NCBI GenBank assembly: GCA_963626805.1
Contig: CAVFXS010000063.1
Location: 1,984 to 65,983 of the forward strand
DNA length: 64,000 bases
Reading direction: 5' to 3'
Source: Bacteroidales bacterium H4
Lineage (GTDB): Bacteria > Bacillota > Clostridia > Lachnospirales > Lachnospiraceae
In this document: piece after piece, positions 1 through 64,000 of the stretch
Layout of the letters: each line of letters starts with the position of its first letter
Numbering within the stretch: the first letter of the stretch is position 1
Program-made: the position numbers and the translations under genes
The notes under the pieces: model-generated
The model's database searches: none
What the model was told of the DNA's origin: nothing
What the model saw: only the letters and a program-made list of their open reading frames with translations

Positions 1-1
1 T

Positions 2-613
2 CAACGAGAACCGGAGACGGTTGAAACGGGAGATTCAGACAATAAGCGCGAAAATTTAAACGATCATCTCGGAAACATCGATATTATTAAGCGTCCCGAA
101 AGAACTCCGTCAAAAGGTTTCTTCTACGGAAAGGGCGATGAAGGCAGCACTGAATCAACAAGCACTAAGGGGACTTTGGGCTCGACAGGTGATCCTGGAT
201 TAAGAATCTTAAAAGGAAAGCGTAAAAGAAAAAAACTTGATTCGCATCGCGGTCTGCCAGATCCAGAAGGAAAAGATGTGGTAACGCAAAAGAAACCAGG
301 AGGGGAATCCAACTGTCCTTTGAAGAATGTTCGTATCATAAAAAAGAGCACTGGTATGTATTCTGTCAATTTTGAAATACCACACGATGTGGATTATGGA
401 AGGATTGAGCTTGTGACGGTTGGCGAAAATGGGAAATCGAATCGAATTCACATTAAAAGTGCCGAGTCTGCCGGTGGCTGCAAAAGTGCCAAAAAGAGCG
501 GAGATTATATAGAGGCCGAGGGCTTATCATCCTCAAACAAAGTTAAAATTGCAGTACAGCTTGCTGACTCAAGGGATTATGCTATGGAGGTAAACGTTTA
601 TGAACATAACTAA
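2..613 (+). CDS. Hypothetical protein, C-terminal part only (ORF open from the window edge); first visible gene of a 3-gene operon
   Basis: Frame 2 has no stop from nt 2 to TAA at 611-613, so the listed 176..613 ORF is only the tail of a longer protein. The next gene's start overlaps its 3' end. No family recognised. Confidence 0.6.
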   Translation, partial: QREPETVETGDSDNKRENLNDHLGNIDIIKRPERTPSKGFFYGKGDEGSTESTSTKGTLGSTGDPGLRILKGKRKRKKLDSHRGLPDPEGKDVVTQKKPGGESNCPLKNVRIIKKSTGMYSVNFEIPHDVDYGRIELVTVGENGKSNRIHIKSAESAGGCKSAKKSGDYIEAEGLSSSNKVKIAVQLADSRDYAMEVNVYEHN

Positions 614-1478
614 TAGACTGTTTGCCTATCCGGTACTTAGCGATGAAAAGGCTGATTATAAGGAATCGATATTCAACGTTGATTTCGAACAAGCTATGCA
701 GGGTGTCAACAGCTTGCAGCTTAATTTTGACATTGCGATGAATTGTCGAGAACTGCAAGAGATGATCTTAAATGGTCAGGCAGAATATGTCATCCATTTG
801 GAGTGCACTACAACTGCATACAGAGAAGTCCTGCATTCAGTTTCAAAACATATAGAACACATCATCCCAATCAGCAGAATCAACGGAACATTGGATGCCG
901 TGGCATTTGTAATTCTAAAAAAGCGTATATCGAAATTTTACAGTTCTGACTGGGTGGAAGACTTTGATGGCATGACATTTGATTTGTTTCAGGGGTCGAT
1001 ATTAGCATATCAAAATTTGACAAGCCTTGATATCACAAAGGATTATGAGGAATTCACTAATGCTGGTTCAATCTTCTCGATTTACAAGAGAATCACTGAC
1101 GAGGATAAGCCAGCGGAGATAATGCTCGATTCAGCTAAAATTAGAATAGGCCTTGGCAGCCATGATTATGATGTTTATTCGGTCTATTCTGCGAAAACAG
1201 AGTTACAATCACTCTTCCATTCAATGCTGATTTTACCGGCGCTGGTATATGTGTTTGAAGAACTAAAGCAAGACGATGGAGAAGAAACTTATCATAACAA
1301 AGAATGGTTTTTGGCTTTGGAGAAATCCTATGCTAAAAGAGGAATGAGATTCATGGATGAGGTTCTTAATAGCGAAAAGACTTCATATCAACTCGCTCAG
1401 GAGGCGATGGAACTTCCATTAACTAAGGCACTAAACCAAATTCCGATATTCTTTGACACTACAGAGGAGGACTCGTGA
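600..1478 (+). CDS. Hypothetical protein (292 aa), middle gene of the 3-gene operon
   Basis: ATG at 600 preceded by GGAGG (586-590). It overlaps the upstream ORF by 14 nt and the downstream start. No recognisable motifs. Confidence 0.7.
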   Translation: MNITNRLFAYPVLSDEKADYKESIFNVDFEQAMQGVNSLQLNFDIAMNCRELQEMILNGQAEYVIHLECTTTAYREVLHSVSKHIEHIIPISRINGTLDAVAFVILKKRISKFYSSDWVEDFDGMTFDLFQGSILAYQNLTSLDITKDYEEFTNAGSIFSIYKRITDEDKPAEIMLDSAKIRIGLGSHDYDVYSVYSAKTELQSLFHSMLILPALVYVFEELKQDDGEETYHNKEWFLALEKSYAKRGMRFMDEVLNSEKTSYQLAQEAMELPLTKALNQIPIFFDTTEEDS

Positions 1479-2524
1479 TGAAATTGTACATAATGAAACG
1501 AGATGCTCTGGAAACATTAAAAGCTAATCTACCAGCAGTCTACGGAAAATACTATACAGAGAAATCTAATAAGTGGATATGTGACATTTGTGGCGAAGAT
1601 CCGTTTATTGAATTTAAGGATGTGACCGAGTTTACATTGGCAAGCTTAAACTCGGATCTGACACCAGGTGAAATAGACCTTGAAAATTGCAAAATATTAT
1701 ATGAAAAGCTGATGTTTCTAAGCGAGTCGCAGGCAAGTGACGAGAGGCTGTGGGCAGGACTTACACATGCAACATTTTATGAATACATGAGAGAGCGCTG
1801 GGGATACGGGCATGGAAAAAAGCCGAAGAGTGCTGAGAAAGAAGTCGGAGCTATCCAGACGAGGTTTTTTTATAAGAACTCAGGCAGGAGTGGATTTTAC
1901 AGGAATACACTTTCAAAATGCTGGTGGGTTGGTCATAACACATATAATCCCAATAATGCAAGCAATCATTTTGAAAGTTTAGATATTATTGGTAGTAATG
2001 ACCTTAACTCAAAAATCAATGAATTCTTTTATAACTTTACTTTTTCTTCAAATCCGGAAGTTATGTCTGCAATTATTGAGGCGCTTAGGGTATTCAAGGA
2101 AGAAGGAAAAGCTCTTTCTGTAAGAAATCATATTCGTCCGGCAATGTCATACCTGAACGCGGTTGGAGGCTCAGTGGTTATAGATTGCCTATCTAAGGAA
2201 GAAATAACAAGCATTTTTTCAGATGCTATTGTTGCTATTATGCAGGGAGATACGCCTTCGTTGAATCTGGATGGTGGCATAGAAGAAGACATTGACTATT
2301 CAGTAGATGACGAATCCACCCCTGGAGAAGAACCGGATGAGCCAGAAGTAATATTGGGATGCAAGGTCGTTATTCGAAATGAACATAACGAAACCAAAAC
2401 ATACAAATATGATTTAATGAATGGTACTTTACCTAAAGCACTTGAAGTGTTCACAGGCCATAAAGCAGGAGATGTAATAGAGATGCTTGGGTGCGAGTGG
2501 AAGATAGAAGACGTGATTTTTTGA
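1478..2524 (+). CDS. Hypothetical protein (about 348 aa) with a GreA/GreB C-terminal-like tail
   Basis: ATG 1478 (or GTG 1475) overlaps the TGA of the previous gene, with GGAGG at 1466-1470. The C-terminal ~60 aa (VILGCKVVIRNEHNETKTYKYDL...GHKAGDVIEMLGCEWKIEDVIF) follow the GreA C-terminal domain pattern as I remember it. The N-terminal ~280 aa are not recognised. Confidence 0.7.
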   Translation: MKLYIMKRDALETLKANLPAVYGKYYTEKSNKWICDICGEDPFIEFKDVTEFTLASLNSDLTPGEIDLENCKILYEKLMFLSESQASDERLWAGLTHATFYEYMRERWGYGHGKKPKSAEKEVGAIQTRFFYKNSGRSGFYRNTLSKCWWVGHNTYNPNNASNHFESLDIIGSNDLNSKINEFFYNFTFSSNPEVMSAIIEALRVFKEEGKALSVRNHIRPAMSYLNAVGGSVVIDCLSKEEITSIFSDAIVAIMQGDTPSLNLDGGIEEDIDYSVDDESTPGEEPDEPEVILGCKVVIRNEHNETKTYKYDLMNGTLPKALEVFTGHKAGDVIEMLGCEWKIEDVIF

Positions 2525-2840
2525 TAAATCGTACGGCGTGTATTTGAGAAGTTGATTGACCTGTTTCCGCATACCTTTATAGGGCAGACCAGTTTCCTTC
2601 ACGCTTGACATCAATGGTGGCGTCTCGGGGCAAGAGCAACCACTCTGTCGAGCAAAGCGAGAGCAGAACTTCCGTAGATTATTTTGTGCCACGAGTGCCA
2701 AGCACGAATCCTTATTTCCTGGGCTTTTAGGAACTTTGCATCTGGCTTTAACAATCAAAGTACAATTTCAATCCTAAAATGGAAAGTCAGACTGTGAATT
2801 GAATGTTGGGAAAAAATAAAGAAGAATGGGAAGAGATGTT

Positions 2841-3251
2841 ATGCAGCACGAATGCAGGATAACAGTTCTGGAAACAAAGGTATTCCCGGAACTGCAGGAA
2901 AAATATCTGGCTGATCCAAAGTCAGGACCGTGTCCCTGCTTCAAGGCAGGCGATACATTCTTATTAAAGAGAACGCCACAGCAGGATGATTTCTATCATC
3001 TGATGAACGGCAAGTTCTGCGGTGAGGCGTGGGACGCAGTGAGCCGATATGTCTATACCGCTTTGCAGGGCGGCTCCATCATGCATGGCTGGACAAATGA
3101 CGAGCGCATGATGATTACCTGCTGCAATGACGGGACAAGACCTGTCATATTCAAAATAGAAAGAATCGACATCCCGGAGAGTGAAGAAGAAAGGCTATGG
3201 CTGGAGACACAAAATTTCAAGAACACTGCGGAGGATGCTTATACGGGATAA
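2841..3251 (+). CDS. TIGR04076-family small Cys-rich protein
   Basis: Pattern ITVLE...GPCPCFKAGDTF...FCGEAW...ITCCNDGTRPVIFKIERI matches my recollection of TIGR04076 proteins. The start could be 2826 or 2841. Confidence 0.6.
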   Translation: MQHECRITVLETKVFPELQEKYLADPKSGPCPCFKAGDTFLLKRTPQQDDFYHLMNGKFCGEAWDAVSRYVYTALQGGSIMHGWTNDERMMITCCNDGTRPVIFKIERIDIPESEEERLWLETQNFKNTAEDAYTG

Positions 3252-3278
3252 AAGAATCAGGATTTCAGGAGGTTGGCA

Positions 3279-3803
3279 ATGAAGATTGTAATCATAAATG
3301 GAAGTGCAAGAAAGGGAAACACATTAACAGCGATTCAGGCATTTACTGAAGGCGTCGCAGAAGGCAATGAGATAGAAATCATCGCACCAGAAAAGTTAAC
3401 TATTGCTCCATGTAAAGGCTGCGGAGTCTGTCAATGCAGCAAGGGCTGCGTAGATCAAGACGATACGAATCCGACCATAGATAAAATCGTTGCAGCGGAT
3501 GTGATTGTATTTGCCACACCGGTTTATTGGTGGGGAATGTCAGCACAGCTGAAGCTCATCATTGATAAATGCTATTGCAAGGGGCTCCTTCTGAAAAATA
3601 AGAAGGTCGGTGTCCTTGTTGTCGGAGCTGCTCCGGTCGGCAGCATCCAGTATGAACTAATCAATAAGCAGTTCCAGTGTATGGCAGATTACCTATCCTG
3701 GAATATGCTGTTTCAGAAATCCTATTCTGCAAGCGGCAGAACAGACCTAAGCCATAATACAGATGCTATTGCTGAACTAAAGGAACTTGGTTTCTGCTTA
3801 TAA
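3279..3803 (+). CDS. Flavodoxin-family / iron-sulfur flavoprotein-like NAD(P)H-dependent FMN reductase
   Basis: N-terminus MKIVIINGSARKGNT, a CxxCxxC-like cluster (CKGCGVCQCSKGC), and VFATPVYWWGMSAQLK typical of this family. GGAGG lies 6 nt upstream of ATG 3279. Confidence 0.7.
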   Translation: MKIVIINGSARKGNTLTAIQAFTEGVAEGNEIEIIAPEKLTIAPCKGCGVCQCSKGCVDQDDTNPTIDKIVAADVIVFATPVYWWGMSAQLKLIIDKCYCKGLLLKNKKVGVLVVGAAPVGSIQYELINKQFQCMADYLSWNMLFQKSYSASGRTDLSHNTDAIAELKELGFCL

Positions 3804-3822
3804 ACAAGGATAGGATTGAATT

Positions 3823-4863
3823 ATGAATGATATCGTTAAAAGAAAAGATGGAGAAGTGGAAGCTGTCGATAATAAGGTCATGCAAATAACACCGGAGACA
3901 GCAGACATAAATTTTGAAGATGTGCTGGCAAAATTGACGCAGTATGTGAATGTAGCAGATGCAATTTTTCATGTTGAGAAAACGGTAGAATATGTCGTAC
4001 AAATACCGCTTAAATACAAGGATGCTTTTCAAACTGGAGAGGTATTTATCAATCAAAACCAAAAGACTGGTGTAATGTGGCCCACATTGTATCGTACCTT
4101 AGATTCAGGGAAAAGACAGTTTGTTGATAATATGCCGATAAAACCTGAGCAGCTTACTCAAGGTAATCCATTTGAAAGCATGGCAATCAGCTATCATAAT
4201 TTGTATATGCAGCAGCAAATAAATAATCTTGCAGAGGTTATGAATCAAACCTACAAGGTTGTTGAGCGCATCGAACAAGGCCAATTAGATGATAGGATTG
4301 GACTACTGATTGCGGGTAGGGACCAGGTATTGTTGGCATTGCACTCTGCCCCGGAAAATAGGATTTTAGCTATTGAACAGGGGCGCAGTAATATGCTTAT
4401 AGCACAGAAACAGCTTCTTCAGACATTTAAGCGTAGGGTTGAAAATTTCGATCTTATTCCAGAAAGCGGATGGAGCAGATTTTGGCTTGAATTTAAACAT
4501 AGTGGGACGTTTAAACAGAGGGACAAGGAGTTTTCGGATATTCAAGAATACTATTCTTTATATCTTCAAGCTACGCAAATGGTGGCAGCGTCATACGCAA
4601 TAAGTGGTGAAATAGAGGCGGCTCAACAGGTGTTTGAAATAGCTGAGCAGGACATGAAGGAGATTAATTTTGATGCTATAAAAACGCTTGGGTTCATTCA
4701 TAAAAATAATTCAGAGATGTTATATAACCACGCTGACGAATATGTGGCAGTCGAACGTGAAATATGCATGAATGAGGCACAGGAATATGATGCCATAAAT
4801 ATTGAAATCAGTGGTGCCAAATTATTGGAGGTATTTGAAAATGAAAGAACAAAAAAGATTTAA
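3823..4863 (+). CDS. Hypothetical protein (346 aa), unknown family
   Basis: Long ORF beginning 19 nt after the flavoprotein stop. Its 3' end overlaps the start of a small TM ORF. The C-terminal half looks largely helical; no catalytic motif recognised. Confidence 0.7.
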   Translation: MNDIVKRKDGEVEAVDNKVMQITPETADINFEDVLAKLTQYVNVADAIFHVEKTVEYVVQIPLKYKDAFQTGEVFINQNQKTGVMWPTLYRTLDSGKRQFVDNMPIKPEQLTQGNPFESMAISYHNLYMQQQINNLAEVMNQTYKVVERIEQGQLDDRIGLLIAGRDQVLLALHSAPENRILAIEQGRSNMLIAQKQLLQTFKRRVENFDLIPESGWSRFWLEFKHSGTFKQRDKEFSDIQEYYSLYLQATQMVAASYAISGEIEAAQQVFEIAEQDMKEINFDAIKTLGFIHKNNSEMLYNHADEYVAVEREICMNEAQEYDAINIEISGAKLLEVFENERTKKI

Positions 4864-5026
4864 GACCCAGAAACTTGATAGTAAGGACTATGAGAAGACA
4901 GAAGAAGGGGCAAAACTATTGAAGAACGGTGGCTTGGTATTGTCTGCCGTGGTCTTTGCTGGTGGAGTAATCAAAAAATGCGGACCTAAGATATTAAAAG
5001 GAATAAATGTAATTCGTAAAATTTGA
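4841..5026 (+). CDS. Small single-pass membrane protein (61 aa)
   Basis: ATG 4841 lies 9 nt after GGAGG (4827-4831) and overlaps the upstream gene by 23 nt. It has a charged N-terminus followed by the hydrophobic segment GGLVLSAVVFAGGVI. It ends 13 nt before the methyltransferase start. Confidence 0.55.
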   Translation: MKEQKRFKTQKLDSKDYEKTEEGAKLLKNGGLVLSAVVFAGGVIKKCGPKILKGINVIRKI

Positions 5027-5039
5027 GGAGGCACTGCCG

Positions 5040-6533
5040 ATGTATGCACAAGCAGCGATAAAAAGAAATATCATACCTCGTAACGGTGCATACCGTATCG
5101 TTAACAGGGATGTGCATTTTTGCACACCCCCGTGTTCATCGTTACGGAGTAAGAAACACACTTCGTTAGGTCGTATCACTTTAGACACGGCAACCGAGCC
5201 GTGTATAGGTAGTGGTGCGTTCTATTCTGCACTTTTGAATACGGTGGATAAAAAGACCATTCTAAATGCCACAGGGATTGAGATTGATTCAGAGTACTAT
5301 GATTGTGCGAAAAAGCTTTGGGAAGAATCCGGTATTGAATTGCTCCATGGGGACTTCACAAGAATAACACCAAACAGTAGATACAATCTGGTAATTACAA
5401 ATCCTCCATATGTCCGACACCATTACCTTACAAAAGAAGTCAAGGCATATTTAGCAAAAACTGAGAAAGATGAAATAGGGATAGCTTTATCTGGCTTAGC
5501 AGGGTTATATTGCCATATTATTTTATTAGCTCATAAATGGCTTTCACCGAATGCAATTTGTGGATGGCTGATACCAAGCGAATTTATGGATGTAAACTAC
5601 GGAAGTGCGATAAAGGAATATCTCCTCAATCATGTTCACCTTCTCAGAATACACAGGTATAACCCCGAATCTTCAATGTTTTCAGATGCGTTGGTCTCTT
5701 CATGTGTGGTGTGGTTCAAAAACGAAATTGTCGAAGAAGACTATGAAATCGAGTTCTCTTTAGGAGGCACTCATGATGTGCCTATGATGAGTAAGCTGAT
5801 ACATAAGTCAGATTTGATTGCTGAGAGAAAATGGACGCGTTTCCCAGAAAAGCAGATTCGAAGTAATGAAACTTCTAATGCTACGTTGGGTGATTTTTTT
5901 GAAATCAAACGGGGTCTCGCAACTGGCGACAACAGTTTCTTTATCATGAGCCACGACAAAACACAAGAGCTGGGCCTTGATATGTCGCTGCTAAAGCCAA
6001 TTCTGCCGAGTCCAAGATATTTAAAGACGGATCTCGTCAACTCAGATGACAATGGAATGCCACAAATTGATCAACAATACTTTTTGTTGGACTGCGATTT
6101 GCCGGAGCAAGAACTTGAGAAGGACTATCCCACTATATGGAGATATTTGCAGAGTGGAATAGATACGACAAGCAAAAAATATCTATGTAAGACCAGAAAA
6201 ATATGGTACTTGCAAGAACATAGAGATGCGACATATTTCTTGTGTTCATATATGGGGAGAGGTAAGGAGCATGACTTGCCGGTTAGATTTATATTAAACC
6301 TATCGGAGGCCATTGCCACTAACTCATATTTGATGCTATATCCCCAAAAAGGCTTACAAGAAATCATATCAGCCAACCCAAGATCTGTTTACAAAATATG
6401 GGAAGCACTGAAGAGTATTAATGGTAGTGAGATTGAAGAAGAAGGTCGCATTTACGGCGGTGGGTTAAAAAAAATTGAGCCTAGGGAATTAGCTAAGGTT
6501 TCATGTGATGATCTAGTGCGCATTTGCACATGA
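5040..6533 (+). CDS. N6-adenine DNA methyltransferase, gamma class (Eco57I/TaqI-like)
   Basis: FxTPP-like motif (HFCTPP), motif I EPCIGSGAF, then motif IV ITNPPYVRHH in gamma-class order. A long C-terminal target-recognition-like region follows. GAGGAGG lies upstream of the ATG. Confidence 0.85.
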   Translation: MYAQAAIKRNIIPRNGAYRIVNRDVHFCTPPCSSLRSKKHTSLGRITLDTATEPCIGSGAFYSALLNTVDKKTILNATGIEIDSEYYDCAKKLWEESGIELLHGDFTRITPNSRYNLVITNPPYVRHHYLTKEVKAYLAKTEKDEIGIALSGLAGLYCHIILLAHKWLSPNAICGWLIPSEFMDVNYGSAIKEYLLNHVHLLRIHRYNPESSMFSDALVSSCVVWFKNEIVEEDYEIEFSLGGTHDVPMMSKLIHKSDLIAERKWTRFPEKQIRSNETSNATLGDFFEIKRGLATGDNSFFIMSHDKTQELGLDMSLLKPILPSPRYLKTDLVNSDDNGMPQIDQQYFLLDCDLPEQELEKDYPTIWRYLQSGIDTTSKKYLCKTRKIWYLQEHRDATYFLCSYMGRGKEHDLPVRFILNLSEAIATNSYLMLYPQKGLQEIISANPRSVYKIWEALKSINGSEIEEEGRIYGGGLKKIEPRELAKVSCDDLVRICT

Positions 6534-6680
6534 TGCATCTTAAAATGCAGTGTCGTATCTCTTAGTGGGCGTATACTTCTTTGCAATGTTTGGGCTCTAT
6601 CTCTTATCAATTTGTTGTCCGCACAAGGACATTCGTCGCTAAGAAGTTAAGACTCTCCTAATCCGGAAGGGGCTGATACC

Positions 6681-7562
6681 ATGAGACGCATTTGGAACAA
6701 CAAAAAATATATTGTGTCAAGAGCCACTGCATTTACAGGTAGCGCATATGCCATGTTGGGCTTTGTTGGAACACTTGTACCTTTAGACGAATGTCTACCG
6801 AACTCTATGCCTATGTTAATGCGTGTCATTATCAGCGCAGCAGTATTGATATGCGTATGGCTTGTTTTCTTCATCGGAGCATCATTGTATGTTTTATGTA
6901 AAAATAAGGTTTGCGTGCTTTCAGCTAACAATGGTCATGCCTTATATCTTCAATATGGAGACATATTTAGTGCTGAGGAAGTTGCAAATCCTGGTATACG
7001 TCGGAATATTGTAATTCCAGTCAACCGGTGCTTCGATACTCATGTAGACAATCAAATTGTTTCCGAACAAACTCTACACGGAATGACTTTGAAAAGGCTT
7101 TATTCTTCTGGAATGTTTACAGAGGAAAGCCTGTCCAGCCTAATAGAAACCCGTTTGTTGCAAGAGAAATGCGAGAATCTTTCAAGCTCTGACAAGCCTG
7201 CTGGAAAGCTCAAGCGATACCCTGTTGGAACCATCGTCGATGTGGCCGGAGTTGATGGAGAGCATTATTTTCTTTGGGCGTTAAGTACATTCGACAGCAA
7301 CTTGAAAGCACACACAACGATGCAGGATTATACATTGGCTGTGCAGAAATTGATCGAAGCGTGCAATTCAGAATCGGAAGGATTTCCAATAGTTTTGCCG
7401 CTTGTTGGAACCGGACTTTCTAGGATAAAAAAGGACCAATGTGATGTCCTTCGGTATTTGATTAATGCTTTCAGATTAAACAAGGCGGAAATCAATTCCG
7501 ACATTCACATTATCATTCGGGAAGAGTTAAAAGACGAAATTGCTATTATGAGCATTAAGTAA
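6681..7562 (+). CDS. thsA: ThsA-like effector: two N-terminal TM helices plus a Macro-like domain (type II Thoeris)
   Basis: Two hydrophobic helices (AFTGSAYAMLGFVGTLVPL; VIISAAVLICVWLVFFIGASLYVL). The C-terminal region (NIVIPVNRCFDTHVDNQIVSEQTLHG...VLPLVGTGLSRI) resembles the ThsA-type Macro domain. A TIR-like gene follows immediately. Confidence 0.6.
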   Translation: MRRIWNNKKYIVSRATAFTGSAYAMLGFVGTLVPLDECLPNSMPMLMRVIISAAVLICVWLVFFIGASLYVLCKNKVCVLSANNGHALYLQYGDIFSAEEVANPGIRRNIVIPVNRCFDTHVDNQIVSEQTLHGMTLKRLYSSGMFTEESLSSLIETRLLQEKCENLSSSDKPAGKLKRYPVGTIVDVAGVDGEHYFLWALSTFDSNLKAHTTMQDYTLAVQKLIEACNSESEGFPIVLPLVGTGLSRIKKDQCDVLRYLINAFRLNKAEINSDIHIIIREELKDEIAIMSIK

Positions 7563-7572
7563 GGAGGTCAAA

Positions 7573-8094
7573 ATGGCAACTTATAGAACTCGGACTTATA
7601 TTGCTGGCGATTGGGATCACGATAAAGATGCCGTGGATCAGCTACACAAATGGAATGACAGCAACTATTGGAATCTTCATTTTACCGATGCACACGACCT
7701 GACATCCTCAAGAGATAGCAGCCTTAATTGCACAATCAAAGCTTCTCTAAAAACACGCATGGACGCATCTAATACGTTTGTGCTGATTGTCGGAGATCAA
7801 ACCGATTCAATTACTGCTGGCGGTTGTCAATGGTGTAGAAGCTACAACAGTAATGGCCGATACTGTGTAAGAGAACATAGCGTTGACTATAGAAGCTATG
7901 TTAAGTTTGAATGTGACAAAGCAGTTGATGCCGGAATTAAAATAATAGTCCTATATAACGACACAAAGATTGATAGGACAAAATGCCCTGATGCCGTTAG
8001 GTATCGAGGAACTCACACTGCCATGGTTTATAAGGGCAGCGATGGCAAGTACTATTGGGATTATCAATCCGTAAAGAATGCTTTTGATGCATAG
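7573..8094 (+). CDS. thsB: ThsB-like TIR-like (DUF1863-type) protein
   Basis: YIAGDWDHDKD...NLHFTDAHDL...FVLIVGDQT...YVKFECDKAV...IIVLYN matches the DUF1863/ThsB TIR-like pattern, including a candidate catalytic Glu. AAGGAGG RBS; the start is 10 nt after the thsA-like stop. Confidence 0.7.
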   Translation: MATYRTRTYIAGDWDHDKDAVDQLHKWNDSNYWNLHFTDAHDLTSSRDSSLNCTIKASLKTRMDASNTFVLIVGDQTDSITAGGCQWCRSYNSNGRYCVREHSVDYRSYVKFECDKAVDAGIKIIVLYNDTKIDRTKCPDAVRYRGTHTAMVYKGSDGKYYWDYQSVKNAFDA

Positions 8095-8123
8095 AAGCAT
8101 AGAATAAATAAAATACCGTACTC

Positions 8124-8159
8124 GAATCCGTCTATCTTCATAGGTAGGCGGATTTTTTG
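8124..8159 (+). terminator. Rho-independent terminator after the TIR-like gene
   Basis: Hairpin GAATCCGTCTA...TAGGCGGATT (with G-U wobbles) followed by a run of six T. Confidence 0.6.
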
Positions 8160-8186
8160 TTTCCCAAATCCAAGGAGGTAACGCCC

Positions 8187-9419
8187 ATGCCAAACTACAA
8201 ACCCATCATCCCGCCGGAGCAGCAATCAGAGAAAGAAAAGAAGCTGCTGGCTGAACGGGAGCGCATCGACACCAAGCTGACCTATCACAAGCACCGGCTC
8301 AAGGCGCTTGAGCATGAGGAAGCGGAGCTTGTAAGGAAAGCCCGCAACCATCGCATTTTCACCCGTGGCGGTATGCTGGAGTCCTTTCTTCTGAAGCCTA
8401 CATTGCTGTCAGATGATCAGGTGCATTCGCTGCTGAAAATCATATTTCACAAGCCGGAGATCAACAAAATCCTGAATCACATGATCTCCATTGAGCCGCC
8501 TGTAGAGGAAGAACCGGAGCTTCCAGCGGATGTGCCGCCCGATCCGGCAATTTCGGAAGAAGCACGCAATGCCTTTGGTTATACGGATGATGCTATGCTT
8601 CCGCTGACGAAGGAGCGTGCCATGGAGCTATTTGAACGGGATGTCCCCGTATATCTGCTTTACGGAGACAATACTGAGGCGATGGCATTTGAACACACCG
8701 AGATTCTGAATCATGACGGCATCTTCGGAATTGACCGTGCGGACTGGGAGGCAGTCAAGGAGCAGTTCCCGATTGCTACGGAAAACAAGTGGCAGAAAGC
8801 TTTTCTGGAGAATCCTGCCGACAGCTATTGCATCTATCAGCTGAAGCGAACTGATGAAACGGCGGAGCTTCTTTTTATGAGCAGCAATTACCTGAAGGAG
8901 CACAATCTGGATATTTCCTATGAAAACTACGATGCGGTTTACTCCGGCGCTTTTTCCGGAAGTGATGATAACCCTACGAAAACGCTAGATGATCTCTACA
9001 TGAAGTTCAATACAGATCGCCCACAGGACTTCACAGGGCACAGCCTGTCCGTCAGCGACATCGTAGCGCTCAGGCAAAACGGCGTGGTATCCTGCCATTA
9101 CGTGGACAGCGTTGGATTTGCTGATGTGCCTGCTTTTCTTCCGGAGAATTATCTCAAAAATGCGGAGATGGCGATGGAGGATGACTACGGCATGATTGAC
9201 GGCATCATTAACAATGGCTCGAAGGAACAGCCGGAATTCAAGGCAAAAGTGCCTGATCTGACAGCACTTTTTGAGGAGGCAAAGCGTACTGTGCAGGAGT
9301 ACAAGGCTTCCCATGATGATGGAAGAAAGCAATCTGTCATAGCAAGGCTCCACACACCGACACCGCCCAGAAACGACAAAACAGCGCAGACGAAAAGCGC
9401 GGAAAGGGATTTACTATGA
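8187..9419 (+). CDS. Conjugative-element-associated protein (YodL / DUF3849 / DUF4316-like)
   Basis: N-terminus MPNYKPIIPPEQQSEKEKKLL and the overall composition resemble proteins carried on clostridial conjugative transposons. GGAGG lies upstream of ATG 8187. Confidence 0.5.
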   Translation: MPNYKPIIPPEQQSEKEKKLLAERERIDTKLTYHKHRLKALEHEEAELVRKARNHRIFTRGGMLESFLLKPTLLSDDQVHSLLKIIFHKPEINKILNHMISIEPPVEEEPELPADVPPDPAISEEARNAFGYTDDAMLPLTKERAMELFERDVPVYLLYGDNTEAMAFEHTEILNHDGIFGIDRADWEAVKEQFPIATENKWQKAFLENPADSYCIYQLKRTDETAELLFMSSNYLKEHNLDISYENYDAVYSGAFSGSDDNPTKTLDDLYMKFNTDRPQDFTGHSLSVSDIVALRQNGVVSCHYVDSVGFADVPAFLPENYLKNAEMAMEDDYGMIDGIINNGSKEQPEFKAKVPDLTALFEEAKRTVQEYKASHDDGRKQSVIARLHTPTPPRNDKTAQTKSAERDLL

Positions 9420-9634
9420 TGAATTTTACGAATGACGAGCTGAATCTCATGTGCATCTACAGTGCCGGAGGAAACCGAGCTGATCTGGTGGAGAAGCTTA
9501 CGGAAATGAAGCATTATCTGGAAAAGGATGAAACAGAGCTGCTGACGCTTACAGAATCGGCACTTGAAAAGCTCTCTAAGATGAGCGATGAGGAATTTGA
9601 GAAGCTGGAGCTTTATCCGGATTTTGATGTGTGA
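9416..9634 (+). CDS. Transposon-transfer assisting family protein
   Basis: MNFTNDELNLMCIY...ALEKLSKMSDEEFEKLEL matches the remembered family consensus. ATGA overlap with the upstream gene. Confidence 0.7.
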   Translation: MMNFTNDELNLMCIYSAGGNRADLVEKLTEMKHYLEKDETELLTLTESALEKLSKMSDEEFEKLELYPDFDV

Positions 9635-9640
9635 TTTTTC

Positions 9641-9680
9641 TATTCCGAAATAAGGTGCAAGCGCACCATATTTCGGAATA
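9641..9680. repeat. 40-nt compound hairpin element, copy 1
   Basis: TATTCCGAAATA-A-GGTGC-AAGC-GCACC-A-TATTTCGGAATA: a perfect 12-bp outer stem enclosing a 5-bp inner stem. Confidence 0.8.
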
Positions 9681-9696
9681 GCTAAAACAATGAATA

Positions 9697-9734
9697 CTTT
9701 TGTCTCAAAAACTATATAGAATTTGAGACAAAAG
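9697..9734. repeat. Perfect 13-bp inverted repeat (CTTTTGTCTCAAA / TTTGAGACAAAAG) with a 12-nt loop
   Basis: Read directly; lies between hairpin copies 1 and 2. Confidence 0.8.
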
Positions 9735-9762
9735 CGATGAGATTGAACTGAAAAAATCCAAT

Positions 9763-9802
9763 TATTCCGATATCAGGTGCAACCGCACCCGTTCTCGGAA
9801 TA
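9763..9802. repeat. 40-nt compound hairpin element, copy 2
   Basis: TATTCCGA-TATCA-GGTGC-AACC-GCACC-CGTTC-TCGGAATA. Confidence 0.8.
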
Positions 9803-9818
9803 AAAAAGCCTTCCCCCA

Positions 9819-9848
9819 TTGACTATTACACTGAATATTGGGTATAAT
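9819..9848 (+). promoter_or_regulatory. SigA-type promoter for the AAA ATPase gene
   Basis: TTGACT (9819-9824), an 18-nt spacer, then TATAAT (9843-9848). It sits between hairpin copies 2 and 3. Confidence 0.55.
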
Positions 9849-9849
9849 A

Positions 9850-9889
9850 TATTCCGACATCAGGTGCAACTGCACCGGTTTTCGGAATG
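9850..9889. repeat. 40-nt compound hairpin element, copy 3 (in the 5' UTR, abutting the RBS)
   Basis: TATTCCGA-CATCA-GGTGC-AACT-GCACC-GGTTT-TCGGAATG. It is followed directly by the GGAGGG RBS and ATG 9901. Confidence 0.8.
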
Positions 9890-9900
9890 GAGGGTGCATT

Positions 9901-11154
9901 ATGGAAATCAAACGTGATGTTTATCTGGATAAGTTGATTCGGAAAAAGAAAAATGGACTGATAAAAGTAGTGACGGGTGTAAGAAGATGCGGAAAATCAT
10001 ATCTGCTGTTTCATCTTTTTCATGATCATCTGTTAGACAGCGGTGTTGCAGAGGATCATATCATAGAAATAGCACTCGATGACCGTAGCAATAAAGAGCT
10101 GCGCGACCCGGATGTCATCTTAAAGTTCATAAAGGAAAGCATAAAGGATAAAGAGGATTATTATATTATTCTTGATGAAGTTCAATATCTGGACGAATTT
10201 GAAGATGTCCTCAATAGCCTGCTGCATATTCGCAATGCGGATGTGTATGTAACGGGCAGCAATTCCAAATTTCTCTCGTCTGATGTGATTACTCAGTTCC
10301 GTGGACGGGGAGACGAGATTCGCGTCTATCCTTTAAGCTTTTCCGAATACGTGTCTGTGTACCAGGGTTCGCAGGATGAAGCGTGGGATGACTATCTTGT
10401 TTATGGTGGTCTGCCGCTCATCTTAACAATGGAAGAAGCCGAGGACAAGGCAGAATATCTTACTTCACTGTTTCAAAAGGTTTATATCTCAGATATCGTT
10501 GAGCGACACAATGTACGAAACAAAGCGGAGCTGGATGAACTGGTAGATGTCCTTGCATCTGCGATAGGAAGCTATACGAACCAAAATAAGCTTGTGCGGA
10601 CATTCAAAAGTGTTAAGAATAAGAATATCAGCGATAAGACGATTAAGAATTATACAGACTATCTGATAGATTCGTATCTTATCAGCAAAGCGGATCGCTA
10701 TGACATCAAGGGAAAGAAATACATTGGAAAGCTGTCAAAGTACTATTTTGAAGATGTAGGACTAAGAAATGCAAGATTAGGCTTCCGTCAGATTGAAGAA
10801 ACGCATTTGATGGAGAATATTATCTACAATGAACTAAGGGTTCGAGGATATCATGTGGATGTCGGTGTGGTGGAATATTATGAAACCAAGGCCGACGGAA
10901 AACGTGGAAAGAAGCAGTTGGAGGTGGATTTCGTTGCCACAAAAGGAAGCGAGAAGTATTATATTCAATCTGCTTTTGCACTTCCGACCGCAGATAAAGT
11001 AAATCAGGAACAACGAGGGCTTTTGAGTATTTCGGATTTCTTCAGAAAAATTGTTGTTGTTGGGGATAATATTAAAGTGCGCCGCGATGAAAACGGAATT
11101 ATTACAATCGGACTGAGGAATTTTCTGCTGGACGAAAATAGTCTGAAACTGTAA
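9901..11154 (+). CDS. AAA+ ATPase with a DUF4143-like C-terminal domain
   Basis: Walker A GVRRCGKSYLL, Walker B IILDEVQ, and a C-terminal region typical of DUF4143 ATPases. The part of the listed ORF upstream of ATG 9901 (9838-9900) covers the promoter and hairpin, so ATG 9901 is preferred. Confidence 0.8.
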   Translation: MEIKRDVYLDKLIRKKKNGLIKVVTGVRRCGKSYLLFHLFHDHLLDSGVAEDHIIEIALDDRSNKELRDPDVILKFIKESIKDKEDYYIILDEVQYLDEFEDVLNSLLHIRNADVYVTGSNSKFLSSDVITQFRGRGDEIRVYPLSFSEYVSVYQGSQDEAWDDYLVYGGLPLILTMEEAEDKAEYLTSLFQKVYISDIVERHNVRNKAELDELVDVLASAIGSYTNQNKLVRTFKSVKNKNISDKTIKNYTDYLIDSYLISKADRYDIKGKKYIGKLSKYYFEDVGLRNARLGFRQIEETHLMENIIYNELRVRGYHVDVGVVEYYETKADGKRGKKQLEVDFVATKGSEKYYIQSAFALPTADKVNQEQRGLLSISDFFRKIVVVGDNIKVRRDENGIITIGLRNFLLDENSLKL

Positions 11155-11182
11155 TCAACAAATTTATAGAGCATATCATTTT

Positions 11183-11218
11183 AGAGCATCGGTCTTAACG
11201 GACTGGTGCTCTTTTTAT
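11183..11218 (+). terminator. Rho-independent terminator after the ATPase gene
   Basis: AGAGCATCGGTC / GACTGGTGCTCT stem (two G-U wobbles) followed by TTTTTAT. Confidence 0.55.
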
Positions 11219-11246
11219 GTCCATTTTGCGAAAGGAGAACTGATCT

Positions 11247-11363
11247 ATGGCAAGTAAATTGCAGGAATACCGACGCATGTCGGAGGAGGCGCAGCGTCAG
11301 CTGACGGGCAGTCTGGAACGCTGGCAGTCCTTCCTGAAAACAGCATCGCGGCTGTATAAGTAA
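11247..11363 (+). pseudogene. Truncated N-terminal fragment (38 codons) of an ArdC-like / ICE large-protein gene
   Basis: AAAGGAGA RBS and ATG 11247. The peptide ...ERWQSFLKTASRLYK* resembles the start of ArdC-type N-terminal domains but stops after 38 aa. Confidence 0.4.
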
Positions 11364-11406
11364 CCTGATTCAGAATATTGTTTCCCCAAGCGATGATTCA
11401 GAGGAA

Positions 11407-11835
11407 ATGGCGCCGGAACAGAGACAGAAGCAGATTGATGAAGTGAAACAATATGTGGAAGAGCTTCGAAAAGAAAATCCGAAGGTGGCGGACATTATGA
11501 CTACCTTGATTGAAGAGATTGAGCAGGATGAGAATAAGTACCGGGGGCAGTCGATTTATAATATAGTAGAAAATATGAAGAAAGACTGCATTGAAAAAGT
11601 AGTAACGGATTTCTGTGTTACCTGGTATACATCAAAAGAGGATGTGATGTATGCTGCTATGCATTATCGAAACGGCGAGATTCCAAATGAGAATGCAATT
11701 AAGATGACTGCAGATTTTACCAGTTATAAGTCAGTACAGGAACATGCGATTCCAAAGTTTAAATATTATACATTGTTAATATCTGAACTTCGAAAGACTT
11801 TGGAGGAAGAGATTAAACCACTTGTGAATCATTGA
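11407..11835 (+). CDS. Hypothetical 142-aa protein, possibly the C-terminal remnant of a larger (restriction-enzyme-like?) gene
   Basis: The reading frame is open upstream of the ATG back to the preceding fragment's stop region, and no clear RBS is present. The helical charged composition recalls C-terminal regions of type I HsdR proteins, but that is only a weak recollection. Confidence 0.35.
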   Translation: MAPEQRQKQIDEVKQYVEELRKENPKVADIMTTLIEEIEQDENKYRGQSIYNIVENMKKDCIEKVVTDFCVTWYTSKEDVMYAAMHYRNGEIPNENAIKMTADFTSYKSVQEHAIPKFKYYTLLISELRKTLEEEIKPLVNH

Positions 11836-11889
11836 TTATTATTTTTTACTGTTTATATCAGCGTAAGCAGCTCAGGATGGAGGTAGCTT

Positions 11890-12816
11890 ATGATAAATGA
11901 TATGAAGAGTGAAAATTTGTTTTGTGACTATTACAGACAGTGGATTGAGGTCTATAAAAAAGATGCAATTCGCGAAGCAACCATGGCAAAATACCGGATG
12001 ACACAGAAGTGGATAGAGAAACTGGTTCCTGATTTAAAGGTGTCAGGGCTTACTCGGACGGCATATCAACAGCTTTTAAATGATTATGCAAAGGAACATG
12101 AACGGCAGACAACCCTTGATTTTCATCACCAGCTAAAGGGTGCAATTCTGGATGCTGTGGATGAAGGATTATTAGAAAGGGATCCAACCAGAAAAGCAAT
12201 CATTAAAGGTAAGACACCAAAGGCCAAAAAGGTCAAATATCTGAATCAGTTTGAATTGCATACGTTAATTGCACATCTTGAAATCAAGGAGCAGGTGAAT
12301 TGGGACTGGTTTATTCTCCTGGTGGCAAAGACGGGAATGCGTTTTTCTGAGGCACTTGCGGTTACTCCGGCAGATTTTGATTTTGCAAGACAGACCTTAT
12401 CGGTAAATAAAACATGGGATTATAAGGGCAAGGGAGGTTTTCTTCCGACTAAAAATAAATCTTCGGTAAGAAAGATACAGATAGACTGGCAGATAGTGGT
12501 TAAGTTTTCGGAATTGGTTAAGAATTTACCGGAGGACAAGCCTATTTTCGTAGGGAAAGAAAAGGTGTATAATTCCACGGTGAATGGTATTCTTGCAAGG
12601 CATTGCAAAGAGTGTTGTATCTCTGTGATTTCGATACATGGACTGCGTCACACACATGCGTCGTTATTATTATTTGCAGGAGTCACGATTGCCAGTGTTG
12701 CAAGGCGGCTGGGGCATGCAAGCATGACAACAACGCAGAAGACATATCTGCATATTATTCAGGAGTTGGAGAATAAAGATGTAGATCTGGTAATGAGAAC
12801 TTTATCAGGATTATAA
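11890..12816 (+). CDS. Tyrosine site-specific recombinase / integrase
   Basis: Catalytic signature GMRFSEAL (Arg), HGLRHTHASLL (HxxR) and LGHASMTTTQKTYLH (His...Tyr). An N-terminal SAM-like domain is present. Confidence 0.85.
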   Translation: MINDMKSENLFCDYYRQWIEVYKKDAIREATMAKYRMTQKWIEKLVPDLKVSGLTRTAYQQLLNDYAKEHERQTTLDFHHQLKGAILDAVDEGLLERDPTRKAIIKGKTPKAKKVKYLNQFELHTLIAHLEIKEQVNWDWFILLVAKTGMRFSEALAVTPADFDFARQTLSVNKTWDYKGKGGFLPTKNKSSVRKIQIDWQIVVKFSELVKNLPEDKPIFVGKEKVYNSTVNGILARHCKECCISVISIHGLRHTHASLLLFAGVTIASVARRLGHASMTTTQKTYLHIIQELENKDVDLVMRTLSGL

Positions 12817-13088
12817 AAGGCACGAAATGCTTACGCTGATGCTTTCGTTTATCAATAAAAGGAGCTTCTGAAACCCGGAAAAGAAACGCTTGCGTATAAA
12901 GGGAATTTGTGATATTTTGAACCCGAGTGGTATTCTATATGCAGAAGGTTTACAGAAGCTGCACTTATGCAGACTCTGATTTCTGCCGGAAATCACATCG
13001 GGATAATGTGTCATCACGAAGCGACATGGATTCTGTCGGTCCGGATTCAGCCGGATGGACGGAGAACAAAAGAGAAAGAGGTGGTGAC

Positions 13089-13928
13089 ATGGATATAGGA
13101 ATCATAGGTGCCGGTAAGGTGGGCTGTTCCCTGGGAAAATATGCGAGACAGCACGGACTTCCGGTAGCAGGATACTATAGCAGGACAAAGCAGAGTGCGG
13201 AGGAAGCGGCGACATTTACCCGTACAGAGTGCTTTGAAGATTTAACAGATATTATTTTGGCAAGTGATACCCTGTGGATCACGACACCGGATGACAGCAT
13301 CCGGGACGTGTGGGATTGCATTGCAAGATACGACATTCAAGACTATATAATCTGTCACTTTAGTGGCTCATTATCTTCCGATGTATTTTCCGGGATTGAA
13401 AAGAAGAAGGCACATCCTTGTTCGATTCATCCGATTTACGCGTTCAGCGACAAGAATACTTCCTACGTAAAATTAAATCAAGTGCATTTTACCATTGAGG
13501 GCGATGATTATGCGGTGGAGCATATGACAGAGCTTCTGGAGCGCATGGGTAATGTTGTGACCCGTATCCAGCCGCAGAAAAAGACGCTATACCACAGTGC
13601 GGCCTCACTGGTCAGCAATCATGTTCTGGGTGTTATAGATGCCGGGATGCATCTTCTGGAGGAATGTGGATTCACGACGGAGGAGGCCTATGAGGCAATG
13701 ACACCACTGATCCTGAACAATGTGCAGGCAGCCTGCGAGAAGGGATGCCGGGAGGCATTGACAGGACCGGTAGAGCGCAATGATATAGAGACCGTGGATC
13801 ATCATTTGTCGGTGTTAAGCGGCACGGCAAAGGACATTTATTTAAGCGTAGGAAACGAGCTTGTGATCATGGCGAAGGAGAAGCATCCGGAGCGGGATTA
13901 CAGTCGCATGGAGCTGAGGTTCCGGTAA
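13089..13928 (+). CDS. Rossmann-fold NAD(P)-binding protein, DUF2520-like (candidate ketopantoate-reductase-type enzyme of the pan operon)
   Basis: MDIGIIGAGKVGCSLG dinucleotide-binding motif, with AGAGGTGG RBS before ATG 13089. Lies directly upstream of panBCD. Confidence 0.6.
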   Translation: MDIGIIGAGKVGCSLGKYARQHGLPVAGYYSRTKQSAEEAATFTRTECFEDLTDIILASDTLWITTPDDSIRDVWDCIARYDIQDYIICHFSGSLSSDVFSGIEKKKAHPCSIHPIYAFSDKNTSYVKLNQVHFTIEGDDYAVEHMTELLERMGNVVTRIQPQKKTLYHSAASLVSNHVLGVIDAGMHLLEECGFTTEEAYEAMTPLILNNVQAACEKGCREALTGPVERNDIETVDHHLSVLSGTAKDIYLSVGNELVIMAKEKHPERDYSRMELRFR

Positions 13929-13986
13929 GTATAAAAAGAAAGGTAATAAGCGAAGCAAGGCATTCACTTGAAAGTTAGGTGACAAT

Positions 13987-14814
13987 ATGAAAAATACAGT
14001 AGTAACATTTCAGAAGGCAAAAAAAGAAGGTAAAAAGATTTCCATGCTGACAGCATATGATTATTCTACGGCAAAGCTGGAGGATGAGGCCGGTATTCAG
14101 GGAATTCTGGTCGGTGATTCACTGGGAAATGTGGTATTAGGATATGAGGATACGATTGCGGTTACCATGGAGGATATGATCCATCACGGAGCAGCGGTTG
14201 CCAGAGGTGCGAAGAACGCATTGGTAGTAGTTGATATGCCGTTTATGTCTTATCAGGTATCGGTAGAAGAGGCGGTTCGGAATGCAGGACGTCTGATGAA
14301 GGAAGGACATGCAGGAGCCGTGAAGCTGGAAGGCGGCGAGAGCGTATGTCCGCAGATCCGGGCAATCGTAAATGCCGGAATCCCGGTCATGGCACATCTG
14401 GGGCTAACTCCGCAGTCAATTCATGCGTTTGGCGGCTTTAAGGTACAGGGTAAGACCGAGGCAGCAGCGAAGAAGCTGTTAGAGGATGCACATAAGGTAC
14501 AGGAGGCAGGTGCTTTTGCATTGACATTGGAGGCTGTACCAAGTAAACTGGCAGCAATGGTAACCGAGCAGTTAGACATTCCGACGATCGGAATCGGTGC
14601 CGGCAACGGCTGTGACGGACAGATTCTGGTATATCAGGATATGCTTGGTATGTTCTCTGATTTCACACCGAAGTTTGTAAAACGGTATGCGAATGTAGGC
14701 GAGGTCATGAAGGACGCATTCCGCGGCTACATCAGTGAAGTGGAATCCGGGGCATTCCCGGCAAAGGAGAATGAATATGCCGTAGATGACAGCGTGATCG
14801 AGAAACTGTATTAA
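13987..14814 (+). CDS. panB: 3-methyl-2-oxobutanoate hydroxymethyltransferase
   Basis: MLTAYDY...GILVGDSLG...VVDMPF...VKLEGG...AHLGLTPQS are canonical PanB motifs. Confidence 0.9.
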
Positions 14815-14921
14815 GAGATCGGATATAGCGAAAGCGAAGAAACAGAGTTAAGAAATCATAAGAATTATAGAAAGCATAGTAAGGGATTACGATAATACGA
14901 ATAAGAAAAGAGGAAATAATC

Positions 14922-15770
14922 ATGAAAATCGTACAGACAGTGGAAGAAGTAAGAGCACAGGTAAAGGAGTGGCGTCAGGCAGGCCTGACAGTTGGCCTGG
15001 TGCCGACGATGGGATATCTTCATGAGGGGCATAAGAGCCTGATCGATCGTGCAGTAAAAGAAAATGACCGGGTTGTGGTCAGTGTATTTGTAAATCCGAT
15101 GCAGTTCGGACCGACCGAGGATCTGGCCAGCTATCCGAGAGATCTGGATCGGGATGCGGCACTTTGTGAGGGCGCAGGCGCAGCACTCATCTTCCATCCG
15201 GCGCCGGAGAATATGTACTCCCCGGATTTCTCAAGCTTCATTGATATGAACACTCTGACCAAGGGACTGTGTGGTAAGACCCGGCCGATTCATTTCCGCG
15301 GTGTATGTACGGTAGTCGGAAAGCTGTTTAATATCGTACAGCCGGATAAGGCTTATTTTGGGCAGAAGGATGCACAGCAGCTGGCAGTGATCCGTCATAT
15401 GGTAAATGACCTGAACTTCAACCTGGAAGTGGTTGGATGTCCGATCATCCGGGAAGAGGACGGACTGGCTAAGAGCTCCAGAAATACGTATCTGAATCCG
15501 GAAGAGAGACAGGCAGCCCTGATCCTGTCAAAGAGCTTAAATCGTGGACAGGAGCTGATCGAGGCCGGCGAGAAGGATGCGGCAGTCATCAGGAAGGCAA
15601 TCACAGAAATGATCGAGACAGAGCCTCTGGCTAAGATAGATTATGTAGAACTGGTAGACTGGAATACCTTGGAGCCGGTTGAGAAGATCGAGGGGCCGGT
15701 ATTAAATGCAATTGCAGTATACATTGGCAAGACCAGACTGATTGATAATCACATTTACGAAGGAGTATAA
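14922..15770 (+). CDS. panC: Pantoate--beta-alanine ligase
   Basis: [32 protein letters not shown] and SSRN motifs. Confidence 0.9.
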
Positions 15771-15774
15771 GACC

Positions 15775-16158
15775 ATGACGATCACAATGTTAAAGGCGAA
15801 GATTCACCGGGCGGTTGTAGTGCAGGCGGAGTTGAATTACGTGGGTAGTATCACGATTGATTCTGCACTGATGGAGGCTGCCGGGATTCTGGAATATGAG
15901 AAGGTACAGATTGCAGATGTGGAGAGCGGAACTCGGTTTGAGACCTATGTCATTGCGGGTGAGGCCGGATCCGGCATGATCTGCTTAAACGGTGCGGCGG
16001 CACGTCAGGTTCAGGTCGGAGATCATGTTATCATCATGGCCTATGCGGATATGACGCCGGAGGAAGCGAAGAAGGCGATGCCACAGGTGGTATTTGTGGA
16101 TGAGCAGAATCAGATCAAACGAATTGCACATTATGAAAAACACGGGGAGCTTTGCTAG
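15775..16158 (+). CDS. panD: Aspartate 1-decarboxylase
   Basis: MLKAKIHRA...[10 protein letters not shown] with the self-processing G-S site. AAGGAG RBS before ATG 15775. Confidence 0.9.
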
Positions 16159-16279
16159 GCTCCCCGCCTTGCGTAGTAAGAGAATTGTAATAAAGAACAT
16201 CTAGCCATACAGGTATAAAAATGTTAAAATAGAGACTGAGTTATCAGACGATTTCAAAAACAGAAAGGAAGTATGAATT

Positions 16280-17050
16280 ATGAGAAAGTTAAAATTGGCA
16301 GGAGTGATATTGGCTGGAGCATTGGTCTTAAGTGCTTGCGGAAATGCTAGCGGTACAGAGGCATCCACGGAAAAGAATACAGAGGTGTCATCAGAAAAGA
16401 ATACAGAAGTATCCACGGAAAAGAATACGGAGGGGTCATCGGAAAAAGATACAGAGGCATCTACGGAAAAAAATACAGAGGGACAGGCGATTGATAACGG
16501 ATATAAGCAGGCGTATATTGATCAAATTAAAAAGTGTGAGTCAGAGAAGGAAGGCGATACGAATATCACATATGATCTGATTTATATTAATGATGATGAT
16601 ATTCCGGAACTGGTGGCAGGTGTGGACGGATTCTATATTGATCTGTATACATATGCAGATGGTAAAGCATATGCATTGACAGATTATTGGCCTTATGGGG
16701 CTGGTGGTAATGCGGGCTATCAGTATATTCCGTATAAGAATGTAATTGAAAATGAGAATGCCGATCAGGCCGGAGCAATCCGTTACTATTATTATTGGAT
16801 GATCGATGACAGTCATGCATTAAAAGCGTACAATGATGCGGATCTGAGCCTATGGCTGTTTGATGACAAGAATGGAAATGGCATCATGGACGAGGAAGAA
16901 TATACCGGGGATGATGGCGAATGCTATTATTATTACGCAGATCAGAAAATTTCAAAAGAGGAATTTGAGTCCCATCAGATAACAGGAGATTATCAGTGGA
17001 TAACCGGTACAAAAACGGCAGATGAAATGATTGCACAATTACAGCAATAG
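16280..17050 (+). CDS. Lipoprotein with N-terminal 8-aa tandem repeats
   Basis: Signal peptide with lipobox LSAC, then about 5 repeats of TE(A/V/G)S(T/S)EK(N/D) encoded by 24-nt repeats (16355-16483). Confidence 0.7.
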   Translation: MRKLKLAGVILAGALVLSACGNASGTEASTEKNTEVSSEKNTEVSTEKNTEGSSEKDTEASTEKNTEGQAIDNGYKQAYIDQIKKCESEKEGDTNITYDLIYINDDDIPELVAGVDGFYIDLYTYADGKAYALTDYWPYGAGGNAGYQYIPYKNVIENENADQAGAIRYYYYWMIDDSHALKAYNDADLSLWLFDDKNGNGIMDEEEYTGDDGECYYYYADQKISKEEFESHQITGDYQWITGTKTADEMIAQLQQ

Positions 17051-17066
17051 AAACAGGAGGAATCCT

Positions 17067-18275
17067 ATGCTAGCAGGAAAGACCGTTGTTCTGGGTGTGA
17101 CTGGAAGCATTGCGGCGTATAAGATGGCGAATCTGACCAGTATGCTGGTGAAGCAGCATGCGGATGTCTACGTGCTGATGACAAAAAATGCAACGAATTT
17201 CATTCATCCGATCACATTTGAAACGTTAACCAATCATAAAACTCTGGTGGATACGTTTGACCGGAACTTTAATTATAATATTGAGCATGTGTCGCTGGCA
17301 AAGAAGGCGGACATTGTTCTGGTGGCACCGGCATCGGCCAATGTCATCGGCAAGATTGCAAACGGAATCGCAGACGATATGCTGACAACGACGGTGATGG
17401 CATGCAAATGCAAGAAGCTGATCGCACCGGCAATGAATACGCAGATGTTTGAGAATCCGATCGTGCAGGATAATCTAAAGAAGCTGGAGCATTACGGGAT
17501 GACTGTGATCCAGCCGGCGGTTGGCCTGCTGGCCTGTAAGGATGTGGGAGCCGGGAAGCTGCCGTCCGAAGAGGAGTTGATGGATTACATCCTGCAGGAG
17601 ATCCGGTTTGAGAAGGATCTGATGGGTAAAAAGCTTCTGATCACAGCGGGACCGACCGTGGAAAGCATTGATCCGGTCCGCTTTATCAGCAATCATTCCA
17701 CCGGAAAGATGGGCTATGCATTAGCACGCGTGGCAGCAGAGCGGGGAGCGGATGTAACATTGATCTCCGGCCCGGTGAATCTGCAGGCACCACGGTTTGT
17801 AAATCTGGTGCCGGTAGTCAGTGCACAGGATATGTTTGAGGAAGTAAAGGCACATAGCGCAGAGGCAGATATCATTATTAAGGCTGCCGCAGTTGCGGAT
17901 TATACACCGGAAGTAGTGGCAGACGAGAAGATTAAGAAGTCGGATGGAGAAGCAGAACTGAAATTAAAGCGCACGATAGACATTCTGAAATGGCTGGGCG
18001 AGAACCGTGCTGCCGGGAAGAAGCAGTTTCTGTGCGGATTCTCCATGGAGACGGAGCATATGGTTGAGAATTCCAGAGCGAAGCTTGAGAAGAAGAATCT
18101 GGATATGATCGTAGCGAATAATCTGAAGGTTCCGGGTGCGGGCTTTGGTGTGGATACCAATGTGGTAACCCTGATCACAAGATCGGAGACGAAGGAGCTG
18201 CCGCAGATGAGCAAAGAAGAAGTAGCAGCCGGGATTCTGAATGAGATCCTGCGGCTTCAGACACAGGAGAATTGA
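17067..18275 (+). CDS. coaBC: Bifunctional phosphopantothenoylcysteine decarboxylase / phosphopantothenate--cysteine ligase
   Basis: GVTGSIAAYK flavoprotein N-terminal domain, PAMN motif, and a C-terminal DFP/CoaB domain (ITAGPT...ISNHSTGKMG...AAAVADY). GGAGG RBS. Confidence 0.9.
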   Translation: MLAGKTVVLGVTGSIAAYKMANLTSMLVKQHADVYVLMTKNATNFIHPITFETLTNHKTLVDTFDRNFNYNIEHVSLAKKADIVLVAPASANVIGKIANGIADDMLTTTVMACKCKKLIAPAMNTQMFENPIVQDNLKKLEHYGMTVIQPAVGLLACKDVGAGKLPSEEELMDYILQEIRFEKDLMGKKLLITAGPTVESIDPVRFISNHSTGKMGYALARVAAERGADVTLISGPVNLQAPRFVNLVPVVSAQDMFEEVKAHSAEADIIIKAAAVADYTPEVVADEKIKKSDGEAELKLKRTIDILKWLGENRAAGKKQFLCGFSMETEHMVENSRAKLEKKNLDMIVANNLKVPGAGFGVDTNVVTLITRSETKELPQMSKEEVAAGILNEILRLQTQEN

Positions 18276-18294
18276 CAGAAAATGAGGTGATGAT

Positions 18295-19188
18295 ATGCGC
18301 CTTGGAGCATTAGAGGCGGGTGGCACGAAGATGGTATGTGCCATCGGAGATGAGAACGGTACGATTTATGAGCGGGTTTCGATTCCAACGACAGCACCGG
18401 AGGAAACGATGCCGCAGATCATAGAGTATTTCCGGACACATGGATATGCAGACGGACAGCAGCTGGACGGAATCGGGGTCGCAGCCTTTGGACCAGTGGA
18501 TGTAAAGCCGGCATCGGCGACCTATGGCAGGATTTTGGATACGGCAAAGCTGCCGTGGAGGCAGTATCCGCTTTTGGACTGTCTGAAGGAAGCATTTCCG
18601 ATACCGATGGGACTGGACACGGATGTGAACGGTTCCTGTCTGGGGGAAGTGACCTATGGGGCAGGCAGAGGACTGGACAGCGTGGTATATATAACGGTAG
18701 GGACCGGTATCGGTGCCGGAATCTACATGGATGGAAGACTGGTTCATGGAATGCTTCATCCGGAGGCGGGGCATATGCTGATCGTTCCGGTTAAGGGAGA
18801 TGAGGCGCATTGCGTCTGCCCATATCATACACATTGCCTGGAAGGACTGGCAGCAGGCCCATCCATCGAGAAACGCTGGGGCAGGAAGGCGGCAGAGCTG
18901 GTAGAATGCCCGGAGGTATGGGAGCTTGAGAGTACCTATCTGGCACAGGCGATCACGAATCTGATCATGGTGGTTTCACCGCAGCGATTTATCCTGGGTG
19001 GCGGCGTTATGCACCAGAAGCAGTTATTTCCGCTGATTCGGCGGAAGGTAGTTGAGAATGTAAATGGATACATCCGGACACCGGAGATGGCAGATATGGA
19101 TACCTATATCGTGCCTGCGGAGCGGAAGGATGATCAGGGAATATTAGGAGCCCTGCGTCTGGCACAGATGGCAGTGGAACAGAGATAA
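18295..19188 (+). CDS. ROK-family sugar kinase (fructokinase-like)
   Basis: LGALEAGGTKMVCAIG N-terminus, GTGIGAG, and the ROK zinc motif HCVCPYHTHCLEG. Confidence 0.75.
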   Translation: MRLGALEAGGTKMVCAIGDENGTIYERVSIPTTAPEETMPQIIEYFRTHGYADGQQLDGIGVAAFGPVDVKPASATYGRILDTAKLPWRQYPLLDCLKEAFPIPMGLDTDVNGSCLGEVTYGAGRGLDSVVYITVGTGIGAGIYMDGRLVHGMLHPEAGHMLIVPVKGDEAHCVCPYHTHCLEGLAAGPSIEKRWGRKAAELVECPEVWELESTYLAQAITNLIMVVSPQRFILGGGVMHQKQLFPLIRRKVVENVNGYIRTPEMADMDTYIVPAERKDDQGILGALRLAQMAVEQR

Positions 19189-19199
19189 GGAGAACAGAT

Positions 19200-20129
19200 A
19201 TGACACCGATATTTTTAAAACCGGTATTTAAGGAAATGATCTGGGGCGGTAACCGTCTCGGTACAGATTTCGGCTATGAGATTCCGGGGGATGACACCGG
19301 CGAATGCTGGGCAATCAGTGCTCATCCGAACGGAGACTGTGAAATCGTAAACGGCGAATACGCAGGTATGCATTTAAGCGAGCTGTGGGCGAACCGCAGA
19401 GAGCTGTTCGGCAATATAGAAGGGGATCGGTTCCCATTACTGATTAAATTAATTGATGCAAAGGCAGACTTAAGTATCCAGGTACATCCGAATGATGCTT
19501 ATGCGAAGGAGCATGAGAACGGTTCTCTGGGTAAGACCGAGTGCTGGTACATTGTAGATTGTGATGAGGATGCACAGATCGTGATCGGACATCATGCAAA
19601 GAATCATGAAGAAGTGAAGGAAATGATCCTGAACAAGCGTTGGAATGATTTTATCCGTGTCATTCCGATCAAAAAAGGCGATTTCTTCCAGATCAATCCG
19701 GGAACCCTGCATGCGATCAAGGGAGGAACTCTGATTCTGGAGACCCAGCAGAACAGCGATATTACATACCGGGTATATGATTATGACCGGTTAAGCAACG
19801 GGAAGCCGAGAGAGCTTCATGTGGAGAAAAGTATTGATGTGATCGAAGCACCGTTTGTTCCGTATGAGGTATCTGCGAATAAGGAGACCGGGGCAGGCTA
19901 TGAGAAACAGAACCTGATCACCTGTGATTTCTATGCGGTAAATAAGATCGATATCGATGGAACAGCAGCCTTCACACAGGATAAGCCATTTCTGGATGTG
20001 AGTGTTCTGGATGGCGAGGGTACGATTGACGGAATCGCAATTAAGAAGGGTGACCATTTCATTCTGCCGGCAGGTTATGGTGATTACGAGCTGAGCGGCA
20101 AAATGATGCTGATCACGTCAAGCTTATAG
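19200..20129 (+). CDS. manA: Mannose-6-phosphate isomerase, class I
   Basis: IWGG...GECWAIS, LSIQVHPND, KTECWYI and GTLHAI cupin motifs. Confidence 0.85.
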   Translation: MTPIFLKPVFKEMIWGGNRLGTDFGYEIPGDDTGECWAISAHPNGDCEIVNGEYAGMHLSELWANRRELFGNIEGDRFPLLIKLIDAKADLSIQVHPNDAYAKEHENGSLGKTECWYIVDCDEDAQIVIGHHAKNHEEVKEMILNKRWNDFIRVIPIKKGDFFQINPGTLHAIKGGTLILETQQNSDITYRVYDYDRLSNGKPRELHVEKSIDVIEAPFVPYEVSANKETGAGYEKQNLITCDFYAVNKIDIDGTAAFTQDKPFLDVSVLDGEGTIDGIAIKKGDHFILPAGYGDYELSGKMMLITSSL

Positions 20130-20169
20130 GCCCATAAATAGTGGAAATGCAATCAGAAAGGATTATGGT

Positions 20170-20952
20170 ATGCGATTCAGACCGTGTATTGATATTCATA
20201 ACGGAAAAGTGAAACAGATCGTAGGCGGCAGTCTGGCAGATAAGAACAATCAGGCTGTTGAGAACTTCGTTTCGGAGCAGGATGCAGGCTTCTATGCGAA
20301 GCTGTACCGGACGAGCGGATTAAAGGGGGGACATATCATCCTTCTGAATCCGGCGGGCTCGGAATATTATGCGGCAGATGTGGAGCAGGCGAAGCAGGCA
20401 CTGAAGGAGTATCCGGGTGGTTTGCAGATCGGCGGTGGCATGCAGGCAGAGAATGCGGCACAGTTTCTTGCCATGGGCGCCTCTCATGTGATCGTAACCT
20501 CCTATGTATTCCGGGACGGCAGGATCTATTATGACCGACTGAAGGAGCTGGTACAGGCCGTGGGAAAGGAACATCTGGTGCTGGATCTTTCCTGCAGGAA
20601 GCGGGACGGGGCCTATTATGTGGTGACGGATCGCTGGCAGAAATTCACGGATGAGATCGTGACAGTGAATCTGCTGGAACAGCTGGCAGGCTACTGTGAT
20701 GAATTTCTGATCCATGCAGTCGATGCGGAAGGAAAGGCAAAGGGGATCGAGCAGCCGTTGGCGGAAATGCTTGGCAGCTGGTCCGGACTTCCGATTACTT
20801 ATGCCGGAGGTGTAGGCAGCTTTGAGAATCTGAAGGTACTGAAGGAGCTGGGACGGAATCATCTGGATGTAACGATCGGCAGTGCTCTGGATCTGTTTGG
20901 CGGATCCATGAATTATGAGAAGGTACTGGAATATTGCAGCGGGGAAGTATAG
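20170..20952 (+). CDS. HisA-type (His6-like) ProFAR isomerase family protein
   Basis: MRFRPCIDIHNGKVKQIVGG...LQIGGG...HAVDAEG...YAGG is a (beta/alpha)8 HisA/HisF-family pattern. The gene is solitary, not in a his operon. Confidence 0.65.
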   Translation: MRFRPCIDIHNGKVKQIVGGSLADKNNQAVENFVSEQDAGFYAKLYRTSGLKGGHIILLNPAGSEYYAADVEQAKQALKEYPGGLQIGGGMQAENAAQFLAMGASHVIVTSYVFRDGRIYYDRLKELVQAVGKEHLVLDLSCRKRDGAYYVVTDRWQKFTDEIVTVNLLEQLAGYCDEFLIHAVDAEGKAKGIEQPLAEMLGSWSGLPITYAGGVGSFENLKVLKELGRNHLDVTIGSALDLFGGSMNYEKVLEYCSGEV

Positions 20953-21017
20953 GCGCAGCAGGACAGAGAAAATAAAAAGACAGAATATATAAAGAGCGAG
21001 GAAAGGCAGGAGACAAA

Positions 21018-23246
21018 ATGAGAAAAGCAAAACGTGTATTGGCGGTGGCAGTGGCACTGACCATGGGTCTGACGATGGCAGGCTGTAAGGGTGGTAGTCC
21101 GTCAGAGGGTTCGACAGAACCGGTATCTACGGAGGAAGAGGTAACAGAGGTATCCGGAGATAATCTGATTAAGAACGGTGATTTCAGTGACGGACTTACC
21201 AACTGGACGATTTATACAAAAGGCGGAGAAGCACAGCAGCTGGTAACAGACGATGGCGAGATGGAGATCAAGGTATCCAATCCCGGTACACTGGACTATG
21301 CGATCCAGCCATATTATGACGGATTCTCATTGGACTCCGGCTGTGAATATCAGTATTCCTTTGATGTTCATTCTACCGTAGAGCGTACGATTCAGTGGCG
21401 GTTACAGTTAAACGGCGGAGATTATCATGCATATGTGAGTGATATTGTAACGGTGAATGAAGAGGTTCAGCATGTAACCTGTACCTTTAAGATGGAAGAA
21501 GCTTCCGATCCGGCACCAAGACTTTGTATCAATATGGGTATGGTGGAAGGATGTCCGGAGGATCTGGGAGAGCATTCCGTATACTTTGATAATTTTGCAT
21601 TATATATGACGGATGATTCCGGAAAAACAGAGTCGGAAACCGAAGTTGAGACTTCCGATATCAATGTAAATCAGATCGGTTATCTGCCGTCGGAAGAGAA
21701 GAAGGCGGTTGTAAGACAGGATGGCGGCGATGCGATCACCGGCAGCTTTGATGTGGTAGATCAGGATGGTAAGACGGTGTATACCGGAGAGCTTCAGGAT
21801 GCAAAAGCGAACCCGTCTTCCAAAGAGCAGACTGCCATTGCTGATTTCACAGAGGTTACAGAGCCTGGCACCTATAAAATCGTAACTGCAGACTATGGAG
21901 AGTCCTTCTCATTTGAGATTGGTGAGGATGTGTATGACGCTGTATCTGACAGTGTTCTTCATATGTTTTATCTGCAGCGGTGCGGAACCGAGGTTCAGGA
22001 TGATGCCTTTGGTCATGTAGCCTGCCATACGGATGGAGCGATTGCATATGGTTCAGCATCATCCGCATTCACCGAGGTGCTGGGTGGCTGGCATGATGCC
22101 GGAGACTATGGACGTTATGTGGTTCCGGGTGCAAAGGCGGCAGCAGATCTGATGCTGGCATATGAGGCATATGGCGATCAGTTCGGAGATGATACCGGTA
22201 TTCCGGAGAGCGGAAATGATACACCGGACATTCTGGATGAAGTAAAATATGAATTAGACTGGATGCTGCAGATGCAGGATACAGAAAGCGGCGGTGTATA
22301 TCATAAGATTACCGGAGAGAATTTCCCGGATACCGTTATGCCGGAGGAGGAGACTGCACAGATGTATCTGGCACCGATTTCCACCACAGCAACGGCAGAC
22401 TTTGCCGCAACCATGGCAATGGCAGCACGGGTATTTCATGATGAGGCAGCCGGTCAGGTATATCTGGATGCGGCGAAAAAGGCATGGGCATATCTGGAGG
22501 TGACTCCGGGAGATGGAGTCGGCTTTAAGAATCCGACCGGTATCGTGACCGGTGAATATGATGATACCAATGATACGGATGAACGTTATTGGGCTCTTGC
22601 AGAGCTTTATAAGACCACACAGGATGAAACATATCTGAATGCATTAAAAGGATATTCCGCAGAGGAGATCGGTACCGGTCTCGGCTGGCAGAATGTAGGT
22701 CTTTATGGTATGTATGCATATCTGACCTCCGGTTCATCGGATGATTATTATGCGTCTGTAAAGGCACAGTTTGATAATGCGGTAGAGACTGCATATGAGA
22801 AGTATGAGAAGGATTCCTACGGCGTATCCCTCGGAACGTCGGATTATACCTGGGGCAGTAATATGAATGTAGCAAACAACGGTATGTTATTCCTGATGGC
22901 GAATCAGTTAGAGGCGAATCCGGATTATGTAAAAGCAGCAAATGCACAGGTGGATTACCTGATGGGAACGAATACCAATTCCTACTGCTTTATCACAGGA
23001 TTCGGTACTTTATCACCGGTAAATCCACATCACCGTCCGTCACAGGCAGTTGGTCAGGCAATGAGCGGAATGCTGATCGGAGGTCCGGATTCTAATCTGG
23101 AGGACCCGTATGCAAAGGCGACTCTGGTAGGAAAGGCACCGGCAACCTGCTATGTGGACAGTGTACAGAGTTATTCCTGCAATGAGATAACCATTTACTG
23201 GAACTCTCCATTGGTATACCTTCTGGCAGGAGTAGAGGCAAAATAA
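21018..23246 (+). CDS. Glycoside hydrolase family 9 endoglucanase lipoprotein (CBM-like plus Ig-like N-terminal domains)
   Basis: Lipobox LTMAGC, GH9 signatures GGWHDAGDYGRY and NPHHRPS, and an N-terminal carbohydrate-binding-like module. Confidence 0.85.
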   Translation: MRKAKRVLAVAVALTMGLTMAGCKGGSPSEGSTEPVSTEEEVTEVSGDNLIKNGDFSDGLTNWTIYTKGGEAQQLVTDDGEMEIKVSNPGTLDYAIQPYYDGFSLDSGCEYQYSFDVHSTVERTIQWRLQLNGGDYHAYVSDIVTVNEEVQHVTCTFKMEEASDPAPRLCINMGMVEGCPEDLGEHSVYFDNFALYMTDDSGKTESETEVETSDINVNQIGYLPSEEKKAVVRQDGGDAITGSFDVVDQDGKTVYTGELQDAKANPSSKEQTAIADFTEVTEPGTYKIVTADYGESFSFEIGEDVYDAVSDSVLHMFYLQRCGTEVQDDAFGHVACHTDGAIAYGSASSAFTEVLGGWHDAGDYGRYVVPGAKAAADLMLAYEAYGDQFGDDTGIPESGNDTPDILDEVKYELDWMLQMQDTESGGVYHKITGENFPDTVMPEEETAQMYLAPISTTATADFAATMAMAARVFHDEAAGQVYLDAAKKAWAYLEVTPGDGVGFKNPTGIVTGEYDDTNDTDERYWALAELYKTTQDETYLNALKGYSAEEIGTGLGWQNVGLYGMYAYLTSGSSDDYYASVKAQFDNAVETAYEKYEKDSYGVSLGTSDYTWGSNMNVANNGMLFLMANQLEANPDYVKAANAQVDYLMGTNTNSYCFITGFGTLSPVNPHHRPSQAVGQAMSGMLIGGPDSNLEDPYAKATLVGKAPATCYVDSVQSYSCNEITIYWNSPLVYLLAGVEAK

Positions 23247-23266
23247 TAACGGGAGTGTGTGGATGA

Positions 23267-25879
23267 ATGGATACACAGAAACGTAAGGAAACGTTTTGGG
23301 CTAAAAATTATATATATATACTGGCAACCGGGATCCCGGCATTGATTATGCTGGGAGTCTGGATTGCGGATAAGATTGGGCCGGGCGGGCATTCGCTGAT
23401 CATTATTGATGGTCTGCATCAGTATATGCCGTTCTTTTCGGATTATCAGGATAAGCTTCGGGAGGGAAGCAGTCTCTTTTACTCCTTTCAGGAGGGAATG
23501 GGAACGAATTTCCTGTCCCTGTGGTCTTATTACCTTGCCAGTCCGATAAATCTGCTGATTCTTCTGTTCCCAAAGAGCGGTCTGAATACAGCAGTCAGTC
23601 TGATCGTATCGCTGAAGATTGTCTTTTGCGGGTGGACATTCGCATATGCGGCATTGCATCGGAATAAGGTGCAGTACCGGCATCCGGGAGTGATTCCGCT
23701 GGCAGTTGCATACGCAATGTCTAATTATGTGATCGGTTATTACTGGAATGTAATGTGGATGGATTGTATCATGATCTTTCCGTTGATCGTGCTGGGATTT
23801 GATTATCTGGTATCAAGGCGGGATCCGAGACTTTATATTCTGACCCTGTTTTATGCATTGTTCTGCAATTATTATATCGGATTTATGATCTGCATATTTC
23901 TGGTGCTATGGGCGGTGCTTTATGATTACAAAAATATCCGGGAAATGGGTCGGACGGCATGGATGTTTGCCTGCAGCTCCCTGCTTTCCGGCGGCCTGGC
24001 CGGAATTGTATTGGTTCCGGCATATATGGGAATCATGAATACAGCTTCGGCGAAGAGAACACTGCCGGGCTGGACCCAGTATGGAACCCTTTGGAATGCC
24101 ATACAGGCGCACATGATCGGGAATGAACCGATCAACAATCAGGTCGATGACAGTGGTGTAAACCTGTACTGCGGTATGTTTGCACTGTTCCTGCTGTTTG
24201 TTTATATGTTCAGTAAGGAGTTTGCATTACGGGAGAAGATCAAATATATTCTGATCCTCGGATTTATGTTGATCAGTTATAATACGGAGATTCTGAATTA
24301 TATCTGGCACGGCTTCCATAATCAGTACGGAATCCCGAACCGGTTCTCGTTCCTTTATATCTTCCTGCTTCTGTGGATCGGATATGAGGTGCTGTTACGA
24401 TACCGGCGGATCGGAACGGTGCCGATGCTGTTATCCGGGATCTTTACGACCGGAATCACGCTGCTGTGTTATTATCAGGCGGACGAGAAGTTAAAGACGG
24501 TATTTTATATACTGGCGATTGCATTGCCGATCGTTTATATGATCCTGTCACTGCTTTATCATCATTTTGAGAAGGCAGGGAAGGTCTGGAGAATCGTTCT
24601 GGCGGCAGTCATGAGTCTGGAAATGATTGGTGGTGCTATCTACGGATGGAGTTGTAACGGAACGATTGATATAGAATATTATTTCAGCGATACAGATGCA
24701 ATCGCACATATTAAGGATACGCTCTATGCTGAGGATGATAGTTTCTATCGGATGGAGCTGGGAAACACGAAAATGCTGGATGAGCCGACCTGGCACGGGC
24801 TTCATTGTCTGACCCTGTTTGGCTCGACGGCACAGGGCAATATGGTAACTGCAATGGGCCGGCTGGGATTCTATACCGGTGCCAATGAGTATCTGTATTG
24901 CGGAGCAACCCCGCTGACCAATGCGATCACATCCATGAAATACGTGATGTATCGGGATGGTGATTTTAATAATAATACCATGGTTTATAAAACGACCTAT
25001 GACGGTGTGTCGGTTTATGAGAATCCGTACTGGCTGCCGATTGGTTTCTGTGTATCGCAGGATCTGGCATACTATGAACCGATATCCACGTATTTTGAGG
25101 TACAGAATGGATTTGCACAGGCAGCAACCGGTCTGGATTCGCAGCTGTTTACGGTAACGGAGCCGATCTATACGGCAAGCGGAACCGGTTGTACGACAAC
25201 GGTGCAGGACAATCAGATCACGTATGTAAAGGATGGCGTAGAGAAGCCGACCGTACAGGTAAGTTTTCTGGTAGAGGATAATGTAGATCTGTATATGGAT
25301 ATTTCCGGTGGCAATGTCAGACAGGTAAAGCTTTATCTGGATGGCAGACAGGTAGCCGATGACCGTTATCAGAACCAGGCGTTTCATCTGGGAGCCCTGA
25401 CCCAAGGGCAGCAGGTCATGCTGGAATTCACATTTAATACCGGTGGTTCGGATCAGGATATCATTACCCTGCACACGGCACAGTTTCATAATGAGGTATG
25501 GGATGCTGTTTATGAGCAGCTTCAGAAGAACCCGATGGAGGTCACGGAGTACCGGGATGGCTATGTGAAGGGAACCGTGGAAGCAGACGATATGCAGATG
25601 CTGTTCTTCTCGATTCCGGAGGACAGTGGCTGGAGTATTTATGTAGATGGTGAGAAGGCGGAGCATACATCGGTTATGAATGCATTTATGGGCATTATGC
25701 TGGATGTGGGCAGTCATACCATAGAGCTGAAATATACCTCAGCGGGCTTCTGGAAGGGACTGATCCTGTCGTTGGCTTCCCTGGTGATCCTGCTGATCGT
25801 ATGGCAGATCATCCGGCGGTATTTAAAGACATCGAAGGCGTCAGAGACAGATTCCGTGGACAACGTGGAGAATTCATAA
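23267..25879 (+). CDS. YfhO-family polytopic membrane protein (glycosyltransferase-like)
   Basis: 870 aa with many N-terminal TM segments, a large extracytoplasmic C-terminal region and a final TM. Size and architecture fit YfhO. Confidence 0.7.
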   Translation: MDTQKRKETFWAKNYIYILATGIPALIMLGVWIADKIGPGGHSLIIIDGLHQYMPFFSDYQDKLREGSSLFYSFQEGMGTNFLSLWSYYLASPINLLILLFPKSGLNTAVSLIVSLKIVFCGWTFAYAALHRNKVQYRHPGVIPLAVAYAMSNYVIGYYWNVMWMDCIMIFPLIVLGFDYLVSRRDPRLYILTLFYALFCNYYIGFMICIFLVLWAVLYDYKNIREMGRTAWMFACSSLLSGGLAGIVLVPAYMGIMNTASAKRTLPGWTQYGTLWNAIQAHMIGNEPINNQVDDSGVNLYCGMFALFLLFVYMFSKEFALREKIKYILILGFMLISYNTEILNYIWHGFHNQYGIPNRFSFLYIFLLLWIGYEVLLRYRRIGTVPMLLSGIFTTGITLLCYYQADEKLKTVFYILAIALPIVYMILSLLYHHFEKAGKVWRIVLAAVMSLEMIGGAIYGWSCNGTIDIEYYFSDTDAIAHIKDTLYAEDDSFYRMELGNTKMLDEPTWHGLHCLTLFGSTAQGNMVTAMGRLGFYTGANEYLYCGATPLTNAITSMKYVMYRDGDFNNNTMVYKTTYDGVSVYENPYWLPIGFCVSQDLAYYEPISTYFEVQNGFAQAATGLDSQLFTVTEPIYTASGTGCTTTVQDNQITYVKDGVEKPTVQVSFLVEDNVDLYMDISGGNVRQVKLYLDGRQVADDRYQNQAFHLGALTQGQQVMLEFTFNTGGSDQDIITLHTAQFHNEVWDAVYEQLQKNPMEVTEYRDGYVKGTVEADDMQMLFFSIPEDSGWSIYVDGEKAEHTSVMNAFMGIMLDVGSHTIELKYTSAGFWKGLILSLASLVILLIVWQIIRRYLKTSKASETDSVDNVENS

Positions 25880-25914
25880 AGAACATGTGACAGATCAACA
25901 GAAAGGAGTTATGT

Positions 25915-26802
25915 ATGAAGAAAAAAATACGAAAAGCGGTGATTCCGGCAGCAGGTCTGGGGACCCGTTTCCTGCCTGCAACGAAGGCAATTCCGAAAGA
26001 AATGTTACCGATTGTGGACATTCCGACAATCCAGTACATTATAGATGAAGCGGTTAAGAGTGGAATCGAGGAGATTCTGATCATTACTAATTCAAACAAG
26101 CATTGTATGGAGAATCATTTTGACCGGTCGTACGAACTGGAGGAGCGGCTGAAGGAATCCGATAAGATGGAAGAATATCACATGATCTGTGACATTGCAA
26201 AGATGGCAAATCTCTATTATGTCAGACAGCAGGAACCCAAAGGACTGGGACATGCCATCCTCTGTGCAAAGAGCTTTATCGGGGATGAGCCGTTTGCAGT
26301 GCTTCTTGGAGATGATCTGGTCATGAATGAGGGCGGAGATCCGGCAATGCGCCAGCTGATTGCTGCATATAATCAGGTAGGTGCCAGTATTATCGGTGTA
26401 CAGCAGGTACCGCATGAGAAGGTCAGCCGGTATGGGATGATCGAGCCGACTCGCAAGATCACCGGAAGACGGATCAAGCTTTCAGATCTGGTGGAAAAAC
26501 CGGCAACAGAGGAAGCACCGAGTGATCTGGCGATTGTAGGACGGTATGTATTAATGCCGGAGATCTTCGAAGTGCTGGAGAACCAGAAGCCGGGCAGAAA
26601 CGGTGAGATTCAGCTGACCGATGCATTGCGTGATATTATGATCAGCCAGTCGGTGTATGCATATGAATTTGAGGGACAGTGGTATGATGTCGGTGATAAA
26701 TTCGGATTTATCAAGGCAACGATCCATGAAGCCCTGAAACGGGAAGAACTGCAGGAGCCTTTGATGCAGTACATGAAGGAATTGGTTACGGCTATAAAGT
26801 AA
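25915..26802 (+). CDS. galU: UTP--glucose-1-phosphate uridylyltransferase
   Basis: KAVIPAAGLGTRFLPATKAIPKEMLPIVD is the canonical GalU N-terminus. Confidence 0.9.
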   Translation: MKKKIRKAVIPAAGLGTRFLPATKAIPKEMLPIVDIPTIQYIIDEAVKSGIEEILIITNSNKHCMENHFDRSYELEERLKESDKMEEYHMICDIAKMANLYYVRQQEPKGLGHAILCAKSFIGDEPFAVLLGDDLVMNEGGDPAMRQLIAAYNQVGASIIGVQQVPHEKVSRYGMIEPTRKITGRRIKLSDLVEKPATEEAPSDLAIVGRYVLMPEIFEVLENQKPGRNGEIQLTDALRDIMISQSVYAYEFEGQWYDVGDKFGFIKATIHEALKREELQEPLMQYMKELVTAIK

Positions 26803-26964
26803 AACCGGCTATTTTTTATAGAATCTAAAGGGGAAAACGGCAGGGAGCTACATTGACAAACTGTCTGCTTTGTGAGAAAATTAAACTAATTATAGGGTCA
26901 TAATATATATTAATATTGGGGAATGTCCACACGTATGTAGATACTAAGAAAAAGGGGTGTAGTT

Positions 26965-28776
26965 ATGAATTCAGGTTTGGAACTAAATTCTTCAAAGAAA
27001 AAGATCTTGCTTTTATCAATCATTGAGGTTGCAGTGATCTTGCTTTTGGATATCATACTGATATCCAGGCTCACAGGTGCACAGGATGCAGGCAATGTAA
27101 AGGCCATGGCGATCGTATTTGCCATACTGTCGCTGGTTGTAGTTGGTGTTGTTGCATTTTTAACAGTACGGGAAGGCGAAGAGGTTAACAAGGAATCTAC
27201 AGTTAAAAGCGATAAGTATAAGAAGCTGTTCCTGAATCTTCCGATCGGTTTCGCTCAGGCAGAGATTGTAACTCCACCCGGAACCAATGTGCCGGAATTC
27301 AAGATCGCAGATGCGAATGAGAGGTTCTGTGAGTATCTGGGACTGGAGGTTGGGTCTTATCAGGACAAGTTGCTCAGCAACTGTAAGCAGGATGTATTAC
27401 AGAGTGTAAACGCATGGTTTCGTGCATATGATAATTCCGGAACTAAGGAAGGGGATCTGATGGCGGTTGAGATCACCATGGAGAACCTTGATAAAGTATT
27501 TAATACCGTTATGTATAAATCAGAAGCAAATTACATTAATATGGTTCTGATCGATATTACGGAACAGAAAGAGACTGAAATGAGCCTGAGCAAGGCAAAG
27601 GATGAGGCGAATATCGCATATAAGACACAGGCTGAGTTTCTGGCGAATATGTCTCATGAGATCCGGACACCAATCAATGGTATTCTGGGTATGTTACAGC
27701 TGACACTGGCAGAGGATGATCTGCAGGCAGACTATCGGGATAATCTGGTAACAGCCAAGAACTGTGCAGATACCCTGCTCCGTCTGATCAATGATATTCT
27801 GGATATCAGTAAGCTGGAAGCCGGTAAGTATAACTTAAGATATGAAGTATTTGATGTGAAGTCAGCGATTGAGGAAACTGTGGCAGCACAGGTTCCGCTG
27901 GCAAACAACAAAGACCTGACTCTGGACTGCAGCTTCAGCGGCAATATTCCGGAAATGGTTAAGGGCGATGGCGAGCGAATCAAGCAGGTATTGAACTGTC
28001 TGCTGTCAAATGCGATCAAGTTCACATCCGAGGGTGGTGTCCGTGTTAAGGTAGCGACCATGGATGGTGATGAGCCGGATAAGACAACCTTAAGAATCGC
28101 GGTTGTAGACTCCGGTATCGGTATTTCAGATGCGAACAAGAGTAAGCTGTTTATCCGGTTCAGTCAGGTAGACAGCTCCGATACCAGAAAATACGGTGGT
28201 ACCGGTCTGGGACTGGTTATCACGAAGCAGATTGTAGAACTGATGGGTGGTAACATTACCGTTCAGAGTAAGGAAGATATCGGTAGTACATTTATTGTAG
28301 AGATTCCTCTTAAGATTGTAAAAGCTTCTGAACAGAAGCCGGAGAAGAAGGAAGACTCTGCGGTTATCTCGATCAGGGGTCATAAGCGTGCAAGAATCCT
28401 CGTAGCAGAGGATGAGCCGGTAAATCAGCAGGTTATCGGTAAGCTGCTCGGTATGGCAGGATATTCTTATGATATTGCTGAGAATGGTGAGAAGGCTGTT
28501 GAGCTGTTTAAGCAGAAGTCTTATGATGCCGCTCTGTTTGATGTACAGATGCCGATCATGGACGGTCTGGCAGCAACACAGAAGATTCGTGAGATTGAGG
28601 CAGAGAAGGGTATGAAGCGTCTGCCGATCATTGCGGTAACAGCCAGAGCGATGTTCGGTGATAAAGAGCGGATTCTGGAAGCGAAGTTGGATGATTACAT
28701 AGCGAAGCCATATAACTTAAATGATGTGGTTGAGACATTGAATCGTTATGTATCGCAGAAGGATGACGAAGAGTAA
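26965..28776 (+). CDS. Hybrid sensor histidine kinase / response regulator
   Basis: N-terminal TM segments, H-box SHEIRTPINGILG, HATPase G-boxes (DSGIGI, GGTGLGL), and a C-terminal receiver domain (ILVAEDE...DVQMPIMDG...KP). Confidence 0.85.
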   Translation: MNSGLELNSSKKKILLLSIIEVAVILLLDIILISRLTGAQDAGNVKAMAIVFAILSLVVVGVVAFLTVREGEEVNKESTVKSDKYKKLFLNLPIGFAQAEIVTPPGTNVPEFKIADANERFCEYLGLEVGSYQDKLLSNCKQDVLQSVNAWFRAYDNSGTKEGDLMAVEITMENLDKVFNTVMYKSEANYINMVLIDITEQKETEMSLSKAKDEANIAYKTQAEFLANMSHEIRTPINGILGMLQLTLAEDDLQADYRDNLVTAKNCADTLLRLINDILDISKLEAGKYNLRYEVFDVKSAIEETVAAQVPLANNKDLTLDCSFSGNIPEMVKGDGERIKQVLNCLLSNAIKFTSEGGVRVKVATMDGDEPDKTTLRIAVVDSGIGISDANKSKLFIRFSQVDSSDTRKYGGTGLGLVITKQIVELMGGNITVQSKEDIGSTFIVEIPLKIVKASEQKPEKKEDSAVISIRGHKRARILVAEDEPVNQQVIGKLLGMAGYSYDIAENGEKAVELFKQKSYDAALFDVQMPIMDGLAATQKIREIEAEKGMKRLPIIAVTARAMFGDKERILEAKLDDYIAKPYNLNDVVETLNRYVSQKDDEE

Positions 28777-28809
28777 GCAGATTATAATGATACATAGATA
28801 GTAACAGAA

Positions 28810-28861
28810 CTCAAAAGGAGTGCCGGTTGACCTGTGGGGTCATACCGGCACTCCTTTTGAG
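28810..28861. terminator. Bidirectional terminator hairpin between convergent genes
   Basis: Perfect 17-bp stem CTCAAAAGGAGTGCCGG / CCGGCACTCCTTTTGAG. The right arm overlaps the last codons of the minus-strand gene. Confidence 0.65.
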
Positions 28862-29109
28862 TAGCAGTCATCCGGTAGCTCGGATGGCAGATTGGTAAGG
28901 TTTTTCTGCTTGGCGAGCCGGAGCAGAAATTTATAACGTACCTGTACGGCATTCAGTTCATAGATATAGCAGTCAATCAGGTCGGGATCTGTAATGTTTT
29001 CCAGATTGGATAAGGCAATGGCATGTGCCTGTCTGGTCGATTCAATCTCATGAAGCAGAGTCTGACGTTCTCTTTCTGCCTGAAGCTTCTGTAATTTCTT
29101 TTTAGTCAT
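28840..29109 (-). CDS. YaaL-like (DUF2508) small protein
   Basis: Coiled-coil small protein with ...DPDLIDCYIYELNAVQVRYKFLLRLAK, resembling DUF2508. AAGGTGGTGG RBS before ATG 29109. Confidence 0.5.
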   Translation of the reverse strand: MTKKKLQKLQAERERQTLLHEIESTRQAHAIALSNLENITDPDLIDCYIYELNAVQVRYKFLLRLAKQKNLTNLPSELPDDCYSKGVPV

Positions 29110-29292
29110 TGATAGTTCCACCACCTTTTTATCACTGTTTTATTTAGTATAGGCGGAAATCAGCCAGTTTATTCCAGTATGATGCATATTAAAATCTGCC
29201 GGGAACGATTTGAAAGAAAACGGCAGGCAATCGGGTATGAAATTACACATAGATTTAAATATAAAAAAGTAAGAAAAATATTTAAAATGGTA

Positions 29293-29321
29293 TTTACAAA
29301 TGTAAAAAAATATTATATACT
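29293..29321 (+). promoter_or_regulatory. Candidate SigA promoter of the Tad/Flp locus
   Basis: TTTACA, a 17-nt spacer, then TATACT, about 30 nt upstream of the prepilin peptidase start. Confidence 0.4.
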
Positions 29322-29349
29322 GAAAAAGCAATAGGGAACAGAAGGAGGG

Positions 29350-29871
29350 ATGAACGCGTATATTGCAATCACAGGTATATTGATTCTGGCAGTGATATTT
29401 GATCTTCGGACATATCGGATTCCGAATCTTCTGACACTGATCGGTGTTCTGCTCAGTGCGGGTGGCAGCTTCTGTGTAAGAGGAAGCGGCGGATTACCGG
29501 GGATTTTTGCAGGGATAGGGATTCCGATGATGGCTTTGTTTCTGTTACATCGGGTTCGGGTACTGGGAGCCGGAGATATTAAGTTACTAACTGTCATAGG
29601 AGGAGTAGCGGGGATGGAAGTCCTGCATGTTATGATTTACTCCTTTTTAGTCGGCGGTGTGCTGGCTATGATTCATATGTTATATCACCGTAATCTGGTG
29701 AATCGTTTACAAGTATTCTGGAATTATGTTCGGACCTGTTTGATCACAGGACACATTATCCCATATGATAGCGGATTTGATCGGGGAGATACCCGATATA
29801 CAGTACATTTCTCCATAGCGATTTTGGCAGGATATGCTATTTGGATGATCAGGAGGTGGCTGGATTTTTGA
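29350..29871 (+). CDS. A24-family prepilin peptidase (CpaA/TadV-like)
   Basis: Polytopic membrane protein with two Asp motifs (FDLRTYRIPN and GAGDIKLL). Confidence 0.8.
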   Translation: MNAYIAITGILILAVIFDLRTYRIPNLLTLIGVLLSAGGSFCVRGSGGLPGIFAGIGIPMMALFLLHRVRVLGAGDIKLLTVIGGVAGMEVLHVMIYSFLVGGVLAMIHMLYHRNLVNRLQVFWNYVRTCLITGHIIPYDSGFDRGDTRYTVHFSIAILAGYAIWMIRRWLDF

Positions 29872-30956
29872 AAAGTTATAAGGTGGCAATCTGTGATACC
29901 GAGCCGTCCTTTACAATTGCACTTATGAATTATATAAACCGGAATGCCGGAATCCCGATTCTGGCAATGGCATTTACCGGAGTGGAGCAGCTGCAGGAGT
30001 ATTTGCGACAGCATGAGACAGATATGATTGTAGTAGATGAAGCAATGGTTTCCGAAGCTGTAGCAGCGAATCAAAGCTGTGGAAAATTATCCGATGAGAT
30101 ACTGGAATCTGTACCGGTACTGCTACTGTTAAGGAGCGGAGAACATCCGGAAGAATCCGGCGAAGTGATCAGCAGAAGCACTAATGGGATGACCTGTGGA
30201 ATAAAAGGTATATCCAAATATTCACCGGCATCGGTTTTAGTAAAGAAGATGCTGGAAGTACTCGGACAGAAGAGGACATTTATCGGTAGCGGACAGGAGG
30301 GTGTGGCAATCGGCATATATTCTCCGATCGGAAGAAGCGGAAAGAGCCGGTTGGCCGGAGCCCTGTGTGAATATTGGAGCGGGCAGTCGGAGAATCCAAG
30401 CGTAGATGACATCGTTATGTCGGGAAGAACCCTATATCTTGGCATGGAAGAATATGGCCCTGAAGGGACTGCCATGGAAACGGTGCTTTACTACCTGAAA
30501 CAGAGATCCGAAAATCTGTCCATGCAGCTGAAAGCACTGGCACAGACAAAAATGGGATATGATTTTATTCCCAGTGCAGGTTGTTACCAGGAGTTACGAG
30601 AACTGGGTGCAGAGGACATGGAGAGGTTGCTGCAGACGATCTGCCGGGAAGGATATTACAGACAGGTAGTTGCGGATATAGGTTCCGGCAGTCTGGCAGA
30701 GCTGAAGTGCCTTCTTGCGTTTGACGTTATTTATATGCCCTATTTGCAGGAGCAGGAGACACAGCAGCGGCTGGAAATGTTCATACACTGTGTGAAACGG
30801 ATGGATATCTGGGATGATCTGAACCGGAGATGTTATCTGGTGAATGTGGAAGAAGTTCTTGGAAAGACAGATGGAGTCCGGCGGCTGGAGCAGGCGCGTG
30901 CGGCAGGAAGTCTTTCAACACTGCATAGCTGGAGTGAACAATGGAAGGATGAATAG
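29841..30956 (+). CDS. TadZ/CpaE-like pilus assembly protein (receiver-like N-domain plus degenerate ParA/MinD-like ATPase domain)
   Basis: N-terminus KVAICDTEP...DMIVVDE is receiver-like; IGIYSPIGRSGKSRLA is a deviant Walker-A-like motif. A TTG at 29868, 11 nt after GGAGG, is an alternative start overlapping the peptidase stop. Confidence 0.5.
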   Translation: MDDQEVAGFLKSYKVAICDTEPSFTIALMNYINRNAGIPILAMAFTGVEQLQEYLRQHETDMIVVDEAMVSEAVAANQSCGKLSDEILESVPVLLLLRSGEHPEESGEVISRSTNGMTCGIKGISKYSPASVLVKKMLEVLGQKRTFIGSGQEGVAIGIYSPIGRSGKSRLAGALCEYWSGQSENPSVDDIVMSGRTLYLGMEEYGPEGTAMETVLYYLKQRSENLSMQLKALAQTKMGYDFIPSAGCYQELRELGAEDMERLLQTICREGYYRQVVADIGSGSLAELKCLLAFDVIYMPYLQEQETQQRLEMFIHCVKRMDIWDDLNRRCYLVNVEEVLGKTDGVRRLEQARAAGSLSTLHSWSEQWKDE

Positions 30957-30986
30957 CAACAGAGCAGAAGTGAGGAGGTGCGGGTC

Positions 30987-32264
30987 ATGATGCCGGAGAA
31001 TATAGATACGCTCAGTCGGGAACTGGAGGAAATGGTACGGGCAGAACTGAATATGAGAGTAGCAGTCAGTGATCTTCAGGTTCAACAGGAGATTGATCGT
31101 CAGATCCTGTTGAAGACCGGAGATTGTTATATTCCATTGAAAGAGAAACTGGAACTAAAGGAGCGGGTGTTCAGCTCGATTCGTGGGCTGGACTGTCTGG
31201 CAATGATCATGAATCAGGAAGATATTACAGAGATTATGATTAATAATTACCGGAAGATCTTTGTAGAACGAGACGGGCATCTGGAAAGATGGAAGGGCGG
31301 TTTTTCATCGGAAGAGAAGTACATGGATGTGATTCAGCAGGTGGCAGCGCAGTGTAATCGCATTGTAAATGAAAGCTCACCGATCGTAGACGCCAGACTT
31401 TCGGATGGATCCAGAGTCAATGTGGTACTTGCTCCGGTTGCACTGGATGGCGCAGTTATGACGATCCGGCGGTTCCCAAAGCATAATTTTAGTGTAAAGG
31501 ATCTGATCGAACGGGCAATGATATCGGAGGAACTGATGCTGCTATTAAAACTTCTGGTCAAAAGTCGTTATAACATTCTGATATCCGGTGGTACCGGTTC
31601 CGGAAAGACCACTTTTCTGAATGTAATGGCAGATTTCATCCCGAAGGAGGAACGTATTATTACGATTGAAGACTCCGCAGAGCTTAAGCTGCAGGCCATT
31701 GAGAATCTGGTACGGCTGGAAGTTCGAAATGCCAATGTAGAAGGGAAAAATGCAATTCATATCAAGGATCTGATCCGGAGTTCCCTGCGGATGCGGCCGA
31801 CCAGAATTATTGTCGGTGAGGTTCGGGGAGAAGAGGCACTGGATATGCTTCAGGCCATGAATACCGGGCATGACGGATCGCTGTCAACGGGGCATGCCAA
31901 TTCTGCAAGAGATATGTTATATCGGTTGGAAACTATGGTTTTAATGGGAATCGAGATGCCTTTGCCGGCAATCCGGCAGCAGATAGCATCTGCCATCGAC
32001 ATCATTGTACATATCGGAAGATTATCCGATGGTCGAAGAAGGGTTTTGGAAGTGGTAGAAATACTGGGAATGCAGGAAGGAGAGATAAAGCTTCATACAT
32101 TGTGTAAGTACCGGAGGCAAGGACAGGAAAAGGAGGAAACAGATGAAGACTGGAGGTTTAAAGAGCCTGTCTGTCATAAAGAGAAACTGGAGGCGGCAGG
32201 GTGCCTGGAAGAATATCAGGCATTATATGAGGCCGGAGTATCTGGCGGTCTGGCTTGTCGGTAG
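30987..32264 (+). CDS. CpaF/TadA-family type IV pilus secretion ATPase
   Basis: Walker A GGTGSGKTT, Walker B IITIEDSAEL, and His/Asp boxes (RIIVGEVRGEEA, GHDGSLSTGHAN). Confidence 0.9.
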   Translation: MMPENIDTLSRELEEMVRAELNMRVAVSDLQVQQEIDRQILLKTGDCYIPLKEKLELKERVFSSIRGLDCLAMIMNQEDITEIMINNYRKIFVERDGHLERWKGGFSSEEKYMDVIQQVAAQCNRIVNESSPIVDARLSDGSRVNVVLAPVALDGAVMTIRRFPKHNFSVKDLIERAMISEELMLLLKLLVKSRYNILISGGTGSGKTTFLNVMADFIPKEERIITIEDSAELKLQAIENLVRLEVRNANVEGKNAIHIKDLIRSSLRMRPTRIIVGEVRGEEALDMLQAMNTGHDGSLSTGHANSARDMLYRLETMVLMGIEMPLPAIRQQIASAIDIIVHIGRLSDGRRRVLEVVEILGMQEGEIKLHTLCKYRRQGQEKEETDEDWRFKEPVCHKEKLEAAGCLEEYQALYEAGVSGGLACR

Positions 32265-32940
32265 TCTGGTCTGTCTGGTCCTGGGATGGTTGTTCTATGA
32301 CTCATGGAAGATGGGACTGCTGCTATTTCCTGCAAATATATGGTTTCTGAAGTTGTATGAGAAGAAGCGGCGGGAGTATCAGGCGACGTTGCTATTGAGC
32401 GAGTTTAAGGAGCTGCTGCAGATACTGACAGCGAATCTGAAGGCAGGTGCTTCGTTAGAGCATGCATGGAAGGCGGCAGAAAGGGATTTTGCGGATTTGC
32501 ATACGGGAGACAGTCCGATGGATAGGGAAGTCCGGAAGGTTATTCAGAAGATAGAGTTGAATATTCCGATTGAACAGGCTGTGTTTGAATTTGCAGAGGA
32601 AAGTGGTCAGGAAGATATTCGGAGTTTTGCGGAGGTGTTACGGACCGTCAAGCGAAATGGCGGTAATCTTGTGCAGATTATAGAAAATACTACCGGAATC
32701 ATAACAGAAAAAATAGAAATCGGACAGGAAATTCAGGTAATGCTATCCGGAAAGAGGCTGGAACAGCGGATTATGTGCGGAATGCCACTTTTTATGTTAT
32801 TGTATCTGCGTATTGGCAACCCGGGATATCTGAATGGACTATATCATAATGCGACCGGCATGCTGATCATGAGCGGGTGTATGCTGGGAACGGTTCTGGC
32901 GTTCTGCTGGGGAAACCGGATTATGAGAATCGAGGTGTAG
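32143..32940 (+). CDS. TadB-like type II secretion system F-family membrane protein
   Basis: Position after cpaF, N-terminal TM, T2SSF-like helical domain and C-terminal TMs. The start is uncertain: 32143 overlaps cpaF by 122 nt, and ATG 32227 is an alternative. Confidence 0.65.
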   Translation: MKTGGLKSLSVIKRNWRRQGAWKNIRHYMRPEYLAVWLVGSLVCLVLGWLFYDSWKMGLLLFPANIWFLKLYEKKRREYQATLLLSEFKELLQILTANLKAGASLEHAWKAAERDFADLHTGDSPMDREVRKVIQKIELNIPIEQAVFEFAEESGQEDIRSFAEVLRTVKRNGGNLVQIIENTTGIITEKIEIGQEIQVMLSGKRLEQRIMCGMPLFMLLYLRIGNPGYLNGLYHNATGMLIMSGCMLGTVLAFCWGNRIMRIEV

Positions 32941-32944
32941 CTTT

Positions 32945-34297
32945 GTGAGCAGAAAATATACAGAGAAGACGGCAGGGCGGCTTTATCGGTGGCTGCGGGC
33001 AAACAGACTGCTCCGTGTAGAGCCGGTTCAGAAGGATCTGGTGCAGATATATGGAGGAAATCCGACACAGACGGAGCAATTACTTCAGGACTATTATACG
33101 GAGCTGATACGCAAGACAATGCTTGCAGCTGTTGTAATAGGAATATTTGTATTGGCAGTTATCCTTGTGGAGAATCTGCAGCAGACAGATGAGATTCATC
33201 TGGAACGGATGCCGTATGGAGAAGATGCAACGGAGTATTCTTTGCAGGCAGCTGAGAACGGCAATCGAAAACTGGAATTACAGGTAGAAGTACCGGCAGT
33301 GCGTTATACCGAGCAGGAACTGGAGGCGCAGTTTCAAAACGGCTTTCAATATCTGGAGGAAGAAATGCCGGGAGAAAATGAAGATATGGAACAGATTACA
33401 ACGGATCTGAATCTGATAAAAAGCATTCCGGAAAGCGGTATCGGCGTGCGATGGATCAGCAGTGACTATGAACTTCTGGAGGAGAATGGAACGCTTCATA
33501 ATCAGACCCTGAAAGCACCGGCAGAGGTTGTGCTGCAACTGGAATTATCCTATGAGGATGAGGTAAGAACCAGAGAGTATCAGCTAATGATTTATCCCGG
33601 AATACTGACCGGTGAAGCGAGGCAGAAGCAGGAACTGGCAGAGGCTGTTTCCAGAGAGATAGAAGCCCAGCAATATGAGGCTGATATTACGCTTCCGAAG
33701 GAGATCAATGGCTATCGGCTTGAACTGCCATCTCAGGCAGGGAGGGTGATTGCGGTTGTACTGACAGGAGGAATCCTGATCATGCTGATGCTTTGGATGC
33801 GAAAACGGGAAAATCTGCATCTTGAAGTAAAAAAGCGCAAGCAGAAACTGGTGATCGCCTACCCGGGATTTATGAATCAGCTACAGTTATATCTGGGCGC
33901 GGGAGCGACCGTTCAGGGTGCCCTGGAGCGTGTTATGGAACAATATGAAAGGAACCGACAGACAACACAGGTGCTTTATCAGGAGCTGGATATTCTGCGG
34001 AATGAAATCCGTTCCGGAATCACACAGGAGGAGGCATACCTGCGATTCGGCAAAAGAACCGGTCTGGCTCCGTATATGAGGCTGGCATCATTATTAAGCC
34101 GTCAGCTCCGCACGGGCGGACAGGAGATTCGACTGCAACTGGAGGAAGAGGTGCAGGCTGCATTTACATTTCGAAAGGAGCAGGCAAAGAAGGCAGGCGA
34201 AGAGGCGGGTACGAAGATGCTGTTGCCTATGATCCTGTTAATGATCATTTCGATGGTGGTAATCATAATTCCGGCATGGAAGGATTTTGCTTTGTGA
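32945..34297 (+). CDS. TadC-like type II secretion system F-family membrane protein with an extended N-terminal region
   Basis: The C-terminal ~170 aa are T2SSF-like (...GITQEEAYLRFGKRTG...LRTGGQ...) with a terminal TM. GTG start 4 nt after tadB. Confidence 0.65.
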   Translation: MSRKYTEKTAGRLYRWLRANRLLRVEPVQKDLVQIYGGNPTQTEQLLQDYYTELIRKTMLAAVVIGIFVLAVILVENLQQTDEIHLERMPYGEDATEYSLQAAENGNRKLELQVEVPAVRYTEQELEAQFQNGFQYLEEEMPGENEDMEQITTDLNLIKSIPESGIGVRWISSDYELLEENGTLHNQTLKAPAEVVLQLELSYEDEVRTREYQLMIYPGILTGEARQKQELAEAVSREIEAQQYEADITLPKEINGYRLELPSQAGRVIAVVLTGGILIMLMLWMRKRENLHLEVKKRKQKLVIAYPGFMNQLQLYLGAGATVQGALERVMEQYERNRQTTQVLYQELDILRNEIRSGITQEEAYLRFGKRTGLAPYMRLASLLSRQLRTGGQEIRLQLEEEVQAAFTFRKEQAKKAGEEAGTKMLLPMILLMIISMVVIIIPAWKDFAL

Positions 34298-34345
34298 CAA
34301 TGTAACAAATAGATTTATGAAATATGACGGAAGGAGAATACGAAT

Positions 34346-34528
34346 ATGGAAGAAATCAAGGATTTTTTAATGGGTGAACACTCAGAAGATGGTATGGGTG
34401 TGGTAGAGGTATTATTGATCATTGTTGTTCTGGTTGGACTGGTTATTATTTTTCAGAAGCAGATTACGCAGCTGGTAAATAAGATCTGGAAAGCGATCAA
34501 CAGAGATGCGGCTACCGTATATAAGTAA
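34346..34528 (+). CDS. Flp-type pilin candidate (60 aa)
   Basis: Leader ending in G, followed by MGVVEV and a hydrophobic helix (LLIIVVLVGLVIIF). This fits the G/xxxxE(Y/V) Flp processing motif. GGAGAA RBS. Confidence 0.65.
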   Translation: MEEIKDFLMGEHSEDGMGVVEVLLIIVVLVGLVIIFQKQITQLVNKIWKAINRDAATVYK

Positions 34529-34545
34529 AACAGGAGGCCGGAACC

Positions 34546-36090
34546 ATGAGAGGAATGCAGAATAAAGGACAGATCACGGTGTTTGTATGTTTGATCGTAT
34601 GTGTGTTTCTGATACTGATACTTACAGTTTTGCAGGGAATACGCATCCGGGAAGGAAAAGCGAAATGCAGTCAGTCGGTTTCTGCGGCCTGTAGAAGTAT
34701 AAAGGGTGATTATCAGCCGGACTTGTTCCGGCGATATCACATCCTTGCTCTGGATAAGACATATTACGGAAAGGGAGAAGGCTTTTTGGAGCAGAGAATA
34801 GAGGACTTTCTGGAATATAATCTGGAGCCGGATAAGACACCCTATCATTTCCGGGTACAGGAGGTAGTGCTGACAGACAGTCAGTCATTAACGGAGGATT
34901 CCCTGGAGGGATTTCGTCAGCAGATTCATGAGTATATGAAGCTTCGGGTTCCGCAGCTGGTGATAGAAAGGATACTGCAAAAGACAGAGGCCGGTCAGAG
35001 GCTGGATCGGGATGCTGTGCAGCAGGAACTGGAAGATCAGTCTGAGCATACGGTGACGATAGAACCCGGACAGGCAATGAATGGACAGAATCAGAATATA
35101 TCTGAGGAGGTCATTGGAGATTCGGTTACGGAAACAGAAGACGGAGAAGCAATGATAGATCCGAGAGGGGCAATGAAGCTATTGCTCGACATGGATATTC
35201 TGGATCTGGTTCTTCCGGATAAGGTAATGGCAATATCCACAGAAACCGTAGGACTGAAGGAAATGCCGTCTGCAGAGTATCCAACATCGGGTAAGGGATT
35301 CTGGATATTTGAAGGTGACGATCTCGGACTTTCGGATATGGCAGATGTATTTAAGCAGGAGACGTTCTGGAATGATATTGGCGGTCTGACGGCCGGTGGA
35401 GATGATAATGGTCAGGGTGGTTATGGACCGGAAGATGCGTTGTATGCAATAGATACCTTTCGGAATGCGACCAACTGGGACGGTGAGAATAATCAGCCGC
35501 TGGAATTTGAGGTGGAGTATCTGCTTGCCGGAAAGGAGTCGGATCATAAGAATTTATCACAGGTAGCTACGCAATTGTCCTGGATCCGGTTTATTCCCAA
35601 TATGTGCTATGCCTGTAGCAACCAGACAATGAAGGATGAGACATTGGCAGTAGCAACACTGCTGCTTACACCGGTCGGACTGGTAGGACTGGCAGAACCG
35701 GTATCCTATATCATTCTGGGAGGCTGGTCCTATGGTGAGAGTCTGGTAGATGTAAAGGCATTGTTGCATGGGAAAACAGTTCCGGTTACCAAGGACGAAA
35801 CGACCTGGAGTCTATCTTTGCGGAATCTTGCTGACATTAGTCAGATATCCGGAAAAGAATGTGACGATAGTCAGGGATTACGGTATGAGGAGTATTTATT
35901 TCTGATGCTGGCATTACAGGAAACCGAGCTACAGTGTTACCGGATGTTGGATATAATGCAGATGAATATTCAGGAGACCATACCGGAATTTGAAATAAAG
36001 AACTGTATTGTAAGCTTTGAAGCACAGGTGACCGTGCGGGAGAACAACCGGCAATGGCATTTTCAGGCTTCAGACGGATATATAGAATAA
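34546..36090 (+). CDS. Tad-locus-associated membrane-anchored protein (DUF5702-like?)
   Basis: N-terminus MRGMQNKGQITVFVCLIVCVFLILIL is pseudopilin-like, followed by a large extracytoplasmic region. The family name is from weak recollection only. Confidence 0.45.
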   Translation: MRGMQNKGQITVFVCLIVCVFLILILTVLQGIRIREGKAKCSQSVSAACRSIKGDYQPDLFRRYHILALDKTYYGKGEGFLEQRIEDFLEYNLEPDKTPYHFRVQEVVLTDSQSLTEDSLEGFRQQIHEYMKLRVPQLVIERILQKTEAGQRLDRDAVQQELEDQSEHTVTIEPGQAMNGQNQNISEEVIGDSVTETEDGEAMIDPRGAMKLLLDMDILDLVLPDKVMAISTETVGLKEMPSAEYPTSGKGFWIFEGDDLGLSDMADVFKQETFWNDIGGLTAGGDDNGQGGYGPEDALYAIDTFRNATNWDGENNQPLEFEVEYLLAGKESDHKNLSQVATQLSWIRFIPNMCYACSNQTMKDETLAVATLLLTPVGLVGLAEPVSYIILGGWSYGESLVDVKALLHGKTVPVTKDETTWSLSLRNLADISQISGKECDDSQGLRYEEYLFLMLALQETELQCYRMLDIMQMNIQETIPEFEIKNCIVSFEAQVTVRENNRQWHFQASDGYIE

Positions 36091-36127
36091 TTAGCGGAAA
36101 TCGGTAGAAGAAGAGAGGTGTTTTGAA

Positions 36128-37201
36128 ATGTATACCGGCTCATCAAATTATCACAAAAGCCTGTCAGGGATGCACAAAAAGACAGGTGGGTCAAAGCAGA
36201 GGCAGAAGATCTCAAAAAATAAGAAAAAGTTATCGCTTTGTTACAGGACTCCGTTCGGAAGTAACCGGTATGGCCGGATATTTCTGGAAGATCTGATACT
36301 TCTGAATCAGGACCGGATTGTGAAAGCCCCCCCGGTGAGTCGGTATACAGTTCAAAGCACCTCTGCGGATGAGGAGAAATCAGAGGAAACAGCAACAGAA
36401 AATCAAGAATTAAAAAATCAGGATCTGAAAAATCATGGGTGGAAGAATCAGGGCTCTGCTTCCCTGGAGGTGACGCTGATTCTTCCGATATTACTGTTTG
36501 CTTTCTGGATGTTTTATTCTATGGGGCAGATTTTTATCATGGAAAATCAGATCTACCAGGCGGTAAATAATACCGCTGACAGTATGGCAGAGACTGCGTA
36601 CCTGAAACTGATAGTTGAAGAAGGAATAGAAGTAGAGGAGAGCCATGTTTTAGACTGGGGAGAAGCCTTTCTGCAATTCCGGACATTCCTTGGTGAGAAC
36701 GAGAGGGTAGAACGGTATGTATTTGGCGGAAGAAACGGGATTCTGCTGGATGGCACTCCGGTCCTGGATGAAGAAGGATTTATCTGTATTGGGGTAAAAT
36801 ATCTGGTGCGAATACAGGCACCGTTTTTTCGAAGTATCCATGTGCCTGTTCAGGCACACATCCGACAGAAGGCATATGTAGGATACGTGAAATCGGAGGA
36901 TCCGACAGATCAGACATATGTATACGTGGCAGAGCATAGTACGGTTTATCATCTGAGCAGGAGCTGCAGTCATTTAAAGCTGACAATCTATACAGTATCG
37001 CCATCGATATTAGATGAGAATTATTCTGGTCTGCGGGCATGTGAATATTGCGGAGAGATGCCGGCAGATATTTATTATGTTACACCGACCGGGGATTGCT
37101 ATCATACATCCAGAGAATGCAGTGGATTAAAGCGGACGGTTCGCCGTGTGTTGAAAAGTGAAGTGCCGGGATACGCTCCCTGTTCCAGATGCGGATCCTG
37201 A
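36128..37201 (+). CDS. TadE-like pseudopilin fused to two C-terminal YHxxxxC...CxxC zinc-ribbon-like motifs
   Basis: NQG/SASLEVTLILPILLFAF is a TadE-type N-terminal motif. The C-terminus carries VYHLSRSCSHLK...ACEYCG and CYHTSRECSGLK...PCSRCG. The start codon is uncertain because the implied leader (about 110 aa) is unusually long. Confidence 0.55.
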   Translation: MYTGSSNYHKSLSGMHKKTGGSKQRQKISKNKKKLSLCYRTPFGSNRYGRIFLEDLILLNQDRIVKAPPVSRYTVQSTSADEEKSEETATENQELKNQDLKNHGWKNQGSASLEVTLILPILLFAFWMFYSMGQIFIMENQIYQAVNNTADSMAETAYLKLIVEEGIEVEESHVLDWGEAFLQFRTFLGENERVERYVFGGRNGILLDGTPVLDEEGFICIGVKYLVRIQAPFFRSIHVPVQAHIRQKAYVGYVKSEDPTDQTYVYVAEHSTVYHLSRSCSHLKLTIYTVSPSILDENYSGLRACEYCGEMPADIYYVTPTGDCYHTSRECSGLKRTVRRVLKSEVPGYAPCSRCGS

Positions 37202-37359
37202 ACATGAAATGAAGATACAGTCAGAAATGGAGACACAGACAGAAGCAGGATGATGAATAAAACCAGAAAAGCCGACAGGAGTAGAACGGTGGATAGAAAC
37301 GAAAAATCCGGCGGAAGTAGAATTATGAACAGAAACGAAGAGGCAGGTGGGATAGAACC

Positions 37360-37758
37360 GTGGATAGAACCGGAAATACAAGTAAGCGTAGAATCGAGGA
37401 TAGAAGCAGGGAGTCGCACAGAAATAGAAATCAGGGGAGCACGATCATAGAGGTAACATTAATTATGAGTCTGGTTCTGGTTGTGATTTTTCTGATACTG
37501 ACCATGCTGCTTGGTGTGTGGAAGCAGGCAGAGGCACATGCAGATATGATGACTGTGGAACAGGACGGGACTGCGCAGCAGGATCATGAGATTTGTACAG
37601 AGGTTGCCGGGGCTCGGATCATGTATTCAAAAAAGGTATGTGTGGAGCTGGTGAGGGGATACGCAGTTAAGAGCAGTGAGTATCAGATTGAGCGAGATAC
37701 AGAGACAGAGCAGCGCTTAAGGAGGTGGCAGTTATTTGGAAACCTGTTATCAGACTGA
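37360..37758 (+). CDS. TadE-like pseudopilin
   Basis: NQG/STIIEVTLIMSLVLVVIFLIL motif preceded by a highly charged leader encoded by a purine-rich repeat region. Confidence 0.6.
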   Translation: MDRTGNTSKRRIEDRSRESHRNRNQGSTIIEVTLIMSLVLVVIFLILTMLLGVWKQAEAHADMMTVEQDGTAQQDHEICTEVAGARIMYSKKVCVELVRGYAVKSSEYQIERDTETEQRLRRWQLFGNLLSD

Positions 37759-39094
37759 AGGTTTTCGGCAGTATATGGTTCTGAAGGGAGAAAGTAAGGA
37801 TGTCGATGACTTTCAATTAAATATGTTGATGCGATATGAAGGAAGTGGATTATTGCCATTAGAAATCCAGGGCTGTGACGGACAGTTTCAGATTGCATAT
37901 GATACCAAGGGGACACAGACATTAGCACAGATGAGTGAAGAGCAGGAGCTTGACTTCCTTGTATTGCGGCAACTGTTTACAGATTTATGGAACTGCTATA
38001 AGGAGATGGAAGAATATCTGCTCCCTTTGGAGGGGATCCTGACAGCGCCGGAGATGATATATTACCATGCCGGAAAAAGGCGGTTTCGGTTCTGCTTTCG
38101 GATGGGAGGTCAGGGGGAGTTTCATGCCTCTTTGATTATGCTGGTGGAGTTCTGCATGAAACACACCCGGCATCAGGATACGGAAGCTGTTATGTATATA
38201 TACGGATTATACCGGCTGTTACAGGAAGAAACAGCCGGTATAGAAGAGGTACAATGCTTTCTGGAGAATATGGAGAAGCAGATGAAGAAGGAACCGGATG
38301 ATACAGGTCTTGTTATGAACACAAAGAGGAGTAATGAGCCGGAAAGAGAAGAAGTCGGAAAAACAGAAGGATCGGATGCAACACAGAGGGCAGAAAGGAC
38401 GGGGGAGATAAGCAGAGAAATCGATGGGAAAAAGGTATGGATATACGGGATACTCACCGGGTTTTCTCTGATTGCTGCTGTCATTTATGCTTTGCGATAC
38501 TGGGTGTTTCTGGGCTATGACCGCGATTGTAAATTTATGATATTCAGTATGATCCTGTTTTCATTTTTCCTTTACAGTACAATAAAACTCCGGTGCAGGC
38601 AGAATAGGCATAAGGCTCAACAGAGGGCAGAGGAGTCCGGAGAAGAAAGACGGGAAAAAGAAAAAACGGGAGAAGGACTTCGTAGATCGGTAGTAGAGAT
38701 AGTGGAGCCATTATCCGGAGAAACCGGTGTAATAGGGAGATTATATGATGGGGAGACAGGGCTGATACAGGTGACCGGGCAGGATGCGTGGCGCCTAAAG
38801 GGAGCGGGAACGCAGGATATTTTGTTGAAGGTACTGCCCGGAATCATTGGTCGATCCAATTTGGCTGAGTACCCATTGGAGGAAACGGGGATCAGTCGGA
38901 AGCACGCTCGTGTATTCCAGCAGGATGGTGAGCTTTATATCGAGGATCTGACATCTACAAACGGCACCTACTGTAATGGCAGACGGATTTCCAGAGGGGA
39001 ACCGGTGCGGCTGGAAGAAGGTAGCAGACTGGTGTTGGGAGCAAACCATTATATTGTTGAAAAGGTAAAGAAACATTATGGGAGCAATGTCTGA
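37736..39094 (+). CDS. FHA-domain membrane protein (DUF6382-like N-terminal domain, TM segments, C-terminal FHA)
   Basis: C-terminus GRSNLAEYPLEETGISRKHARVFQQDGELYIEDLTSTNGTYCNGRRI is a canonical FHA. Two central TM helices. TTG start overlaps the upstream gene. Confidence 0.8.
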   Translation: METCYQTEGFRQYMVLKGESKDVDDFQLNMLMRYEGSGLLPLEIQGCDGQFQIAYDTKGTQTLAQMSEEQELDFLVLRQLFTDLWNCYKEMEEYLLPLEGILTAPEMIYYHAGKRRFRFCFRMGGQGEFHASLIMLVEFCMKHTRHQDTEAVMYIYGLYRLLQEETAGIEEVQCFLENMEKQMKKEPDDTGLVMNTKRSNEPEREEVGKTEGSDATQRAERTGEISREIDGKKVWIYGILTGFSLIAAVIYALRYWVFLGYDRDCKFMIFSMILFSFFLYSTIKLRCRQNRHKAQQRAEESGEERREKEKTGEGLRRSVVEIVEPLSGETGVIGRLYDGETGLIQVTGQDAWRLKGAGTQDILLKVLPGIIGRSNLAEYPLEETGISRKHARVFQQDGELYIEDLTSTNGTYCNGRRISRGEPVRLEEGSRLVLGANHYIVEKVKKHYGSNV

Positions 39095-39220
39095 AAATTA
39101 AGAAAACAATCCGGCGGGGCAGTTGCTTTTATGCCCCCTTTCCGCTATAATAAGATGGAGTGTTTGTGTATTGAAATATGATGATTCATACAGGAAAAGA
39201 AGTACAAAGGAGCGGTTCTG

Positions 39221-40216
39221 GTGAAGATAAACATCTATTATGGCGGACGAGGGCTGATTGAGGATCCTACGTTATATGTCATTGGGAAAATAACAGAAGT
39301 ATTAGAAGAGCTTCGTGTAGATGTGAGAAGATATAATCTGTACGAGGATAAGAATGCGATAGCAACTCTTCCGGCGACATTGAAGGATGCAGATGGAGTA
39401 ATTCTGGCCGTTTCGCTTGAATGGTTTGGAATTGGTGGATATATGCAGCAATTCCTGGATATGTGCTGGTTGTATGGAGACAAAGAGAAGATTGCGACAC
39501 TTTATATGCTTCCTGTTGTTATGGCAACCACATACGGAGAACGGGATGCAGAGACCTCTGTGGTAAAGGCCTGGGAAACGCTTGGAGGAACAGCCTTAAA
39601 AGGCTTGACCGCATATGTGGAAAATCATACGGAGTTTGAGACCTCTGCGACATATCGGACACTGATCGAGAAGCAGGCAGAGAATTTATACCGGGCGATT
39701 CATCAGAAAACACCGGTATTTCCGAATAGTAATGTTGCAGTCAGAGAGAATGTATCACGGACAAAGACCATTGATCTGACTCCACAGGAAAGTGAGCAGC
39801 TGTCCCGATTTGTATCAGATGATGCATATGTAAAGCAGCAGAAGAAGGATATTGAAGAATTATCTGCAATGTTTAAGTCCATGCTGGGGGATGAACCACA
39901 GGAGAAGGAAGGCGAGTTTATCCGGGAATTCCGGACGAACTATTATCCGCTTGCGGATTTTTCGGCGAAGTATATTATTATTATACCGGACCGGGAGTCT
40001 ACCTTATCAATTGAGGTAAATCCGGAGGACATTAAGTGCTGGTATAGTGATGATACGGAAGCAGATGTGGTAATGCGGGCAGAAACGAAGGTATTAAAAG
40101 CAATTTTGCATGGCAAAAATACATTCCAGAGGGCATTTATGTCCGGCGAGATAACAGCGAAGGGGAATTTTAAGACCCTGCGTATGTTAGATCAGATATT
40201 TCGGTTTCGATATTAA
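39221..40216 (+). CDS. Flavodoxin-like fold protein fused to an SCP2 sterol-binding-like domain
   Basis: N-terminus KINIYYGGRG...DGVILAVSLEWFG is flavodoxin-like. C-terminus ...LHGKNTFQRAFMSGEITAKGNFKTLRMLDQIF is SCP2-like. GTG start after AAAGGAG. Confidence 0.55.
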   Translation: MKINIYYGGRGLIEDPTLYVIGKITEVLEELRVDVRRYNLYEDKNAIATLPATLKDADGVILAVSLEWFGIGGYMQQFLDMCWLYGDKEKIATLYMLPVVMATTYGERDAETSVVKAWETLGGTALKGLTAYVENHTEFETSATYRTLIEKQAENLYRAIHQKTPVFPNSNVAVRENVSRTKTIDLTPQESEQLSRFVSDDAYVKQQKKDIEELSAMFKSMLGDEPQEKEGEFIREFRTNYYPLADFSAKYIIIIPDRESTLSIEVNPEDIKCWYSDDTEADVVMRAETKVLKAILHGKNTFQRAFMSGEITAKGNFKTLRMLDQIFRFRY

Positions 40217-40242
40217 CAGTCAGCAGATAGGATGTGAATGAA

Positions 40243-41844
40243 ATGTCATATAAAGCGTTATACCGTAAGTGGAGACCGGATACATTTGAGGAAGTAAAGG
40301 GCCAGGAGCATATTGTAACGACATTGCGGAATCAGATCACGCATGACCGGATCGGACACGCATATTTATTCTGCGGAACAAGAGGTACCGGAAAGACAAC
40401 CGTAGCGAAGCTGTTTGCGAAGGCAGTGAACTGTGAGCATCCGGTAGATGGAAGTCCGTGTGGGGAGTGTGCGAGCTGCAGATCGATTGCAGAAGGCTCG
40501 TCTATGAATGTGATCGAGATCGATGCTGCATCGAACAATGGTGTTGATAATATCCGGGAGATCCGGGATGAGGTGCAGTATTCACCGACTGAAGGAAAGT
40601 ATAAAGTATATATTATAGATGAGGTGCATATGCTCTCAATCGGAGCATTTAATGCACTGTTAAAGACACTGGAGGAGCCGCCGTCTTATGTGATTTTTAT
40701 TCTGGCAACTACAGAATCACATAAGGTTCCGATTACGATTTTATCCCGTTGTCAGAAATATGATTTTCGCCGGATTACGGTTCAGACGATCTCGGATCGG
40801 CTCATGGACCTGATGAACCGGGAAGGTGTATCGGTTGAGAAAAAGGCGATCGATTATATTGCCAAGGTTGCAGACGGTTCCATGCGAGATGCATTGAGTC
40901 TGCTGGATCAGTGCATAGCCTTTTATCTGGGCGAGACCCTGACCTATGAGAAGTGTCTGGATGTACTGGGAGCGGTTGATACAGAGGTATTCATCCGGTT
41001 GTTAAGTACCGTGGAAGAAAAGAATGTAGACGGAGCGATCGCATTAATTAATGAGATTATCTGGCAGGGGCGGGAGCTTGGACAGTTTATTCTTGATTTC
41101 ACATGGTTCATGCGGAACCTGTTACTGTTAAAGAGCTCCGCAAATGCGAGAGATATGTTGGATCTGTCAAAGGAGAATCTGGATGCCATGGAGCAGATGG
41201 CAGAGAAGGTATCTCTGGATGAGCTGATGCGGTACATCCGTATTTTTTCGGAACTTTCGAATAATATTAAATATGCAAGTCAAAAACGGGTAATACTGGA
41301 ATTAGCAGTCATTAAGCTGTGTGTTCCGGAGATGGAACAGAATTATGATTCTATTATCCAGCGTATGGATGATTTAACCAGACGGCTGGATCTGATAGAG
41401 AAGAATCCGCCGAAGCAGGTGGTGGGGAACGTAGTGCAGACAGCAGCGACAGAATCGAATGGTGTCAAAGAGTCATCTGAAGCGGAGCTGGTCAAAGCAC
41501 TTCCGGAAGCAACCCTGCAGGAGCTGAAAAGCATAGCGGCACATCTGCCGGTAGTTTATGAGAAGCTGGAACCGGCACTAAGAACATTATTACAGATGTC
41601 GGATGTGCGGGTGGATAAAGAGCATATGTCAATTGTAATTCTGCTGGATGAGACCAATCAGGGACTTCTGGCAGAAGGTGGAGAAGATCAGGAAGCAATC
41701 CGGGAGGCCTTTGTGCAGGCTTCTGAACGGAATCTGACGGTGGAGTTTCGAAAGAAGTACCAGAACAATGCCGGGCAGCAGGATCTGATCCGATTGAATA
41801 TTTTTGAAGAAATGAATATTCCAGTGGAATATGATGATAATTAG
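40243..41844 (+). CDS. dnaX: DNA polymerase III subunit gamma/tau
   Basis: YRKWRP...F.EV.GQEH, Walker A GTRGTGKTT, zinc module CGECASC, Walker B IIDEVHMLS and SRC sensor motif. Confidence 0.9.
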   Translation: MSYKALYRKWRPDTFEEVKGQEHIVTTLRNQITHDRIGHAYLFCGTRGTGKTTVAKLFAKAVNCEHPVDGSPCGECASCRSIAEGSSMNVIEIDAASNNGVDNIREIRDEVQYSPTEGKYKVYIIDEVHMLSIGAFNALLKTLEEPPSYVIFILATTESHKVPITILSRCQKYDFRRITVQTISDRLMDLMNREGVSVEKKAIDYIAKVADGSMRDALSLLDQCIAFYLGETLTYEKCLDVLGAVDTEVFIRLLSTVEEKNVDGAIALINEIIWQGRELGQFILDFTWFMRNLLLLKSSANARDMLDLSKENLDAMEQMAEKVSLDELMRYIRIFSELSNNIKYASQKRVILELAVIKLCVPEMEQNYDSIIQRMDDLTRRLDLIEKNPPKQVVGNVVQTAATESNGVKESSEAELVKALPEATLQELKSIAAHLPVVYEKLEPALRTLLQMSDVRVDKEHMSIVILLDETNQGLLAEGGEDQEAIREAFVQASERNLTVEFRKKYQNNAGQQDLIRLNIFEEMNIPVEYDDN

Positions 41845-41856
41845 GAGGATGTAAAA

Positions 41857-42213
41857 ATGGCAAAACGTGGTGGTGGATATCCCGGAGGAATGATGCCGGG
41901 AAATATGAACAATCTGATGAAGCAGGCACAGAAGATGCAGAAGCAGATGGAAGAGGCAACAAAGGAGCTGGAAGAGAAGACCTATGAAGCAACTGCAGGC
42001 GGCGGAGTCGTAAAGGTAGTTGTGAATGGTAAGAAAGAGATTCAGTCGATTGAACTGGACGAAGAGGTTGTTGACAAGGATGATATTGAGATGCTGCAGG
42101 ATCTTATTATTGCGGCAGTTAACGAGGCACTCCGGGCACAGGAAGAGGATTCCAATAAGGAGATGTCCAAGATCACAGGTAATATGGGTGGACTGGGAGG
42201 CTTTCCGTTCTAG
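41857..42213 (+). CDS. ybaB: YbaB/EbfC-family nucleoid-associated protein
   Basis: [18 protein letters not shown]...[12 protein letters not shown]... is the canonical family pattern. Sits between dnaX and recR. Confidence 0.9.
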
Positions 42214-42215
42214 TC

Positions 42216-42815
42216 ATGAATTATTATGGTAATGAGATTAATAATTTAATAGAACAGTTATCTCATTTGCCGGGAATTGGCGGTAAGTCAGCACAGCGAC
42301 TGGCATTTCATATTATTGATATGCCGATGGAGCAGGTGGACCAGCTGGCTAATACCATTCAGACGGCAAGGAAGAATGTCAAGTATTGCAGTACCTGTTA
42401 TACCTTGACGGACAAGGAGATATGCCCGATCTGTGCATCGCCGAACCGGGATCACAGCACCATCATGGTGGTGGAGGATACCAGAGATCTGGCCGCGTAT
42501 GAACGTACCGGTCGCTATAATGGTGTTTATCATGTCCTTCATGGAGCACTGGATCCTGCAATGGGGAAAGGACCGGAGGATATCAAATTAAAAGAGCTGC
42601 TGGTGCGTCTGCAGAATGAAGAGGTAGAAGAGCTGATCATAGCAAGCAATTCAGATGTTCCGGGTGAAGCAACGGCTATGTATATCAGTAAGCTGGTGAA
42701 GCCGTCCGGAATCAAAGTCAGCAGGATTGCCAGTGGAGTACCGATTGGCGGAGAGCTGGAATGTATTGATGAAGTAACTCTGTTCCGTGCATTAGAAGGT
42801 AGAGTTTATTTATAA
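42216..42815 (+). CDS. recR: Recombination protein RecR
   Basis: [15 protein letters not shown] helix-hairpin-helix, C4 zinc finger (CSTC...CPIC), and a Toprim domain. Confidence 0.9.
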
Positions 42816-42841
42816 AACATAAGAAAGAGAAGGTGGTTCGT

Positions 42842-43918
42842 ATGAAGAGAATAGGAATGTTGACCAGTGGTGGAGATTGTCAGGCATTGAACGCAACCAT
42901 GCGGGGAGTTGTCAAGGGATTGTATGGCTCTTTTAAAGATGTGGAGATATACGGGTTTCTGGAAGGCTATAAGGGCTTGATGTATGGGAATTACAAGCAG
43001 TTAAAGGCCGAGGATTTCTCAGGTATTCTGACACAGGGGGGTACGATACTGGGAACCTCCAGACAGCCGTTTAAGTTAATGCGGCAGCCGGATGCCAATG
43101 GCATGGACAAGGTAAAGGCAATGAAGGATACCTATAAAAAGCTGAAGCTGGACTGCCTGGTTGTTCTGGGTGGAAACGGTTCACAGAAGACGGCCAATCT
43201 GTTAAGCGAAGAAGGCTTAAATGTTATCGGATTACCGAAGACCATTGATAATGATTTATGGGGCACAGATATGACATTCGGGTTCCAGAGTGCAGTAGAT
43301 ATTGCTACAGATGCAATTGATTGTATTCATACGACAGCAGCTTCTCATGGCAGGGTCTTTATTGTAGAGATTATGGGACATAAGGTAGGATGGATTACAT
43401 TATATGCCGGTATTGCCGGTGGTGCGGATATTATTTTGATTCCGGAGATTCCATATGATATTAAGAATATCTGCAAGGCCTTAGACAGACGTGCACAGCA
43501 GGGCAAGCGGTTCTCTATTCTGGCAGTTGCAGAGGGTGCTATTTCAAAGGAAGTTGCTTCTCTGCCAAAGAAGGAGCGGAAGGCAATTCTGGAGAATCCG
43601 AAGTATCCGTCTGTAGCATATGAGATCGCAGAACAGATCAAGTCCTATGGTGGACAGGAAGTCCGGGTAACCGTTCCGGGACATACACAGAGAGGTGGAA
43701 GTCCATGTCCATATGACCGTGTTTTATCAAGCCGTTTTGGTGCAAAGGCAGCAGAGCTGATCAAAGAGGGCAAGTATGGAGAGCTTGTTGTATTGAAGAA
43801 TGATGAGGTAACCTCTATTCCGTTGTCTGAATCGGCAGGAAAGTTAAAATATGTTTCGCCGGAGGACAGCATTGTACAGAATGCAAGAATGTTAGGTATT
43901 TCCTTCGGTGACGAATAA
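42842..43918 (+). CDS. pfkA: ATP-dependent 6-phosphofructokinase
   Basis: IGMLTSGGDCQALNA, VLGGNGS, PKTIDNDL, MGHKVGW and GHTQRGG motifs. Confidence 0.9.
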   Translation: MKRIGMLTSGGDCQALNATMRGVVKGLYGSFKDVEIYGFLEGYKGLMYGNYKQLKAEDFSGILTQGGTILGTSRQPFKLMRQPDANGMDKVKAMKDTYKKLKLDCLVVLGGNGSQKTANLLSEEGLNVIGLPKTIDNDLWGTDMTFGFQSAVDIATDAIDCIHTTAASHGRVFIVEIMGHKVGWITLYAGIAGGADIILIPEIPYDIKNICKALDRRAQQGKRFSILAVAEGAISKEVASLPKKERKAILENPKYPSVAYEIAEQIKSYGGQEVRVTVPGHTQRGGSPCPYDRVLSSRFGAKAAELIKEGKYGELVVLKNDEVTSIPLSESAGKLKYVSPEDSIVQNARMLGISFGDE

Positions 43919-44000
43919 GATAAAATAGCAACAAATCACCCTCCATGCATACAATATTCTGTAAGAGATGATTCTGGAATCAGAATGCAGGAGGGTGAAT

Positions 44001-44390
44001 ATGAGTAGTTTTCAGGATTATTTACAGCAGGCATCTCAGAAGCTGTGGCCGGATAAATTCAATCTGGATCAATTAGAAATGTCGGAAGAAGATGCCTATC
44101 AGGATTATGAAAGAATGAAACGCATGTATCCGAGAGAAGCCAGATTTATAGCCGCCATGGTGGAGGATATGTGTGATCAGTTAGAATATGAGGGTAGTCC
44201 GATGTTTGATGAACAGCCGGATGCTGTCAGCATCTATCGGATGGCGGAAGAAGTCTGGATTCGTATGAAAGGACGGGATGCAGGGAGTCCCAAGCCGGAT
44301 GACCCGGTGATACAGCTTTCCCTGATTTTAATATGTAACGAATTTCATATGCGTCGGTGTCGGTATCGACAGAGGAGACGACTTTTTTAG
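44001..44390 (+). CDS. Hypothetical small protein
   Basis: GGAGGG RBS before ATG 44001. No family recognised. Confidence 0.4.
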   Translation: MSSFQDYLQQASQKLWPDKFNLDQLEMSEEDAYQDYERMKRMYPREARFIAAMVEDMCDQLEYEGSPMFDEQPDAVSIYRMAEEVWIRMKGRDAGSPKPDDPVIQLSLILICNEFHMRRCRYRQRRRLF

Positions 44391-44411
44391 GATATATTCG
44401 GGAGCAACGAA

Positions 44412-46934
44412 ATGATAAAGGATATTAGTATAAAGATAGTTGTAGCAGTGCTGGTATTTCTGGCTACAGTATTTTTAGTAAATAAATGGGATAATACAGG
44501 AATGGATGAGGTGTCGGCAGAGATGGATCAGCCTACACTTCCTTTGGTTTATATGGAAGCCGGCAGTAATGAAGTCAATTGTCTGCATGGATACACCTCT
44601 TCCATTGATGCGTCGCTGTTTCATGATTCGATTACACCGATCGGAACAGATCAGACGGTGAACTTTCAGATAGAGACGATCAAAAGTGAAATCGACACGG
44701 TTGGGTATGAGGTAAGAACGGTAGATGGCAGTTCATTGATCGAGAATGGGGAAGTAGACGAGATTCAGGAGGAGAACGGGGTCCAGCATGTAAAGACGAC
44801 ACTGCGTATGAATCTGCAGGAGTTACAGGAGTACACCTTTATTGTCTGTATCACCATGAAGGATGGACGGGAGGTTCGGTATTATACAAGACTGATTCCG
44901 TCAAATCGGCTGTATACCGGTCAGTTTTTACAGTTTGTGAACGAGTTTCATGAAGCAACCTTTAACAAAGAGAGCAAGACGGCTATTACGAAATACATTG
45001 AGCCGAATGACAGTGGAGAGAATGAGAATCTGTCCCATATTGATATCCATTCTAATTATGAATCATTTACATGGGCGAATCTGTCCATGATGCGGATTTC
45101 CAGAATGACACCAACGATCAAAGAGCTGGATGAGAAGAATGCGACCATTGAGTTAAAATATGTCGCTATTTCCGGCGAGGTGGATAATGCACAGTATTAT
45201 AATGTCACAGAGGTATATCGGTTGAAATATGTGGACAGTACCACGATCTATCTAATGGACTTTGACCGTAATGTTGAGACGATATTTGACCGGTTTAATG
45301 TAAACACATTGAAGAACTGGTTTTTCCTTGGAATTTCAAATGCAGATAATTTCCAATATCGGATCAGTGATGAAAATGAAAAGGTTGCATTCGTAAAAGA
45401 AGGACAACTGTGGTATTACGATTATGGTTCTACAACTATGACAAAGGTCTTTGCATTCTGGCAGGATACACCGACCGATATTCGTTCCGCATATGACCAG
45501 CATGGAATTAATATTGTGAAGCTGGATGACGATGGAAATATGGTATTTACGGTATACGGCTATATGAACCGTGGTGAGCATGAGGGTGAGAACGGAATCG
45601 CAGTATATCGGTTCCTGGCCAGCACCAGCCGATTGGAGGAGGTGCTATTTATCTCCTGTGATGAACCATATGAGATTTTGAAAGAGGATGCGTCCAGATT
45701 AACATATTTGAACGATAAGAATGAGTTCTTTTATATGCTGGGTGATAATGTAATGAAGATCGACCTGGCAACCGGAGAATCCAGCTATGTGGTCCAGGGG
45801 ATTCCGAAGGAATATCTGGCAGTCTCTGACAGTGAGTATCTTCTGGCCTATCCAAATGCACCGGTAGACAGAGACAGTACGCAGGTTACGATCATGAATC
45901 TTGAGACCTATGAGGAGCATACTGTAGATGCGGGAAGTGGTCAGAGAATTAAGGCAATCGGTTTTATTGAGAATGATCTGGCATATGGACTTGCCAATGA
46001 ATCGGAAGTGGTATTAAATACAGACGGAAGTACGATATTCCCGATGCATACTTTAAGGATTGCAACTCTGGAGAATCAGGTTGTGAAGGAATATACGAAG
46101 GCCGGCACCTATGTAATGGATGCACGGACCGGTAAGCAGGTCATCCATATGACCAGGGCAACAAAGTCCGGAGATAACTATATTGAGGCACCGGATGACT
46201 TCATTACGTTTAAAGAAGCAGATGGAGACGGCATTCAGGTCAGCTATCAGTATACCTATGATGCATATAATCAGTTATATATGATCTTCCCGAATTATAT
46301 GTATGTGACCTCGGTACCGGAGCTGATCATGACCAAAGAGGTCCTGAACGATGATAATAAGAGCATTGCGGTAGACAGCGGAGAGAAATCCGAACGCTAC
46401 TATGTATATGCGCAGGGAACGATGCAACGGTCGTATTCTACACCGCGTGGTGCGATTCTTGCGGCATATGAGGAAAGCGGTCTGGCACTGGACAGCAGCG
46501 GCAACTGTATCTGGAGGATCAGTGGCTTGCTGGAGTATGCAGAGGTCACGGAAGGTTTACAGGAGATTACATGTGCGACCCCGGCAGAGTCCCTGCAGAA
46601 GTGCATTGAGATGATATTGCAGTATGAGAATGTTGAGATACCGGAAGCTATGGATATGAGCGGAAATGCGAATGATATCCTGCAGCGGTATCTGGATAAA
46701 GCGGGTGTGAATCTGGTGGGCTGTGATGTGGATAATGCATTGTTCTATCTGTGTCAGGGCGCACCGGTAGTGGTGAAGCTGGATGCAGACACCTATGTGC
46801 TGATCATCAGCTATAATGAGACAACTATCCGATATTATAATCCGGTAACCGGTGAGGAAGTACGGGAACTGCGGTATGAACTGGAGAAGACGTTTGCGGA
46901 ACAGGGCAATCAGTTCTTTACGTATGTTCATTAG
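44412..46934 (+). CDS. Large N-terminally membrane-anchored extracytoplasmic protein (840 aa), unknown function
   Basis: One N-terminal TM (IKIVVAVLVFLATVFLV) followed by a long beta-rich region. The C-terminal ~120 aa are faintly reminiscent of papain/C39-like accessory domains; this is not verified. Confidence 0.6.
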   Translation: MIKDISIKIVVAVLVFLATVFLVNKWDNTGMDEVSAEMDQPTLPLVYMEAGSNEVNCLHGYTSSIDASLFHDSITPIGTDQTVNFQIETIKSEIDTVGYEVRTVDGSSLIENGEVDEIQEENGVQHVKTTLRMNLQELQEYTFIVCITMKDGREVRYYTRLIPSNRLYTGQFLQFVNEFHEATFNKESKTAITKYIEPNDSGENENLSHIDIHSNYESFTWANLSMMRISRMTPTIKELDEKNATIELKYVAISGEVDNAQYYNVTEVYRLKYVDSTTIYLMDFDRNVETIFDRFNVNTLKNWFFLGISNADNFQYRISDENEKVAFVKEGQLWYYDYGSTTMTKVFAFWQDTPTDIRSAYDQHGINIVKLDDDGNMVFTVYGYMNRGEHEGENGIAVYRFLASTSRLEEVLFISCDEPYEILKEDASRLTYLNDKNEFFYMLGDNVMKIDLATGESSYVVQGIPKEYLAVSDSEYLLAYPNAPVDRDSTQVTIMNLETYEEHTVDAGSGQRIKAIGFIENDLAYGLANESEVVLNTDGSTIFPMHTLRIATLENQVVKEYTKAGTYVMDARTGKQVIHMTRATKSGDNYIEAPDDFITFKEADGDGIQVSYQYTYDAYNQLYMIFPNYMYVTSVPELIMTKEVLNDDNKSIAVDSGEKSERYYVYAQGTMQRSYSTPRGAILAAYEESGLALDSSGNCIWRISGLLEYAEVTEGLQEITCATPAESLQKCIEMILQYENVEIPEAMDMSGNANDILQRYLDKAGVNLVGCDVDNALFYLCQGAPVVVKLDADTYVLIISYNETTIRYYNPVTGEEVRELRYELEKTFAEQGNQFFTYVH

Positions 46935-46981
46935 GCAGTTGTTTGAATTTGTATAAATATATTTGAAAGAGGAACTTACAG

Positions 46982-47734
46982 ATGGCGGAGATAGAAGAAC
47001 AGCAGTTGCGAAAACGGTTTGCAGAGCTGGCAGAGCAGAGTTATCAGAATAGTGCATATTATTTTACGGACTTTCTGTCAGCAACCGATGCTGCACTTGT
47101 ATATTCGGTAGCAGAGGAATCAGAGTTTACTCTGTGGGGGGGCGCGGAAGGCTGTGAGCGGCAGATGATCCGCTTCGGTAATCCGGAGGATTTTGGATAT
47201 GAGGTTGCATTTCCTATTCAGATCCTGAAGGTGGAGCCGTTACTTCGAAAATTTGCAGAAGAGCTGACGCACAGAGACTTTCTGGGTGCAATCATGAATC
47301 TCGGGATTGAGCGGGATACGATCGGTGACATTGTAGTAAAGGATAAGGTCGGATATGTATTTGTAGTAGAGCGTATCGGAGATTATATTCGTGAGAACTT
47401 AAGTCAGATCCGTCATACCCATGTAAAATGTCAGGTCTTGGATACGATGCCGGAGGATGTGAAGCCGCAGCTGGAGTCGGTGGAGCTGATCGTGTCCTCC
47501 ATACGACTGGACTCGATTGTGGCAAAGCTGTATCATTTGTCCAGAAATCAGTCTTTGGATCTGTTCCGTAAGAAATTAATTCTGGTCAACGGAAGAATTA
47601 TGGAGAATAACAGTGGCAGTCCCAAGGATGGGGATGTGATCGCAGTCCGTGGATATGGGAAATTCATATTTCGGAACATCCAGTATGATACCAGAAAAGG
47701 GAAGCAGGCGATTCTGGTCGATCAATATGTATAA
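46982..47734 (+). CDS. YlmH-like RNA-binding protein with a C-terminal S4 domain
   Basis: HRDFLGAIMNLGIERDTIGDI and C-terminal RLDSIVAKLYHLSRNQSLDLFRKKLILVNG (S4 motif). Confidence 0.75.
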   Translation: MAEIEEQQLRKRFAELAEQSYQNSAYYFTDFLSATDAALVYSVAEESEFTLWGGAEGCERQMIRFGNPEDFGYEVAFPIQILKVEPLLRKFAEELTHRDFLGAIMNLGIERDTIGDIVVKDKVGYVFVVERIGDYIRENLSQIRHTHVKCQVLDTMPEDVKPQLESVELIVSSIRLDSIVAKLYHLSRNQSLDLFRKKLILVNGRIMENNSGSPKDGDVIAVRGYGKFIFRNIQYDTRKGKQAILVDQYV

Positions 47735-47766
47735 CGCAGATAAGGGTTAGAAGGAAGAGAATATAT

Positions 47767-47943
47767 ATGGCAGATAGATGTGATAGTTGCATGAATTTTG
47801 AATATGATGATGAGTATGAGTGCTATACCTGCGTCATGGAGCTGGATGAGGATGAGATGAGCCGGTTTTTAAGCGGCAATTATAAGGAATGTCCGTATTA
47901 TCAGCTGGGCGATGAGTATAGAATTGTAAGACATCAGATGTGA
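47767..47943 (+). CDS. Small Cys-rich zinc-ribbon-like protein (58 aa), absent from the supplied ORF track
   Basis: My translation is MADRCDSCMNFEYDDEYECYTCVMELDEDEMSRFLSGNYKECPYYQLGDEYRIVRHQM*. It has a CxxC...CxxC...C pattern and fills an otherwise empty intergenic gap. Confidence 0.5.
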   Translation: MADRCDSCMNFEYDDEYECYTCVMELDEDEMSRFLSGNYKECPYYQLGDEYRIVRHQM

Positions 47944-47956
47944 TCCGGGCATAGCA

Positions 47957-48424
47957 GTGAAACAGGCTGCATATATTAGTTACAACAAAATGACAGGTCA
48001 GGCAGACATGAGTACAAACAGGCGAGTAATTGCGGAGATTCTTTTATCTATACTTCTGGTATCGAATATCTTTTTGTTAAATGGCTGTAATTCAAAAACA
48101 GAAACTGAAAATCTGGATTTTACGGTATGTGAGGAAGGCCGTTTACCGGACGAACTGGTGAAAATCATTGAAGAAAAAAAGGCGGAACCATTTAAGCTGA
48201 CGTTTACGACAAGAGAGTACATGTACATTGTTGTGGGGTATGGTGCTCAGCCGAGAGGCGGCTGTTCCGTGACGGTAGAAGCTCTGTATAAAACGGATGA
48301 TGCAGTCTACATTGATACGAATCTGGTGGGTACGGAGGACAGTGAGATCAAGGTCGATGGGATGTCCTATCCGTATGTGGCAGTAAAATGTGAAAACCAG
48401 GAGCTGCCGGTGGTCTACCGGTAA
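47957..48424 (+). CDS. PrcB-like lipoprotein
   Basis: Lipobox LLNGC. C-terminus ...VVGYGAQPRGGCSVTVEAL...PYVAVKCE resembles the PrcB C-terminal domain. Alternative starts at 47990 and 48008. Confidence 0.5.
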   Translation: MKQAAYISYNKMTGQADMSTNRRVIAEILLSILLVSNIFLLNGCNSKTETENLDFTVCEEGRLPDELVKIIEEKKAEPFKLTFTTREYMYIVVGYGAQPRGGCSVTVEALYKTDDAVYIDTNLVGTEDSEIKVDGMSYPYVAVKCENQELPVVYR

Positions 48425-48495
48425 GAATCAAAAAACAGGAATATTTCTATCATCTTCTCATAGAATAGTATCAGTGAACATGGGAGGGACGATCG

Positions 48496-50046
48496 ATGCA
48501 GTTAATCAAAAAAGAAATTCGTACCAATAATCATAAAGCAGAGAAACAGGTGCAGTTAACCATTGATGAGGATTTCAATGTGCCGGATACGAAGCAGGAT
48601 ATAGACAAGATTATTACCAGCAGGGGACAGGTCGTGATTGATGATACGGAGCCGATGGTAGATCGTCTGCGTGTTCGGGGACATGTGAGCTATCGGATCC
48701 TGTATTCTGTGGCTAAGGTAGAGGGAGAACTGGATGCCATGGAGGGAAGCGTTCCGTTTGAAGAGATGATTAATGTGGATGACCTGCTTCCGTCCTATGA
48801 TACCAGTGTCAGCTGTGAAATAGAGGATCTGAATATTACCATGATTCATTCCCGGAAGGTTGAGGTAAAGGGCCTGATCCAGATGAAGATTGACGTAACG
48901 GAACAGGATGTGTTGGAGGGTGCCGAAGGGATTGAAAACGGAGATGGGATCCAGTGTCTGTATAAGAAGGTGCCATATACACGAACGGTTGCAGATCAGA
49001 GAGATGTGTTCCGGGTACGGGAAATGGTGCCGATTCCGCAGAATAAACCTAATATCCGTCGGATGATCTGGTATTGTGCGACTTTAAATGACGTGGAAAC
49101 CAAGCCGCTGGATAATAAGATTGATATCCGGGGAGAACTGGAGGTTTTTCTGATCTACCGGGCGGAGGAGCAGATGCCGATCCAGTATCTGAATCTGGAT
49201 ATTCCGTTTAGTGGTGAGGTAGAATGTGTGGGTTCCATGGAGGGAATGACGGCAGATATAGGAGTGAACCTTGGTGAAACGCAGCTAAATGTGGAACCGG
49301 ATGAGGATGGTGAGGAACGGGTTCTGAATCTGGAGGCAAATCTGGAGCTGGCGATTCGTATTTATCAGGAAGAAGAGCTGGATCTTCTGGGGGATATGTT
49401 TTCTACCTCGGCATGCATTCAGGTAGAAACCGAGCAGTTTGATTATGAATCACTGTTAACCAGAAACAATGCAAAGACCAGAATCGTGGAGCGGATCAAG
49501 CGCAAAGAGAATCAGGCCGGAATCCTGCAGGTATGTTATGTGGAGGGTACGGTAAAGGTGGATGATATCCGGACAACGGAGGAAGGTGTCGTTGTGGATG
49601 GCGCAGTGGAAGTGCGGCTGTTATACATAGCGGAGGATGATACCAGACCAATGAATTCTATGACCGGTTATCTGCCGTTTACTTATCTGGTAGAGGCGAA
49701 GAATCTGTCGCCGGATACGATTTTCCATATTACGCCGACATTGGAGCAGATCAGCAGCATCATGCTTGGCAGTGATGAGGTGGAGATTAAAGCGGTTATG
49801 AATTTAAGTATTATCGCCTTTGTCCGGAAACAATGTCCGGTTATCGTGGATATGAGTGTTGCGGAAATTGATTATGAGAAAATGAATCAATTAGCCGGCA
49901 TTATCGGATATATGGTGCAGGAAGGGGATACACTATGGACCATTGCGAAACGCTATTTTACGTCCATTGACAGTATCCGTAAGGTAAATCAGCTCGAGCG
50001 GGATGAATTATCACCGGGTCAGAAGCTGGTAATCGTAAAGGGTTAA
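48496..50046 (+). CDS. SPOCS/DUF3794-repeat protein with a C-terminal LysM domain
   Basis: Repeated beta-rich DUF3794-like modules. The C-terminal YMVQEGDTLWTIAKRYFTSIDSIRKVNQL...LSPGQKLVI is a LysM motif. Confidence 0.7.
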   Translation: MQLIKKEIRTNNHKAEKQVQLTIDEDFNVPDTKQDIDKIITSRGQVVIDDTEPMVDRLRVRGHVSYRILYSVAKVEGELDAMEGSVPFEEMINVDDLLPSYDTSVSCEIEDLNITMIHSRKVEVKGLIQMKIDVTEQDVLEGAEGIENGDGIQCLYKKVPYTRTVADQRDVFRVREMVPIPQNKPNIRRMIWYCATLNDVETKPLDNKIDIRGELEVFLIYRAEEQMPIQYLNLDIPFSGEVECVGSMEGMTADIGVNLGETQLNVEPDEDGEERVLNLEANLELAIRIYQEEELDLLGDMFSTSACIQVETEQFDYESLLTRNNAKTRIVERIKRKENQAGILQVCYVEGTVKVDDIRTTEEGVVVDGAVEVRLLYIAEDDTRPMNSMTGYLPFTYLVEAKNLSPDTIFHITPTLEQISSIMLGSDEVEIKAVMNLSIIAFVRKQCPVIVDMSVAEIDYEKMNQLAGIIGYMVQEGDTLWTIAKRYFTSIDSIRKVNQLERDELSPGQKLVIVKG

Positions 50047-50208
50047 TGGGATAAATAATCAGGAAGAATCGGAAACGGGGAAAACACGCAGAAACAGAAG
50101 GAATCCTGCGGCGAAAGCCGGTGGCGGACGGTTGCAGGATTCCGGGAATTGTACTATACTTAGTGCAAGTTAAATTTGATTTAAGATACCGAGACAGGAG
50201 GAATTATA

Positions 50209-51588
50209 ATGGAACGACCAAATGCATGGAAAACATACACGAAAAATCAGTTAGAAGAATTGGAAACGCTGAACGATCAGTACCGGGCATTCTTAAATGT
50301 CGGAAAGACCGAGCGCGAATGCGTGAAGGAAATTGTGAAGCAGGCGGAAGCAGCCGGTTACGTGAACTTTGAGAAAGTACTTGCCGACAAGCAGACAGTG
50401 AAAGCAGGGGACAAGCTCTATGCAGTATGCATGAAGAAGACCATTGCTTTATTCAATATTGGAACAAAGCCTATGGAAGAGGGAATGAATATTCTGGGCG
50501 CTCATATTGATTCCCCACGATTGGATGTAAAGCAGAACCCACTGTATGAAAATGATGATATGGCGTATCTGGATACCCACTATTATGGTGGTATCAAGAA
50601 GTATCAATGGGTAACATTGCCGCTGGCCATCCATGGGGTTGTAGTGAAAAAGGACGGTTCCGTCGTTGATGTTGTGATTGGTGAGAAGGAAGAAGATCCT
50701 GTATTCTGCATCACAGATCTGTTAATTCATCTGGCTGGTGAACAGCAGGAGAAGAAGGCAAATAAAGTAATTGAAGGAGAGAATCTGGACATTCTGTTTG
50801 GCAGCATTCCGTTAAAGGATGAGGAAAAGGAAGGTGTCAAGAAGGGTGTGCTGAAGCTCCTGAAAGAGCAGTATGATATGGAGGAAGAGGATTTCCTGTC
50901 AGCAGAGCTGGAGGTAGTTCCTGCCGGAAAGGCAAGAGAGGCCGGAATCGACCGGAGCATGATCATGGCATATGGTCAGGATGACCGGGTATGTGCGTAT
51001 ACCTCTATGGCAGCGATGCTGGAAGTAGAGAATGTAGAAAAGACAACCTGTTGTCTGCTGACCGATAAGGAAGAGATCGGCAGTGTCGGAGCAACCGGTA
51101 TGCAGTCTAAGTTCTTTGAAAATACAGTGGCAGAGCTGTTAGGAGCAATGGGAGATTATTCAGAGCTGATACTGCGCAGATGCCTGAAGAATTCCCGGAT
51201 GTTGTCTTCGGATGTCAGTGCAGCTTATGATCCGCTGTATGCAGCAGCCTATGAAAAGAAAAACGCTGCATATTTTGGCCGGGGCATGGTATTTAATAAG
51301 TTTACCGGTGCGAGAGGTAAGTCAGGCTCAAATGATGCCAATGCAGAGTATATGGGCGCATTGAGAAAGATTCTGGACGATGCACAGGTTGCATATCAGA
51401 CAGCAGAGCTTGGTAAAGTAGATGTCGGTGGTGGCGGAACAATTGCATATATCCTGTCCTTATATGGTATGGAAGTGATTGATAGCGGTGTGGCAGTGCT
51501 GAATATGCACGCTCCGTGGGAAGTGACCAGCAAGGCGGATGTATACGAAACAAAGAAAGGATATATAGCATTCCTTCAGAACGCATAA
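50209..51588 (+). CDS. M18-family aminopeptidase
   Basis: GAHIDSPRLD, DDRVCAY, DKEEIGS and NMHAPWE motifs are characteristic of M18 aminopeptidases. Confidence 0.85.
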   Translation: MERPNAWKTYTKNQLEELETLNDQYRAFLNVGKTERECVKEIVKQAEAAGYVNFEKVLADKQTVKAGDKLYAVCMKKTIALFNIGTKPMEEGMNILGAHIDSPRLDVKQNPLYENDDMAYLDTHYYGGIKKYQWVTLPLAIHGVVVKKDGSVVDVVIGEKEEDPVFCITDLLIHLAGEQQEKKANKVIEGENLDILFGSIPLKDEEKEGVKKGVLKLLKEQYDMEEEDFLSAELEVVPAGKAREAGIDRSMIMAYGQDDRVCAYTSMAAMLEVENVEKTTCCLLTDKEEIGSVGATGMQSKFFENTVAELLGAMGDYSELILRRCLKNSRMLSSDVSAAYDPLYAAAYEKKNAAYFGRGMVFNKFTGARGKSGSNDANAEYMGALRKILDDAQVAYQTAELGKVDVGGGGTIAYILSLYGMEVIDSGVAVLNMHAPWEVTSKADVYETKKGYIAFLQNA

Positions 51589-51592
51589 GGGA

Positions 51593-52048
51593 TTAGTCAG
51601 CCATCAGCAGTGGTAACTGGTATTCATACAGCTCACTGTTGATGGCTTCTATATTATAATTCCGGTTATTTACATAAGTGGCAATGATCAGATCACGGGG
51701 ATCCTTCAGATAAAGCTCCCGGTGCTGAAACGTCTCTAAAGTGCGGCGGATCATACGGCGGTCCATATGTGCACTCAGGAATAATACCAGAATAACATCC
51801 CGGCTTGGATGTTTTGCCGTGGTTCCATTTAAAATATCATAGGCATAAGAACGGGAGAGATAGCCGGAGCAGTTCCGGATGATCTGGGCAGTTGTGATGC
51901 CTTCCGGATTTTGTGCAATATAATCTGAAAAAATATTCCGATTCGGATAAGTATCTTTGGCTTCTGAAACATAATCAGATAAATTTTCTGCAGTAATCTG
52001 ATTCTGATCCAATACATTTAAAAGGTTTGTAGTTGAAATATCTTTCAT
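51593..52048 (-). CDS. Hypothetical protein, possibly an XRE-like HTH regulator
   Basis: The segment SGYLSRSYAYDILNGTTAKHPSRDVILVL looks like an HTH. It is convergent with the aminopeptidase (4-nt gap) and divergent from the kinase gene. Confidence 0.45.
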   Translation of the reverse strand: MKDISTTNLLNVLDQNQITAENLSDYVSEAKDTYPNRNIFSDYIAQNPEGITTAQIIRNCSGYLSRSYAYDILNGTTAKHPSRDVILVLFLSAHMDRRMIRRTLETFQHRELYLKDPRDLIIATYVNNRNYNIEAINSELYEYQLPLLMAD

Positions 52049-52188
52049 AGGATTCTCTCTCCTTATTCATTATCGATAGTTGCCAGACGTATCATTTATA
52101 GTGTATTATACATGAATAGAGTGATAATAGGCAAGTATGGCATGACCGAAATTGTGTTATACATGCGGACGGAAGGATAAAGAGGGAA

Positions 52189-53304
52189 ATGACACTGGAA
52201 GAGAAATATGAATTGTCCTGTTATCAGGAGCTTACAAAACTACATACAAGTAAAGAAATTTATCTGGTACAACATATCGACACCGGAGAAATCTATGTGA
52301 AAAAGGTGATTGATATCTATAACAGGCCGGTATATCAGGCACTGATGGAGCTGAAGATTCCCAATGTGCCACAGATCGTGGCACTTTTTGAGACAGAGGA
52401 CCGGCTGACCGTAATTGAGGAATACATCCATGGAGAGTCTCTGGAGAAACGGATGAAAAGCTGTGGTATCATGCAGGAGGAAGAGGTCGGCCGCATTATG
52501 ATGGCGGTCTGTGATATTCTCCAAAAGCTTCATGAGCATCAGCCGCCGATCGTACATCGGGATATTAAGCCATCGAATATCATGCTTAGTCAGGATGGTG
52601 TTGTAAAACTGGTTGATTTCAACGCAGCAAAGGAGTATGCGGACGGCAAAAATGAGGATACAAGGCTGATCGGCACGCAGGACTTTGCGGCACCGGAGCA
52701 GTATGGATTTGGCCAGTCTTCCCCGCAGACGGATATCTATGCACTTGGAGTGACGATGAACTATCTGCTGACTGGTGATTATCCGAAGAATCAGTTATGG
52801 AATGGCAGACTGAAGTCTGTGATCCAGAAATGTATCCAGATCAATCCCAAAGAACGGTACACAGGTGTGCTGCAGCTGAAGACTGCCATTGAGACCGTCA
52901 TGCGGACGAAGAGCAGAAATATTCTGGTGCGGAGTCTTTATCCCTATCAGAAATATGCTCCGGTCGGATTCCGAAGCGGGGCATTATGGAAGATGCTGCT
53001 GGCAATAATCGGATATCTGTTTATATTGGCGGCGGTTGTTTCATCCAGTGTGGAATATCAGGGACAGCCGGCAACCGGAATCGTATTATGGATGAACTGG
53101 TTCGCCTATGCGATTGCACTTCTGGGCGTTGTGTTCTTTATAGGAAACTATGGAGGCATCCGGTATGCATTTCCGTTTATGAAAGGGAACAAGGTTCTTC
53201 ATTGGTTTCTGGCAATTATCTATTGCTTACTTTATGTATTTATAGTCGTTTTTATCATGGCACTGATTTTAACCACGTTTGAGTATGCATTCAAAGGGCT
53301 GTAA
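52189..53304 (+). CDS. Ser/Thr protein kinase with a C-terminal multi-TM region
   Basis: Kinase subdomains VKKV (Lys), HRDIKPSNIML, DFNAAKE and GTQDFAAPEQ. The C-terminal ~120 aa are hydrophobic. Confidence 0.85.
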   Translation: MTLEEKYELSCYQELTKLHTSKEIYLVQHIDTGEIYVKKVIDIYNRPVYQALMELKIPNVPQIVALFETEDRLTVIEEYIHGESLEKRMKSCGIMQEEEVGRIMMAVCDILQKLHEHQPPIVHRDIKPSNIMLSQDGVVKLVDFNAAKEYADGKNEDTRLIGTQDFAAPEQYGFGQSSPQTDIYALGVTMNYLLTGDYPKNQLWNGRLKSVIQKCIQINPKERYTGVLQLKTAIETVMRTKSRNILVRSLYPYQKYAPVGFRSGALWKMLLAIIGYLFILAAVVSSSVEYQGQPATGIVLWMNWFAYAIALLGVVFFIGNYGGIRYAFPFMKGNKVLHWFLAIIYCLLYVFIVVFIMALILTTFEYAFKGL

Positions 53305-53397
53305 ATTGTTCTGTAAAATGTCCGCTGTATAGCGGACGAAAACTCTCCTCAATATAGCTAAAATAAGCAATATATGTTTTGGCAGGGAGGAAGCGGT

Positions 53398-53850
53398 ATG
53401 AAGCAGGAAAAGTGTATAGCATTTGCAGTGCTTCATACCCTGATTCCACTGTGCATGGGAACCGGAATCTATATCTTGGTCCGTCCCGGAACATATATAG
53501 CGAGAGCCTGTACCTTTCTGATTCCGTGGCTGGGTGAGCTGCGAATCCGGATGGGAGCGGATCTGTTTCATATGTTTTTAAGAAATTATGCTTGTGACAT
53601 GCTGTGGGCATATGCTCTGACAATCGGACTGCTCTGGTACGGAAGAATGACCGGACAGAAGTTATGGAAGTCGGCATTGATCAGTGGTGGATTCGCGGTG
53701 CTTATGGAAGGACTGCAGATTCTGCCGATAATCCCCGGAACTTTTGATGGAATGGATATAGTTGCGGAGATTACGGCAATTCTTATCGCAGGATGTATGA
53801 GTATGATTTTTTATAAATACAAGGACAAGGAAAGAGGAGAGCATTTATGA
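53398..53850 (+). CDS. Small polytopic membrane protein (VanZ-like?)
   Basis: Four hydrophobic segments, with GGAGG RBS before ATG 53398. Family not verified. Confidence 0.45.
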   Translation: MKQEKCIAFAVLHTLIPLCMGTGIYILVRPGTYIARACTFLIPWLGELRIRMGADLFHMFLRNYACDMLWAYALTIGLLWYGRMTGQKLWKSALISGGFAVLMEGLQILPIIPGTFDGMDIVAEITAILIAGCMSMIFYKYKDKERGEHL

Positions 53851-54803
53851 GAAAAAACATTATGAAAAAGCTCGGTATATTTGCGATATTGTTTGCATTT
53901 GGCCTGAGTGCATTAGGCAGTGGGGAATCAAATGATAGCACAAAGGAGATTGTATCTGCAAGCGAGGCAGGTAGCGACGCGGCGTCCGATGCGAGTGCAG
54001 ATGATTCGGCAGGAGCTGTGGATGGTGCAGAAGAGGATGCGGATCTGTCCATCGAAGAGCAGGTCTTGATCGATCAGGATGGAATCAAGGTAACAGCCAC
54101 CGGAATAGAGCATGATGCATTCATGGGAACCGGCGTGAAGCTGCTTCTTGAGAACAATACGGATAAAAATGTGATGGTAGGTTGCACTGCACTGATTGTA
54201 AACAACTACATGATCTCAGACCTGTTTGCGTCCGAGGTAGCAGCCGGCAAGAAGGCCAATGACACCATGTATATGATGTCATCCGATCTGAAAGCGGCAG
54301 GTATTTCCAATATCGGACAGATTGAGATTTATTTCCATGTATATGATTCGGATACATATGACGCACTATTTGATTCCGACGTGGTTACCATCCAGACATC
54401 GAAATACAATGAGATGGATCTGCTGGCAGACGAGGAAGAGAGTGGATATGAGCTGTGGAATCAGGACGGTGTACGCATCGTTGGTAAATATGTAGATGAA
54501 AACAGCTTCTGGGGAACCGGTGTCCTGTTATACATTGAGAATACCTCCGGAAGAAATATCGGAATTAACTGTGACGATATGTCCATCAACGGATTTATGG
54601 TAGACCCGGTGTTCTCTGCAACGGTATATAACGAGAAGAAATCTTTTGATGACATTACGATTTTCTCATCCGATCTGGAGGAGAATGGCATCGATAAGGT
54701 CAATGATATCGAGCTGAGCTTCCATATCTATGATGCTGACAGCTGGTCAACTATCTGCGACACCGGTGCCATTACATTCTCTGTGGATCAGGCGGTGGAG
54801 TAA
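53847..54803 (+). CDS. Secreted protein with an internally duplicated domain
   Basis: Signal peptide (LGIFAILFAFGLSALG), an acidic linker, then two homologous ~110-aa modules (...GTGVKLLLENNTDKNV... and ...GTGVLLYIENTSGRNI...). ATGA overlap with the upstream gene. Confidence 0.6.
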   Translation: MRKNIMKKLGIFAILFAFGLSALGSGESNDSTKEIVSASEAGSDAASDASADDSAGAVDGAEEDADLSIEEQVLIDQDGIKVTATGIEHDAFMGTGVKLLLENNTDKNVMVGCTALIVNNYMISDLFASEVAAGKKANDTMYMMSSDLKAAGISNIGQIEIYFHVYDSDTYDALFDSDVVTIQTSKYNEMDLLADEEESGYELWNQDGVRIVGKYVDENSFWGTGVLLYIENTSGRNIGINCDDMSINGFMVDPVFSATVYNEKKSFDDITIFSSDLEENGIDKVNDIELSFHIYDADSWSTICDTGAITFSVDQAVE

Positions 54804-54811
54804 ATATATTA

Positions 54812-54840
54812 TTGATTTTTTCGTTATAATTACATATAAT
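54812..54840 (+). promoter_or_regulatory. Near-consensus SigA promoter of the toxIN locus
   Basis: TTGATT (54812-54817), a 17-nt spacer, then TATAAT (54835-54840). Confidence 0.6.
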
Positions 54841-54865
54841 ATAAATGAGCAAAGGTACTTGCTCG

Positions 54866-54973
54866 ATTTAAGTGCGTTGCTACTTTAAGTGCAAACCTTT
54901 AATTTAAGTGCTTCACTACTTTGAATGTGAACCTTTAATTTAAGTGCTTCGCAGCTTGAAATGCGAGTCGTTA
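54866..54973 (+). ncRNA. toxI: ToxI-like type III antitoxin RNA: three tandem 36-nt repeats
   Basis: ATTTAAGTGC recurs at 54866, 54902 and 54938, an exact 36-nt period. Repeat 1 contains GTTGCTACTTTAAGTGCA, close to the ToxI repeat core (TTTGCTACCTTTAAGTGCAG, from memory). It lies between the promoter and a terminator directly upstream of toxN. Confidence 0.75.
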
Positions 54974-54978
54974 ATTTT

Positions 54979-55008
54979 CAGGGAGATAGGTTTTTATCTC
55001 CCTGTTTT
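54979..55008 (+). terminator. Rho-independent terminator between antitoxin repeats and toxin gene
   Basis: CAGGGAGATA / TATCTCCCTG 10-bp stem, 6-nt loop, then TTTT. This is the standard type III TA layout, which limits read-through into the toxin gene. Confidence 0.75.
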
Positions 55009-55029
55009 GCTTACTATGGAGGATAAAGT

Positions 55030-55542
55030 ATGGATTTTTATCGCATCAATGAGGAATATAATCGATATCTTCAGAGTTACGAGAAGGAAAACAGAGGGGT
55101 TACCAAGGTACCGAATATTAGATATGCGGATCGAAATAAATTTGCTTTTGGTGCGGTTATGCAGGTTAATGGGATGAATTATTATGTATCTGTATCCTCT
55201 TTTGATAAGAAGCAGGAAGCTAACATTTTAATTCGTATACCTGGAGATAAAAAAGAAATAAAAGGTTCTTTAAGATTTAATTATATGATTCCGGTTCCCG
55301 AGGAATGTATTGAAAGACTTATTATTAAAGATATAGAAGATGAGAAATATCGATTGTTGCTAAACAAGGAGTATCAGTTTTGTATAGATAATGCCGAACG
55401 GATTCAGAAAAAAGCAAATAAGATATATGAAATGGTTATAACAAATCGAAAACAGGCACTGACTGATAACAGCTGTGCATTTGATATTTTAGAGGAAGGG
55501 TGTAGAGAATATATTAAAAATATTTTGGGAAGAAAATCGTAA
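55030..55542 (+). CDS. toxN: Type III toxin-antitoxin toxin, ToxN/AbiQ-family endoribonuclease
   Basis: MDFYRINEEYNRYL...KFAFGAVMQVNGMNYYVSVSS.K...LRFNYMIPVP...LLNKEYQFCIDNAERIQKKA...CAFDILEE aligns by eye with Pectobacterium ToxN (MKFYTISSKYIEYL...AFIGIVLEIQGHKYLAPLTSPK...LKFMIPI...LYKQLQFIRAN...CNFSLLEE, from memory). GGAGG RBS. Confidence 0.85.
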   Translation: MDFYRINEEYNRYLQSYEKENRGVTKVPNIRYADRNKFAFGAVMQVNGMNYYVSVSSFDKKQEANILIRIPGDKKEIKGSLRFNYMIPVPEECIERLIIKDIEDEKYRLLLNKEYQFCIDNAERIQKKANKIYEMVITNRKQALTDNSCAFDILEEGCREYIKNILGRKS

Positions 55543-55565
55543 TGGATTTATTTGATTTAAACCTT

Positions 55566-55602
55566 AAAAACACCGGACCCAAGCATCAGGTCCGGTGTTT
55601 TT
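55566..55602. terminator. Bidirectional terminator between toxN and paaK
   Basis: AAAAACACCGGACC / GGTCCGGTGTTTTT: a perfect stem flanked by an A-run and a T-run. Confidence 0.75.
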
Positions 55603-55635
55603 CATACTCTTGTCTTACAACAATAGAAATACTAT

Positions 55636-56871
55636 CTACTCATATCGTTCATCAATGACACGTTTTGACTTCTTTTCGCTTCGTGGCAGGACGCCCAACT
55701 CAACGACCTTGACTAACGGCGTGAAGCCGATCTTGCTCTTAACAGTAGCAGCAATGTGGTCACTTAATTCCAGGAAGTCGACACTGCCGTTGGTCTCTAC
55801 ATAGATACGCAGAGTATCCTTGCCATCCAGATGAGAAATACGGATCTGGTACTCGCTGGATACATCAGAGAACTGACGCAGAATCTCTTCAATCTGGCTA
55901 GGGAATACATTAACACCCTTGATCTTCATCATATCATCGGTACGTCCCATAATGACATCCAGACGAGGGAAGTGACTACCGCAAGGACATTCGCCAGGAA
56001 TGATCCGGGACAGGTCATGTGTACGGTAACGGATCAGTGGTGCACCTTCCTTTACCAGAGTGGTGATAACAATCTCACCCATCTCGCCGTCCGGCACCGG
56101 AGCACCTGTTTCAGGATCAATGATCTCAATGTAAATATAATCATCCCAGTAATGCATGCCGCAGTCGTGCTGGCAGCTGATACCGATGCCGGGACCGTAA
56201 ATCTCGGTCAGACCATAAATATCATATAATTCAATGCCAAGCTCGGAAGAGATTCTCTGACGCATCTTGGCACCCCAGCGTTCCGAACCGATGACGCCCT
56301 TTTTCAGATAAATCTTGTCCTTGATACCACGTTTCTCGATTTCCTCTGCCAGTAACAATGCATAAGAAGAAGTAGAGCAAAGAACCGTACTCTTCATATC
56401 CATCATCATCTGCAGCTGCTTATCGGTATTGCCGGGACCCATTGGGATAACCATGGCACCGAGCTTTTCGGCACCGTTCTGGAATCCGATACCGGCAGTC
56501 CAGAGACCGTAGCCCGGAGTTACCTGAATCCGATCCAGATTGGTAATCCCTGCCATCTCATAGCAACGTTTGAACATGATTGCCCAGTCGTCAACATCCT
56601 TGGCAGTATAAGGAATAATGATCGGGAGGCCGGTGGTACCGGAGGAAGAATGGATCCGGACGATTTTCTCTTCCGGAGCGGTCATTAATCCGAGCGGATA
56701 TGCTTCCCGTAAATCCTTTTTCTCAGAGAATGGGAGCTGTTCAAAATCTTCTGCAGAAGAAATCTTTGAAATGCCTGCTTCATGCAGCTTCTTTCCATAG
56801 AAGCTGTCAGCAGAAATCAGAGCTTCAATCTGCTTATTAACATGTGCGATTTGTGTTTCTGTAATCTTCAT
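55636..56871 (-). CDS. paaK: Phenylacetate--CoA ligase family protein
   Basis: PFSEKKDLREAYPLG, HSSSGTTGLP and YGLTE motifs. Sits downstream of iorAB, as is typical. Confidence 0.85.
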   Translation of the reverse strand: MKITETQIAHVNKQIEALISADSFYGKKLHEAGISKISSAEDFEQLPFSEKKDLREAYPLGLMTAPEEKIVRIHSSSGTTGLPIIIPYTAKDVDDWAIMFKRCYEMAGITNLDRIQVTPGYGLWTAGIGFQNGAEKLGAMVIPMGPGNTDKQLQMMMDMKSTVLCSTSSYALLLAEEIEKRGIKDKIYLKKGVIGSERWGAKMRQRISSELGIELYDIYGLTEIYGPGIGISCQHDCGMHYWDDYIYIEIIDPETGAPVPDGEMGEIVITTLVKEGAPLIRYRTHDLSRIIPGECPCGSHFPRLDVIMGRTDDMMKIKGVNVFPSQIEEILRQFSDVSSEYQIRISHLDGKDTLRIYVETNGSVDFLELSDHIAATVKSKIGFTPLVKVVELGVLPRSEKKSKRVIDERYE

Positions 56872-56916
56872 AATGCGTCCTTTCTGTTATGTTATTTTAT
56901 AATAAATGTACTTTTA

Positions 56917-57018
56917 TGCGATATTGTTTGCTGCAATAATGCTATTTACTGCAATAGCGTCATCGGTTGTAATAATGCTATCTGCGGCAATAGCATTGTC
57001 TGTTGAAATATTGCTTAC
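56917..57018. repeat. 18-nt periodic tandem repeat (alternating A/B units, so a 36-nt higher-order unit) in the iorB-paaK spacer
   Basis: Plus-strand units are TGCTGCAATAATGCTATT, TACTGCAATAGCGTCATC, GGTTGTAATAATGCTATC and TGCGGCAATAGCATTGTC, plus partial flanking units. Confidence 0.6.
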
Positions 57019-57587
57019 CGGGTATAATCGAGTGCCCGGAAGTTTAACTCATGGAACCGTTCCGGCAAGGTACGCCGGATGGCATCCTTGATATCCTCTT
57101 CGGTAAGACCGATCTCGCCGGTTCGGATAGCGGCACCGAGCAGAACCATATTTAATACCTTGGCAGAGCCGATTGCCTGGCAGGCAGCATCGCCATCAAC
57201 CAGAGTCAGATTCGGTACCTGAGCCTTCAGGTATTCGATCATTTCCTCACTATGGTAGGAGGCACCCTGCAATGTGGCAGTTACCGGCTGGATGGCACGG
57301 ATGCTGACAACTACGTGACCACCCTTGCGTAAGAATGGAAGCATACGAACAGTTTCTCCCGGTTCGAAGCCGAGGATCATATCTGCCGTTCCGCTTTGGA
57401 TCATTGGAGAATAGAGATTATCACCTAAGCGCAGATGGCTGAAAACACTTCCGCCACGCTGGGCCATACCAATCGTTTCCGCACTCATAACCGGAATGTT
57501 TTTCGCCATGGCGGCTGAGGCAATCAGCTTGGAAGCAAGCACGGTTCCCTGACCGCCGACTCCGCACAACAGAATATTCTTATTCAT
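57015..57587 (-). CDS. iorB: Indolepyruvate ferredoxin oxidoreductase subunit beta
   Basis: MNKNILLCGVGGQGTVLASKL N-terminus. GGAGG RBS, with ATG 57587 overlapping the iorA stop by 8 nt. Confidence 0.85.
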   Translation of the reverse strand: MNKNILLCGVGGQGTVLASKLIASAAMAKNIPVMSAETIGMAQRGGSVFSHLRLGDNLYSPMIQSGTADMILGFEPGETVRMLPFLRKGGHVVVSIRAIQPVTATLQGASYHSEEMIEYLKAQVPNLTLVDGDAACQAIGSAKVLNMVLLGAAIRTGEIGLTEEDIKDAIRRTLPERFHELNFRALDYTR

Positions 57588-59403
57588 GATCGTCACCTCC
57601 TGTAATCGCATGTACCGGGCATACCTGACTACATAATGTACAGCCGGTGCAGAGAGAGGAATCGATCTGAACCTGACCATCCTGGATCACAATGGCAGGA
57701 CAGCCTAATTCCCGGATACATTTCTTGCAGTTGATACAGGTCTCTGTCTTAACGTGCAACGGTTTATCCGGCTTTGTGATCGCGATGCAAGGGGACTTGA
57801 AGATGATCGCCTTGACACCCGGCTCTGCAGCAACCCGTTTCACGCAGTCAATGGAAGCAGCCAGATCCAAAGGATTCATGGTTTCTACGGTAGTCAGGCC
57901 GATTCCGCGCAGAACAGCCTCAATGCTGACCTTGGCAACGATTTCACCCATCATGGTGTGGCCGGTGCCGGGATGCGGCTGGTGTCCGGTCATCGCGGTT
58001 GTGGAATTATCCAGTACGATCAGAACCATATTGGCCTGATTATAGACTGCATTTACAACACCGGTGATCGCAGATGCGAAGAAGGTGGAATCGCCGACAA
58101 AGGCGAAACAGGTGGTATCCGGTTCTATCCGTCCGACTCCCTGTGCAATATTTAATCCGGCACCCATGCACAGACAGGTATCAACCATATCTAGAGGCAT
58201 GGCATTGCCGAGTGTATAGCAGCCGATATCACCGCAGAAAATAGTCTTTTTGCCCTGCATAGCCTTCTTTACGGCATAGAAGGAAGCGCGGTGAGGACAG
58301 CCACTACATAAAACAGGCGGACGGACCGGAAGCTCCGGTGGAGTCGGCAGAGCCTCTCGTTCCGGAAGCGGAAGCTCCAGGAAGCGGTAGAGACAGGCAC
58401 TTACACTGTCGCGGGTGTTTTCTCCCGCATTTGCCACATGATGTGTCAGCTTGCCGAGGATCTTTACCGGCAGATGATATTTACCACAGATATAGGTAAG
58501 TTCACGTTCGATGACCGGATCCAGTTCTTCGATACACAGAACCTCATCCAGCCCCTCCAGAAACCGGACAGCCAGCTGTTCCGGAAACGGATGCGGAGTG
58601 GCTACCTTCAGAGTCCGGTACATACCGATCGTCTGCATGGTTTCCATGGTATATGTAAAGCTGATGCCTCCGGTCGCGATTCCTCTGCGAACATCCGTAT
58701 GCTCCGGTGCGGCAGGTAGAATCTGATTTCTGGTATAAGAAGAGAAATCTTTTGCCAGGGTCACATTCCGGGCCTCGATCTTCTGATGGTTGGCATAGGA
58801 TAAACGTGGGAAGATGACCCAGCGCTTGGAGTCCTTGATAAAGCCTTCCGGTGTATGGATCTGATATTCGGATTCATCCTTTACGGTAATGGAGGCATAG
58901 CCGTGGCAGACACGCGTAGTCGGCCGAAGAAAGACCGGTGTTCCGTATTTCTCGGAATACTCATAAGCCTCCTGTACCATCTCATAGGCTTCCTGTGCGG
59001 ATGACGGGTCAAAGCACGGGAGCTTGGAAAAGGTGGCAAAGTGTCGGGTGTCCTGCTCGGTCTGAGAGGAGATCGGGCCCGGATCATCTGCGACCAGAAT
59101 GATCATACCGCCCTTGATACCGACATATTCAAGGCTCATTAAAGGATCGGAAGCGACATTTAATCCGACCTGTTTCATAGTAACCATAGTTCTGGCACCA
59201 CTGTAGGAGGCTCCGGCAGCCAGCTCAAGAGCAGCTTTCTCATTAACCGACCATTCTACATAGGTGTGCTCCGGGCGATGCTTTGCAATGGTTTCCAGCA
59301 CTTCTGTGGATGGTGTGCCCGGATATCCGGCCACCAGATTGACTCCGGAAGCAATGGCGCCCATAGCAATGGCAGCATTTCCCATTAAAAATTCATTGTG
59401 CAT
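57580..59403 (-). CDS. iorA: Indolepyruvate ferredoxin oxidoreductase subunit alpha
   Basis: GNAAIA...GYPGTPSTE, a TPP-binding GDIGCY...GDSTFFASA region, and two C-terminal 4Fe-4S ferredoxin motifs (CINCKKCI...C; CTGCTLCSQVCP). Confidence 0.9.
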   Translation of the reverse strand: MHNEFLMGNAAIAMGAIASGVNLVAGYPGTPSTEVLETIAKHRPEHTYVEWSVNEKAALELAAGASYSGARTMVTMKQVGLNVASDPLMSLEYVGIKGGMIILVADDPGPISSQTEQDTRHFATFSKLPCFDPSSAQEAYEMVQEAYEYSEKYGTPVFLRPTTRVCHGYASITVKDESEYQIHTPEGFIKDSKRWVIFPRLSYANHQKIEARNVTLAKDFSSYTRNQILPAAPEHTDVRRGIATGGISFTYTMETMQTIGMYRTLKVATPHPFPEQLAVRFLEGLDEVLCIEELDPVIERELTYICGKYHLPVKILGKLTHHVANAGENTRDSVSACLYRFLELPLPEREALPTPPELPVRPPVLCSGCPHRASFYAVKKAMQGKKTIFCGDIGCYTLGNAMPLDMVDTCLCMGAGLNIAQGVGRIEPDTTCFAFVGDSTFFASAITGVVNAVYNQANMVLIVLDNSTTAMTGHQPHPGTGHTMMGEIVAKVSIEAVLRGIGLTTVETMNPLDLAASIDCVKRVAAEPGVKAIIFKSPCIAITKPDKPLHVKTETCINCKKCIRELGCPAIVIQDGQVQIDSSLCTGCTLCSQVCPVHAITGGDDHE

Positions 59404-59521
59404 AATTTCACCTCTGGAATTGAAAAATTAAAACATATTAAAGAAATTATACCATCATATGAAATATGAATCCATAAAAAAATGGACAACTGTGGTTCCT
59501 GAAAAGATGCTGCTAAAACAA

Positions 59522-60388
59522 TTAACTGAGTCCGCTGCACTGTTTCCGGTATTGGGAAGGTGAGCAGCCTCTCTGCTTATGAAAGAGTCGGCTGAAATAC
59601 AGAGGATTATCATAACCGACGATCTCCGCAATTTCATTTACGGAATAATTCGTAGTCTCCAGCAGGATCTGTGCATTGGTGATACGAAGCGAGGTGAGGA
59701 ACTGTAACGGGGTAGAACCGAAATGTGTCCGGAAGCTACGGATGAACCAGCTGATGCTCATGCCTCTGGAGGTGGCATAGGCTTCAATACTGATCGGTTG
59801 ATGATAATTCTCATTGAAGTAAGAAGTCGCCAGCTCCATTTCATGCTCCATGTATTCGTTTTTCTGTACCCGTTCGCTGGTGATCTCCCGGTGTATGGTG
59901 ATCAGCAGCTGGCGGAACAGCAGAGAGAGTAGCTCTTCATAATCCGGCTGACAACGTTGCAGCTCCAGAATGATCTGTTTGAAAATACGTTCATATTCGA
60001 GTGAAGTGCCGACACGGAATACGCGCTGGTTATCCCGGAGACCGTATCGACGCAGAATGTTTTTAACATCATAACCGGTAAAATGGATCCAGTAGACCTC
60101 TGGTTTATCGGCTCCGTAATATTCATATTTCTGCAGCTCCTTCGGGCGAAACAGGACGATATTTCCGGCAGCGACAATGGTTTCATTCTCTACTGTATCG
60201 AAATGAAAATGGCCGACGCCGGAGGTGACATAGATAATCTGATAGTCCAGACGGCCTTTTGGGCGGTGGGTCGGCAGCTTAGGCTGAGTGTCCAGCCGGT
60301 AATTTCCGCAGCTGCGGATACTTAAGGGGCGGCTTTTATCTTTTACATTTGTGAGTGCATCGTGAATATAACCTGAGTTCATGTACAT
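59522..60388 (-). CDS. AraC-family transcriptional regulator
   Basis: N-terminal cupin-like sensor domain. C-terminal HTH repeats (...ISIEAYATSRGMSISWFIRSFR...VNEIAEIVGYDNPLYFSRLFHK). AAGGAGGA RBS before ATG 60388. Divergent from lacZ. Confidence 0.8.
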   Translation of the reverse strand: MYMNSGYIHDALTNVKDKSRPLSIRSCGNYRLDTQPKLPTHRPKGRLDYQIIYVTSGVGHFHFDTVENETIVAAGNIVLFRPKELQKYEYYGADKPEVYWIHFTGYDVKNILRRYGLRDNQRVFRVGTSLEYERIFKQIILELQRCQPDYEELLSLLFRQLLITIHREITSERVQKNEYMEHEMELATSYFNENYHQPISIEAYATSRGMSISWFIRSFRTHFGSTPLQFLTSLRITNAQILLETTNYSVNEIAEIVGYDNPLYFSRLFHKQRGCSPSQYRKQCSGLS

Positions 60389-60558
60389 GGCAGAATCCTC
60401 CTTATAAAGAAAGTGTATCATTTTGTGCATATTTTGTCCATGAATGTTTATGGATTTAATCACTGGAAATCGCTATGATAAATGTACAAACAAACGAAAA
60501 TGACCGATAAAAAAGAATTACACACAGGACGAAAAAAGACATAAAGGGAGGAATTATT

Positions 60559-63500
60559 ATGATTGTGCCACGTTATTATGAAGATCTTCATATCCTGCAT
60601 GAAAATACCATGCCGGCCAGAGCCTATTATGTACCGGCATCGGCTCGGATGGATGATCTGGTGGAGCACAGGGAGCAGTCAGACCGGCTGCAGCTGTTAA
60701 ACGGTAACTGGAGATTCCGGTATTTTAAGAGCATTTATGATGTAAATGAAGAATTTTACAACATGGAATATGATTGCTCCGGCTTTGATGAGATGGCAGT
60801 GCCGGGTACCTGGCAGATGGCAGGCTATGATACCCAGCAGTATACAAATATCCGGTATCCGTTTCCGTTTGATCCGCCGTATGTACCGCAGGATGTGCCG
60901 TGTGGGGCATATGTGCACACGTTTGATTATCAGCAGGAGGAGAAGGCACCGAAAGCATTCCTGAATTTTGAAGGAGTGGACAGCTGCTTCTATGTGTGGC
61001 TGAACGGTGTGTATGTAGGATACAGTCAGGTGGCACACGGAATGAGTGAGTTCGATGTGACCGCACAGATCAGGGAGGGGCGGAATACCCTTGCCGTCCT
61101 GAATCTGAAGTGGTGCGATGGCTCGTATCTGGAGGATCAGGATAAGTTCCGGATGAGTGGTATCTTCCGGGATGTTTATCTGCTGAAACGCCCGGTGCAG
61201 GCAATTCGCGATTACCATATCACAACAGAGATTGCCGGAGGTGCAGAGAAAACGGCAATCGTTCGATTGGAGCTGATAATGGATCAGGCTATGACAGAGC
61301 TGCCGGTAGAGATTCAGATCGAGGATGCATCCGGCAGAGTGGTAGCAGAGGGACAGCCGGATACACATGGAGTTGCGGAACTGGAGATAACGGATCCGCA
61401 GCTCTGGAATACAGAGAATCCGTATCTGTATACCGTAATCCTCCGGACAGAGGCAGAGACGATCACAGAACGGCTGGCATTACGGACGATCGAGATCAGG
61501 GACGGTGTGATCTGTCTGAACGGACAGAAGATAAAATTCCGGGGCGTGAACCGGCATGATTCGGATCCGTATACCGGACCGGTCGCGAATGTGGAACAGA
61601 TTCGGACGGATTTAAGACTGATGAAGCAGCATAATCTGAATGCAATCCGCTCCAGTCATTATCCGAATGCACCGTACTTCTATCAGATGTGTGAGCAATA
61701 TGGATTTCTGGTAATTAACGAGGCTGATATTGAGGCGCACGGACCGTTTATGTTGTATCGGCAGGAGGATACGGAACCGAATCGGTTTCAACGCTGGAAT
61801 GAGGAGATTGCGGATAACCCGATGTGGGAGGCTGCAATCCTCGACCGGGTACAGCAGATGGTAGAAAGAGATAAGAACCGGTTCTGCATTGTGATCTGGT
61901 CCATGGGAAATGAGAGTGCATATGGTTGTAATTTTGAGAAGGCACTGGCATGGACAAAGGCATTCGATCCTTACCGGATCACGCAGTATGAGAGTGCAAG
62001 ATATCGTAATGATAAGAAGACTTATAGCTATGAGAATCTGGATCTGTACAGTCGGATGTATCCGGCATTATCGGAGATTCGGGAATATCTGGACCGGGGT
62101 GAAAGGAAGCCGTTTCTGCTGGTGGAATATTGTCACAGCATGGGGAACGGACCGGGGGATCTGGAGGACTATTTCCGGATGATTCAGTCAGATGACCGGA
62201 TGTGCGGTGGTTTCGTGTGGGAATGGTGTGACCATGCGATTGCTGAAGGATACAGTGAGAATGGAAAGGTCCGATATCTCTATGGCGGTGATCATGGTGA
62301 GAGCATCCATGACGGAAACTTCTGCGTGGACGGTCTGGTATATCCGGATCGGCGGCCGCATACCGGGCTGTTGGAATATAAGAATGTCTATCGTCCGGCA
62401 AGAGTTGTCACATATGAGCAGGAAAGTGGCAGACTGGTACTGCACAACTATATGGATTTTGATAATCTGGAGGATTATGCAGAGATAGTGTATGAGGTGA
62501 CACTGGACGGAGTCGTGGTTCAGGAAGGACAGCTGGAAAAGGTATCCGTTGCACCGCATCAGGACGGCCAGACGCAGTTAAAGCCGGAGGTGCCACAGGC
62601 AGGGCAGGTGTATCTGAGGCTGATTTATCGCTTAAAGAAGCAGATTCCATTTATGGAGCCGAAGCAGATTCTGGGCTTTGATGAAATCCGGCTACAGAAT
62701 GCGGATGACAGGAATCAGAGAGCGGAGAGACGAATAGCAGAACTGAATCAGAAAGCATCGGAGATAAATGTTCGAGAAAACGACCGTGCCATTGTGCTGG
62801 AATCAGATGCTTTCACATATGAAATCGATAAGCGAACCGGTATGTTTACGCAGCTGCAGGTGGGCGGCAGAGATTGTCTGACACATCCGATGGAGCTTAA
62901 TATCTGGCGGGCACCGACAGACAATGACATGTACAGAAAGGTAATCTGGAGAAAGGCACATTATCATGAGGCGGCAGCCCGGGCATATCAGACGGAGATC
63001 CGGCGGGAAGAAGAAAATATCCTTGTTCGCAGCACGGCAGCCATCGTAGCACCGACGGTACAGCGGATCATGGATGTGGAGATTATATGGGAAATTACGC
63101 CGGATGGAAAGATCCATGCACACATTATCGGAAGTAAGAATCCGGAATTTCCGGAGCTGCCACGATTCGGTGTGCGGCTGTTCCTGAATAAGTATGCAGA
63201 CCGGGGGGCTTACTACGGTATGGGGCCGCAGGAGAGCTATTGTGATAAGCATCAGGGTGCCGGCCATGGCTGGTATCAGGCAAGCGTAGAAGAAATGCAT
63301 GAGGATTATATCCGGCCGCAGGAAAATGGCAGTCATTATGACTGTGATTACGTGGAGGTTACAGACGGACAGTCCGGACTGGCGGTGACAGGCAGGGCAT
63401 TTTCCGTAAATGTTTCACCATATACACAGGAAGAGCTGGAGCGGACAGCCCATAACTATGAGCTGACAGAGGCAGACAGTACCATACTCTGTCTGGACTA

Positions 63501-63621
63501 TGCATTAAACGGAATCGGTTCAAACAGCTGTGGTCCGGAGGTGGCAGAGCCATACCGGCTGGATGGAGAGAATATCGATTTTCGGTTTACATTGGTTCCG
63601 TTTAATCGGGAAAGGAGATGA
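60559..63621 (+). CDS. lacZ: Beta-galactosidase, glycoside hydrolase family 2
   Basis: 1020 aa with NRHD, WSMGNES (acid/base region), YCHSMGN and the ...EYCH... nucleophile region, plus a C-terminal small-chain domain (NGIGSNSCGP). Confidence 0.9.
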   Translation: MIVPRYYEDLHILHENTMPARAYYVPASARMDDLVEHREQSDRLQLLNGNWRFRYFKSIYDVNEEFYNMEYDCSGFDEMAVPGTWQMAGYDTQQYTNIRYPFPFDPPYVPQDVPCGAYVHTFDYQQEEKAPKAFLNFEGVDSCFYVWLNGVYVGYSQVAHGMSEFDVTAQIREGRNTLAVLNLKWCDGSYLEDQDKFRMSGIFRDVYLLKRPVQAIRDYHITTEIAGGAEKTAIVRLELIMDQAMTELPVEIQIEDASGRVVAEGQPDTHGVAELEITDPQLWNTENPYLYTVILRTEAETITERLALRTIEIRDGVICLNGQKIKFRGVNRHDSDPYTGPVANVEQIRTDLRLMKQHNLNAIRSSHYPNAPYFYQMCEQYGFLVINEADIEAHGPFMLYRQEDTEPNRFQRWNEEIADNPMWEAAILDRVQQMVERDKNRFCIVIWSMGNESAYGCNFEKALAWTKAFDPYRITQYESARYRNDKKTYSYENLDLYSRMYPALSEIREYLDRGERKPFLLVEYCHSMGNGPGDLEDYFRMIQSDDRMCGGFVWEWCDHAIAEGYSENGKVRYLYGGDHGESIHDGNFCVDGLVYPDRRPHTGLLEYKNVYRPARVVTYEQESGRLVLHNYMDFDNLEDYAEIVYEVTLDGVVVQEGQLEKVSVAPHQDGQTQLKPEVPQAGQVYLRLIYRLKKQIPFMEPKQILGFDEIRLQNADDRNQRAERRIAELNQKASEINVRENDRAIVLESDAFTYEIDKRTGMFTQLQVGGRDCLTHPMELNIWRAPTDNDMYRKVIWRKAHYHEAAARAYQTEIRREEENILVRSTAAIVAPTVQRIMDVEIIWEITPDGKIHAHIIGSKNPEFPELPRFGVRLFLNKYADRGAYYGMGPQESYCDKHQGAGHGWYQASVEEMHEDYIRPQENGSHYDCDYVEVTDGQSGLAVTGRAFSVNVSPYTQEELERTAHNYELTEADSTILCLDYALNGIGSNSCGPEVAEPYRLDGENIDFRFTLVPFNRERR

Positions 63622-64000
63622 AAGAATTGAGAACAGAAGCAGTGATTCAGGCAATTGAGAACGGAGAGTATGATGAGCGATTCTCGGAGATTTATATGGA
63701 TGCGACCCGGAGTGTACGGCAGAAAGAACGCTATATCAGAGCGGTAAAAGAATATGTCGGGCAGTTTGGAACCGGTGAGGTAGCAATATTCAGTGCACCC
63801 GGCAGAAGTGAGATCGGAGGAAATCATACTGATCATCAGCATGGGGAGGTTCTGGCGGCATCCATGAATCCGGATGCGATCGCAGTTGCAGAGAAGACGG
63901 CTGAACCGGTGGTAAGACTGGTATCCGACGGATGCGGGCAGATCATAATCTCGCTGAATGATTTACAGAAGCGGAATGAGGAGGAAGGTACTACAGAAGC
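63618..64000 (+). CDS. galK: Galactokinase, N-terminal part (runs off the window)
   Basis: The ATG overlaps the lacZ stop (ATGA). FSAPGRSEIGGNHTDHQHG is the galactokinase signature. Confidence 0.85.
   Translation, partial: MKELRTEAVIQAIENGEYDERFSEIYMDATRSVRQKERYIRAVKEYVGQFGTGEVAIFSAPGRSEIGGNHTDHQHGEVLAASMNPDAIAVAEKTAEPVVRLVSDGCGQIIISLNDLQKRNEEEGTTE

Follow-up and report, generated by a model that had tools for sequence, protein, structure and literature searches.

Domain content, conservation and candidate role of a PDC-M33 cassette in a Lachnospiraceae defence island

At the left end of a 64,000-nucleotide stretch of Lachnospiraceae DNA (contig CAVFXS010000063.1, here called the window), three tightly coupled genes precede a set of defence genes. 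The initial annotation could place none of their products in a named family and proposed a candidate uncharacterised anti-phage or conflict system that might contact RNA polymerase or nucleic acid. The questions raised by this locus are what the three genes are, whether they form a unit beyond this contig, and what such a unit might do.

Locus structure, family membership and spread

The ORF coordinates confirm that three plus-strand ORFs have overlapping stop and start signals. ORF1 (2-613), the 3' part of gene A, is open from nt 2 and runs for 203 codons to a TAA at 611-613. Gene B (ORF2, PDC-M33B; 600-1478, 292 aa) begins at ATG 600, 14 nt within ORF1, and ends at TGA 1476-1478, the final A of which is also the first base of ATG 1478, giving an overlap of 1 nt with gene C (ORF3, PDC-M33C; 1478-2524). 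Gene C starts at this ATG or at GTG 1475 and ends at TGA 2522-2524, encoding 348 or 349 aa. Plus-strand ribosome-binding sites read from the sequence (GGAGG) lie at 586-590, 9 nt 5' of the gene B start, and at 1466-1470, 7 nt 5' of ATG 1478, the spacing of 7 to 9 nt originally described. A promoter and terminator scan of the locus returned none above shuffled expectation.

The suspicion that the window edge cuts the operon and that more lies upstream proved correct, as relatives encode a 642-aa A and one further upstream gene. The full operon was reached through a relative with a 97%-identical C protein; looking up the exact protein yielded only 2.3-kb contigs. The complete 642-aa A (PDC-M33A) was recovered from this relative, contig L003, which is 97% identical to the window, and 200 of the 203 residues of ORF1 are identical to its C-terminal stretch. 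When window positions 1-6000 were compared with the collected loci by blastn, L003 and a second contig, L004, aligned across 1-2580 only, at 96.8% identity. Nucleotide homology thus ceases 56 nt past the C stop codon (2525-2580), which we take as the end of the cassette.

All three proteins fit an existing PADLOC candidate, PDC-M33, so the earlier statement that no product could be assigned to a named family does not stand. The ORF1 fragment matches the PADLOC-DB profile PDC-M33A at positions 433-626 of 627 (E = 1.2e-22), and the full-length A of L003 matches it at positions 1-626 (E = 1.3e-187). Gene B matches PDC-M33B (E = 2e-86, positions 1-287 of 289) and gene C matches PDC-M33C (E = 3.2e-122, positions 1-344 of 346). 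Gene C also matches the Pfam family DUF6339 (PF19866) over residues 67-247 with 177.3 bits against a gathering cut-off of 23.2 (E = 3e-52). The PDC-M33 candidate is defined by profile matches to A, B and C and by their adjacency on one strand, all of which are found here. In profile match, gene order and coupling, the core of the locus does not differ from the database entry. We conclude that the locus is an ordinary, intact PDC-M33 member that is cut by the window edge only.

PDC entries in PADLOC are unpublished, unvalidated candidates (PMC11811056), and the PDC-M33 entry lists three genes without description, domain assignment or validation. Full-text literature searches for DUF6339 and PDC-M33 returned nothing, literature on GHKL, MORC or GreA in anti-phage systems yielded no description of the cassette, and the text of the Millman 2022 preprint does not name it. 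The proposal of a candidate uncharacterised system thus holds in that we found no paper describing the cassette, but not in the sense of a new discovery, since it is already catalogued. A link to the Lactococcus Abi systems, considered on account of homologues on L. lactis plasmids, was rejected because PADLOC matches only PDC-M33.

Of the 51 genome loci found with gene C, every one has the order A-B-C as far as its contig extends, at identities down to ~30%. It also occurs in five plasmid loci, from Priestia, Planococcus, Arthrobacter, Paenarthrobacter and Deinococcus, so that the plasmid carriers span Bacillota, Actinomycetota and Deinococcota (the Lactococcus plasmid record that was fetched stops ahead of C). 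One temperate phage, NatCom_9291, carries the three genes in the same order adjoining its integrase, as does one IMG/VR contig. Co-occurrence across genomes had been put forward as a check on the operon, and with the same order and strand in each of the 51 genome loci, as far as the contigs extend, the arrangement lies well outside chance expectation. The three genes are a real, widely conserved mobile cassette, which moves on integrative elements, plasmids and temperate phages.

The surroundings described by the initial annotation are present between 5040 and 12816. They comprise a type II N6 methyltransferase (5040-6533), a Thoeris pair of ThsA-Macro (6681-7562) and ThsB-TIR (7573-8094), a YodL/DUF4316/DUF3847 protein (8157-9419), a PDC-S01 ATPase (9838-11154) and a tyrosine integrase (11890-12816). 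These neighbouring defence genes and the integrase support the placement of the translationally coupled operon within a defence island or mobile element. Thoeris (6681-8094) shares the island with PDC-M33 and is likewise a multi-gene cassette, but it has no domain in common with it and is a separate system ~4 kb away with unrelated genes between. No ThsA or ThsB homologue lies inside the A-B-C operon, where A, B and C match PDC-M33 profiles only. Elsewhere, cassette loci nearly always adjoin restriction-modification or other defence genes, and every context inspected had restriction-modification, Thoeris, Shedu, PDC-S01, integrase or transposase neighbours.

Gene A as a putative GHKL ATPase, and gene B

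The window holds only the end of a basic, Gly-rich linker of A and the C-terminal beta-rich domain with its GENGK motif. Beyond the window edge are the middle domain and, N-terminal to it, the GHKL-like ATPase. Searches with the ORF1 fragment returned short, cut proteins and none of full length. Two of these short proteins bear odd AIPR or Bro-N matches. The complete protein (~640 aa) appears to consist of an N-terminal GHKL-type ATPase region, recognised from its motifs, a middle domain, a basic disordered linker and the C-terminal beta domain.

The GHKL reading starts from four motifs, RE-x-x-QNS-x-DA, D-x-x-T-x-G, G-x-x-G-x-G and GTD, that vary little or not at all across three phyla (alignments A3 and A7). 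The corresponding residues E36/N40/D43, D115/T118/G120, G157/G160/G162 and G235/T236 fall in the order of GHKL motifs I to IV, with motif II departing from the usual D-x-G-x-G as D-x-N-T-x-G. Aligned by hhalign with the N-domain of E. coli HtpG over 195 columns, A keeps all four Bergerat motifs in register, with a pairwise E value of 0.0024 and a probability of 12%; the E value against MutL is 0.0043. Among 673 decoy ORFs, HtpG was the best non-family match to A. In none of the database-wide searches did the GHKL assignment reach significance. Neither Pfam, NCBIfam nor PHROGs has a family for A, Pfam HATPase_c_3 (E = 0.12) and the NCBIfam sacsin-N model (E = 0.55) each matched only 1 of 29 members, and HATPase_c gave no useful score either. 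Profiles of A searched against the PDB with E values up to 10 hit no GHKL chain (three chance matches for A3, none for A7), and PDB sequence and profile searches with full-length A and with its N-domain returned nothing meaningful. A may thus be a divergent GHKL ATPase of the Hsp90/MutL/MORC type, an assignment that is statistically weak and rests on the reading of motifs.

In this layout, A resembles prokaryotic MORC and paraMORC proteins and the GHKL-containing Shedu protein VcSduA, with N-terminal Bergerat motifs I to IV followed by a middle domain. Like MORC and paraMORC systems, A is found within defence islands, often beside restriction-modification genes. In VcSduA, a GHKL domain is able to control an anti-phage effector (PMC12137116). 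A differs from the known GHKL conflict ATPases in having no useful Pfam HATPase_c or HATPase_c_3 score and no fused nuclease, and its partners (B, DUF6339 and a small upstream protein) are unrelated to the helicase and nuclease partners of MORC systems.

Gene B encodes a very acidic protein (net charge -22) for which sequence and profile searches found no match in Pfam, NCBIfam, PHROG or the PDB. Conservation across homologues defines a signature of P11, Y20, H66-x-E68-C69-x-x-T72-x-x-R75, W236 and Q267. The family is large, with 2,251 clusters at 50% identity matching the profile, almost all of them stand-alone proteins of 280-300 aa. Domain searches of A, B and C found no nuclease, NADase, pore or other recognised effector domain.

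Gene C, its Gre-like tail and the accessory genes

In gene C, a mostly helical DUF6339 core (residues 1-257) is joined to a tail (~291-348) by a disordered linker (258-290) that is acidic, with a net charge of -14. The AlphaFold2 model has a pLDDT of 88 and a pTM of 0.84, with residues 265-284 of the linker disordered. The initial annotation had likened the last ~60 residues to the C-terminal domain of GreA. This holds for the family of tails, but not for the tail of the window protein taken alone. The tail, encoded at 2348-2521 on the plus strand (VILGCKVVIRNEHNETKTYKYDL...LPKALEVFTGHKAGDVIEMLGCEWKIEDVIF), was aligned with those of its homologues (alignment A4), and 11 of 20 tails matched Pfam GreA_GreB (PF01272). 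The best match had an E value of 3e-06 and 27.6 bits against a gathering score of 26.9, and this one tail lies above the cut-off. The tail profile searched against the PDB placed E. coli GreA (1grj, residues 80-142) at the top with an E value of 0.0087, with Gfh1 at 0.9, and hhalign aligned the tail with E. coli GreA at a probability of 82% (E = 1e-5) in the register originally proposed. The C protein of the window itself gave no GreA_GreB match, either as a whole (E up to 1) or as the tail alone (E up to 10).

Structure comparison was less specific. The predicted tail elements in the AlphaFold2 model, beta-beta-alpha-beta-beta, agree in order with the GreA C-terminal domain. When the C model was compared by Foldseek with PDB and BFVD, no match had an E value of 0.001 or lower; for the whole model, no Gre factor was among the top 50, and the best short matches were the TrmI N-domain and Tudor barrels (E > 0.4). 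A weak match to GmrSD-N/DUF262 (E = 1.0) also appeared in this search. In another C protein (L041), the tail was considered as a PcrA/UvrD-type Tudor domain, an idea that was dropped when no PDB sequence match was found.

Taken at the family level, these data support the assignment of the ~58-aa tail to a family related to the GreA/GreB C-terminal domain. Compared with GreA, GreB, Gfh1 and Rnk, it aligns to GreA residues 77-141 with its elements in the same order, and it has the common signature S/L-P-x-A/L-x-x-L/F-x-G-K/H-x-x-G-D-x-V/I. It differs in being ~15-20 residues shorter than the Gre domain (58 aa versus 77 positions in the Pfam model), lacking the ~15-residue middle insert of GreA, and in being optional within its family and joined by a linker to the unrelated DUF6339. 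Instead of the N-terminal antiparallel coiled coil of Gre factors, DUF6339 and the disordered acidic linker precede the tail. Without this coiled-coil finger, transcript-cleavage activity is impossible. To our knowledge, every characterised protein with the Gre C-terminal domain (GreA, GreB, Gfh1 and Rnk) binds RNA polymerase at its secondary channel, and the C tail might likewise contact the polymerase. In many lineages, C proteins of 237-260 aa have no tail, and in one lineage the tail is swapped for another. Therefore, the Gre-like tail is an optional accessory and cannot be the core of the mechanism.

Genes flanking the core extend the cassette beyond the database entry. Most loci have a small fourth gene upstream and one clade has a large fifth gene downstream, neither of which the PDC-M33 entry lists. 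The fourth gene, encoded just upstream of A in most lineages, specifies a conserved ~74-aa helical protein with no family in Pfam, NCBIfam or PHROGs; the closest relatives of the window have an 84-aa HTH repressor-type gene directly upstream of A. Of 10 tail-less loci, at least 7 and probably 8, depending on where it starts in L049, have a gene of ~1,100 aa that begins 14-23 nt past C. Domain matches in its product are to the C-terminal domain of the RNA polymerase alpha subunit (E = 3.4e-09) and to region 4 of sigma-70 (E = 2e-4). Both of these are general DNA-binding modules too.

Candidate function and alternative explanations

Given its mobility and its proximity to restriction-modification and other defence genes, the cassette most likely protects its host or element from phages or from invading DNA of other kinds. 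As a whole, the explanation we favour, and consider somewhat better than even, is that PDC-M33 is a phage-defence cassette in which a GHKL-driven A-B-C complex is directed at the transcription apparatus. By analogy with other GHKL proteins, A would be an ATP-driven dimerising clamp or switch that acts in a complex with B and C. Variable modules would direct this complex to the transcription apparatus or mimic its parts; in the window lineage the module would be the Gre-like tail of C, and in tail-less lineages the separate protein with alpha-CTD-like and sigma-region-4-like domains. In this way the complex would sense or block infection at RNA polymerase or on transcribed DNA. Candidates for the effector activity are polar residues conserved in B and in the DUF6339 core. 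A bolder version, that this is a mechanistically new form of immunity in which a divergent GHKL complex with interchangeable transcription-derived modules docks on RNA polymerase or decoys phage hijackers and triggers an effector in B or DUF6339, seems to us unlikely at present.

The most serious competitor concerns the tail alone. The likeness to GreA may be that of a generic small beta-barrel used for contacts among A, B and C or for binding nucleic acid, so that the cassette could still be defensive while never touching RNA polymerase. Such a barrel would account for the Foldseek ranking of TrmI and Tudor barrels ahead of Gre factors, for the short tail without the middle insert and for its loss or exchange in many lineages, and the acidic linker of C and basic linker of A suggest electrostatic contacts inside the complex. 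However, GreA_GreB is the only Pfam family matched by most tails, one of which passes the curated cut-off, GreA and Gfh1 are both in the PDB list of the tail profile, and tail-less lineages have a different gene built of RNA polymerase-derived modules. We regard the generic barrel as quite possible, though less likely than not. The cassette might also be an accessory of restriction-modification, with a MORC-like GHKL module that works with an adjacent methyltransferase or endonuclease or senses modification, and that is neither self-sufficient nor involved with RNA polymerase. Prokaryotic MORC-type GHKL ATPases reportedly occur within restriction-modification operons (Iyer, Abhiman and Aravind, 2008). 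On the plasmids of Deinococcus, Arthrobacter, Paenarthrobacter, Planococcus and Priestia, the cassette directly adjoins a C5 cytosine methyltransferase, in many cases accompanied by a Vsr or type II endonuclease. Such a methyltransferase is also found 2-6 kb downstream in 9 of 10 tail-less clade loci, and a methyltransferase comes after the cassette in NatCom_9291 and, at a distance of 2.5 kb, in the window. Across the genome loci, however, a methyltransferase-like match was found in only 13 of 51 (flanks of up to 8 kb, six query methyltransferases), and the type, strand and distance of the enzyme differ among loci. Since the window and its closest relatives cease to be homologous 56 nt past C, A-B-C moves without the methyltransferase, and defence islands place restriction-modification genes beside almost anything. 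We therefore consider an accessory role improbable.

A service to the mobile element itself is, in our estimate, equally improbable. The cassette would then be an addiction or exclusion module, a transcription regulator acting as a Gre-like or anti-Gre complex, or a means of superinfection exclusion against related elements. Every carrier is an integrative element, plasmid or prophage, with integrases close to the cassette; its modules (a tail like the Gre C-terminal domain, a gene with alpha-CTD-like and sigma-4-like parts, and an HTH gene upstream) derive from transcription factors; and no recognisable toxin or nuclease was found. Yet four large or conserved proteins with an ATPase exceed what a regulator usually needs, and the Gre-like tail comes without the N-terminal coiled coil that bears Gre activity. 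The steady company of restriction-modification, Thoeris and Shedu is moreover the signature by which defence genes are predicted, and such grounds led the PADLOC authors to include the cassette among their defence candidates.

The PDC-M33 family is large, with more than 2,000 B clusters at 50% identity in at least three phyla, and it is carried by phages, plasmids and integrative elements of gut Clostridia. The present analysis supplies its full gene set, with the upstream gene and the clade-specific fifth gene, together with candidate catalytic residues and natural tail-less variants. PDC-M33 is a reasonable, though not new, experimental target. If its role in defence is true, it would add to bacterial immunity a system without a recognisable effector and with a divergent GHKL motor. 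The recurring Gre, RNA polymerase alpha and sigma modules point to transcription as the site at which infection may be sensed or blocked, and sensing at the level of transcription is a theme that has been little explored in bacterial immunity.

Identity and extent of the cassette

Three overlapping plus-strand ORFs open the window. ORF1, the 3' part of the gene for protein A, is open from position 2 and ends with TAA at 611-613. ORF2, which encodes protein B, runs from ATG 600, 14 nt within ORF1, to TGA 1476-1478, and ORF3, which encodes protein C, runs from ATG 1478 or GTG 1475 to TGA 2522-2524, with ATG 1478 sharing one base with the ORF2 stop codon. GGAGG precedes ATG 600 by 9 nt and ATG 1478 by 7 nt. 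This layout, read from the sequence, reproduces the coordinates, overlaps, and spacing in the initial annotation, which considered the products unassignable to any named family and the system unrecognised. Neither of the latter claims stands. The profile searches and PADLOC run that it had proposed placed all three proteins in PDC-M33, a candidate defence system in PADLOC-DB: ORF1 matched PDC-M33A (E = 1.2e-22, profile positions 433-626 of 627), and ORF2 and ORF3 matched PDC-M33B (E = 2e-86) and PDC-M33C (E = 3.2e-122) from end to end. Pfam DUF6339 covers residues 67-247 of the ORF3 product (E = 3e-52), while NCBIfam and PHROGs contained no match for the three products. PDC entries have the status of candidates, with no validation published (PMC11811056), and no paper mentioning DUF6339 or PDC-M33 turned up in full-text literature searches. 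PDC-M33 is a catalogued but uncharacterised defence candidate, and its "M" series was presumably taken from Millman et al. 2022.

The complete first gene was recovered from a related metagenome contig, L003, which is 96.8% identical in nucleotide sequence to window positions 1-2580. L003 encodes a 642-aa A, followed by B and C, and 200 of 203 residues are the same as in the window fragment, confirming that the window edge cuts the first gene. A further partner of the kind anticipated was also found there, an 84-aa HTH_3 gene ending 55 nt upstream of A. We conclude that the window operon is a genuine, intact member of PDC-M33, truncated solely by the window edge. Homology between the window and the related loci L003 and L004 stops 56 nt past the C stop codon, which identifies the cassette as a discrete mobile unit.

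A gene of ∼74 aa ends 5 to 33 nt before A in 29 of the first 65 loci examined (e.g., L023, 4986-5210; L063, 1907-2131; Priestia plasmid L064, 5728-5958). Four further plasmid loci, L066 to L069, also have it (∼4230-4480), so that it covers Deinococcota, Actinomycetota, and Bacillota. We conclude that the ancestral operon had four genes. Its product is conserved and helical, lies outside the three-gene PADLOC model, and matched no known family; the consensus is ...KF-x-R-x-AE-x-R-x-x-x-I...L-x-GN-x-SN-x-x-x-Y-x-Y...ELK...KF. The window starts inside A, so the upstream gene falls outside it. In the window lineage (L003, L004, L008, L014, and L017), the HTH_3 gene takes the place of the ∼74-aa gene.

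Distribution and genomic surroundings

A scan with the C alignment, using one genome per species, returned 51 loci, mostly in Lachnospiraceae and other Clostridia, with one Acholeplasmatales MAG and one Spirochaetaceae MAG. The co-occurrence that the initial annotation had named as a check was borne out, with A-B-C order on a single strand in 51/51 loci as far as the contigs reach and identity down to ∼30%. Five plasmid loci (Priestia, Planococcus, Arthrobacter, Paenarthrobacter, and Deinococcus) keep this order, and so do one IMG/VR contig and NatCom_9291, a complete temperate phage of [Clostridium] innocuum in which the cassette lies directly behind the integrase. A Lactococcus lactis plasmid has the A-B part in a retrieved stretch that ends inside B, before any C, and Ligilactobacillus megaplasmids encode A homologues. 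The B profile matched 2,251 clusters at 50% identity among 1.84 billion representatives, nearly all of them stand-alone proteins of 280 to 300 aa.

The cassette decays in some genomes. A is interrupted by a stop codon in locus L020 (5221-6918), C is truncated in L011 (8001-8468) and L024 (8001-8717), and A of the Deinococcus plasmid L066 (4501-6375) is annotated solely from an internal start. Two short metagenome proteins, P0012 and P0019, match the C-terminal part of A over 54 to 73% of the query at 71 to 73% identity and also carry Pfam Bro-N (PF02498) or AIPR (PF10592) matches; chimeric gene calls or rearranged copies could account for them.

Downstream of the cassette, the window encodes a type II N6 methyltransferase (5040-6533), the Thoeris genes ThsA-Macro (6681-7562) and ThsB-TIR (7573-8094), a YodL/DUF4316/DUF3847 conjugative-element protein, a PDC-S01 AAA_14/DUF4143 ATPase (9838-11154; PADLOC E = 7e-120), and a tyrosine integrase. 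All of the elements that had been described as context (the Thoeris pair, methyltransferase, element remnants, and integrase) were thus matched. The PDC-S01 ATPase is a second catalogued, unvalidated candidate in this island, and one representative of PDC-S01 conferred no protection in a cold-seep study (bioRxiv 10.1101/2024.09.26.614923). Two ORFs, 2826-3251 (141 aa) and 3823-4863 (346 aa), lie in the interval from the cassette to the methyltransferase and are separated by an FMN reductase-like gene (3273-3803); neither ORF had a match in Pfam or PADLOC. Neighbours at other loci include restriction-modification genes (BanI/DpnII, Sau3AI, AlwI, Dcm/Vsr), Shedu, Fic, HsdR-N, integrases, and transposases. 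Surroundings of this kind usually mark a defence gene through guilt by association, but they are not proof.

Predicted architecture of A, B, and C

Alignments over three phyla revealed four invariant or nearly invariant motifs in A: R35-E36-x-x-Q39-N40-S-x-D43-A44, D115-x-x-T118-x-G120, G157-x-x-G160-x-G162-(K), and G235-T236-D237. Judged by sequence, these are probably Bergerat motifs I to IV of GHKL ATPases. Matches of A to HATPase_c_3 (E = 0.12) and the sacsin N-terminal domain (E = 0.55), each in 1 of 29 members, fell below database-wide significance, and PDB profile searches with A listed no GHKL chain. In pairwise hhalign comparisons, the A N-domain profile aligned with the Escherichia coli HtpG N-domain over 195 columns (pairwise E = 0.0024, probability 12%), placing HtpG ELisNasDA, ISDNGvGM, GQFGVGFYSAF, and rGTeI opposite the four motifs, and with MutL (E = 0.0043). 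With filters off, HtpG was the top non-family match among 673 decoy ORFs. Downstream of the N-domain, a middle region conserves R348, G351-M352, E385, H389, W392, and R396 and precedes a disordered linker that is basic and rich in Gly (KGKRKRKK). The protein ends in a beta-rich domain bearing a GENGK motif; the window holds the linker and this last domain.

B is very acidic (net charge of −22), and no family or PDB relative was found for it. Conserved residues among 193 sequences with identity down to 24% are P11, Y20, H66-x-E68-C69-x-x-T72-x-x-R75, S157, P213, W236, Q267, and P273.

The AlphaFold2 model of C is confident (pLDDT of 88, pTM of 0.84) and comprises a mostly helical core (residues 1-257), an acidic disordered linker (net charge of −14), and a small C-terminal domain ordered beta-beta-alpha-beta-beta. 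Foldseek searches of PDB and BFVD returned no significant relative of the model, indicating that no solved structure detectable there shares the DUF6339 fold. Many polar core residues are kept down to 28% identity (K15, N70, E83-S-Q-A-x-D88-E89-R90-x-W92, R107, R129, R142-N143, W149-W150, D175, R220, and D236).

The GreA-like C terminus proposed in the initial annotation held for the tail family, in the same register, but not for the window's own tail, the last ∼58 aa of C, which alone had no Pfam match. The tails of C homologues can be aligned as one family, and 11 of 20 members matched Pfam GreA_GreB (profile positions 5-76 of 77), the best with an E value of 3e-06 and 27.6 bits, exceeding the curated cut-off of 26.9. 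The best PDB match of the tail profile was E. coli GreA residues 80-142 (E = 0.0087), with Gfh1 also listed, and hhalign gave E. coli GreA a probability of 82%. Together, these sequence comparisons argue that the resemblance is real at the family level. The Gre domain is longer than the C tail, which has no coiled-coil partner. The tail is also optional: C proteins of 237 to 260 aa lack it in one clade (L048 to L057) and on plasmids of other phyla, and C of L041 (7383-8432) carries a different tail in its last ∼50 aa, KKGCVWIHRTFGRCVVIDVKDDTVRVQFADGKVRPMS..., which had no PDB or Pfam match.

Methyltransferase association and a possible link to transcription

A recurrent C5 cytosine methyltransferase suggests that the cassette may be functionally tied to restriction-modification, an idea reportedly put forward years ago for GHKL proteins of the MORC type. 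This enzyme, in many cases accompanied by Vsr and a type II endonuclease, adjoins the cassette on the Priestia, Deinococcus, Paenarthrobacter, Arthrobacter, and Planococcus plasmids (L064 and L066 to L069) and lies 2 to 6 kb downstream in 9/10 loci of the tail-less clade. On the other hand, a methyltransferase was detected in only 13/51 genome loci, and the cassette moves without one. The adjacency could reflect a link in function or simply the clustering of genes in defence islands. The role of the cassette might also centre on the mobile element, as addiction, exclusion, or regulation, and the tail may represent a generic barrel that makes contacts inside an A-B-C complex.

In the tail-less clade, the next gene after C on the same strand encodes a protein of ∼1,100 aa (L052, 8749-12039; also L049, L050, L051, L054, L055, L056, and L057). 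The gap between C and the start of this gene is 14 to 23 nt at a minimum of 7, and probably 8, of the 10 loci, the L049 start being ambiguous. The protein has an N-terminal zinc ribbon, and its profile matched the C-terminal domain of the RNA polymerase alpha subunit (E = 3.4e-09, >20 entries) and the helix-turn-helix sigma-70 region 4 (E = 2e-4); ∼600 C-terminal residues have no domain assigned to them. This gene and the Gre-like tail never occurred together among the loci examined, which suggests, without proving it, that the system may be aimed at the transcription apparatus or may mimic it. Anything new here would lie on the side of mechanism, not in the existence of the cassette.

Follow-up and report, generated by a model that had tools for sequence, protein, structure and literature searches.

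Results

Organisation of the locus

Three closely packed open reading frames (ORFs) lie on the forward strand at positions 3823-6533 of the window, the whole 64-kb stretch of DNA that was analysed. The first (3823..4863) encodes a protein of 346 aa and overlaps by 23 nt a small ORF encoding 61 aa (4841..5026), so the large and small genes, hereafter the pair, are probably translationally coupled. The ribosome-binding site (RBS) of the small gene, GGAGG, is at 4827-4831, 9 nt 5' of its ATG at 4841. A gap of 13 nt then leads to the ORF of a 497-aa gamma-class N6-adenine DNA methyltransferase (5040..6533), which has a strong RBS of its own (GAGGAGG, 5025-5031, followed by the ATG at 5040). Motif I of the methyltransferase, EPCIGSGAF, occupies residues 53-61 and motif IV, NPPYVRHH, residues 121-128, which is the gamma-class order, and the protein matches Pfam Eco57I (7e-14) and the PADLOC model MTase_II PDLC03328 (8e-121). 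A preliminary description of the locus had already given the three ORFs, their overlap and gap, the GGAGG site and the methyltransferase motifs, all of which are borne out by the ORF list and the sequence. Known or candidate defence genes lie on either side, with PDC-M33B/C upstream and a type II Thoeris system downstream (Pfam, PADLOC).

A terminator scan found no terminator-like site across 3823-6533, and the first strong one downstream of the three genes is at 8124-8155; a scan for promoters gave no useful signal, with 9 sites where 14.8 were expected. Because no terminator separates them, the three genes may well be co-transcribed in this strain. The spacing had been taken earlier to imply one transcript, and that much can stand as a possibility, but co-transcription is no proof that the pair and the methylase have a common function.

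The methylase is assembled from two segments

Homology between the methylase and its relatives begins at residue 53, at position 5196 of the window, which is the first codon of motif I. From there almost to the stop codon (5196..6526, forward strand) the sequence is that of a methylase from a XamI-family type II restriction-modification (R-M) system, with 91.7% nucleotide and 92% amino acid identity to the methylase of locus L041 (P0121), whose gene follows an RE_XamI endonuclease. A second relative with 74% amino acid identity (P0129) likewise stands behind RE_XamI, and RE_XamI is found upstream of the methylase in four loci (L041, L042, L044 and L045). The homologous part is an intact ORF of 445 codons that includes the target-recognition region, with a dN/dS of 0.11 against L041, and the methylase may therefore still be an active orphan. 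XamI/SalI-type R-M systems consist of RE_XamI (PF09572) and an Eco57I-family gamma methylase with M_Eco57I_C; the window matches the methylase of such systems from motif I to the C-terminus, NPPY included, but where those systems have the endonuclease beside the methylase, the window has none. Searching the 64 kb by tblastn with the endonucleases of the relatives recovered neither a XamI endonuclease nor a remnant of one, which agrees with the earlier remark that no recognisable endonuclease accompanies the methyltransferase.

The stretch between the small gene and motif I (5027..5195, forward strand) is a junction segment of about 170 nt, which gives the methylase its RBS, its ATG and its first 52 codons. 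Scored against a profile built from 97 N-termini of the family, these 52 residues reach -2.8 bits, no better than shuffled sequences. As judged by alignment with its relatives, the native 69-residue N-terminus of the methylase, which is conserved in the family and includes motif X, is swapped for unrelated sequence. Since the endonuclease is absent and the native N-terminus has been replaced, the methylase is very probably a chimera or remnant and not part of an R-M system. An F-x-T-P string (HFCTPP) in the new N-terminus lies at the usual distance between motif X and motif I and could be a degenerate motif X; a diverged motif X was considered on the strength of this string and a weak BLAST extension, and was set aside when the profile test found no homology to XamI-type N-termini. 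The string FLHTPVFIV, in another frame, might be read as a frameshifted ancestral motif X, which is speculation.

Sister elements carry a different gene at the same junction

A look-up with the small protein turned up four sister loci (L051-L054) that are identical or 94% identical to the window up to position 5210. Two of them, L051 and L052, are 94% identical to window positions 1-5210 and then continue, from the same motif-I codon, into a BrxX-like pseudogene. This fragment (residues 310-805, E 3e-88) is 5'-truncated and contains in-frame stops, and its alignment to BrxX begins at residue 52/motif I and leaves the junction segment unmatched. The likeness to BREX PglX/BrxX lies in a fragment that follows the 170-nt segment and begins at the very motif-I codon at which the window methylase begins to match its family; the difference is that the pglX pseudogene is present only in the sister elements and absent from the window. 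Further BREX genes did not turn up. The junction segment itself had no BLAST match in the fetched loci or elsewhere in the window, and an exact 23-mer scan of metagenome contigs returned nothing.

That the same segment and the same motif-I codon are shared with a pglX fragment marks the site to the right of the pair as a point of cargo exchange. On this comparison of sequences, methylase genes have recombined there by way of conserved motif I, and recombination has left its scar at the 5196 junction.

The pair is conserved across Clostridia without the methylase

The survey of the pair's context took in some 30 related loci from genomes and several from metagenomes. The small ORF stands behind the large gene in L001-L009, in all complete loci among L010-L040, in the remote P0386 and in the fused P0250; the pairing holds down to a relative of 19% identity and also in a methyltransferase-fused relative. 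The small ORF overlaps the large gene at all complete loci but L038, where its start lies just past the stop. Because a homologous ORF trails the large gene at every complete related locus, the 61-aa ORF is, by comparative evidence, a real gene that did not arise as an ORF by chance. Searched with the 61-aa protein, the word index yielded only 3 close clusters, too few for an independent survey.

All-against-all clustering of the neighbours showed that the gene after the pair is never a relative of the window methylase (~30 loci). The pair is an autonomous two-gene cassette of Clostridia that has spread both vertically and horizontally and whose makeup is independent of the gene that follows, and it is very probably independent of the methylase in this window as well. 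The three genes had been described before as an atypical R-M-like or methylation-coupled module; a survey of their adjacency across genomes, proposed at that time as a check, finds the pair kept together and the methylase never as the third gene, and the sister elements differ from 5196-5210 onward, so that description is not supported.

The gene order hsdM-hsdS-[pair]-(GmrSD)-hsdR was found in L022, L032, L033 and L034, and HsdS-pair-GmrSD in L020. In L035 the pair follows the type III genes Mod and Res, and a HEC-07-like gene follows the pair in L010 and L016-L018, with GmrSD also present in L018. In a PADLOC scan of 126 neighbour proteins in a single batch, redundant HsdS models crowded the output, and no more than four neighbours were confirmed as HsdS. 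Other defence systems are known to lie embedded in type I R-M operons, for example a GmrSD-like type IV system within the type I R-M locus of Vibrio cholerae VPI-2 (PMC11411939). The position between hsdS and hsdR in L022, L032, L033 and L034, sometimes with GmrSD, resembles the VPI-2 type of embedding, although neither protein of the pair is related to GmrSD or to a model in PADLOC v2. In about half of the loci the neighbours are housekeeping or unidentified genes (L021/L007, L024, L026, L036-L040). The pair was also found on elements with integrases or recombinases and in one prophage, an HTH_17/MerR-like gene is often upstream of it, and viral contigs rarely hold it (3 loci in IMG/VR).

The 346-aa protein

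The 346-aa protein, like the 61-aa one, has no match in Pfam, NCBIfam, PHROGs or PADLOC, and in PADLOC-DB v2.0 neither protein of the pair matches any family at E<=0.01. It has more than 220 homologs, every one annotated 'hypothetical', in a family of ~488 clusters at 50% identity (E<=1e-3) that is essentially all from Clostridia. Some lineages have an enzyme domain (NUDIX, class I SAM methyltransferase, 2H phosphoesterase or nucleotidyltransferase) fused to the large protein or encoded directly ahead of it.

The AlphaFold2 model (114 sequences; pLDDT 89.6, pTM 0.69), which supersedes a mediocre one from 60 sequences (pLDDT 70), is that of a soluble protein with an N-terminal α/β domain at about residues 31-112, a helix of 57 residues (116-172) and a long helical bundle to residue 345. 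An invariant GQxDDR motif at 153-158 lies within the 57-residue helix. The invariant residues of the β-domain (Y57, P62, L89, G96 and P105) contain no acidic/lysine catalytic set, no nuclease fold is among the top 50 PDB matches of the model, and no Pfam or PADLOC nuclease model matches the protein. The earlier search by eye for a PD-(D/E)xK, HNH or GIY-YIG motif, which had come up empty, is upheld by these results, and structure prediction, then suggested as a way to uncover a hidden nuclease fold, uncovered none.

The top PDB match of both models in Foldseek is JukB (9jht_B), with a probability of 0.98-0.99 and an E-value of 2e-3 to 9e-3, over an alignment of ~295 columns, but with TM-scores of only 0.25-0.32 and an rmsd of 16-39 Å. 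JukB is the sole high-probability match of the predicted fold, reproducible yet weak, and the match could come merely from a common layout of a β-domain followed by long helices. The sequences of all PDB chains, a set that possibly lacks 9jht (2025 release), were searched with phmmer and with two profiles; no useful match and no JukB at E<=10 resulted, and the two profiles (A1 and A3) had no hit of any kind at E<=10. Among viral structures, Foldseek returned just one uncharacterised Siphoviridae protein with a low TM-score. Readings of the protein as a CorA-like split channel, a ClyA/MakA-type toxin or a relative of ESCRT-III/PspA were rejected, the matches to CorA, MRS2, MakA and CdvB2 having probabilities of 0.2 or less, and a TelA-like reading was dropped because the TelA Pfam match is absent from the window protein, from P0098 and from ten further family members.

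The 61-aa protein

The small protein has a net charge of +9, with a conserved basic N-terminus, a hydrophobic stretch of 15 residues (GGLVLSAVVFAGGVI) and a basic tail. Its homologs are 47-65 aa long with a net charge of +3 to +13 and a hydrophobic core of 13-15 residues, and they share the N-terminal motif KRFxxQxLNxxD(H/Y)K followed by a hydrophobic stretch of the G/A/V/L type. It had been described as a charged N-terminus plus one transmembrane helix: the N-terminus is indeed basic, and with only 13-15 hydrophobic residues a single transmembrane helix is plausible but short.

Discussion

The interpretation considered probable, on balance, is that two unrelated things have become neighbours among the cargo of an integrative element; confidence is high in the parts of this reading that describe the genes and their origins and low in the part that assigns the pair a function. 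From motif I to the C-terminus the methylase derives from that of an ordinary XamI-family type II R-M system, of which neither the endonuclease nor the first 69 methylase codons are left, and its present first 52 codons come from a decayed segment. The preliminary description had offered an orphan methyltransferase on an integrative and conjugative element, next to unrelated genes, as one of three possibilities, and that was essentially right; to it can be added that recombination has left the methylase a remnant and that the pair is an autonomous, conserved cassette.

The architecture of the locus invites the view that all three genes form one methylation-coupled system, in which the 346-aa and small membrane proteins are the effector and the methylase shields the host from it, as the genes share a strand, overlap or nearly abut, have good ribosome-binding sites and are not divided by a terminator. 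This is very improbable given that no related methylase stands behind the pair in any of ~30 loci, that near-identical sister elements hold a dead pglX fragment instead, that the relatives of the methylase belong to XamI R-M pairs and that recombination has left its scar at 5196. That the locus is an ordinary type II R-M system with the 346-aa protein as an unrecognisable restriction endonuclease is barely credible. There is great diversity among type II endonucleases, which often lack a family match, and the 346-aa gene is just upstream of the methylase, but the methylase family has its own cognate RE_XamI, which is missing here, and the 346-aa family is methylase-free at many loci and always accompanied by a small membrane-type peptide. 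The confident model, an α/β domain and a helical bundle, with no nuclease among its best matches and no acidic/lysine set among its invariant β-domain residues, argues against the same reading. The methylase could on the other hand be an active orphan, newly wired into the transcript of the pair, with an epigenetic or anti-restriction role for the element and no functional partnership with the pair. The intact ORF with motifs I and IV and its whole target-recognition region, the low dN/dS, the strong RBS and the F-x-T-P string at motif-X distance from motif I are in keeping with activity, as is the single occurrence in 64 kb, against 8.8 expected, of GTCGAC, the XamI/SalI site. Avoidance of palindromes is common, however, and is no proof that the methylase is active; the family-conserved N-terminus is gone, its substitute scores like random sequence and the same segment heads a pseudogene in the sister elements, which leaves this explanation improbable.

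A further alternative concerns the pair itself, which might have no anti-phage role and instead be a toxin-antitoxin or addiction module, an accessory module for the envelope or for membrane stress, or a function of mobile elements, exclusion for instance; on each of these readings it would merely hitch-hike in variable regions. Around half of its loci are without recognisable defence neighbours, the small basic hydrophobic peptide looks like small membrane toxins, the pair is on integrase or recombinase elements and once in a prophage, and the HTH_17/MerR-like gene is a frequent upstream neighbour. Against this, recurrent insertion between hsdS and hsdR and the type III R-M, GmrSD, HEC-07-like and Thoeris neighbours are the usual signature of defence genes, and viral contigs rarely carry the pair; both points are associative. 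Toxin-antitoxin and defence roles overlap, and an origin of the pair outside anti-phage defence is judged unlikely, though a serious contender.

Within the preferred reading of an autonomous pair beside a remnant methylase, a defence or toxin role for the pair, suggested by its genomic context, is a fair way from assured and somewhat short of an even chance, and action on a membrane is more doubtful. In the mechanism envisaged, the α/β-plus-helical-bundle protein would probably be oligomeric via its 57-residue helix and, together with its translationally coupled partner, a small and strongly basic membrane peptide, would perturb a membrane when triggered, for example by phage infection. The specific proposal, tentative and rather unlikely as a whole, is that the pair may be an anti-phage system of two genes, so far undescribed, in Clostridia of the gut and rumen. 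A JukB-like oligomeric helical protein and a tiny basic membrane peptide would permeabilise a membrane on infection, and the lineage-specific NUDIX, SAM-methyltransferase, 2H-phosphoesterase or nucleotidyltransferase additions would be a hint of a trigger linked to nucleotides or RNA.

JukB, a defence effector that acts on membranes, forms pores as a tetramer (PMC13434031, PMC13282480), and JukAB, like the window pair, is a two-gene cassette. The two differ in that the partner in the window pair is a basic peptide of 47-65 aa and that, among the neighbours surveyed, this peptide was the only conserved partner and no larger conserved gene fit for the sensor role of JukA (YaaW) was seen. The 346-aa family also has no sequence similarity to JukB in the PDB profile searches, and it is clostridial, whereas Juk was reported from Gram-negative bacteria (PMC13282480).

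The apparent methylation-coupled module is thus a juxtaposition, which corrects the earlier finding. A methylase gene in a defence island can be a scar of recombination, as it is here with its join exactly at motif I, and should not be taken as the partner of its neighbours, and the motif-I junction common to two methylase families is a small, concrete example of the exchange of island cargo. What is left is a clean candidate, an unannotated family of ~488 clusters at 50% identity that always occurs with a small basic membrane-type peptide. In gut Clostridia, whose defence repertoire is experimentally little explored, the pair recurs within R-M loci of types I and III. If it does protect against phage, it would be a new system acting on membranes, possibly with a distant link to JukB in structure.

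A conserved two-gene pair precedes the methyltransferase

Three ORFs lie in tandem on the + strand at 3823-6533: a large gene of 346 aa (3823-4863), a small gene of 61 aa (4841-5026) overlapping it by 23 nt and, after a 13-nt gap, a methyltransferase gene of 497 aa (5040-6533). An ORF and Shine-Dalgarno check agreed with the preliminary description on the coordinates, overlap, gap and ribosome binding sites, Shine-Dalgarno sequences preceding both downstream starts. No terminator-like site was found between the three genes; a strong one is first reached at 8124-8155. The 497-aa protein carries motif I (EPCIGSGAF) followed by motif IV (NPPYVRHH) and matches Pfam Eco57I and PADLOC MTase_II, while the 346-aa and 61-aa proteins had no matches in Pfam, NCBIfam, PHROGs or PADLOC.

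More than 220 homologues of the 346-aa protein, none of them named, are present in a 90%-clustered database, and a profile search with the family returned 488 clusters at 50% identity (E<=1e-3). Carriers are Lachnospiraceae, Oscillospiraceae, Ruminococcus, Eubacterium, Anaerovoracaceae and other Clostridia, the sole non-clostridial one being a MAG labelled Bacteroides. In every locus with sequence beyond the stop codon, an ORF of 47-65 aa lies 3' of the large gene and overlaps it, except in L038, where it starts just past the stop; this partner is also kept in a 19%-identity relative and a methyltransferase-fused relative. The small proteins share a basic N-terminus containing KRFxxQxLNxxD(H/Y)K, a hydrophobic G/A/V/L-rich stretch of 13-15 residues and a basic tail (net charge +3 to +13). 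Because the small ORF accompanies the large gene in all complete loci with these common features, the pair is a real entity and the two genes are conserved as a unit, and since the two genes overlap they are probably translationally coupled.

An AlphaFold2 model of the 346-aa protein, built from 114 sequences (pLDDT 89.6, pTM 0.69), has an α/β domain at ~31-112, a single 57-residue helix (116-172) bearing an invariant G153-Q154-x-x-D157-R158 motif, and a helical bundle up to residue 345. The large protein is soluble and consists mostly of helices; its small partner is basic and has a hydrophobic core. The top match of both 346-aa models was JukB (9jht_B; probability 0.98-0.99, E 2e-3 to 9e-3), which in the Juk system is a tetrameric effector that forms pores (PMC13434031, PMC13282480; preprint 10.1101/2022.09.17.508391). 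The alignment covers ~295 columns, yet TM is only 0.25-0.32 and sequence profiles of the family had no matches in the PDB; the modelled resemblance is taken as a lead and does not place the protein in the JukB family.

Genomic contexts of the pair

When all neighbours of 31 loci were clustered, the window methylase grouped with no neighbour gene; across these loci the third gene is not conserved, and the sequence after and around the pair varies. The pair is autonomous and recurs in defence islands and in operons for restriction-modification (R-M). It separates hsdS from hsdR in the type I R-M operons of L022, L032, L033 and L034 (GmrSD being present in one), occurs in the order HsdS-pair-GmrSD in L020, follows type III Mod and Res in L035, and precedes an HEC-07-like protein of 481-502 aa in L010 and L016-L018 (with GmrSD in L018). 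Elsewhere it lies amid housekeeping genes or neighbours without a defence match (L021/L007, L024, L026, L036-L040), or after a prophage tape-measure gene (L011), and an HTH_17/MerR-like gene is often upstream. In L011 (2469-7153; Schaedlerella arabinosiphila), where the pair may be a prophage moron, 332 nt, including a single 120-aa gene, separate it from the upstream tape-measure gene (PhageMin_Tail), and the large ORF is longer (408 aa). Just 3 loci with the pair were found in IMG/VR.

The large protein has an N-terminal NUDIX domain in L028 (5560-7044) and L030 (5572-7056) and an N-terminal class I SAM methyltransferase (TehB-like) domain in P0098, P0250 and P0275. Directly upstream of the large gene there is a 2H phosphoesterase-like gene in L036-L040 (L036 5345-5866) and a nucleotidyltransferase gene in L012 (4502-5242). 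In P0341, the family's N-terminal ~120 residues, including the α/β domain, are joined to a calcineurin-like phosphoesterase.

The methyltransferase is a chimera

The closest relatives of the window methylase, P0121 (at 92%) and P0129 (at 74%), are 503-520 aa long and lie directly 3' of an RE_XamI endonuclease, the ordinary type II R-M order. Homology begins at residue 53 of the window methylase (residue 70 of P0121), with a homologous DNA block at 5196-6526 (91.7% identity). The relatives' conserved N-terminus (…RRKYGQFSTPFALAEEM…) is missing; when a profile built from 97 family N-termini was run on the window's first 52 residues, they scored -2.8 bits, no higher than shuffled versions of themselves. 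No XamI-type endonuclease remnant was found across the 64 kb.

The origin of the 5' part emerged from four sister contigs of the element (L051-L054), found via a small-protein search, which match the window at 92-95% identity as far as 5210 and diverge thereafter. In L051 and L052 the shared segment is followed by a BREX BrxX/PglX-like fragment (residues 310-805 of a 1205-aa protein, E 3e-88), a 5'-truncated pglX/brxX pseudogene with in-frame stops (L051 6911-8600; L052 7100-8328), and then by AbiJ_NTD4, SLFN_AlbA_2/HATPase_c_4 (Schlafen/AlbA_2) and Lon_C genes, not Thoeris. In a three-way junction alignment the window matches L051 through …GACACGGCAACC and, from the next codon on (GAG CCG TGT ATA GG; E-P-C-I-G, motif I), the XamI-type methylase; the variable sister cargo and the window XamI-type sequence begin at this same codon (window 5196). 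On this alignment, a single 170-nt segment leads into two different methylase families, each attached at one and the same motif-I codon. The simplest reading would be recombination via the conserved motif-I sequence, at a site immediately to the right of the pair where cargo is exchanged. The window methylase is a chimera: an orphan remnant, produced by recombination, of a R-M system of the XamI type.

Evidence on its activity points both ways. The part homologous to the XamI-type methylase is intact, with a dN/dS of 0.11 against the P0121 locus (L041), and an F-x-T-P string sits at motif-X distance from motif I. Contrary to activity, the native N-terminus is lost and the same leader precedes a pseudogene in sister elements. 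GTCGAC, the XamI/SalI recognition site, occurs once in the 64-kb window (at 55777) versus 8.8±3.4 expected from shuffles; this rarity is a weak hint of activity and may stem from restriction pressure in the past or from a general avoidance of palindromes.

The surrounding element

Positions 1-12816 of the window make up the cargo end of an integrative element. Around the three ORFs (3823-6533), family matches identify PDC-M33B/C (600-2524), a TIGR04076 protein (2826-3251), an FMN reductase (3273-3803) and type II Thoeris (ThsA-Macro and ThsB-TIR, 6681-8094). The backbone (8157-12816) consists of YodL/DUF3847/DUF4316 and TTRAP transfer-type genes (8157-9634), an AAA_14/DUF4143 ATPase (9838-11154) and a tyrosine recombinase (11890-12816). 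A G+C step from ~0.41 to ~0.48 just past the recombinase (about 13000) probably marks the end of the element, and chromosomal genes lie beyond, e.g. panB-like 13987-14814. The TIGR04076 and FMN reductase genes (2826-3803; L051 4719-5674, L054 27-551) are probably unrelated cargo, because they are missing from more distant pair loci; of the four close sister contigs, all except L053 likewise have the FMN reductase gene 5' of the pair.

The candidate defence system PDC-M33 (1-2524; ORFs 176-613, 600-1478 and 1475-2524) has complete M33B (2e-86) and M33C/DUF6339 (3e-122), and the window start falls inside its 642-aa first gene, as seen in L051 (506-2434), where an HTH_3 gene precedes it. Thoeris directly follows the methylase, with a 293-aa ThsA (Macro domain and N-terminal hydrophobic region) and a 173-aa TIR ThsB, and is closed by the region's only strong terminator. 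Further along, GC skew is negative at 56000-58000, with G+C up to 0.52 over ~2 kb, and uniformly positive elsewhere.

Possible role of the pair

We infer a defence-type or toxin-type cassette in which the large protein, probably oligomeric, would work with the small membrane peptide and would disturb a membrane once triggered. The enzyme domains that some clades carry, either fused to the large protein or encoded next to it, point to an input linked to nucleotides or RNA. That the pair serves in defence or as a toxin is plausible, if tentative, and action on a membrane is more tentative still. The main rival, in which the pair acts in toxin-antitoxin/addiction or in another accessory capacity and has no anti-phage function, is unlikely but far from negligible. 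Two earlier proposals are highly improbable: a three-gene methylation-coupled module fares poorly given that the window methylase stands by itself among the clustered neighbours, and a nuclease hidden in the 346-aa protein finds no counterpart, there being no nuclease among the PDB fold matches of the model. Only the third option of the preliminary description, an orphan methyltransferase beside unrelated genes, has held.

No surprising biology has been demonstrated so far; the object of interest is an unannotated two-gene cassette that makes a reasonable candidate for experiments.
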